Shown: piece after piece, positions 1 through 13,965 of the stretch
How the letters are laid out: the number at the start of each line of letters is the position of its first letter
Numbering within the stretch: the first letter of the stretch is position 1
Assembly (NCBI GenBank): GCA_039819115.1
Contig: JBCBST010000088.1
Span: forward strand, 1-13,965
Reading direction: 5' to 3'
Source: Bacteroidota bacterium
GTDB taxonomy: Bacteria; Bacteroidota; Rhodothermia; Balneolales; Balneolaceae
DNA length: 13,965 nt
Translations under genes and position numbers: made by a program
Notes under the pieces: model-generated
Told to the model about the DNA's origin: nothing
The model's input: the letters and a program-made list of their open reading frames with translations, nothing else
Database searches by the model: none

Positions 1-23
1 CGAAAAATGTTAAAGAACCGCTC

Positions 24-1169
24 TTGAGTATAGGTATCAATATTCGGTTATCGATCTCTTTTATTACGGCATTATTGGTATTCCAGGTAGCTAAACCGCA
101 GTCTCGTGGCGATTCCCTTGCTTATGGATACTTACCTATTCTATCGTTTAACACCGATAGCAGGGCTGTATTTGGTGGTGAAGTACAGCGATACAATTAC
201 GCGGGGCGAAAACCATTTAAGGATTATACCCGCGGGTTTTTGATGTATTCCACAGCCGGAGCCTTTAGTACATTTCTATCCAGAGATCAGATTTTTGAAG
301 AGGCTAATAACTTCAGGTTACATACCGAGATTTACGCTATACAGAATTTTGACAATTATTATCTGGGCGACACGGAGTTGGTATCTTTTAATGAGGCGCT
401 GTTCGACACGTCCGACTTCTACAATTTTAACTCCTTTTCAACTCAGATTGGGATTAATGCTCGTTTCCTACTGAAAAAAGGGGAAGGTATACATCGAACG
501 GACATCGAAGCAGGACTAAGGTTATACTATGAGTCACCATGGGGGAACAGAGAAGATCAGTTTATTAGCGGAAATCAAATAGAAGGGGCTACAGGCTCTT
601 TTTTATCCTTTATTCAAACCGGGTTTATTCTGGAACGAAGAAATTCCGAATTCAGACCCACGAAAGGGTTTCTGGTGGACGTGGGCAGCAGGTATGCACC
701 CCCGGTCTTAAGTACTCATCATGTGATTGCGAATAACGTCCGTCTAAATGGACATATACCTATTCCATTTCCACTTATTGATGTTTCCATGGCCGGTACT
801 ATACAGTTACAACATACCTATGGGCAAACGCCCTATTGGTTAGCTTCCGGGTTAGGCGGTGGTGCATTTTTAAGAGGGTATCGGTTTCGCCGCTTTACCA
901 GCGATAACGCCCTTTCATATAGCATTGAATCACGCTCATGGTTTTTTAAACTACCTTTTCAGAATATAGAGATCGGTGGAAACCTGTTCATGGATGGGGG
1001 GCGTGTTTTTACGAATTCGAATTGGGATTCTATTCTCAGAAAGCATAACCATACCTTTGGTTTAGGTGGAGTGATGGCTATCTTTACTCCTGATTTTATT
1101 CTGAAGTTCGATCTTGGTTTTTCAGAGGAAGGAACGGGGTTGTACCTGGGAACGGGATATGCTTTTTAA
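24..1169 (+). CDS. Omp85/BamA-family (bacterial surface antigen D15) outer-membrane beta-barrel; no POTRA region visible
   Basis: Hydrophobic N-terminus (SISFITALLVFQVA) resembling a signal peptide. Motifs LGGGAFLRGYRFRRF and GGNLFMDGGRVF are typical of the surface-antigen barrel family. The C-terminus GTGYAF ends in Phe, a beta-signal. The start is TTG, and the reading frame stays open to the left window edge, so the 5' end is uncertain. Confidence 0.7.
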   Translation: MSIGINIRLSISFITALLVFQVAKPQSRGDSLAYGYLPILSFNTDSRAVFGGEVQRYNYAGRKPFKDYTRGFLMYSTAGAFSTFLSRDQIFEEANNFRLHTEIYAIQNFDNYYLGDTELVSFNEALFDTSDFYNFNSFSTQIGINARFLLKKGEGIHRTDIEAGLRLYYESPWGNREDQFISGNQIEGATGSFLSFIQTGFILERRNSEFRPTKGFLVDVGSRYAPPVLSTHHVIANNVRLNGHIPIPFPLIDVSMAGTIQLQHTYGQTPYWLASGLGGGAFLRGYRFRRFTSDNALSYSIESRSWFFKLPFQNIEIGGNLFMDGGRVFTNSNWDSILRKHNHTFGLGGVMAIFTPDFILKFDLGFSEEGTGLYLGTGYAF

Positions 1170-1177
1170 AAAGACTA

Positions 1178-2677
1178 GTGGAGAAGACGCAGTTTATGGC
1201 GCTTGAGATTATCTCTGTTTTGGCAGTAGCAATTTATATGGTGGGTGCACTGCTTATAACGATATACACACTTGGGGAATTTCATCTCCTGTATATACTA
1301 TTCAAACGGAAAGGTGACCCGAAATTCGAACCGGAGACACAGGTTTGGGATTGGGATACACTCCCAAAAGTTACCGTTCAGCTGCCCATGTATAATGAGC
1401 AATATGTTGCCAAAGATGTAATCAGTGCCTGTGCTCAATTAGATTATCCCAAAGATAAGCTCGAGATTCAGGTGGTCGATGATTCTAATGACGAAACAAA
1501 AGCAATTGTTGACGAACAAGTAGCTTTTTGGAGTTCTAAAGGAATAAATATCAAAGTGTTTAGGAGAGACCACAGGGCCGGGTATAAAGCAGGTGCTCTG
1601 AGGGATGCCACACCCTATGCAGAGGGAGATTTTATTGCAATTTTCGATGCTGATTTTAAGCCGGAGCCTGATTTTTTACAAAAAAGCATACCCTATTTTA
1701 AACACGAAAATGTCGGGGTAGTGCAAGGTAAATGGGGACACATCAACCGGGATTACTCGGTGCTGACCAAAGCACAGTCTGCCTTCCTTGATATGTTTTT
1801 TTTGATCGAGCAAAAAGCAAGATCTCTGGGAGGTTACTTTCTTCGGTTTAACGGCTCTGCCGGAGTTTGGAGAAAGGTATGTATTGAGGATGCAGGAGGC
1901 TGGTCAGCAGATACGCTTTCTGAAGATTTGGATTTATGTTTTAGGGCACAATTAAAGGGTTGGAAAGTTCTGTATGATGAGAAGATTGTGGCACCTGCTG
2001 AAGTTCCTGTTACCATTCTGGATTTCAAGACCCAACAATATCGATGGACTAAAGGAAAGGCGCAGGTTATCCGTAAGCTTGGACCAAAACTGTGGAAAGC
2101 AAACATACCTCTTCTTTCGAAAGTGCACGCGTTTTTCGACCTCTATAATATTTTTGTACTGCCTGGTTTTTTTAGCCTGGCTATATCCAGTGTATTTATT
2201 TCATACCTGATTACCCAGATTCCCAAATACAATTCTATTCTTGCGTTGTCCACTGTAGGACTCATTAACATTGTTCTGGTGCCTATTTTCCTTTGGATCG
2301 TTATTGGAGACTATAAGAAAGGGATAGTCCCAAAAGCCATAGAATTTGTTAAAACTCTGCCTCCATTTATAGGGACACTACTCGGCATTACATTTTTCCA
2401 GTTACTGTCCTTTCTGGATGGGATACGGGGTGGCGATGCTGTATTTCACCGAACGGCAAAGTACAATATCAGCACTAAGGGAGATTCGTGGCATAATAAA
2501 CTGTATTCTCCGCGAGAGATACCCATTGTTACCTATGCCGAAGGTAGTTTGGTCGTGCTTTTTTTATTTGCGCTCTGGGTAGATTTCTCTTTTAAAAGCT
2601 ATGGCTTTGTACCTTCTCATATCGTTTTTACGGCGGGATTTGGCTTCGTTTTTCTAAACTCCATCGTACGATCATAA
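1178..2677 (+). CDS. Processive family-2 glycosyltransferase (CslA/BcsA/NodC-like membrane-embedded synthase)
   Basis: N-terminal TM segment, then the GT2 motifs DDSND, FDADF (DxD), SEDLD (TED-like) and QQYRWTKG (QxxRW), followed by several C-terminal TM segments. GTG start at 1178, with an alternative ATG at 1196. The gene begins 8 nt after the upstream barrel gene. Confidence 0.9.
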   Translation: MEKTQFMALEIISVLAVAIYMVGALLITIYTLGEFHLLYILFKRKGDPKFEPETQVWDWDTLPKVTVQLPMYNEQYVAKDVISACAQLDYPKDKLEIQVVDDSNDETKAIVDEQVAFWSSKGINIKVFRRDHRAGYKAGALRDATPYAEGDFIAIFDADFKPEPDFLQKSIPYFKHENVGVVQGKWGHINRDYSVLTKAQSAFLDMFFLIEQKARSLGGYFLRFNGSAGVWRKVCIEDAGGWSADTLSEDLDLCFRAQLKGWKVLYDEKIVAPAEVPVTILDFKTQQYRWTKGKAQVIRKLGPKLWKANIPLLSKVHAFFDLYNIFVLPGFFSLAISSVFISYLITQIPKYNSILALSTVGLINIVLVPIFLWIVIGDYKKGIVPKAIEFVKTLPPFIGTLLGITFFQLLSFLDGIRGGDAVFHRTAKYNISTKGDSWHNKLYSPREIPIVTYAEGSLVVLFLFALWVDFSFKSYGFVPSHIVFTAGFGFVFLNSIVRS

Positions 2678-2679
2678 AA

Positions 2680-2711
2680 AAAGCCCTTCATGGTTTAACA
2701 TAAAGGGCTTT
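2680..2711. terminator. Bidirectional rho-independent terminator hairpin
   Basis: AAAGCCCTT (2680-2688) pairs with AAGGGCTTT (2703-2711) across a 14-nt loop. On the minus strand the stem is followed by a T-run (complement of the A-run 2676-2682), so it closes the tRNA array. On the plus strand it lies directly after the GT2 stop codon. Confidence 0.65.
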
Positions 2712-2786
2712 GTACCGCGTACGGGATTCGAACCCGTGCTACCGCCGTGAAAGGGCGGCGTCCTAGGCCTCTAGACGAACGCGGCA
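2712..2786. repeat. Direct repeat copy A (75 nt, contains tRNA-Glu)
   Basis: Identical base for base to 3039-3113 by direct comparison. Confidence 0.95.
2713..2785 (-). tRNA. tRNA-Glu (anticodon UUC), copy 1
   Basis: The reverse complement folds by hand as a cloverleaf: acceptor GCCGCGT/ACGCGGT, anticodon stem CCGCC/GGCGG, loop CTTTCAC, T-arm ACGGG-TTCGAAT-CCCGT, discriminator A. It is very close to the canonical bacterial tRNA-Glu sequence. CCA is not encoded. Confidence 0.93.
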
Positions 2787-2804
2787 TAGGGGAACAAGAT
2801 TTTG

Positions 2805-2879
2805 GGAGCCTGATGGGAATTGAACCCACGGCCTCTGGTGCCACAAACCAGCGCTCTAACCAACTGAGCTACAGGCTCC
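2805..2879 (-). tRNA. tRNA-His (anticodon GUG) with encoded G-1
   Basis: Reverse complement is GGAGCCTGTAGCTCAGTTGGTTAGAGCGCTGGTTTGTGGCACCAGAGGCCGTGGGTTCAATTCCCATCAGGCTCC. Anticodon loop TTGTGGC. The 7-bp acceptor stem is fully paired, with an extra 5' G opposite C73, which is the His identity feature. Confidence 0.93.
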
Positions 2880-2889
2880 ATCAAGTCAA

Positions 2890-2933
2890 TCAATAAACAA
2901 AACATTCCAACTAATGATCATCATAGTTGGAAT
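2890..2933 (-). terminator. Terminator-like hairpin inside the tRNA array
   Basis: A perfect 10-bp stem, ATTCCAACTA (2904-2913) with TAGTTGGAAT (2924-2933), and a 10-nt loop. On the minus strand it is followed by GTTTTGTTTATTG. The stem is AT-rich, so its strength is uncertain. Confidence 0.35.
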
Positions 2934-3015
2934 TGGTTAGAGTAGTAAATACTCCAATAGCAATTGCACTCACAATGATAAAGAACATGACAAGGTAAAT
3001 AATATGCGATGGCAT
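2911..3015 (-). CDS. Candidate 34-aa hydrophobic micro-protein (MPSHIIYLVMFFIIVSAIAIGVFTTLTNSNYDDH)
   Basis: Hand translation of the minus strand gives ATG at 3015-3013 and TAG at 2913-2911. It contains one predicted TM helix. It is below the ORF-track length cutoff. There is no clear RBS and no homology evidence. Confidence 0.2.
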   Translation of the reverse strand: MPSHIIYLVMFFIIVSAIAIGVFTTLTNSNYDDH

Positions 3016-3038
3016 CTCTTTGTTTGCTCGTTACAATA

Positions 3039-3113
3039 GTACCGCGTACGGGATTCGAACCCGTGCTACCGCCGTGAAAGGGCGGCGTCCTAGGCCTCTA
3101 GACGAACGCGGCA
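3039..3113. repeat. Direct repeat copy B (75 nt, contains tRNA-Glu)
   Basis: Identical base for base to 2712-2786. The copies are spaced 327 nt apart. Confidence 0.95.
3040..3112 (-). tRNA. tRNA-Glu (anticodon UUC), copy 2
   Basis: Sequence is identical to the copy at 2713-2785. Confidence 0.93.
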
Positions 3114-3128
3114 AAAAATAAAACCGTG

Positions 3129-3199
3129 AGGCGACAGGCGGATTCGAACCGCCGTACGAGGTTTTGCAGACCTCTGCCTAGCCACTCGGCCATGTCGCC
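3129..3199 (-). tRNA. tRNA-Cys (anticodon GCA)
   Basis: Reverse complement is GGCGACATGGCCGAGTGGCTAGGCAGAGGTCTGCAAAACCTCGTACGGCGGTTCGAATCCGCCTGTCGCCT. Anticodon stem GAGGT/ACCTC with loop CTGCAAA, T-arm GGCGG-TTCGAAT-CCGCC, and a U73 discriminator as expected for Cys. Confidence 0.92.
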
Positions 3200-3220
3200 T
3201 TTTAAAACAAGGTTTGTTTG

Positions 3221-3294
3221 TACGCCCATCAGGACTCGAACCTGAAACCTATTGCTTAGAAGGCAATTGCTCTATCCAGTTGAGCTATGGGCGC
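3221..3294 (-). tRNA. tRNA-Arg (anticodon UCU)
   Basis: Reverse complement is GCGCCCATAGCTCAACTGGATAGAGCAATTGCCTTCTAAGCAATAGGTTTCAGGTTCGAGTCCTGATGGGCGTA. Anticodon stem ATTGC/GCAAT with loop CTTCTAA, and T-arm TCAGG-TTCGAGT-CCTGA. Confidence 0.92.
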
Positions 3295-3349
3295 TCAAGT
3301 AATCCAGCTTATTAAGCTGAAGGCGCTCAAATCAATGTATCAATACGTC

Positions 3350-3373
3350 AAAAAAATAAGACCTTACGTCTTA
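3350..3373 (-). terminator. Short terminator-like hairpin downstream of tRNA-Pro
   Basis: On the minus strand, TAAGAC-GTAAG-GTCTTA (6-bp stem, 5-nt loop) is followed immediately by TTTTTTT (complement of the A-run 3350-3356). The stem is short. Confidence 0.4.
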
Positions 3374-3378
3374 CCAAG

Positions 3379-3452
3379 TCGGGGAGACAGGATTTGAACC
3401 TGCGACCCTTCGCTCCCAAAGCGAATGCGCTACCGGGCTGCGCCACTCCCCG
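3379..3452 (-). tRNA. tRNA-Pro (anticodon UGG)
   Basis: Reverse complement is CGGGGAGTGGCGCAGCCCGGTAGCGCATTCGCTTTGGGAGCGAAGGGTCGCAGGTTCAAATCCTGTCTCCCCGA. Anticodon stem TTCGC/GCGAA with loop TTTGGGA, and acceptor CGGGGAG/CTCCCCG. Confidence 0.93.
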
Positions 3453-3484
3453 TTTCCACTCAGCTTCGCTGTTTGGAAAGACTC

Positions 3485-3516
3485 CAAATATACGGGTTTC
3501 CATATACCCTAATCAA
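3485..3516 (-). promoter_or_regulatory. Candidate Bacteroidota-type promoter for the tRNA array
   Basis: The minus strand reads TTG (3516-3514), a 21-nt spacer, then TATATTTG (3492-3485). This matches the TAnnTTTG -7 consensus described for Bacteroides-type sigma-A promoters. It sits 32 nt upstream of the tRNA-Pro 5' end. This is a motif match only. Confidence 0.35.
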
Positions 3517-3557
3517 CGGTAGAATGTATTTAATTATCAGATTGCCGAAATTATTGT

Positions 3558-4823
3558 CTAGCCGTTCAGTATAGCTGCTACATATCTATCCCAGCTCATC
3601 GCAGACGCAGCCTTTCTGACATGTTCGCCGGGTAAGGGATGATCCAGAAACCGAAGCATTTGTGCAGCCATCGATTCGATGTCACCGGGTTCAGCCAGGT
3701 ATCCATTAAATCCATCGGTCACGGTTTCAGGGAAGTGTCCGACACGGGTTGCCAGAATAGGGAGTTCGAAGTTATAGGTTAGTGATTCGACACCGGACGG
3801 AGTGGCAGCAAGGTAGTACAGCACGCTACAGTCGCTTACCTGGAAGTACTTATGAACGTCCTCGTTTGGAATGAACGTGTTTTTAACAATCACGGTGTCA
3901 TCCAGACCGAGTTCTTTCACCCGGTTAAGGGGTCTGTAGTCCTGTTCACTTTCGGAGTTTTTAAGCAGCAGTTTTTGAGCAATGCCAAACAGAGTTTGCT
4001 TTATCTTTGTACTGAGCTTTGAAGTATCTAATGTGGACCAGAATTCTTCTCCGCAAACCAGAAATGAGACGTCATCCCGTTGTTCAGCAACAAGCTTAAA
4101 AGCCTCTATGGCATGATGCAAGCCTTTATACTTGCGGATGAACCCGAAAAAGAGAAATACGTGTTGCTTCAATCCCAGTTCGCTCTTAAACGCTTCAGTA
4201 TCAAATGCGGGATCGGGTTGATAGAGATCATAAACGGGATGAAAAAGCTTGATGACTGTAGTTTTTTCGGTAGAACGTTCTCCGGATTCATTGACTTCGA
4301 GGTCTAATCCGGGAAAGAGTGCGGTAAGCTCGTCAACCGTTTTATAGGCATGGGTGATAAATGTATCGGCATGTTTTATTCCCAGTTTGGTAAAACGCTC
4401 ATCAATGGTACTCCCTTCTTTCTGAACCACAAAGTGAAGGTCAAAGATAATTTCGGCTTCGCATGCTTGTTTGATCCACTTTGCGATTCTTCCCATAGGC
4501 AGCCCTTGAATAGAAATAGCCCATTGAAAGATGACCTTATCCGGTTTAAGACTTGAAATAAAGCGGGCTGTTTTCCTCCAGCTCAGGGGATTATTGTAAT
4601 CGGTTAGATACTCAACGCGAATATCGGTGCCCTCTAAGAAATCACTGCGGCTGGCTTTATCAATAAACTCTCGTGGAATGATGGACGGGTATTGATTGGA
4701 CCAGGAGACAATCGTCACTTCATTCTCCGGGTTTTTGGCTAATGTTTTTGCCAGAGAGGTATTGTAATTAGACAGGCCACCTTTAAACCTGGGTCCGGGG
4801 CCAAAACATACAATCTTAGGCAT
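3558..4823 (-). CDS. Group-1 (GT4, GT-B fold) glycosyltransferase
   Basis: 421 aa. The C-terminal half carries the Glycos_transf_1-type pattern (TPSGVESLTYNFELPILATRVGHFPETVTDGFNGYLAEPGDIESMA). The start lies 5 nt downstream of the epimerase stop, so the two are probably co-transcribed. Confidence 0.85.
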   Translation of the reverse strand: MPKIVCFGPGPRFKGGLSNYNTSLAKTLAKNPENEVTIVSWSNQYPSIIPREFIDKASRSDFLEGTDIRVEYLTDYNNPLSWRKTARFISSLKPDKVIFQWAISIQGLPMGRIAKWIKQACEAEIIFDLHFVVQKEGSTIDERFTKLGIKHADTFITHAYKTVDELTALFPGLDLEVNESGERSTEKTTVIKLFHPVYDLYQPDPAFDTEAFKSELGLKQHVFLFFGFIRKYKGLHHAIEAFKLVAEQRDDVSFLVCGEEFWSTLDTSKLSTKIKQTLFGIAQKLLLKNSESEQDYRPLNRVKELGLDDTVIVKNTFIPNEDVHKYFQVSDCSVLYYLAATPSGVESLTYNFELPILATRVGHFPETVTDGFNGYLAEPGDIESMAAQMLRFLDHPLPGEHVRKAASAMSWDRYVAAILNG

Positions 4824-4828
4824 GGATG

Positions 4829-5875
4829 CTACACACTGTATTTGGAAACAGCAACATCATACACGCGTCGCATTCCTTCCCGGACCGATATTTTTGGTTT
4901 CCATCCCAAGCGGTCCTGTACATGTTCCATATTCGCGTAACGGGAATGAACACCAACGGGTTTATCCAGAAGTGTTTTGATGTCGGGTTTGTAACCGGCA
5001 AAATCGGTAAATACATCAATGATCTCTAGGAAGGAAGTTAGCTTTCCACTTCCAATGTTGATGGCGCTTCCATCGGTTATATGATCCATAGCGAGCAGGG
5101 TGCAGTCCATCACATCATCAATATGTACAAAATCTCGCCCTTGCTTTCCGGTTCCCCATACCTCAAATGGATTTTCTTTTAATGCGGCACGCCGTGCAAT
5201 AGCCGGAACCGGATACGATAAGTCCTGATCTTCACCATATCCTGAGAACGGACGAATGCAGGTTACCGATACATCATAATAGCTTGCAGCTATATGAGCA
5301 AGATATTCCCCAGTCAGTTTAGACCAGCCGTACGTCATGTCGGGCTGCCCCATTTTCTTAAAATCGATGTCTGCTTCGCTTAATGCGATGGCATCGGCTT
5401 CGGTTTGTAAGTCAACAGGATAAGCAGCACTGGAACTCGGGTAGAGTACCCGTTTTGGTTTTTGACGGCATATCCACAGAAAGAATTCGGCATCTATCGA
5501 TAAATCAAGAGCAACCATCATGGGATCACCATCAATTTTAGCTCGCCCTCCTACAATCGCCGCAAAATGAAACACATCTTCAAAGTTGGTTATCGGTAAA
5601 CCATACGTCTTATGGATATAGTTTTGGTCATCTAACAATCCCCTGATGAAGTAACGGGCATCCTCCTTTAAAAAAATCATGCGCTCATCATCTCCGTAAA
5701 AAGTCAGGTCGCCTTCTACCCGGGAAGTTGTGCCTTCAGGTAGCCAGGTATCGGGATGAGTGCCAACAGATAAATCGTCAATAAATAAAATCGTATCACG
5801 GGTTGTGTTGTAGATGCGCTGAACAAAATTACGTCCCACAAAGCCACATCCGCCGGTTATGAGATGATAAAGCAT
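4829..5875 (-). CDS. NAD-dependent epimerase/dehydratase (extended SDR)
   Basis: N-terminal Rossmann motif ITGGCGFVGRNF and the catalytic YxxxK motif in YGWSKLTGE. 348 aa. The sugar-nucleotide specificity cannot be assigned from the sequence. Confidence 0.88.
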   Translation of the reverse strand: MLYHLITGGCGFVGRNFVQRIYNTTRDTILFIDDLSVGTHPDTWLPEGTTSRVEGDLTFYGDDERMIFLKEDARYFIRGLLDDQNYIHKTYGLPITNFEDVFHFAAIVGGRAKIDGDPMMVALDLSIDAEFFLWICRQKPKRVLYPSSSAAYPVDLQTEADAIALSEADIDFKKMGQPDMTYGWSKLTGEYLAHIAASYYDVSVTCIRPFSGYGEDQDLSYPVPAIARRAALKENPFEVWGTGKQGRDFVHIDDVMDCTLLAMDHITDGSAINIGSGKLTSFLEIIDVFTDFAGYKPDIKTLLDKPVGVHSRYANMEHVQDRLGWKPKISVREGMRRVYDVAVSKYSV

Positions 5876-5960
5876 TCCGTTTTTTTTTGATGGTGTTCCT
5901 TGATCGTAAGATGATTAAGTTACCCAAACAAACCATTATTTCCCTTTACTTTTCATCTGT

Positions 5961-6977
5961 ATGAGACTTTTTCTCCTGTTCTTCCTGTTGCTGACCTCCG
6001 ATGTTTTAGCTCAGATCCGCATCACAGACGTTCCTTCACGTATTGGTTCTATAATGACTAATAACCCGGCCGGGACTGATGTATCGTCTGCGGGGAACAC
6101 CTTTCAAGTTACAACGGACTCTATATTTATTGCTCATGTTACGGGTAATACCCTACAGGCTGTTTCCTATAACGGGATATCAGGAGGTGACGAATCATTG
6201 GCGATTTACGGGTTGTTAGACGGAGGCTTTGTTGTAAGGGAAAATGTTGTGAATTTTTCGATATATGATTCATTTGGCGCGCTTATAACCAGTATTTCGA
6301 ATAGCAGTAATAGTGAGGAAGGCGAGTCTATCTCGGAGCTTGCTATGGATCCCAACGGAAAGACGATTGTTTTCTACACGGCAACGATTATTCAAAGCGG
6401 GAAAAAGGGTTCGGTGGCACGTGTTGTGCAGGGTAACAAAGCGGTTGGGTTTTATTATGATGATGCCCGGGAAATATCAACAGTAGAAGTTTCACAGAAC
6501 GGAGAACTGATTGGGATCATAAACCATCGTGATGGTGAAGACTACCAGGTTCAGATTTTTGACCGTTTTGGTAATGAGATCTCTACTATATCTTTTGATC
6601 GTGAAATAAAAGGGGTGACTTTTTCTGATAATGGATTGAATGCAACGGTATTTTCCAGTGGAAGAGTAGGTGTTTACACGCTTAAAAATGCGAATCGGAT
6701 TGCCAGTACCAGTTTCAGGGGAGGTAATTTAATACGTGCTGCTTTTTTTCCAGAGGAGAATACTATTGTAGGTGTTCTGGGAGATATGAATGAAAACAGG
6801 GTTCAGGATATGAAAATAAGGGCGGTAAACATTAAATCCCGAACCATAAAAGAACAACCGTACCGTGAGGCTCTGATGTATTCTCCGGTAGTGGATATAA
6901 TGCTAGTTCGTGATCGTGCATATTCTTACCGTATAAATGGGTTTAGCCGAGAGTTAAGTATTGATATAACGTTTTAA
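5961..6977 (+). CDS. Secreted repeat protein with PD40/TolB-like beta-propeller repeats
   Basis: Signal peptide MRLFLLFFLLLTSDVLAQ. Recurrent PD40-like strands (LAMDPNGKTIVFY, VEVSQNGELIGII, VTFSDNGLNATVF). Internal repeat FSIYDSFGALITSIS / VQIFDRFGNEISTISF. The C-terminus ends in Phe. Confidence 0.6.
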   Translation: MRLFLLFFLLLTSDVLAQIRITDVPSRIGSIMTNNPAGTDVSSAGNTFQVTTDSIFIAHVTGNTLQAVSYNGISGGDESLAIYGLLDGGFVVRENVVNFSIYDSFGALITSISNSSNSEEGESISELAMDPNGKTIVFYTATIIQSGKKGSVARVVQGNKAVGFYYDDAREISTVEVSQNGELIGIINHRDGEDYQVQIFDRFGNEISTISFDREIKGVTFSDNGLNATVFSSGRVGVYTLKNANRIASTSFRGGNLIRAAFFPEENTIVGVLGDMNENRVQDMKIRAVNIKSRTIKEQPYREALMYSPVVDIMLVRDRAYSYRINGFSRELSIDITF

Positions 6978-7124
6978 TTGCTGGTTCTATAATTCAGAAA
7001 CGGTTCTTTTTTCGAGTTCTATCATCTAGTTGATGGTTGAAATAAAATGTGGAAAACTCGTTTTTTTTTCTGATGTTTGATAGCTCGGTATACTTGCGAA
7101 ATTTACAATGTAACTTCAGGCGGC

Positions 7125-8930
7125 ATGAAATTAATAACTTCGGGAATCATTATACTGATTTGCTTTTGTAGTGGAATACTCGTTGCTCAGATACCGGATC
7201 GCGAGCGTACTGCATTAGACGAACAGGTAGAGGAAGCAAAGTACGAACGTTATTATGAAATTCTGCTAGACAACTCCTTATCTGAATATTATAAGGAGGG
7301 CACATTTATTGTTGATGTCAAAGCCACGGTATCCAGGGTATTGGTTCCCAAAGGTTACGAGTTAGTAGAACCCGAAGCACGCCCGGGATTGGAAAGTCTT
7401 CCGGGATTACCGGTTATTCCACCAAGCCTTCGGTCCGGAAATCGTGAACAGGACAGCCTTCGGATTTCAGGCTTTGATTCCGGGCTGAGACTGGATCGTA
7501 TTGTGGTTAAAATTCTGGTAGATACATCGTATAGCACGGAGGACATGGACTTTGTAGAGGAGGCTGTTACCATGCTAGCCAATGTGGATCCGTTCAGAGG
7601 AGATGATGTTTCCATTGAGAAAAAAATATTTCCGAGAAATGAACGTGGCATCATAAAAGATGCTGCCACCCCTCAGCCAGAACAAAAGGTTGAACGCCTG
7701 GTAACTGAAGAACCTGTACAACCTCCATCCACTCCGGAAGGATTGGACTGGAACGACCCAAAGGTATTGTGGTATGTAATTGGAGCGCTGGGCGCACTGT
7801 TGTTTGGTCTGTTATTATTTCTGGCGTTACGAAGGCCGGAAAGCGGGCGACAGGTTTCGGAACTGGAGGCTGCACATAATCTGGAGCGACTGGTACAGTC
7901 CAAATCGGAACAGCTAAAAACAGATGTTGAAATACAAGACCTTAGTTCAGATCGACTGATCAAGTATGAAGAGGATAAAACATACACCACGAATACAACG
8001 ATAAGCAATCCAAAGTTAGTAGCCGATCTGGTTTCGCAATGGATTGCAACCGAAGAAGAAGAGGGTATGGTAAAGGGAGTAAGGGCGATATTCAGCACCG
8101 ATCCATTGCTGTTAGACATTCTTAAACCTCATCTGAGCGATACGAACTATGAGACGCTTCGATTTGGTATATCAAATATTGAAAGCATTCCAGCGAACGA
8201 CCGCGCCGAAGAAGCCAACAGGTTCAGAAGGGCCATTCAACAAACAAAAGCAGTGAATGGAGAAGATGATAATTCCGCGAATCTGTTCGATTTTGTACAA
8301 CAGTTATCCGACCAACAACTCCTTCATCTCATTAAAGGCGAGTCTGATGAGATGACAGCGATTATGCTTGCACAGGTAGCTGGCGAACGGGCAGGATACG
8401 TACTTCAAAAAATGGATGAAGATCGTAAGCTTTCCATTCTGCTTAAGATGGGAAAAATATCGAACATCCCGGTTTCAATTTATAAACGTGTAGCCTCTCA
8501 TTTTTCCAGTAAGGCACTATCGGTATCTGATATGAAGTATGTCGCTGCCGATGGTGTGGAGTCCATTCTGGCGACGATAGATTCCTTACCTATTTCCGAA
8601 CAAGACGAGTTTGTACAGTCCATTGCCAAGAAAGACTTAAACCTCGCTAAAAAGATCCGGAAATACTTTATTGCCTTTGACGATATCCCTTCAGTCGATC
8701 CCAATATTCTTCAACGGGCATTGGAAAGCAAAAACTCGGAAGAAATGGTGCTAGCGCTAACAGGTGCTGGTGAGCAGGTAAAAAGAGCCATGCTCGATGT
8801 ACGTCCGAACAGAGAACAACAACTGATTTTAGCCGAATTGGCCGAAAACCGGGAGGTAAATACGTATTCCATTGAGACCATTCGAAAGGACATTCTAATG
8901 GAAATACGAAAGCAGCTTAAGAGAGGATAG
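7125..8930 (+). CDS. FliF(C-terminal portion)-FliG fusion-like membrane protein (rotor-like protein)
   Basis: ATG at 7125 gives the signal/TM sequence MKLITSGIIILICFCSGILVAQ; the track ORF begins at TTG 7077. The periplasmic part ends with LDRIVVKILVD...EEAVTMLANVDPFRGDDVSIEKKIFP, which resembles the end of the FliF periplasmic domain (...RLSVAVVVN...REAMGF..RGD.v.V....F). A single TM segment follows (VLWYVIGALGALLFGLLLFLAL). NPKLVADLVSQWIATEEEE resembles the FliF C-terminal FliG-binding helix. After that come FliG N-, M- and C-like regions (FDFVQQL..., IRKYFIAFDDI..., LALTGAGEQVKRAML...). Confidence 0.75.
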   Translation: MKLITSGIIILICFCSGILVAQIPDRERTALDEQVEEAKYERYYEILLDNSLSEYYKEGTFIVDVKATVSRVLVPKGYELVEPEARPGLESLPGLPVIPPSLRSGNREQDSLRISGFDSGLRLDRIVVKILVDTSYSTEDMDFVEEAVTMLANVDPFRGDDVSIEKKIFPRNERGIIKDAATPQPEQKVERLVTEEPVQPPSTPEGLDWNDPKVLWYVIGALGALLFGLLLFLALRRPESGRQVSELEAAHNLERLVQSKSEQLKTDVEIQDLSSDRLIKYEEDKTYTTNTTISNPKLVADLVSQWIATEEEEGMVKGVRAIFSTDPLLLDILKPHLSDTNYETLRFGISNIESIPANDRAEEANRFRRAIQQTKAVNGEDDNSANLFDFVQQLSDQQLLHLIKGESDEMTAIMLAQVAGERAGYVLQKMDEDRKLSILLKMGKISNIPVSIYKRVASHFSSKALSVSDMKYVAADGVESILATIDSLPISEQDEFVQSIAKKDLNLAKKIRKYFIAFDDIPSVDPNILQRALESKNSEEMVLALTGAGEQVKRAMLDVRPNREQQLILAELAENREVNTYSIETIRKDILMEIRKQLKRG

Positions 8931-10031
8931 GTGATGCAAGCACGCAGTATAGCCGGGTTACTCTTAATGGTGATTATAGCCTCGACAGAGGTAGTTGCAC
9001 AGGAAAAAAAAGATGCTAACACCTATCTGTTACATAAGATTACCCCACAGATTGAGGCGGCACTGGGAGAGATACCGATTGGTATTCGACGGGTGTCGGT
9101 GTACCGCTTAAATTACGACCCGCAGTTTTTTACCCCGGAGGATGCCAATTACATCAGAGCAGAAGTTGAGGCTACGATCCAGAGAGGGAGTGCGATTCGG
9201 ATTCTTACTCCGCCGGAGTTGGAGCCGAATGATGAGCTTAAGATTTTTGGAAACGATAGTACTCTTCAGGTTTCAAACCTGGAAGGAAGATCCTTTGCTG
9301 ATAACTCGCAGATTCTTTTACAGGAAGTGGTTGAGCGATATGACATTCAGGGTTTGGTCGAGCTTACGATCCAGAAAAAATATTTTGAAGGGATTGTGCT
9401 AACTATGCGAATGATAAATCCTAACAACCAGGAATTAATCTTTGCCAGAAGCTTTGTTTCCAATCCTATCCGATTTACTGAGAAAAAGGACAGCAGTATT
9501 CATCACTTTGTGGCTAGTTTTGGTCTTGGAAACTGGAATGGAGAATCCTTTTTGGAAATACAGGATTCAGGCATGGGGCCCGATACGGTTTCTGTGAACA
9601 ATGATGACACCATCCTCGACTTAAATTTTAGTCTTTCCTACCGCCAGAGTATTTCGGATGATAATAGCAGCTACCTGGGGGCTTTGATCGGATTCCATAA
9701 CCTCAGGAGCAGAAACATTGATGCTTTTGATGTGAATTTCTTCGAGCTTGGACTGACCTGGGATCAGGCCATATCCAAACGTATAGCTCACATTAATGAG
9801 TATCGGGTAAAGCTGCTGGCTAAAGGCAGTGTATTGTTTCCTTTAGGTGATCGTTCGGGGGAGCTGATTATGATAAGTCCCGGGTTACAGCTTAACCTTA
9901 CTCGGAATTTAAGTTTGAATCTCTACACGCAATCTATTCTTTCGGGAGAACGCATTCGGGAAGACGATTCTTTTCAAGTTATTACTTTCAATCGATTTGG
10001 CTATGGCTTACAAGGAATGGTACGTTTTTAG
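8931..10031 (+). CDS. Outer-membrane protein: periplasmic alpha/beta domain plus C-terminal beta-barrel; function unknown
   Basis: GTG at 8931 directly abuts the upstream TAG, and ATG at 8934 is the alternative start. GAGAGGA lies just upstream. Signal peptide ...LLMVIIASTEVVAQ. The C-terminal third shows amphipathic beta-strand alternation and ends GYGLQGMVRF, with the terminal Phe of a beta-signal. Confidence 0.65.
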   Translation: MMQARSIAGLLLMVIIASTEVVAQEKKDANTYLLHKITPQIEAALGEIPIGIRRVSVYRLNYDPQFFTPEDANYIRAEVEATIQRGSAIRILTPPELEPNDELKIFGNDSTLQVSNLEGRSFADNSQILLQEVVERYDIQGLVELTIQKKYFEGIVLTMRMINPNNQELIFARSFVSNPIRFTEKKDSSIHHFVASFGLGNWNGESFLEIQDSGMGPDTVSVNNDDTILDLNFSLSYRQSISDDNSSYLGALIGFHNLRSRNIDAFDVNFFELGLTWDQAISKRIAHINEYRVKLLAKGSVLFPLGDRSGELIMISPGLQLNLTRNLSLNLYTQSILSGERIREDDSFQVITFNRFGYGLQGMVRF

Positions 10032-10617
10032 ATTGTCTTTTTTGGGAATATTGCTCATTTCCATATTGTCCTGTTCCGGACAAAAGGAGCTACTGGATAA
10101 GCTAACCGAACTGGAGTCAGACACTACAGGTGCTGTTGACAAACCGGGTGTTACCGATCCGGCGCCCAGATCTGATGAAGAACGTATTGAGGTTACTTAT
10201 GGGAATAAGAGTACCGGGCTAACCATGAAGCTGAACCCGGATAAAGATCGCTTTTTTATGGAGCTGAGAGGGGTGCGAGCCGAACAAACGGATACGGTTA
10301 TTGTAGCGGACAGTACGTTAATGCGTCAACGCAATGAGGATATGCAGCGTATGCTCGCATCATTTAGGGAAGCTCAGGATTTGTTATATCTGAATGAACT
10401 GGATCAGGCGGTAGCTAAAATCAATGAGGTATTGGATATCCAGGAAACAGCCGATGCCTACGCCCTCAAAGGCACGATCTATTTTTTGAAGGGTAATCGC
10501 ACCGCAGCACGGGCAAATTGGAACCGGGCAGTTCAGATCAACCCGAATTTGCCGATACCCAGCATTGAAGGGTTAGATGCAATCATACAAGAGCTTTTGG
10601 AGGAAAATCAACAATGA
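9997..10617 (+). CDS. TPR-containing lipoprotein
   Basis: Lipobox ILS-C (LLISILSCSGQ). The C-terminal TPR-like segment is AYALKGTIYFLKGNRTAARANWNRAVQINPNLP. The ATG at 9997 overlaps the upstream gene by 35 nt. A TTG at 10033, immediately after the upstream stop, is an alternative start. Confidence 0.7.
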   Translation: MAMAYKEWYVFRLSFLGILLISILSCSGQKELLDKLTELESDTTGAVDKPGVTDPAPRSDEERIEVTYGNKSTGLTMKLNPDKDRFFMELRGVRAEQTDTVIVADSTLMRQRNEDMQRMLASFREAQDLLYLNELDQAVAKINEVLDIQETADAYALKGTIYFLKGNRTAARANWNRAVQINPNLPIPSIEGLDAIIQELLEENQQ

Positions 10618-11456
10618 GAATTTCGGTAGCTAACATTCTTGGAGTTTTAATAAGCCTTGGTCTCATTGTATTTGGCGTTATGGAGGTTACGGGTTCCTCC
10701 GATTTAATAAATCGGTGGCTGGGTTCTTCAGGGTCCCGCTTCTTAAATATTCCCAGCTTAGCCATTGTTTTGGGTGGAGTTATGAACGCCGTGTTTATCA
10801 CGTATCAACCCAAATATATTGGAAAGGCATTTCTTAGTGTGTTCCTCATTTTCAATCATTCCAAAACCAATAACAAGCGCCTGAAACAAGATTTGGTTAA
10901 GATCCTGGAATGGAATGAACTCATTAAATCAAACCGGGTGAAATCCTTAAACAGCCTGGCCGAAGAGCATGCCAAGGAAGTTTCGGGGTTCCTGTTCTCT
11001 TTATTGAGCACCAACTACACCCAGGAAGAAATCGAATCGTTTGGTACGGTTAATGTTGAAGAACACTTTTACCGGAAAATGGTCATCGTAGATGTTTTAA
11101 AAGCGATGGGTGCCTCAGCACCAGCTTTTGGGATGTTTGGTACGTTGTTTGGACTGATTGTAATGTTAGGCAAACTTGAGGATCCTTCGGGTATGGGACC
11201 GGGTTTGGCCGCGGCATTGATAACCACCTTGTATGGAATATCGGTCTCCCGGTTTGTGTTTTATCCTATTGCGCATAAACTCAAGCAAATTGCTGAAATG
11301 GATCGCTTCAGGGAGTACTTTCTCATGGAAGGGATATTGATGATTAATGAGAAAAGATCGGCATTTTACATCCAGGATCGTCTCAACTCTTACCTGCAGC
11401 GTGAGCCAAACGCAGACGAGATCTATCAACCTGCATTAGCAGCTGAAAAAGCGTAA
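10614..11456 (+). CDS. motA: MotA/PomA-type stator channel subunit (MotA_ExbB family, 4 TM)
   Basis: Two N-terminal TM segments, a roughly 90-aa charged cytoplasmic loop, then the signature SAPAFGMFGTLFGLIVMLG...GLAAALITTLYGISVSRFVFYPIAHKL. The start overlaps the upstream stop as ATGA. Confidence 0.85.
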   Translation: MRISVANILGVLISLGLIVFGVMEVTGSSDLINRWLGSSGSRFLNIPSLAIVLGGVMNAVFITYQPKYIGKAFLSVFLIFNHSKTNNKRLKQDLVKILEWNELIKSNRVKSLNSLAEEHAKEVSGFLFSLLSTNYTQEEIESFGTVNVEEHFYRKMVIVDVLKAMGASAPAFGMFGTLFGLIVMLGKLEDPSGMGPGLAAALITTLYGISVSRFVFYPIAHKLKQIAEMDRFREYFLMEGILMINEKRSAFYIQDRLNSYLQREPNADEIYQPALAAEKA

Positions 11457-11458
11457 AA

Positions 11459-12145
11459 ATGGCACTGAACCGAGATAAAGTTGGGTACCGGGGCAGCCGT
11501 ATTCTCGAAGAAGAGATAGAGGAATCGGAATGGCTATTAACCTACAGTGATATCATTACGTTATTACTTGCCTTTTTTGCCGTTCTTATTGCGGTTTCAT
11601 ATGTAGATATCAATCTCTGGGAGCAGTTAAAGCAAGGACTCCGCTCTGAGATAAACAAAGAAGAAAATGTGCGAACACCGTTAGCCGAGGTTAAACGGGA
11701 TCTCGATGAACTGCTTGCGGAAGAAAAAACGAGAGGGTTGGTTGATATCACCCTTGGTAAAGATGGGATAAAGCTTTTCTTTAATAGCAGCAGTTTTTAC
11801 ACCTCAGGCGAAGCGGAGTTACTGCCTACCGGGCAGCAGATTATTGATAAGGTCACCCAGGCTATGAATGCAATCGACTACTACAAATTTAATGTAGATG
11901 TTGAAGGCCATACCGATAACGTTCCGATACAAACTGCGCGGTTTCCCTCCAACTGGGAACTTAGTGTGGCGAGAGCATCCGAAGTGGTTAAGTTTTTTAT
12001 CCAGGAAGGGATTGAGAGTGACCGACTCAAAGCCAGTGGATACGCCGATACCAAACCGGTGGTGCCTCACATAGATGCAAGCGGGAATCAAATTATTGAA
12101 AACCGGGCTTTAAACCGCCGTATCGTGGTCAGAATATACTACTGA
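11459..12145 (+). CDS. motB: MotB-type stator subunit with OmpA-like peptidoglycan-binding domain
   Basis: WLLTYSDIITLLLAFFAVL contains the conserved TM aspartate at codon 31 (nt 11549-11551). The OmpA-like domain reads GHTDNVPIQTARFPSNWELSVARASEVVKFF...NRRIVVRI. The gene starts 2 nt after the motA stop. Confidence 0.87.
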   Translation: MALNRDKVGYRGSRILEEEIEESEWLLTYSDIITLLLAFFAVLIAVSYVDINLWEQLKQGLRSEINKEENVRTPLAEVKRDLDELLAEEKTRGLVDITLGKDGIKLFFNSSSFYTSGEAELLPTGQQIIDKVTQAMNAIDYYKFNVDVEGHTDNVPIQTARFPSNWELSVARASEVVKFFIQEGIESDRLKASGYADTKPVVPHIDASGNQIIENRALNRRIVVRIYY

Positions 12146-13045
12146 TGGATCCTGGTCGGATGTACATTCCAGGATGTATTCATATTCCCGGATGAGTCGT
12201 TCCCGTACCGGAATGGATGCTTCATAAATCCGCTCCTGTTCCTCTTTATAAACTCTTCTGCCTTCCTCTGTCTCGATTGGGATGGGTGCTAATCCAAAGG
12301 CAGAAACATCATATGGGCTGGCCTTCATATCAATACGTCGGGCGTGGGAAGCCAGTTTAAAGGCATCAAAGATCAGGTCAGATGATATCCACGGAAATCC
12401 TTTAAACGCCCATTTATACAAATCCATATTGGTATGAATGCACCCGGCTTGCTCGTTTTCAGTAAAGCGTTCGCGGGTCAGGTCGTATTTATTGAAGGGC
12501 TGAGCTGGTTTCGTAAAAAAGCGGAAAGCATGAAAATGGGTGCACAGTAAAGGGCGCGATTCCACCACTTCCATAATCTCTTTTGACGAAAGACGAAGAG
12601 GTAGTTGCTGGTGACGTACATGCTCCGATCGGTATACCATGGCCCATTCATGCATACCAAAGCATCCAAAAGACGGCTTTCTATCCCGCGAAGCGGTAAG
12701 TAAGGAGTGTATCCATGTAAACGATTGCCGCTTTTTGGAGCTCAACGCATGTACATCAAGGTAGGCTGTGGCATCGGTTGATGTTAATTCCTTTATGGCT
12801 TTCAACTCATCGGTTTGATTTACAGCTAATCCAAACCTGATTCCGGGCGACCATTTTACCAACTGGCTGAATCGAAAGGAATAGTACTCGAACAAAAAAT
12901 CGATTACGGGATTCTTCTTTTGAAAAGATCGCTGCTTCATGTAATCTCCAAGCAGACTCTTCACGCCCTCTTCATGTTGGTGTTGTAGATTCTTCCAATC
13001 TGAACGGGTAAACACAGAATGTATATGCGCAGGATAATGTGCCAT
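12110..13045 (-). CDS. Conserved protein of unknown function; from memory, this family is often labelled '3-methyladenine DNA glycosylase' in automated annotation
   Basis: 311-aa ORF with the N-terminal motif NPVIDFLFEYYSFRFSQLVKWSPG, which I recognise from proteins carrying that label. I cannot verify the function. The 3' end overlaps motB by 36 nt in convergent orientation. Confidence 0.55.
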   Translation of the reverse strand: MAHYPAHIHSVFTRSDWKNLQHQHEEGVKSLLGDYMKQRSFQKKNPVIDFLFEYYSFRFSQLVKWSPGIRFGLAVNQTDELKAIKELTSTDATAYLDVHALSSKKRQSFTWIHSLLTASRDRKPSFGCFGMHEWAMVYRSEHVRHQQLPLRLSSKEIMEVVESRPLLCTHFHAFRFFTKPAQPFNKYDLTRERFTENEQAGCIHTNMDLYKWAFKGFPWISSDLIFDAFKLASHARRIDMKASPYDVSAFGLAPIPIETEEGRRVYKEEQERIYEASIPVRERLIREYEYILECTSDQDPSVVYSDHDTAV

Positions 13046-13080
13046 AGTGTAACATACGAACTCAATACTTCAAATTGGAC

Positions 13081-13965
13081 ATGAAGACAGCAGAATCTTC
13101 TATGAAGTCAGAGTTTTGGCACTTTATTGTTCATCTACGACTTCACTATCAGTTTTTGATTCTTTCAGGAGGGTTTTTGTTGCCCTTACTCTTGATTGAG
13201 GAGGTAATCTGGTCGGAGTACATCTACCAGTTTCTCGTTGTTTATATTTGTTTGTTTGGAGGAGCAACGGCCTACAACTCGTACTGGGATAAAGATGAAG
13301 GGGCGATAGGCGGGCTCAGGAATCCACCGAAGATGACCAAATGGATGTGGATAGCCTCTCTCTTACTCCAACTCGTCGGGTTTATTCTGATCCTTCCCTT
13401 CGGTTGGACTCAACAAGGGTTATATGTGCTCAGCTTTTTTCTGTTCTGGGCTTATTCTTCCCCTCTCGCCCGTTGGAAAGGAGATCCCCATCTGAGCATT
13501 TTAGCGATTGCCGTAAGTACAGGTACAAATTCCTTTTTAATGGGTACGATAGCTGCCGGGGGTACGGTTGAAGTCACAACAATTCTGTTGGCAATCGGGG
13601 TTTCGATGATTCTGGTGAGCCTGTATCCTATTTCGCAGGTGTACCAGATTGATGAAGACCAAAAACGGGGAGATCATACTTTTGCAGCCAGATATGGGTT
13701 AAGAGGAGTTCGGTATTTTTTCCTGATCACATTCGGTATTGGCGTTCTTTTAAGCTGGTGGATGATGTTGAATCTGGGTAAAACGGATATTGGATCCCTT
13801 TTTCTACTGGTGAGTCTGTGCTCTTTCGGTGTGCTCACCGTATTTGTGTTTCGGTTACATGGAGCTATTAAAGAATACCGTCTGGTTATGAATATCAAGT
13901 TTGGGGCATCGTTCAGTTTTGTAGTCTTTATCCTATTAACCCGATTAGTTCTTTCGATGTCTTAA
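13081..13965 (+). CDS. UbiA-family prenyltransferase (polytopic membrane protein)
   Basis: Multiple TM segments. An Asp-rich motif YNSYWDKDEG and a second motif YQIDEDQKRGDHTFAARYG are consistent with the two UbiA-superfamily Asp-rich motifs. ATG at 13081; the track start TTG at 13075 is the alternative. The stop is at the window end, 13963-13965. Confidence 0.8.
   Translation: MKTAESSMKSEFWHFIVHLRLHYQFLILSGGFLLPLLLIEEVIWSEYIYQFLVVYICLFGGATAYNSYWDKDEGAIGGLRNPPKMTKWMWIASLLLQLVGFILILPFGWTQQGLYVLSFFLFWAYSSPLARWKGDPHLSILAIAVSTGTNSFLMGTIAAGGTVEVTTILLAIGVSMILVSLYPISQVYQIDEDQKRGDHTFAARYGLRGVRYFFLITFGIGVLLSWWMMLNLGKTDIGSLFLLVSLCSFGVLTVFVFRLHGAIKEYRLVMNIKFGASFSFVVFILLTRLVLSMS

What the first reader, a model, noticed from the sequence alone, without database searches (positions are those of the whole stretch)
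7125..12145. Stand-alone rotor-stator operon: FliF-FliG fusion, OM barrel, TPR lipoprotein and MotA/MotB, with no other flagellar gene in view
Seen in sequence: five same-strand genes have junctions of 0 nt (8930/8931), a 35-nt overlap (9997/10031), an ATGA overlap (10614-10617) and a 2-nt gap (11456/11459). This is the packing of a translationally coupled operon. The encoded set covers every envelope layer. It includes a cytoplasmic FliG-like rotor domain tethered through one TM to a periplasmic FliF-like ring-building segment. It also includes a 4-TM MotA and a MotB with the proton-binding Asp and an OmpA-like PG anchor. A TPR lipoprotein and a signal-peptide protein ending in an OM beta-barrel signature (…GMVRF) complete the set. 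The window lacks fliM/fliN, fliE, the rod/hook genes, flhA/flhB/fliPQR, fliI and flagellin. The neighbours are tRNAs and glycan-synthesis genes. Established knowledge: MotA5B2-type stators turn FliG on the FliF ring. The other reuses of 5:2 stators (Tol-Pal, ExbBD-TonB, AglRQS, GldLM, ZorAB) do not retain FliG. Inference: this may be a flagellum-independent rotary or force-transducing envelope machine that keeps the FliG rotor interface and couples it to an outer-membrane component. To my knowledge that would be a previously uncharacterised system.
Basis: partly seen in the sequence, partly recalled or inferred. Interest (0 to 1): 0.9.

Follow-up and report, generated by a model that had tools for sequence, protein, structure and literature searches.

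The report
Flagellum-free FliF-FliG rotor with MotAB stator
A tightly packed five-gene operon in a Balneolaceae bacterium encodes a natural fusion of the flagellar ring proteins FliF and FliG, a MotA/MotB ion-driven stator, an outer-membrane barrel and a TPR lipoprotein. The same module is conserved in many relatives that have no flagellum, so it looks like an undescribed envelope-spanning motor built from flagellar parts.

Summary
Five same-strand genes (7125-12145) have the stated junctions. Gene 1 is a signal peptide, a periplasmic domain homologous to the FliF RBM3/beta-collar (S-ring) region, one TM helix and a complete FliG (N, M, C). FliF RBM1/RBM2 and the FliM-binding EHPQR motif are absent. 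The residue matching FliG R281 is invariant. Genes 4 and 5 are PomA/MotP-like MotA and a MotB with plug, Asp31 and an OmpA-like domain. Gene 2 is a TolB-N/LpoB-like periplasmic domain fused to a small OM beta-barrel. Gene 3 is a TPR lipoprotein.

All 40 complete Balneolaceae loci keep the five genes in order within unrelated flanks. About 130-150 clusters at 50% identity share the fusion architecture, including lineages that carry type IX secretion genes. No flagellar gene lies within 10 kb in the loci whose flanks were annotated. Gracilimonas tropica carries the module, is non-motile, and is reported to lack flagellar assembly genes.

The best reading is a flagellum-independent rotor-stator machine that reaches the outer membrane. 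Rotation, output and physiological role are inferred. I found no published description. Whole-genome absence of flagellar genes was checked only through the literature.

The parts
7125..8930 (+). g1: FliF(RBM3/collar)-TM-FliG fusion protein, 601 aa
   Evidence: ORF. It is 100% identical to NCBI MAG protein P0001, named 'FliG C-terminal domain-containing protein'. The AF2 model has pLDDT 72. Foldseek finds FliG and then FliF S-ring structures.
7125..7190 (+). g1 N-terminal signal peptide (residues 1-22, ends ...VAQ)
   Evidence: Hydrophobic segment 1-26. The family consensus ends in AQ. Cleavage before Gln is inferred from the Bacteroidetes 'Q-rule', which is my own knowledge and was not tested.
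7194..7670 (+). g1 periplasmic FliF-like ring-building domain (residues 24-182): alpha, long beta hairpin, loop, long beta hairpin, alpha, beta
   Evidence: AF2 secondary structure, with pLDDT about 85 outside the loop. Foldseek hits FliF RBM3/beta-collar. The PDB profile search hits only FliF. Pfam YscJ_FliF_C matches 21 of 28 members, and the window's own E-value is 0.022.
7398..7412 (+). Invariant LPGLP motif (residues 92-96) in the disordered loop between the two long hairpins, at the putative tip of the collar
   Evidence: L92, P93, G94 and P96 are invariant in 59 sequences. LPG is nearly invariant in 39 distant members. The loop 82-110 has low pLDDT. A role as a docking site is inference.
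7758..7835 (+). g1 transmembrane helix (residues 212-237)
   Evidence: Hydropathy. AF2 helix 212-235.
7947..8927 (+). g1 cytoplasmic FliG-like region (residues about 275-601), with N, M and C domains
   Evidence: Foldseek aligns full-length FliG (8wiw_3, 310 columns; 3hjl, 319 columns), E 5e-10 to 2e-9. Pfam FliG_M lies at nt 8313-8531 and FliG_C at nt 8619-8924. phmmer hits Aquifex, Thermotoga and Salmonella FliG at E 1e-9 to 3e-11. The R281 equivalent (R563) is invariant. The D289 equivalent (E571) is conserved in Balneolaceae. EHPQ has become ESDE.
8931..10031 (+). g2: signal peptide, TolB-N/LpoB-like periplasmic domain (nt about 9006-9458) and small OM beta-barrel (nt about 9507-10028) ending in RF
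   Evidence: No Pfam or NCBIfam family. The AF2 model has pLDDT 71. Foldseek finds TolB (E 1e-6), the LpoB C-domain (target TM 0.59), and OmpA-TM, OprG, OmpW, NspA and Pla/OmpT barrels. The terminal F is invariant.
9997..10617 (+). g3: TPR lipoprotein (probable start ATG 10003; lipobox Cys at nt 10072-10074; TPR at nt 10450-10548)
   Evidence: Pfam TPR_2, 31.7 bits. A lipobox Cys is visible in the N-termini of nearly all Balneolaceae orthologues printed. The gene is present in 46 of 47 loci.
10614..11456 (+). g4: MotA/PomA-type stator A subunit, 280 aa, 4 TM
   Evidence: Pfam MotA_ExbB, 68 bits. The best NCBIfam matches are MotP (1e-34) and PomA (1e-29), against TolQ at 5e-4. The best PDB match is PomA at 2.5e-23. 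The PomA P151, T158, T185, T186 and P199 equivalents are invariant, and the R88 equivalent is K or R in 43 of 45.
11459..12145 (+). g5: MotB-type stator B subunit, 228 aa, with plug, channel Asp31 (nt 11549-11551) and an OmpA-like peptidoglycan-binding domain
   Evidence: Pfam MotB_plug and OmpA. NCBIfam matches are MotD 2e-47 and MotS 1e-36. PDB matches to MotB/PomB show the aligned Asp. It is the most conserved gene of the five in most loci (62-85% identity across Balneolaceae, about 80% in most).

Best explanation
The five genes encode a self-contained, flagellum-independent envelope machine derived from the flagellar basal body.

The signal peptide of gene 1 is probably removed. The mature protein then has three parts:
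- a periplasmic domain homologous to the ring-forming RBM3/beta-collar part of FliF;
- one membrane helix;
- a complete FliG in the cytoplasm.

Many copies would assemble into a membrane ring. An S-ring-like collar would sit in the periplasm, and a FliG ring with 1:1 stoichiometry would sit on the cytoplasmic face.

MotA/MotB units of the PomAB/MotPS type are anchored to peptidoglycan by MotB's OmpA-like domain. They would dock on the FliG C-domain through the conserved charged interface and use ion flow through the Asp31 channel to push on the ring. The ion may be Na+. The most likely result is rotation of the ring.

There is no export gate, rod, hook, filament or FliM/FliN switch. The output is therefore not a flagellum. 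I propose that force is passed from the periplasmic collar, whose tip carries an invariant LPGLP loop, to the co-encoded TPR lipoprotein. From there it would reach the periplasmic TolB-N-like domain of the co-encoded OM barrel, and so the outer membrane.

Shown here:
- domain identities;
- operon structure;
- conservation of the module;
- conservation of channel and interface residues;
- absence of flagellar genes nearby.

Inferred:
- ring formation;
- rotation;
- ion type;
- the LPGLP/TPR/barrel contacts;
- the physiological role. Candidates are outer-membrane or surface-protein dynamics, surface motility, and envelope maintenance.
For: **Gene 1 domains.**
- FliG_M and FliG_C pass Pfam cut-offs.
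- TIGR00207 fliG matches at 2e-20.
- Foldseek aligns full-length FliG at E 5e-10.
- The FliF RBM3/collar assignment rests on Foldseek, the PDB profile search and Pfam YscJ_FliF_C in 21 of 28 members.

**Stator.**
- The best matches are flagellar Na+-type stators, not Tol, Exb or Zor.
- The channel prolines and threonines are invariant, and MotB Asp31 is present.

**Rotor-stator interface.**
- The FliG R281 equivalent is invariant in 59 close members and in 10 deep lineages.
- An acidic residue sits at the D289 position in Balneolaceae, L048 and L049.
- The MotA R90/PomA R88 equivalent is K or R in 43 of 45.

**Selection and modularity.**
- The five genes are in the same order in 40 of 40 complete Balneolaceae loci, with different flanks.
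- They are retained in deeper lineages: L044, L045, L048, L052, L053 and L054.
- The core FliF-FliG fusion, MotA, MotB and TPR are retained even in rearranged variants L046 and L047.
- 160 clusters at 50% identity score E<1e-30, and nearly all are about 600 aa long.
- 123 of them carry the periplasmic domain.

**Independence from the flagellum.**
- No flagellar Pfam family appears in the gene tables of 11 loci at +-8-10 kb.
- No recurrent neighbour exists beyond the five genes.
- G. tropica is non-motile (PMC4642740).
- Balneola and G. tropica are reported to lack flagellar-assembly genes (PMC9909488).
- The FliM-binding EHPQR motif is lost, and FliF RBM1/2 are absent.

**Outer-membrane partners.** g2 has a TolB-N/LpoB-like domain plus an OM barrel. 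g3 has a lipobox in nearly all printed orthologues.
Against: - No experiment exists.
- The similarity to FliF is weak at the sequence level. The window's own YscJ_FliF_C hit has E 0.022, and the Foldseek E-values are 1e-3 to 1e-2 on an AF2 model.
- Ring formation was not modelled.
- Only part of the canonical charged interface is kept. K264 and R297 are not conserved, D288 is Ser or Ala, and the MotA E98 column is not acidic in the alignment, although EE lies 3-4 residues later.
- Without FliM/FliN it is unknown whether a FliG ring is stable.
- An OM-embedded barrel cannot obviously rotate, so coupling to the OM may be a static tether.
- Absence of flagellar genes in host genomes rests on a KEGG survey in the literature, not on my own scan.
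- The source MAG contig is 14 kb.
- Balneola vulgaris was originally described as flagellated.
Confidence: 0.55

Rival explanations
1. The machine transduces force but does not rotate. It would work like Tol-Pal or ExbBD-TonB. The FliF-FliG oligomer is a static or only transiently moved platform. MotAB pulls on it to drive conformational work on the TolB-N-like OM protein and the TPR lipoprotein, for example for OM tethering, lipoprotein or cargo handling, or constriction.
For: - The g2 periplasmic domain is TolB-N/LpoB-like, and the MotB C-domain is Pal/OmpA-like.
- An OM barrel and an OM lipoprotein are natural end-points of Tol/Ton-type energy transfer.
- The switch proteins and part of the charged ridge are missing.
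Against: - The stator is clearly of the flagellar PomA/MotP type, not TolQ or ExbB (MotP 1e-34 against TolQ 5e-4).
- A ring-building RBM3/collar domain and a full FliG with an invariant torque-helix Arg are kept across about 150 divergent clusters.
- That degree of conservation is hard to explain unless the FliG-MotA torque interface is used.
Confidence: 0.22
2. This is an ordinary but divergent flagellar locus. The fusion would be the organism's FliF and FliG, and the remaining flagellar genes would lie elsewhere in the genome.
For: - Some Balneolaceae (Aliifodinibius/Fodinibius) carry flagellar-assembly genes.
- B. vulgaris was described as flagellated, and G. sediminicola is reported as motile.
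- The source genome is known only as a 14-kb contig.
- JGI annotates relatives as FliG or FliL.
Against: - FliF RBM1/RBM2, which hold the export gate, are absent.
- The FliM-binding EHPQR motif is lost.
- The carrier G. tropica is non-motile and reported to lack flagellar-assembly genes.
- None of 11 annotated loci shows a flagellar gene within +-8-10 kb.
- The constant partners are an OM barrel and a TPR lipoprotein, which are unknown in flagellar operons.
Confidence: 0.06
3. This is a decaying remnant of an ancestral flagellar motor with no present function.
For: - The authors of PMC9909488 suggest that the Balneolaceae ancestor was flagellated and that genes were lost gradually.
- Rotor proteins without filament genes occur in 11% of non-motile species (bioRxiv 10.1101/2024.12.05.626484).
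Against: - Reading frames are intact, the genes are translationally coupled, and order is identical in 40 of 40 loci at only 35-85% identity.
- Many functional residues are invariant.
- New, co-conserved non-flagellar partners are present.
- The family spans about 150 clusters at 50% identity.
- Relics are not maintained in this way.
Confidence: 0.04

Closest known systems
Flagellar basal body core: FliF MS-ring, FliG ring and MotAB/PomAB stator
   Same: - It has a homologous RBM3/beta-collar domain, a full FliG (N, M, C) and a flagellar-type 5:2 stator with plug, channel Asp and PG-binding domain.
- The invariant torque-helix Arg (R281 equivalent) is kept.
- The topology is the same: periplasmic ring, membrane, cytoplasmic FliG.
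- Engineered FliF-FliG fusions are known to form rings and work (PDB 8z4d; PMC10941966, listed).
   Different: - The fusion is natural.
- RBM1 and RBM2 are absent.
- The N-terminal segment is probably a cleaved signal peptide rather than an anchor.
- There is no FliM/FliN and the EHPQR motif is lost.
- There is no type III export apparatus, rod, hook, filament or P/L-ring.
- The module is instead co-encoded with an OM barrel and a TPR lipoprotein.
- It occurs in non-flagellated Balneolaceae and in Bacteroidota that carry type IX secretion genes.
Vibrio-type accessory rings of the Na+ flagellar motor (FlgT H-ring, MotX/MotY T-ring, FlgO/FlgP)
   Same: - The stator is PomAB-like.
- Periplasmic and OM accessory proteins surround a Na+-type motor.
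- From memory, FlgT-N was reported to be TolB-N-like, as the g2 N-domain is. This is a lead, not a test.
   Different: - No sequence match to FlgT, FlgO, FlgP, MotX or MotY models appeared in Pfam or NCBIfam.
- Those proteins decorate a complete flagellum.
Tol-Pal and ExbBD-TonB (5:2 motors that energise the outer membrane)
   Same: - A stator of the MotA/TolQ/ExbB superfamily is combined with an OmpA/Pal-like PG-binding domain, a TolB-N-like periplasmic domain and an OM end-point.
- The system spans the envelope without a filament.
   Different: - The stator is of the flagellar clade (MotP/PomA much stronger than TolQ/ExbB).
- The element acted on is a FliF-FliG ring rather than an elongated TolA or TonB.
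- There is no TolB beta-propeller.
GldLM (Bacteroidota gliding/T9SS motor), AglRQS and ZorAB
   Same: - These are non-flagellar reuses of 5:2 ion-driven motors.
- They occur in the same phyla.
- In one lineage the module lies next to a SprB-repeat protein with a type-B T9SS sorting domain and a PorP/SprF protein.
   Different: - None of these systems uses FliG or an MS-ring-like rotor.
- No GldL, GldM or ZorA match was found. The ZorB hits reflect generic MotB homology.
- ZorA has a long tail that is absent here.

Membership tests
FliG (flagellar rotor protein) | FliG middle and C-terminal armadillo domains | tested here: met
   Pfam FliG_M scores 38.1 bits (cut-off 25) and FliG_C 58.5 bits (cut-off 23.3). 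phmmer hits solved FliGs at E 3e-11 to 4e-7.
FliG (flagellar rotor protein) | FliG N-terminal domain that joins FliG to FliF | tested here: inconclusive
   Foldseek aligns 310-319 columns of full-length FliG, including the N domain. The Pfam FliG_N hit (26.4 bits) falls on the M-domain region. The precomputed Pfam column lists FliG_N for many relatives.
FliG (flagellar rotor protein) | EHPQR motif that binds FliM | tested here: not met
   EHPQ aligns to ESDE, which is invariant as E406 S407 ... E409. R160 aligns to K441.
FliG (flagellar rotor protein) | Charged torque-helix residues facing MotA (K264, R281, D288, D289, R297) | tested here: inconclusive
   R281 aligns to R563, invariant in all lineages. 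D289 aligns to E571, invariant in Balneolaceae and D or E in L048/L049 but not in L044-L047. D288 aligns to Ser or Ala. K264 and R297 are not conserved.
FliG (flagellar rotor protein) | Works with FliM/FliN and the rest of the flagellar regulon | tested here: not met
   No flagellar family appears in the window or within +-8-10 kb of 11 annotated loci. The literature reports no flagellar-assembly genes in G. tropica or Balneola. I did not run a whole-genome scan.
FliF (MS-ring protein) | RBM3/beta-collar (S-ring) region, Pfam YscJ_FliF_C | tested here: met
   Foldseek finds 17 FliF S-ring/RBM3 entries at E 1e-3 to 1.4e-2 with target TM 0.26-0.54. The PDB profile search hits only FliF, at E 0.004 and 0.18. 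PF08345 matches 21 of 28 members (best 6.8e-7, window 0.022, below the curated cut-off).
FliF (MS-ring protein) | RBM1 and RBM2 (Pfam YscJ_FliF), which form the inner ring around the export gate | tested here: not met
   No PF01514 hit in the window protein or in 28 family members. The periplasmic part is only about 190 aa long.
FliF (MS-ring protein) | Two transmembrane helices flanking the periplasmic region | tested here: inconclusive
   There are two hydrophobic segments, at 1-26 and 212-237. The first looks like a cleavable signal peptide ending in AQ. Cleavage was not tested.
MotA/PomA flagellar stator A subunit | Four TM helices, the MotA_ExbB channel domain, conserved channel prolines and a charged cytoplasmic loop | tested here: met
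   Equivalents of P151 and P199 (E. coli P173 and P222) and of T158, T185 and T186 are invariant. The R88/R90 equivalent is K or R in 43 of 45. The E96/E98 column is not acidic, but EE follows 3-4 residues later.
MotB/PomB flagellar stator B subunit | Single TM helix with the channel Asp, a plug helix and a C-terminal OmpA-like PG-binding domain | tested here: met
   MotB_plug scores 46 bits and OmpA 59 bits. Asp31 aligns to the Asp of solved MotBs. NCBIfam MotD 2e-47 and MotS 1e-36, both below the equivalog cut-offs.
Zorya (ZorAB) anti-phage system | ZorA with a long cytoplasmic tail, plus ZorC/D/E partners | tested here: not met
   PADLOC gives no ZorA hit for g4 and no hits for g1-g3. Only generic ZorB/MotB matches appear for g5.
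Tol-Pal / ExbBD-TonB | TolQ/ExbB-type A subunit with TolA or TonB and a TolB beta-propeller | tested here: not met
   TolQ scores 5e-4 and ExbB 0.05, against MotP at 1e-34. No TolA or TonB is present. g2 shares only the TolB N-domain fold.
Outer-membrane beta-barrel protein | Signal peptide, antiparallel beta-barrel and C-terminal aromatic residue | tested here: met
   AF2 gives strands over residues 192-364. Foldseek finds OmpA-TM, OprG, OmpW, NspA and Pla barrels at E 7e-5 to 1e-3. The terminal F is invariant. OM localisation was not tested experimentally.
Bacterial lipoprotein with TPR repeats | Lipobox Cys after a signal peptide, plus TPR motifs | tested here: met
   The window has ...ILSC. 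A lipobox Cys is visible in nearly all Balneolaceae orthologues printed. TPR_2 scores 31.7 bits.

The most novel reading that the evidence does not exclude
This would be a previously unrecognised class of non-flagellar rotary motor, widespread in Balneolales and other Bacteroidota. It would be the first case of the FliG-MotA torque interface used outside a flagellum. A minimal S-ring/FliG rotor, spun by Na+-type stators, would drive an outer-membrane process through a TPR lipoprotein and a TolB-N-like OM barrel. That process might be movement or handling of cell-surface proteins or type IX secretion cargo, or a new form of surface motility. It could be either a stripped-down descendant of the flagellar motor or a living model of a pre-flagellar rotor-stator stage.
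Probability: 0.4. Interest if true: 0.95.

Novelty: new variant of a known kind. Interest (0 to 1): 0.82.

Why it matters
All known non-flagellar uses of MotA/ExbB-type 5:2 motors (Tol, Ton, Agl, GldLM, Zorya) replaced the rotor. FliG and the MS-ring have been regarded as exclusive to flagella.

This module keeps only the ring-forming part of FliF, FliG and the stator, and pairs them with outer-membrane proteins. It is conserved in organisms without flagella. It would show that the torque-generating core can work as a free-standing device.

It would bear on three questions:
- How did the flagellar motor originate, or what is its minimal form?
- How is inner-membrane ion energy delivered to the outer membrane in Bacteroidota?

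The question is directly testable. Gracilimonas tropica DSM 19535 is cultured and carries the operon.

Tried and rejected
- **Upstream ORF 5961-6977 as a sixth component.** It is not homologous to the upstream gene of G. tropica and is absent from all 47 loci. Its weak T9SS type-B/CHU_C matches lie in the middle of the protein. Rejected.
- **Conserved neighbours.** Clustering all ORFs of 47 loci found nothing beyond the five genes in more than 23 loci. Those recurrent neighbours are housekeeping or regulatory genes kept by synteny: SufE, a PAS protein, MeaB, a hybrid kinase, an ECF sigma factor and an acyl-CoA dehydrogenase.
- **Zorya or another defence system.** Rejected.
- **A regulatory RNA in the 147-nt leader.** Rfam finds only the six tRNAs in the window.
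- **Stand-alone FliG relatives.** The 331-aa hits P0226 and P0243 looked like canonical FliGs, but they are fragments at the ends of 1.3-1.4 kb contigs.
- **Taxonomy of the distant members.** Cluster look-ups of neighbouring housekeeping proteins returned no organism names. The profile search returned only unnamed metagenome proteins.
- **Loss of the script machine.** The family-wide residue census of the FliG torque helix was replaced by an 11-sequence alignment. dN/dS was not computed.
- **Sequence search of g2 against the PDB.** It returned only noise.
- **Literature.** Seven searches found no description of this module.

Full report
**Observation.** The window carries five + strand genes between 7125 and 12145.
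- g1 runs 7125-8930 and ends in TAG.
- g2 starts at GTG 8931 (ATG at 8934) and ends at 10031.
- g3 starts at TTG 9997 (ATG at 10003) and ends at 10617.
- g4 starts at 10614 with an ATGA overlap and ends at 11456.
- g5 starts at 11459, two bases later, and ends at 12145.

A convergent gene (12110-13045, minus strand) closes the block. A 147-nt leader precedes g1. The rest of the window encodes an Omp85-family protein, a GT2 synthase, six tRNAs, a GT4 transferase, an epimerase and a UbiA prenyltransferase.

**Gene 1.** Pfam finds FliG_M and FliG_C above their cut-offs, and TIGR00207 fliG matches at 2e-20. I built an AF2 model from 59 homologues (pLDDT 72). It shows:
- an N-terminal hydrophobic helix;
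- a periplasmic alpha / long beta hairpin / disordered loop / long beta hairpin / alpha / beta domain (residues 26-166);
- a TM helix at 212-235;
- an all-helical cytoplasmic region.

Foldseek against the PDB aligns that helical region to full-length FliG over 310-319 columns (E 5e-10). The next hits, ranks 14-31, are almost exclusively FliF MS-ring structures covering RBM3 and the beta-collar. They have E 1e-3 to 1.4e-2 and target TM about 0.5. Unrelated folds (OsmC/Ohr) follow only after them.

Two sequence tests agree with this. A profile of the periplasmic domain from 28 diverse members hits only two PDB sequences, both FliF (E 0.004 and 0.18). The alignment runs through the RGD...FP segment that ends RBM3. 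Pfam YscJ_FliF_C matches 21 of the 28 members (best 6.8e-7), although the window's own score is sub-threshold at E 0.022. No member matches YscJ_FliF (RBM1/2).

The protein is therefore a natural fusion of the S-ring part of FliF to a whole FliG. Its first hydrophobic segment ends in ...AQ, as does that of g2. From my own knowledge of the Bacteroidetes 'Q-rule' for signal peptidase I, I take it to be a cleaved signal peptide.

**Functional residues of the FliG part.**
- Against Salmonella FliG, R281 aligns to R563. This residue is invariant in 59 close relatives and in ten deep lineages.
- D289 aligns to E571. It is invariant in Balneolaceae and acidic in two further lineages, but not in the four most distant ones.
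- D288, K264 and R297 are not kept.
- The FliM-binding EHPQ(R) motif has become an invariant ESDE(K).
- The hinge motif MFxF is kept as (Y/F)FxxF.

The domain keeps the core of the stator-facing surface and has lost the switch-facing one.

**Stator.**
- g4 has four hydrophobic segments. It matches MotP (1e-34) and PomA (1e-29) far better than TolQ (5e-4) or ExbB (0.05). Its best solved relative is Vibrio PomA (2.5e-23).
- In 45 family members the equivalents of PomA P151, T158, T185, T186 and P199 are invariant. R88 (E. coli R90) is Lys or Arg in 43.
- g5 has the plug, Asp31 aligned to the channel Asp of solved MotBs, and an OmpA-like domain.
- g5 is the best conserved of the five genes in most loci, at about 80% identity.
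- The PomA-type threonines, the Na+-stator best hits and the marine or halophilic hosts suggest Na+ coupling. This is inference.
- PADLOC excludes Zorya.

**Outer-membrane partners.**
- g2 has no Pfam or NCBIfam family.
- Its AF2 model (8 sequences, pLDDT 71) has an alpha/beta domain at residues 25-175 and a beta region at 192-364.
- Foldseek matches TolB (through its N-domain, E 1e-6) and the LpoB C-domain (target TM 0.59). It also matches small OM barrels: OmpA-TM, OprG, OmpW, NspA and Pla/OmpT.
- The terminal Phe is invariant.
- g3 has a TPR motif and a lipobox Cys in nearly all the Balneolaceae orthologues printed.

**Conservation and distribution.**
- The window protein is 100% identical to an NCBI MAG protein from a 14,003-bp contig. 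Its relatives at 45-57% identity are named Balneolaceae, Balneola and Gracilimonas.
- A genome scan returned 41 loci, all named Balneolaceae/Balneola/Gracilimonas or a broader or no taxon (Rhodothermia, Bacteroidota, 'bacterium').
- tblastn shows g1-g5 in the same order in every locus that is not cut by a contig end.
- Clustering of all ORFs shows that only these five recur. The other recurrent neighbours are housekeeping genes.
- An exhaustive profile search of 1.84 billion cluster representatives found 160 clusters below 1e-30. Nearly all are about 600 aa and match end to end. 123 carry the periplasmic domain. The short ones that I checked are contig-end fragments.
- Deeper lineages keep all five genes: L044, L045, L048, L052, L053 and L054.
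- Two very distant variants keep the fusion, MotA and MotB, with the TPR and barrel parts rearranged or fused: L046 and L047.
- Genes for type IX secretion sorting domains in several of these loci place them in Bacteroidota.

**Independence from the flagellum.**
- None of the 11 loci with gene and Pfam tables has a flagellar family within 8-10 kb.
- Gracilimonas tropica DSM 19535 carries the module and is non-motile, with only 17 COG-N genes (PMC4642740).
- A KEGG survey of 16 Balneolaceae type strains found flagellar-assembly genes in Aliifodinibius. It contrasts this with Balneola (B. vulgaris DSM 17893), G. tropica and others, where they were not found (PMC9909488).
- Most Gracilimonas species are non-motile.
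- I could not scan whole genomes, and the source MAG is known only from this contig.
- One conflict remains. B. vulgaris was originally described as flagellated.

**Mechanism.** Four features together point to a ring acted on by stator units as in the flagellar motor, without anything to export or spin outside the cell:
- a ring-building domain;
- a 1:1 fused FliG with its torque-helix Arg;
- a flagellar-clade stator with an intact channel;
- a PG anchor.

The loop between the two long hairpins would form the tip of a FliF-like collar. It carries an LPGLP motif that is invariant in 59 sequences and nearly so in distant members. TPR domains bind such peptides. I therefore propose, as inference, the path collar tip to TPR lipoprotein to the TolB-N-like domain of the OM barrel.

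The main rival is a non-rotary, Tol-Pal-like force transducer (0.22). An ordinary flagellar locus (0.06) and a decaying relic (0.04) are disfavoured by the evidence above.

**Comparison with known systems.** The module works like the flagellar rotor-stator core. It fails membership of the flagellum on tested defining features: RBM1/2, EHPQR and FliM/FliN context. It differs from Tol, Ton, Agl, GldLM and Zorya in keeping FliG and an MS-ring-like rotor.

Seven literature searches found no description of it. [quoted passage not shown]

**Verdict.** I rate the finding as a new variant of a known kind, namely a flagellar-type rotor-stator core repurposed as a stand-alone envelope machine. There is a substantial chance (about 0.4) that it is a new class of rotary device. 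Interest is 0.82.

Noticed in passing
L048 15093-19838; L053 15087-21236; L052 13238-14764: In a non-Balneolaceae lineage that carries type IX secretion genes, a DUF5723 protein (508-515 aa) follows the five genes after 8 nt in all three loci. In two of them a SprB-repeat protein with a CHU_C/type-B T9SS sorting domain and a PorP/SprF family protein come next. This may link the module to surface adhesins or T9SS cargo.
   Followed up: partly
L047 10001-12265 (protein P0282, 754 aa): In one very distant variant the FliF-FliG protein continues into a hydrophobic segment with a lipobox-like Cys and a TPR region. Either the TPR lipoprotein gene is fused to gene 1 or it was read through. MotA and MotB follow directly.
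   Followed up: partly
L046 8741-9907: In another distant variant a 388-aa protein upstream of the fusion gene combines a beta-rich region with a C-terminal TPR homologous to g3. A 155-aa ORF replaces g2/g3 between the fusion gene and MotA.
   Followed up: partly
L001 5620-7429 and L054 5012-6885: Two unknown proteins without Pfam families (335/342 aa and 252/266 aa) lie just upstream of the module in both G. tropica and an intermediate lineage (E 3e-45 and 3e-21). They are absent from the window. Large FG-GAP or Por_Secre_tail proteins also flank the module there.
   Followed up: partly
literature (PMC5167729 against PMC9909488): Balneola vulgaris was described as motile with flagella, yet a KEGG survey reports no flagellar-assembly genes in its genome. 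B. vulgaris was not among the 41 genome loci found by the pattern scan, so whether it carries the module is unknown.
   Followed up: no
window 2712-3452 (minus strand): A cluster of six tRNA genes (Glu-TTC, His-GTG, Glu-TTC, Cys-GCA, Arg-TCT, Pro-TGG) includes two tRNA-Glu(TTC) copies.
   Followed up: no
window 5961-6977 (+): A 338-aa secreted-looking protein lies directly upstream of the operon. It has weak, internal matches to the T9SS type-B sorting domain (TIGR04131, E 1e-4; CHU_C, E 0.025). It is not conserved next to the module in any other locus.
   Followed up: yes
window 12110-13045 (minus strand): A convergent 311-aa ORF with no Pfam or NCBIfam match overlaps the 3' end of motB by 36 nt.
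   Followed up: no
window 24-2677 (+): An Omp85-family outer-membrane protein is followed after 8 nt by a membrane GT2 synthase of the cellulose/PNAG-synthase type. This may be a small exopolysaccharide synthesis and export pair.
   Followed up: no
window g4 (10614-11456) and 44 homologues: All members keep Thr at the positions of PomA T158, T185 and T186. Their best matches are Na+-type stators (MotP, PomA, MotS), which hints that the motor runs on sodium.
   Followed up: partly

What the first reader, a model, noticed from the sequence alone, without database searches (positions are those of the whole stretch)
7125..8930. Natural single-polypeptide fusion of a truncated FliF and a full-length FliG
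Seen in sequence, using the 7077-frame numbering. aa 17-38 form a signal/TM segment. aa 66-186 form one periplasmic module ending RIVVKILVD...NVDPFRGDDVSIEKKIFP. A Pro-rich linker follows, then a TM at aa 229-251. aa 311-326 (NPKLVADLVSQWIATE, nt 8007-8054) resemble the extreme C-terminus of FliF that docks FliG. aa 333-390 resemble FliG_N (GVRAIFSTDPLLLDILKPHLSDTNYETLRFGISNIESIP...), aa 404-480 resemble FliG_M and aa 520-612 resemble FliG_C. Established knowledge: in flagella FliF and FliG are separate proteins bound about 1:1, and engineered Salmonella FliF-FliG fusions remain functional. Full FliF has three periplasmic ring-building motifs, of which RBM1/2 surround the export gate. Inference: only an RBM3-like segment appears to be retained here. 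That would fit a ring without a type III export gate, with FliG permanently attached.
Basis: partly seen in the sequence, partly recalled or inferred. Interest (0 to 1): 0.85.

Follow-up and report, generated by a model that had tools for sequence, protein, structure and literature searches.

The report
Flagellar rotor-stator module without a flagellum
One gene encodes the ring-building end of the flagellar protein FliF joined to a complete FliG rotor protein, in a conserved five-gene operon with its own MotA/MotB ion motor in bacteria reported to lack flagella, so it looks like an undescribed machine built from flagellar motor parts.

Summary
ORF 7125-8930 (601 aa) reads: signal peptide, a periplasmic domain homologous to FliF RBM3 plus a collar-like hairpin, one membrane helix, the FliF C-terminal FliG-docking helices, then FliG N, M and C domains. 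A family profile aligns continuously across an in-silico E. coli FliF-C-terminus+FliG join (99.5%, E 8e-23). A pLDDT-87 model matches full-length FliG (E 1.6e-9) and FliF S-ring chains (E 4e-4). RBM1/2 and the FliM-binding EHPQR motif are absent. It is not an artefact. The fused ORF occurs in 204 clusters at 50% identity. It was found in 60 genomes, nearly all labelled Balneolales or Fibrobacterota. In every locus with enough downstream sequence it heads the operon fusion / outer-membrane-type protein / TPR lipoprotein / MotA / MotB. A published KEGG comparison finds no flagellar assembly genes in one carrier, the non-motile Gracilimonas tropica. Most likely (inferred) it forms a ring rotor turned by MotAB, without a type III export gate or switch, coupled to the outer membrane. 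Its output is unknown. I found no description in the searchable literature.

The parts
7125..8930 (+). FliF(RBM3 to C-terminus)-FliG fusion protein, 601 aa
7125..7187 (+). Signal-peptide-like N-terminus (aa 1-21). Cleavage before the Gln22 conserved in Balneolales is inferred.
   Evidence: The n/h/c-region pattern and the conserved A-Q are visible in the alignments. Cleavage was not tested.
7188..7634 (+). Periplasmic RBM3-like domain (alpha-beta-beta-alpha-beta) with a long beta-hairpin. It carries a near-invariant LPGLP loop (aa 92-96) and an RGD motif (aa 158-160).
   Evidence: pLDDT 92-98. Foldseek hits on FliF S-ring chains at E 4.3e-4 to 2e-3, TM 0.5-0.57. Pfam YscJ_FliF_C in 31 of 79 relatives. 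hhalign places it on FliF 219-435. D160 is invariant and P93, G94, P96, R158, G159 are at least 90% conserved in 101 sequences.
7758..7829 (+). Transmembrane helix (aa 212-235), equivalent to FliF TM2
   Evidence: Model helix 212-235. Aligned with the FliF TM2 region.
7947..8054 (+). FliF C-terminal-like helices (aa 275-310) containing the FliG-docking motif NPKLVADLVSQWIATE
   Evidence: hmmsearch alignment to Salmonella FliF 462-560, ending at its last residue (E 0.22). hhalign 76.7%, E 2.6e-6. The alignment is continuous through the FliF/FliG junction.
8055..8255 (+). FliG N-terminal-like domain (aa 311-377)
   Evidence: hhalign aligns from E. coli FliG residue 7 (99.2%). Foldseek covers the whole of FliG 3hjl. 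pLDDT 91-97.
8286..8585 (+). FliG middle domain (aa 388-487). The EHPQR motif is degenerate (ESDE...K).
   Evidence: Pfam FliG_M E 1.7e-9. Motif columns examined.
8592..8924 (+). FliG C-terminal domain with torque helix (R563 = E. coli R281; E571 = D289)
   Evidence: Pfam FliG_C E 6e-16. R is conserved in 89 of 101 sequences. Alignment shown.
8934..10031 (+). Operon gene 2: secreted 365-aa protein of no known family. Its C-terminal half is probably an outer-membrane beta-barrel.
   Evidence: It has a signal peptide. Fifty-nine of 60 orthologs end in Phe and one in Tyr. It is conserved directly after the fusion gene. Weak OMP_b-brl hits occur in 3 of 23 orthologs. There is no PDB sequence match.
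10003..10617 (+). Operon gene 3: TPR lipoprotein (~205 aa)
   Evidence: Pfam TPR_2 E 1.3e-7. A lipobox-like Cys follows the signal sequence in nearly all orthologs. Its position is conserved.
10614..11456 (+). Operon gene 4: MotA/PomA-type stator A subunit
   Evidence: Pfam MotA_ExbB E 7.5e-19. NCBIfam MotP 1e-34 and PomA 1e-29, against TolQ 5e-4. P173, P222 and T209 equivalents are conserved 55/55; R108 corresponds to R90.
11459..12145 (+). Operon gene 5: MotB-type stator B subunit with plug and OmpA-like peptidoglycan-binding domain
   Evidence: Pfam MotB_plug 3e-12 and OmpA 7.5e-16. NCBIfam MotD 1.8e-47. D31 corresponds to E. coli D32.

Best explanation
The gene encodes a natural fusion of the C-terminal part of FliF to a complete FliG. 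The retained FliF part comprises RBM3 with a short collar-like hairpin, TM2 and the FliG-docking tail. The join is equivalent to reading straight from the last FliF codon into fliG. The gene is the first of a conserved five-gene operon that also encodes an outer-membrane-type protein, a TPR lipoprotein, and a flagellar-type MotA/MotB stator.

Proposed mechanism (inferred):
1. After signal-peptide cleavage, the periplasmic RBM3-like domains oligomerise into a ring in or on the inner membrane. This holds an equal number of covalently attached FliG units as a cytoplasmic ring.
2. MotA5B2 units anchored to peptidoglycan conduct ions through MotB Asp31.
3. MotA loop charges (R108, E117/E118) push on the FliG_C torque helix (R563, E571) and turn the ring.
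4. There is no RBM1/2, so no seat for a type III export gate. There is no EHPQR motif, so no FliM/FliN switch. The device would therefore be a non-switching rotor that builds no rod or filament.
5. Its periplasmic hairpin tip, with the invariant LPGLP motif, is the likely coupling point to the outer-membrane protein and/or the lipoprotein. Proton-motive energy would thereby reach an as yet unknown envelope process.
For: Identity of the parts is shown.
- FliG M and C domains by Pfam.
- Full-length FliG by hhalign: 99.2%, E 8.5e-20, FliG residues 7-317.
- Alignment across an E. coli FliF(500-552)+FliG concatenate: 99.5%, E 8.4e-23, with only a 4-residue gap at the join.
- N-terminal 312 aa colinear with FliF 156-552: 92%, E 8e-8.
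- Pfam YscJ_FliF_C in 31 of 79 relatives, best E 7e-8, always on the periplasmic domain.
- AF2 model at pLDDT 87, with Foldseek hits to FliG (E 1.6e-9) and FliF S-ring/RBM3 chains (E 4e-4, TM 0.57).

Functional linkage is shown. The same five genes, in order, occur in all loci with enough flank across Balneolales and Fibrobacterota. A rearranged distant variant keeps all five component types.

The stator is flagellar-type: it has a plug and an OmpA domain, the MotB Asp, the MotA prolines, and matches MotP/PomA/MotD far better than TolQ/ExbB.

Both rotor-stator charge pairs are present in the Balneolales clade.

The context is non-flagellar. No flagellar genes flank the operon in the annotated loci. 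Gracilimonas tropica carries the operon, is non-motile (PMC5167729), and is reported to lack flagellar assembly genes (PMC9909488).
Against: - Ring formation, rotation and any output are not shown.
- No multimer model could be made.
- In the Fibrobacterota clade the MotA R90/E98 equivalents and the FliG D288/D289 equivalents are replaced. The canonical electrostatic interface is therefore not universal in the family.
- Operon genes 2 and 3 have no detectable link to a known function.
- I could not scan whole genomes myself for flagellar genes.
- A single TM helix per subunit, if the signal peptide is cleaved, differs from FliF.
Confidence: 0.6

Rival explanations
1. It is a non-rotating energy transducer or scaffold. 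The fusion forms small oligomers. MotAB acts on its FliG_C domain to drive conformational changes or signalling to the outer-membrane protein and lipoprotein, in the manner of Ton or Tol, rather than turning a large ring.
For: Other 5:2 motors (ExbBD, TolQR, GldLM, ZorAB) energise envelope processes without a FliG ring (established knowledge; reviewed in PMC9389320, seen). The canonical MotA/FliG charges are not kept in the Fibrobacterota clade. One variant operon is followed by a two-component system.
Against: The periplasmic domain is homologous specifically to a ring-building motif. All three FliG domains, which tile the C-ring top, are retained at high model confidence. The stator has the plug and OmpA features that PMC12505986 regards as special to torque-generating stators.
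Confidence: 0.17
2. It is an evolutionary relic of a lost flagellum. The fliF-fliG-motAB remnants persist with little or no function.
For: A comparative study proposes gradual loss of flagellar genes in Balneolaceae (PMC9909488). Partial flagellar gene sets are common in non-motile genomes (PMC12199754).
Against: The full-length ORF is conserved in 204 clusters at 50% identity and in two phylum-level groups, with invariant motifs. Three of the five operon genes are flagellar-type, and the two non-flagellar partners are strictly conserved with them. The five genes abut or overlap, leaving no intergenic gaps. The family has diversified (LysM variants, tandem RBM variants). All of this indicates selection for function.
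Confidence: 0.1
3. It is the MS/C-ring protein, or an accessory rotor protein, of a genuine but unusual flagellum whose other genes lie elsewhere in the genome.
For: Balneola vulgaris is reported to be flagellated (PMC5167729). JGI pipelines name homologs 'flagellar motor switch protein FliG'. I could not scan whole genomes.
Against: RBM1/2, which surround the export gate in FliF, are absent, as is the FliM-binding motif. The protein scores 73 bits against the 226.7-bit cutoff of the FliG equivalog model. It is present in non-motile G. tropica, and in the genus Balneola; the genomes of both analysed in PMC9909488 are reported without flagellar assembly genes. The operon carries its own stator and envelope partners.
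Confidence: 0.07
4. It is an assembly or frameshift artefact that joins two ordinary genes in this metagenome-assembled contig.
For: The window matches a 14-kb MAG contig. In E. coli, fliF and fliG are adjacent and overlapping, so a single-base error could fuse such genes.
Against: The same uninterrupted ORF, with a conserved junction sequence, is found in isolates (G. tropica DSM 19535, Balneola sp. EhC07), in closed chromosomes and in many independent assemblies. Moreover, the N-terminal part is not an ordinary full-length FliF.
Confidence: 0.01

Closest known systems
Flagellar MS-ring/C-ring rotor (FliF + FliG) with MotAB/PomAB stator
   Same: It has homologous RBM3/collar, TM2, FliF C-terminal docking helices, and FliG N, M and C domains. 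It has the torque-helix Arg, 1:1 FliF:FliG logic, and a plug-plus-OmpA type stator with the conserved MotB Asp and MotA prolines.
   Different: It has no RBM1/RBM2 and a signal-peptide-like N-terminus instead of TM1. The two proteins are covalently fused. The EHPQR FliM-binding motif is lost. No type III secretion, rod, hook, filament or FliM/N genes accompany it. Dedicated outer-membrane and lipoprotein partners do. It occurs in bacteria reported as non-flagellated.
Engineered FliF-FliG fusions (Salmonella; Vibrio FliFG, PDB 8z4d/8z4g; PMC10941966, PMC11481574)
   Same: The FliF C-terminus is covalently linked to the FliG N-terminus. The engineered Vibrio fusion still assembles rings, as its S-ring structures show. 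That the Salmonella fusions support motility is established knowledge not checked here.
   Different: Those are laboratory constructs of full-length FliF inside complete flagella. This one is natural, truncated to RBM3, and outside a flagellum.
Other ring-building-motif proteins (SctJ/PrgK of injectisomes, SpoIIIAG/AH of sporulation)
   Same: They share the RBM alpha-beta-beta-alpha-beta fold used to build membrane-associated rings. This is established knowledge.
   Different: No such chain appeared among the 50 listed Foldseek hits, whereas FliF RBM3 chains filled ranks 14-30. None of those proteins is fused to FliG or paired with MotAB.
5:2 ion-driven motors that energise the cell envelope (GldLM/PorLM with PorKN ring and PorG in type IX secretion; ExbBD-TonB; TolQRA; AglRQS; ZorAB)
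   Same: The concept is the same: an inner-membrane ion motor plus lipoprotein and outer-membrane partners delivers energy across the periplasm. The cogwheel model of PorLM driving a PorKN ring (PMC12365241) is the nearest functional analogy.
   Different: Those motors transmit through the B subunit or a periplasmic partner and have no FliG or FliF homolog. Here the stator is flagellar-type and the presumed driven element is a FliG ring. PADLOC found no Zorya-type system beyond generic ZorB/MotB similarity.
Periplasmic stator scaffolds of elaborated flagellar motors (Vibrio MotX/MotY, Campylobacter PflA/PflB, FlgP/FlgO)
   Same: TPR/Sel1-type proteins, lipoproteins and outer-membrane proteins accompany a MotAB-type stator. 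This resemblance is from my own knowledge and is a lead only.
   Different: No sequence similarity was detected for operon gene 2. The TPR lipoprotein shows only generic TPR hits.

Membership tests
FliG (flagellar rotor/switch protein) | FliG C-terminal domain with torque helix | tested here: met
   Pfam FliG_C E 6e-16 on aa 499-600. The R281 equivalent R563 is conserved in 89 of 101 sequences. Foldseek matches FliG_C structures at rmsd ~2 A.
FliG (flagellar rotor/switch protein) | FliG middle domain | tested here: met
   Pfam FliG_M E 1.7e-9 on aa 397-469.
FliG (flagellar rotor/switch protein) | FliG N-terminal domain that binds the FliF C-terminus | tested here: met
   It is not seen by Pfam at the right place in this protein; the hit is a cross-hit on the M domain. 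hhalign aligns from FliG residue 7 (99.2%). Foldseek covers all 321 residues of 3hjl. Relative P0264 has a Pfam FliG_N hit at the correct position.
FliG (flagellar rotor/switch protein) | EHPQR motif (FliM docking) | tested here: not met
   The query reads E-S-D-E...K. Only the Glu is conserved in the family, in 75 of 101 sequences.
FliG (flagellar rotor/switch protein) | Score above the curated equivalog cutoff (TIGR00207) | tested here: not met
   73.4 bits against a cutoff of 226.7. It is a FliG homolog but not an orthodox FliG.
FliF (MS-ring protein) | RBM3 / S-ring domain (C-terminal part of Pfam YscJ_FliF_C) | tested here: met
   The query alone gives E 0.062. At family level 31 of 79 members hit, best E 7e-8. 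hhalign gives 92%, E 8e-8. Foldseek hits FliF RBM3 chains at E 4.3e-4, TM 0.57, on a domain with pLDDT 92-98.
FliF (MS-ring protein) | RBM1 and RBM2 (Pfam YscJ_FliF, PF01514), which surround the export gate | tested here: not met
   There is no PF01514 hit in the query or in the Pfam-scanned relatives. The periplasmic part is only about 150 aa and aligns with FliF from about residue 219 onward.
FliF (MS-ring protein) | Two transmembrane helices flanking the periplasmic region | tested here: inconclusive
   The C-terminal TM (aa 212-235) is present. The N-terminal hydrophobic segment looks like a cleavable signal peptide with a conserved A-Q. Cleavage was not tested.
FliF (MS-ring protein) | C-terminal FliG-binding helices | tested here: met
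   The consensus 's.PK.VAdL..WI..DEE' aligns with FliF 'nDPRVVALVIRQWMSNDHE' and ends at the last FliF residue (E 0.22 alone). hhalign gives 76.7%, E 2.6e-6. The alignment is continuous through the junction.
Flagellar stator MotA/MotB (PomAB type) | MotA channel prolines and Thr; MotB Asp, plug and OmpA-like domain | tested here: met
   P173, P222 and T209 equivalents are conserved 55/55. D31 corresponds to D32. Pfam MotB_plug 3e-12 and OmpA 7.5e-16.
Flagellar stator MotA/MotB (PomAB type) | Score above curated equivalog cutoffs | tested here: not met
   The best hits are MotP at 119.7 bits against 394 and MotD at 162 bits against 283. They are related to flagellar stators but are not members of any curated equivalog.
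Flagellar stator MotA/MotB (PomAB type) | MotA R90/E98 charges pairing with FliG D289/R281 | tested here: inconclusive
   They are present in Balneolales (R108; E117/E118; FliG R563, E571). In the Fibrobacterota clade they are replaced by G and A/K, and the FliG D288/D289 positions are GG.
Bacterial flagellum (whole system) | Type III export apparatus, rod, hook, filament and FliM/FliN genes | tested here: not met
   None occurs in the window or in the annotated flanks of L001, L003, L004, L068 and L069. G. tropica and Balneola genomes are reported without flagellar assembly genes (PMC9909488). I could not scan whole genomes myself.
Zorya or other anti-phage defence systems with MotAB-like motors | ZorA plus ZorC/D-type partners | tested here: not met
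   PADLOC gave only generic ZorB hits on MotB and none for the other five proteins.

The most novel reading that the evidence does not exclude
The operon encodes a previously unrecognised trans-envelope rotary machine that works without type III secretion. A FliF-RBM3/FliG ring is turned by flagellar-type MotAB and coupled to an outer-membrane protein and a lipoprotein. It would be widespread in non-flagellated Balneolales, in Fibrobacterota and in other uncultured lineages. It would be either a reduced descendant of the flagellar motor put to a new use, or a surviving relative of the rotor-stator module that predates its union with the export apparatus.
Probability: 0.4. Interest if true: 0.92.

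Novelty: new variant of a known kind. Interest (0 to 1): 0.8.

Why it matters
Flagellar rotor proteins (FliF, FliG) and torque-generating MotAB stators are regarded as parts that make sense only inside a flagellum. [quoted passage not shown]" (PMC12199754). They also treat the stator plug, OmpA domain and torque interface as flagellum-specific innovations (PMC12505986).

This family pairs the rotor-stator core with envelope partners but with no export gate, rod or filament. It is conserved, diversified and operon-encoded, and it occurs in bacteria reported to lack flagella.

If it rotates, it is a new use of a rotary motor, with an unknown output at the outer membrane. It would also be a natural minimal system for studying torque generation and ring assembly, with a fixed 1:1 FliF:FliG ratio.

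It also makes an old evolutionary question testable: can the flagellar motor module exist and be selected independently of the type III secretion apparatus? A cultured carrier is available for experiments (Gracilimonas tropica DSM 19535).

Tried and rejected
- Pfam on the N-terminal half alone gave only a sub-threshold YscJ_FliF_C hit (E 0.062). Family-level evidence was needed.
- The first AF2 run, with 24 close homologs, modelled the periplasmic domain poorly (pLDDT 30-60). A 101-sequence diverse alignment fixed this.
- PDB sequence searches with family profiles found FliF only at E 0.2.
- A homolog search with E. coli FliF returned only enterobacterial sequences at 85% identity or more. The FliF side of the hhalign comparison was therefore shallow and its probabilities conservative.
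A 9-sequence alignment worked, but it biases the taxonomic picture toward lineages that keep the [DN]M[KR][YFR]V[AT][AS]DG[VI] motif.
- The listing of cluster members gave almost no taxonomy for distant members. The one exception was a Sericytochromatia/Tanganyikabacteria record.
- Operon gene 2 had no Pfam or PDB sequence match beyond weak OMP_b-brl hits.
- PADLOC excluded a known defence system.
- The sigma-70 promoter and terminator scan was uninformative, with counts at or below shuffled expectation.
- The glycosyltransferase genes upstream looked like a functional clue, but they are not linked to the operon in other genomes.
- Eight literature searches found no description of this family. 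The library lacks most subscription journals, so prior description cannot be excluded.
Full report
**The observation.** The window holds an uninterrupted ORF at 7077-8930 (+). Its real start is most likely ATG 7125, giving 601 aa, because all aligned homologs begin at that methionine. Pfam finds FliG_M (aa 397-469, E 1.7e-9) and FliG_C (aa 499-600, E 6e-16). The Pfam FliG_N hit falls on the M domain and is a cross-hit. The NCBIfam FliG equivalog model scores 73 bits against a cutoff of 227. The protein is therefore a FliG homolog but not an orthodox FliG.

**Not an artefact.** A search of 5.8 billion proteins returned 176 hits, and the 120 listed are full-length (about 600-645 aa, 45-58% identity). 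One is an identical protein from a 14-kb Bacteroidota MAG contig. Another is the protein of the isolate Gracilimonas tropica. A profile of the N-terminal 312 residues, searched against 1.84 billion cluster representatives, found 204 proteins at E<=1e-3. Most are about 600 aa long. A genome scan found 60 loci. Nearly all are labelled Balneolales (Balneola, Gracilimonas, Balneolaceae MAGs) or Fibrobacterota MAGs, at 26-53% identity over the whole length. One distant member is annotated as Sericytochromatia/Tanganyikabacteria. The fusion junction is conserved in all of them.

**Is the N-terminal half FliF?** The query alone gives only a sub-threshold YscJ_FliF_C hit (E 0.062). At family level the signal is clear.
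- Thirty-one of 79 diverse members hit YscJ_FliF_C at E<=0.01 (best 7e-8). The hit always joins the last ~50-70 positions of the profile to the C-terminal part of the periplasmic domain.
- hhalign of the family profile (aa 1-320, 101 sequences) against a shallow E. coli-type FliF alignment gives 92% probability, E 8e-8. Query 1-312 is colinear with FliF 156-552. The periplasmic domain lies on FliF 219-435, which is RBM3 with its collar insertion. The TM helix lies on TM2. The motif "s.PK.VAdL..WI..DEE" lies on "nDPRVVALVIRQWinNDHE" and ends at the last FliF residue.
- The RGD motif (aa 158-160; D160 invariant, R158 and G159 at least 90% conserved in 101 sequences) aligns with the KRGD of FliF.

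**Structure.** A first model from 24 close homologs was poor in the periplasmic domain. A model from 101 diverse sequences reached mean pLDDT 87, with 92-98 in that domain. The domain is alpha(25-52), beta(61-80), a loop carrying the near-invariant LPGLP, beta(112-132), alpha(138-151), beta(161-166). This is the ring-building-motif topology with a long hairpin where FliF has its beta-collar. Foldseek against the PDB gives full-length FliG first (3hjl, E 1.6e-9, 322 columns for a 321-residue chain). It then gives FliF S-ring/RBM3 chains from Salmonella and Vibrio (E 4.3e-4 to 4e-3, TM 0.48-0.57 normalised to the RBM3-only target chains, lower for longer FliF chains). Apart from FliG and those FliF chains, the only match below E 0.01 is none; one integrative FliF-YlxF model scores 0.013, and the next unrelated fold, OsmC/Ohr, starts at E 0.06. 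The low-confidence model had already given the same ranking.

**The junction.** hhalign of the cytoplasmic family profile (aa 270-601) against the single E. coli FliG sequence gives 99.2%, E 8.5e-20, and covers FliG residues 7-317 of 331. All three FliG domains are therefore present. Against an in-silico concatenate of E. coli FliF residues 500-552 and FliG, the alignment improves to 99.5%, E 8.4e-23. It runs without interruption from the FliF tail into FliG, with a 4-residue gap at the join. In E. coli, fliF and fliG are adjacent and overlap by 8 nt. The simplest origin is loss of the stop between adjacent fliF and fliG genes, together with loss of everything upstream of RBM3. That origin is inference.

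**What is missing.**
- No relative has a PF01514 (RBM1/2) hit, and the periplasmic region is too short to hold those motifs.
- The EHPQR motif that docks FliM is reduced to its Glu.
- The N-terminal hydrophobic segment has the form of a signal peptide, followed by a Gln that is conserved in Balneolales. Cleavage would leave a single-pass protein. This is inferred, by analogy with the Bacteroidetes Q-rule paper listed.

**Context.** The gene heads five same-strand genes that abut or overlap, leaving no intergenic gaps.
1. The fusion.
2. A 365-aa secreted protein of no known family. Fifty-nine of its 60 orthologs end in Phe and one in Tyr, as outer-membrane beta-barrel proteins do.
3. A TPR protein of about 205 aa with a conserved lipobox-like Cys.
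4. MotA.
5. MotB.

The stator matches flagellar MotP, PomA and MotD models far better than TolQ or ExbB. It has the MotB plug, the OmpA-like domain and the channel Asp (D31), and the MotA P173, P222 and T209 equivalents. The same five genes in the same order occur in every locus with enough flank, in both Balneolales and Fibrobacterota. The flanking genes differ between genomes. The glycosyltransferase genes upstream in this window are therefore not part of the system. Distant variants keep the theme. One is an 807-aa LysM-RBM3-FliG protein followed by MotA, MotB and a two-component system. Another is an operon with a gene-2-like protein, a protein of three tandem RBM3-like repeats plus TPR, a TPR protein, a 594-aa fusion, MotA and MotB.

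**Flagellar or not.** No type III secretion, rod, hook, filament or FliM/N gene lies in the window or in the annotated flanks of five other loci. Gracilimonas tropica DSM 19535 carries the operon. It is described as non-motile (PMC5167729). A KEGG-based comparison of Balneolaceae reports no flagellar assembly genes in G. tropica, Balneola and several other genera (PMC9909488). I could not scan whole genomes myself.

**How it most likely works.**

*Shown:*
- The parts are homologs of the S-ring, the FliF-FliG joint, the whole of FliG, and a flagellar-type stator.
- They are genetically linked to an outer-membrane-type protein and a lipoprotein.

*Inferred:*
- The RBM3-like domains form a ring that arrays an equal number of FliG units.
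- MotA5B2 units anchored to peptidoglycan turn the ring through the MotA loop and the FliG_C torque helix.
- With no export gate seat and no switch complex, the device neither exports nor reverses under CheY control.
- The LPGLP hairpin tip couples it to the outer-membrane and lipoprotein partners.

In Balneolales both canonical charge pairs are present: MotA R108 and E117/118, with FliG E571 and R563. In the Fibrobacterota clade the MotA residues and the FliG D288/D289 equivalents are replaced, while the FliG Arg is kept. This is a clade-level difference representing only one or two evolutionary events. It neither proves nor disproves the interface. The output process is unknown.

**Comparison with what is known.** The closest systems are the flagellar rotor-stator core and the laboratory FliF-FliG fusions. 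Vibrio fusion rings have been solved (PDB 8z4d and 8z4g; PMC11481574). The nearest functional analogy is the type IX secretion motor, in which PorLM is thought to drive a PorKN ring attached to the outer-membrane protein PorG (PMC12365241). The protein fails defining tests for an orthodox FliG (equivalog score, EHPQR motif) and for an orthodox FliF (RBM1/2). I therefore file it as a new architectural variant built from both, not as a member of either family.

**Novelty.** Public annotations call it "FliG C-terminal domain-containing protein", "hypothetical protein" or "FliG". No Pfam or NCBIfam model covers the fusion or its N-terminal domain. Eight full-text searches found nothing on it. Recent papers on stator evolution and on flagellar loss do not mention it. 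The library lacks most subscription journals, so I cannot exclude a prior description.

**Verdict.** The identity of the parts and their genetic linkage are secure. Rotation and function are plausible but untested. Interest is high.

Noticed in passing
window 2712-3452 (-): A cluster of six tRNA genes (Glu-UUC twice, His-GUG, Cys-GCA, Arg-UCU, Pro-UGG) fills the ORF-free, higher-GC stretch between the GT2 and GT4 genes.
   Followed up: partly
window 24-5875: Envelope or polysaccharide-type genes lie here: an Omp85-family protein (24-1169), a GT2 similar to cellulose synthase/PgaC (1178-2677), a GT4 (3558-4823, -) and an NAD-dependent epimerase/dehydratase (4829-5875, -). They are not linked to the motor-like operon in other genomes.
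   Followed up: partly
window 5961-6977 (+): A secreted 338-aa protein lies directly upstream of the fusion gene. It has a weak type IX secretion type-B C-terminal sorting-domain hit (NCBIfam E 1e-4) and weak beta-propeller-like hits. tblastn found no homolog anywhere in the 64 related loci.
   Followed up: partly
window 12110-13045 (-) and 13075-13965 (+): A 311-aa protein with no family hit lies here, followed by a UbiA-family prenyltransferase that may be cut by the window end: its ORF's last codon is the last complete codon of the window.
   Followed up: no
L069 5876-13137: This is a rearranged relative of the operon. It reads: gene-2-like protein, a 532-aa protein with three tandem RBM3-like repeats plus TPR (P0241), a TPR protein, a 594-aa RBM3-FliG fusion, MotA, MotB. 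The extra RBM protein might stack as an additional periplasmic ring.
   Followed up: partly
L068 2896-11928; L067 3633-5080: LysM-bearing variants exist. One is an 807-aa LysM-RBM3-FliG protein followed by MotA, MotB, a response regulator and a histidine kinase, and preceded by a 983-aa protein with a faint CarboxypepD_reg hit. Another is a 322-aa LysM-RBM3 protein without FliG or MotAB nearby, followed by a small TPR protein.
   Followed up: partly
MotA and fusion genes of L004, L044-L063 versus the Balneolales loci: The clades differ at the presumed stator-rotor interface. Balneolales keep the MotA R90/E98-type charges and the FliG E at the D289 position. The Fibrobacterota clade has G and A/K in MotA and GG in FliG, while keeping the FliG R281 equivalent.
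   Followed up: partly
fusion protein aa 92-96 and 158-160 (window 7398-7412, 7596-7604): The LPGLP loop at the tip of the periplasmic hairpin and an RGD motif are the most conserved positions of the whole 101-sequence family. D160 is invariant, and P93, G94, P96, R158 and G159 are at least 90% conserved. RGD is shared with FliF, whereas LPGLP looks specific to this family.
   Followed up: partly
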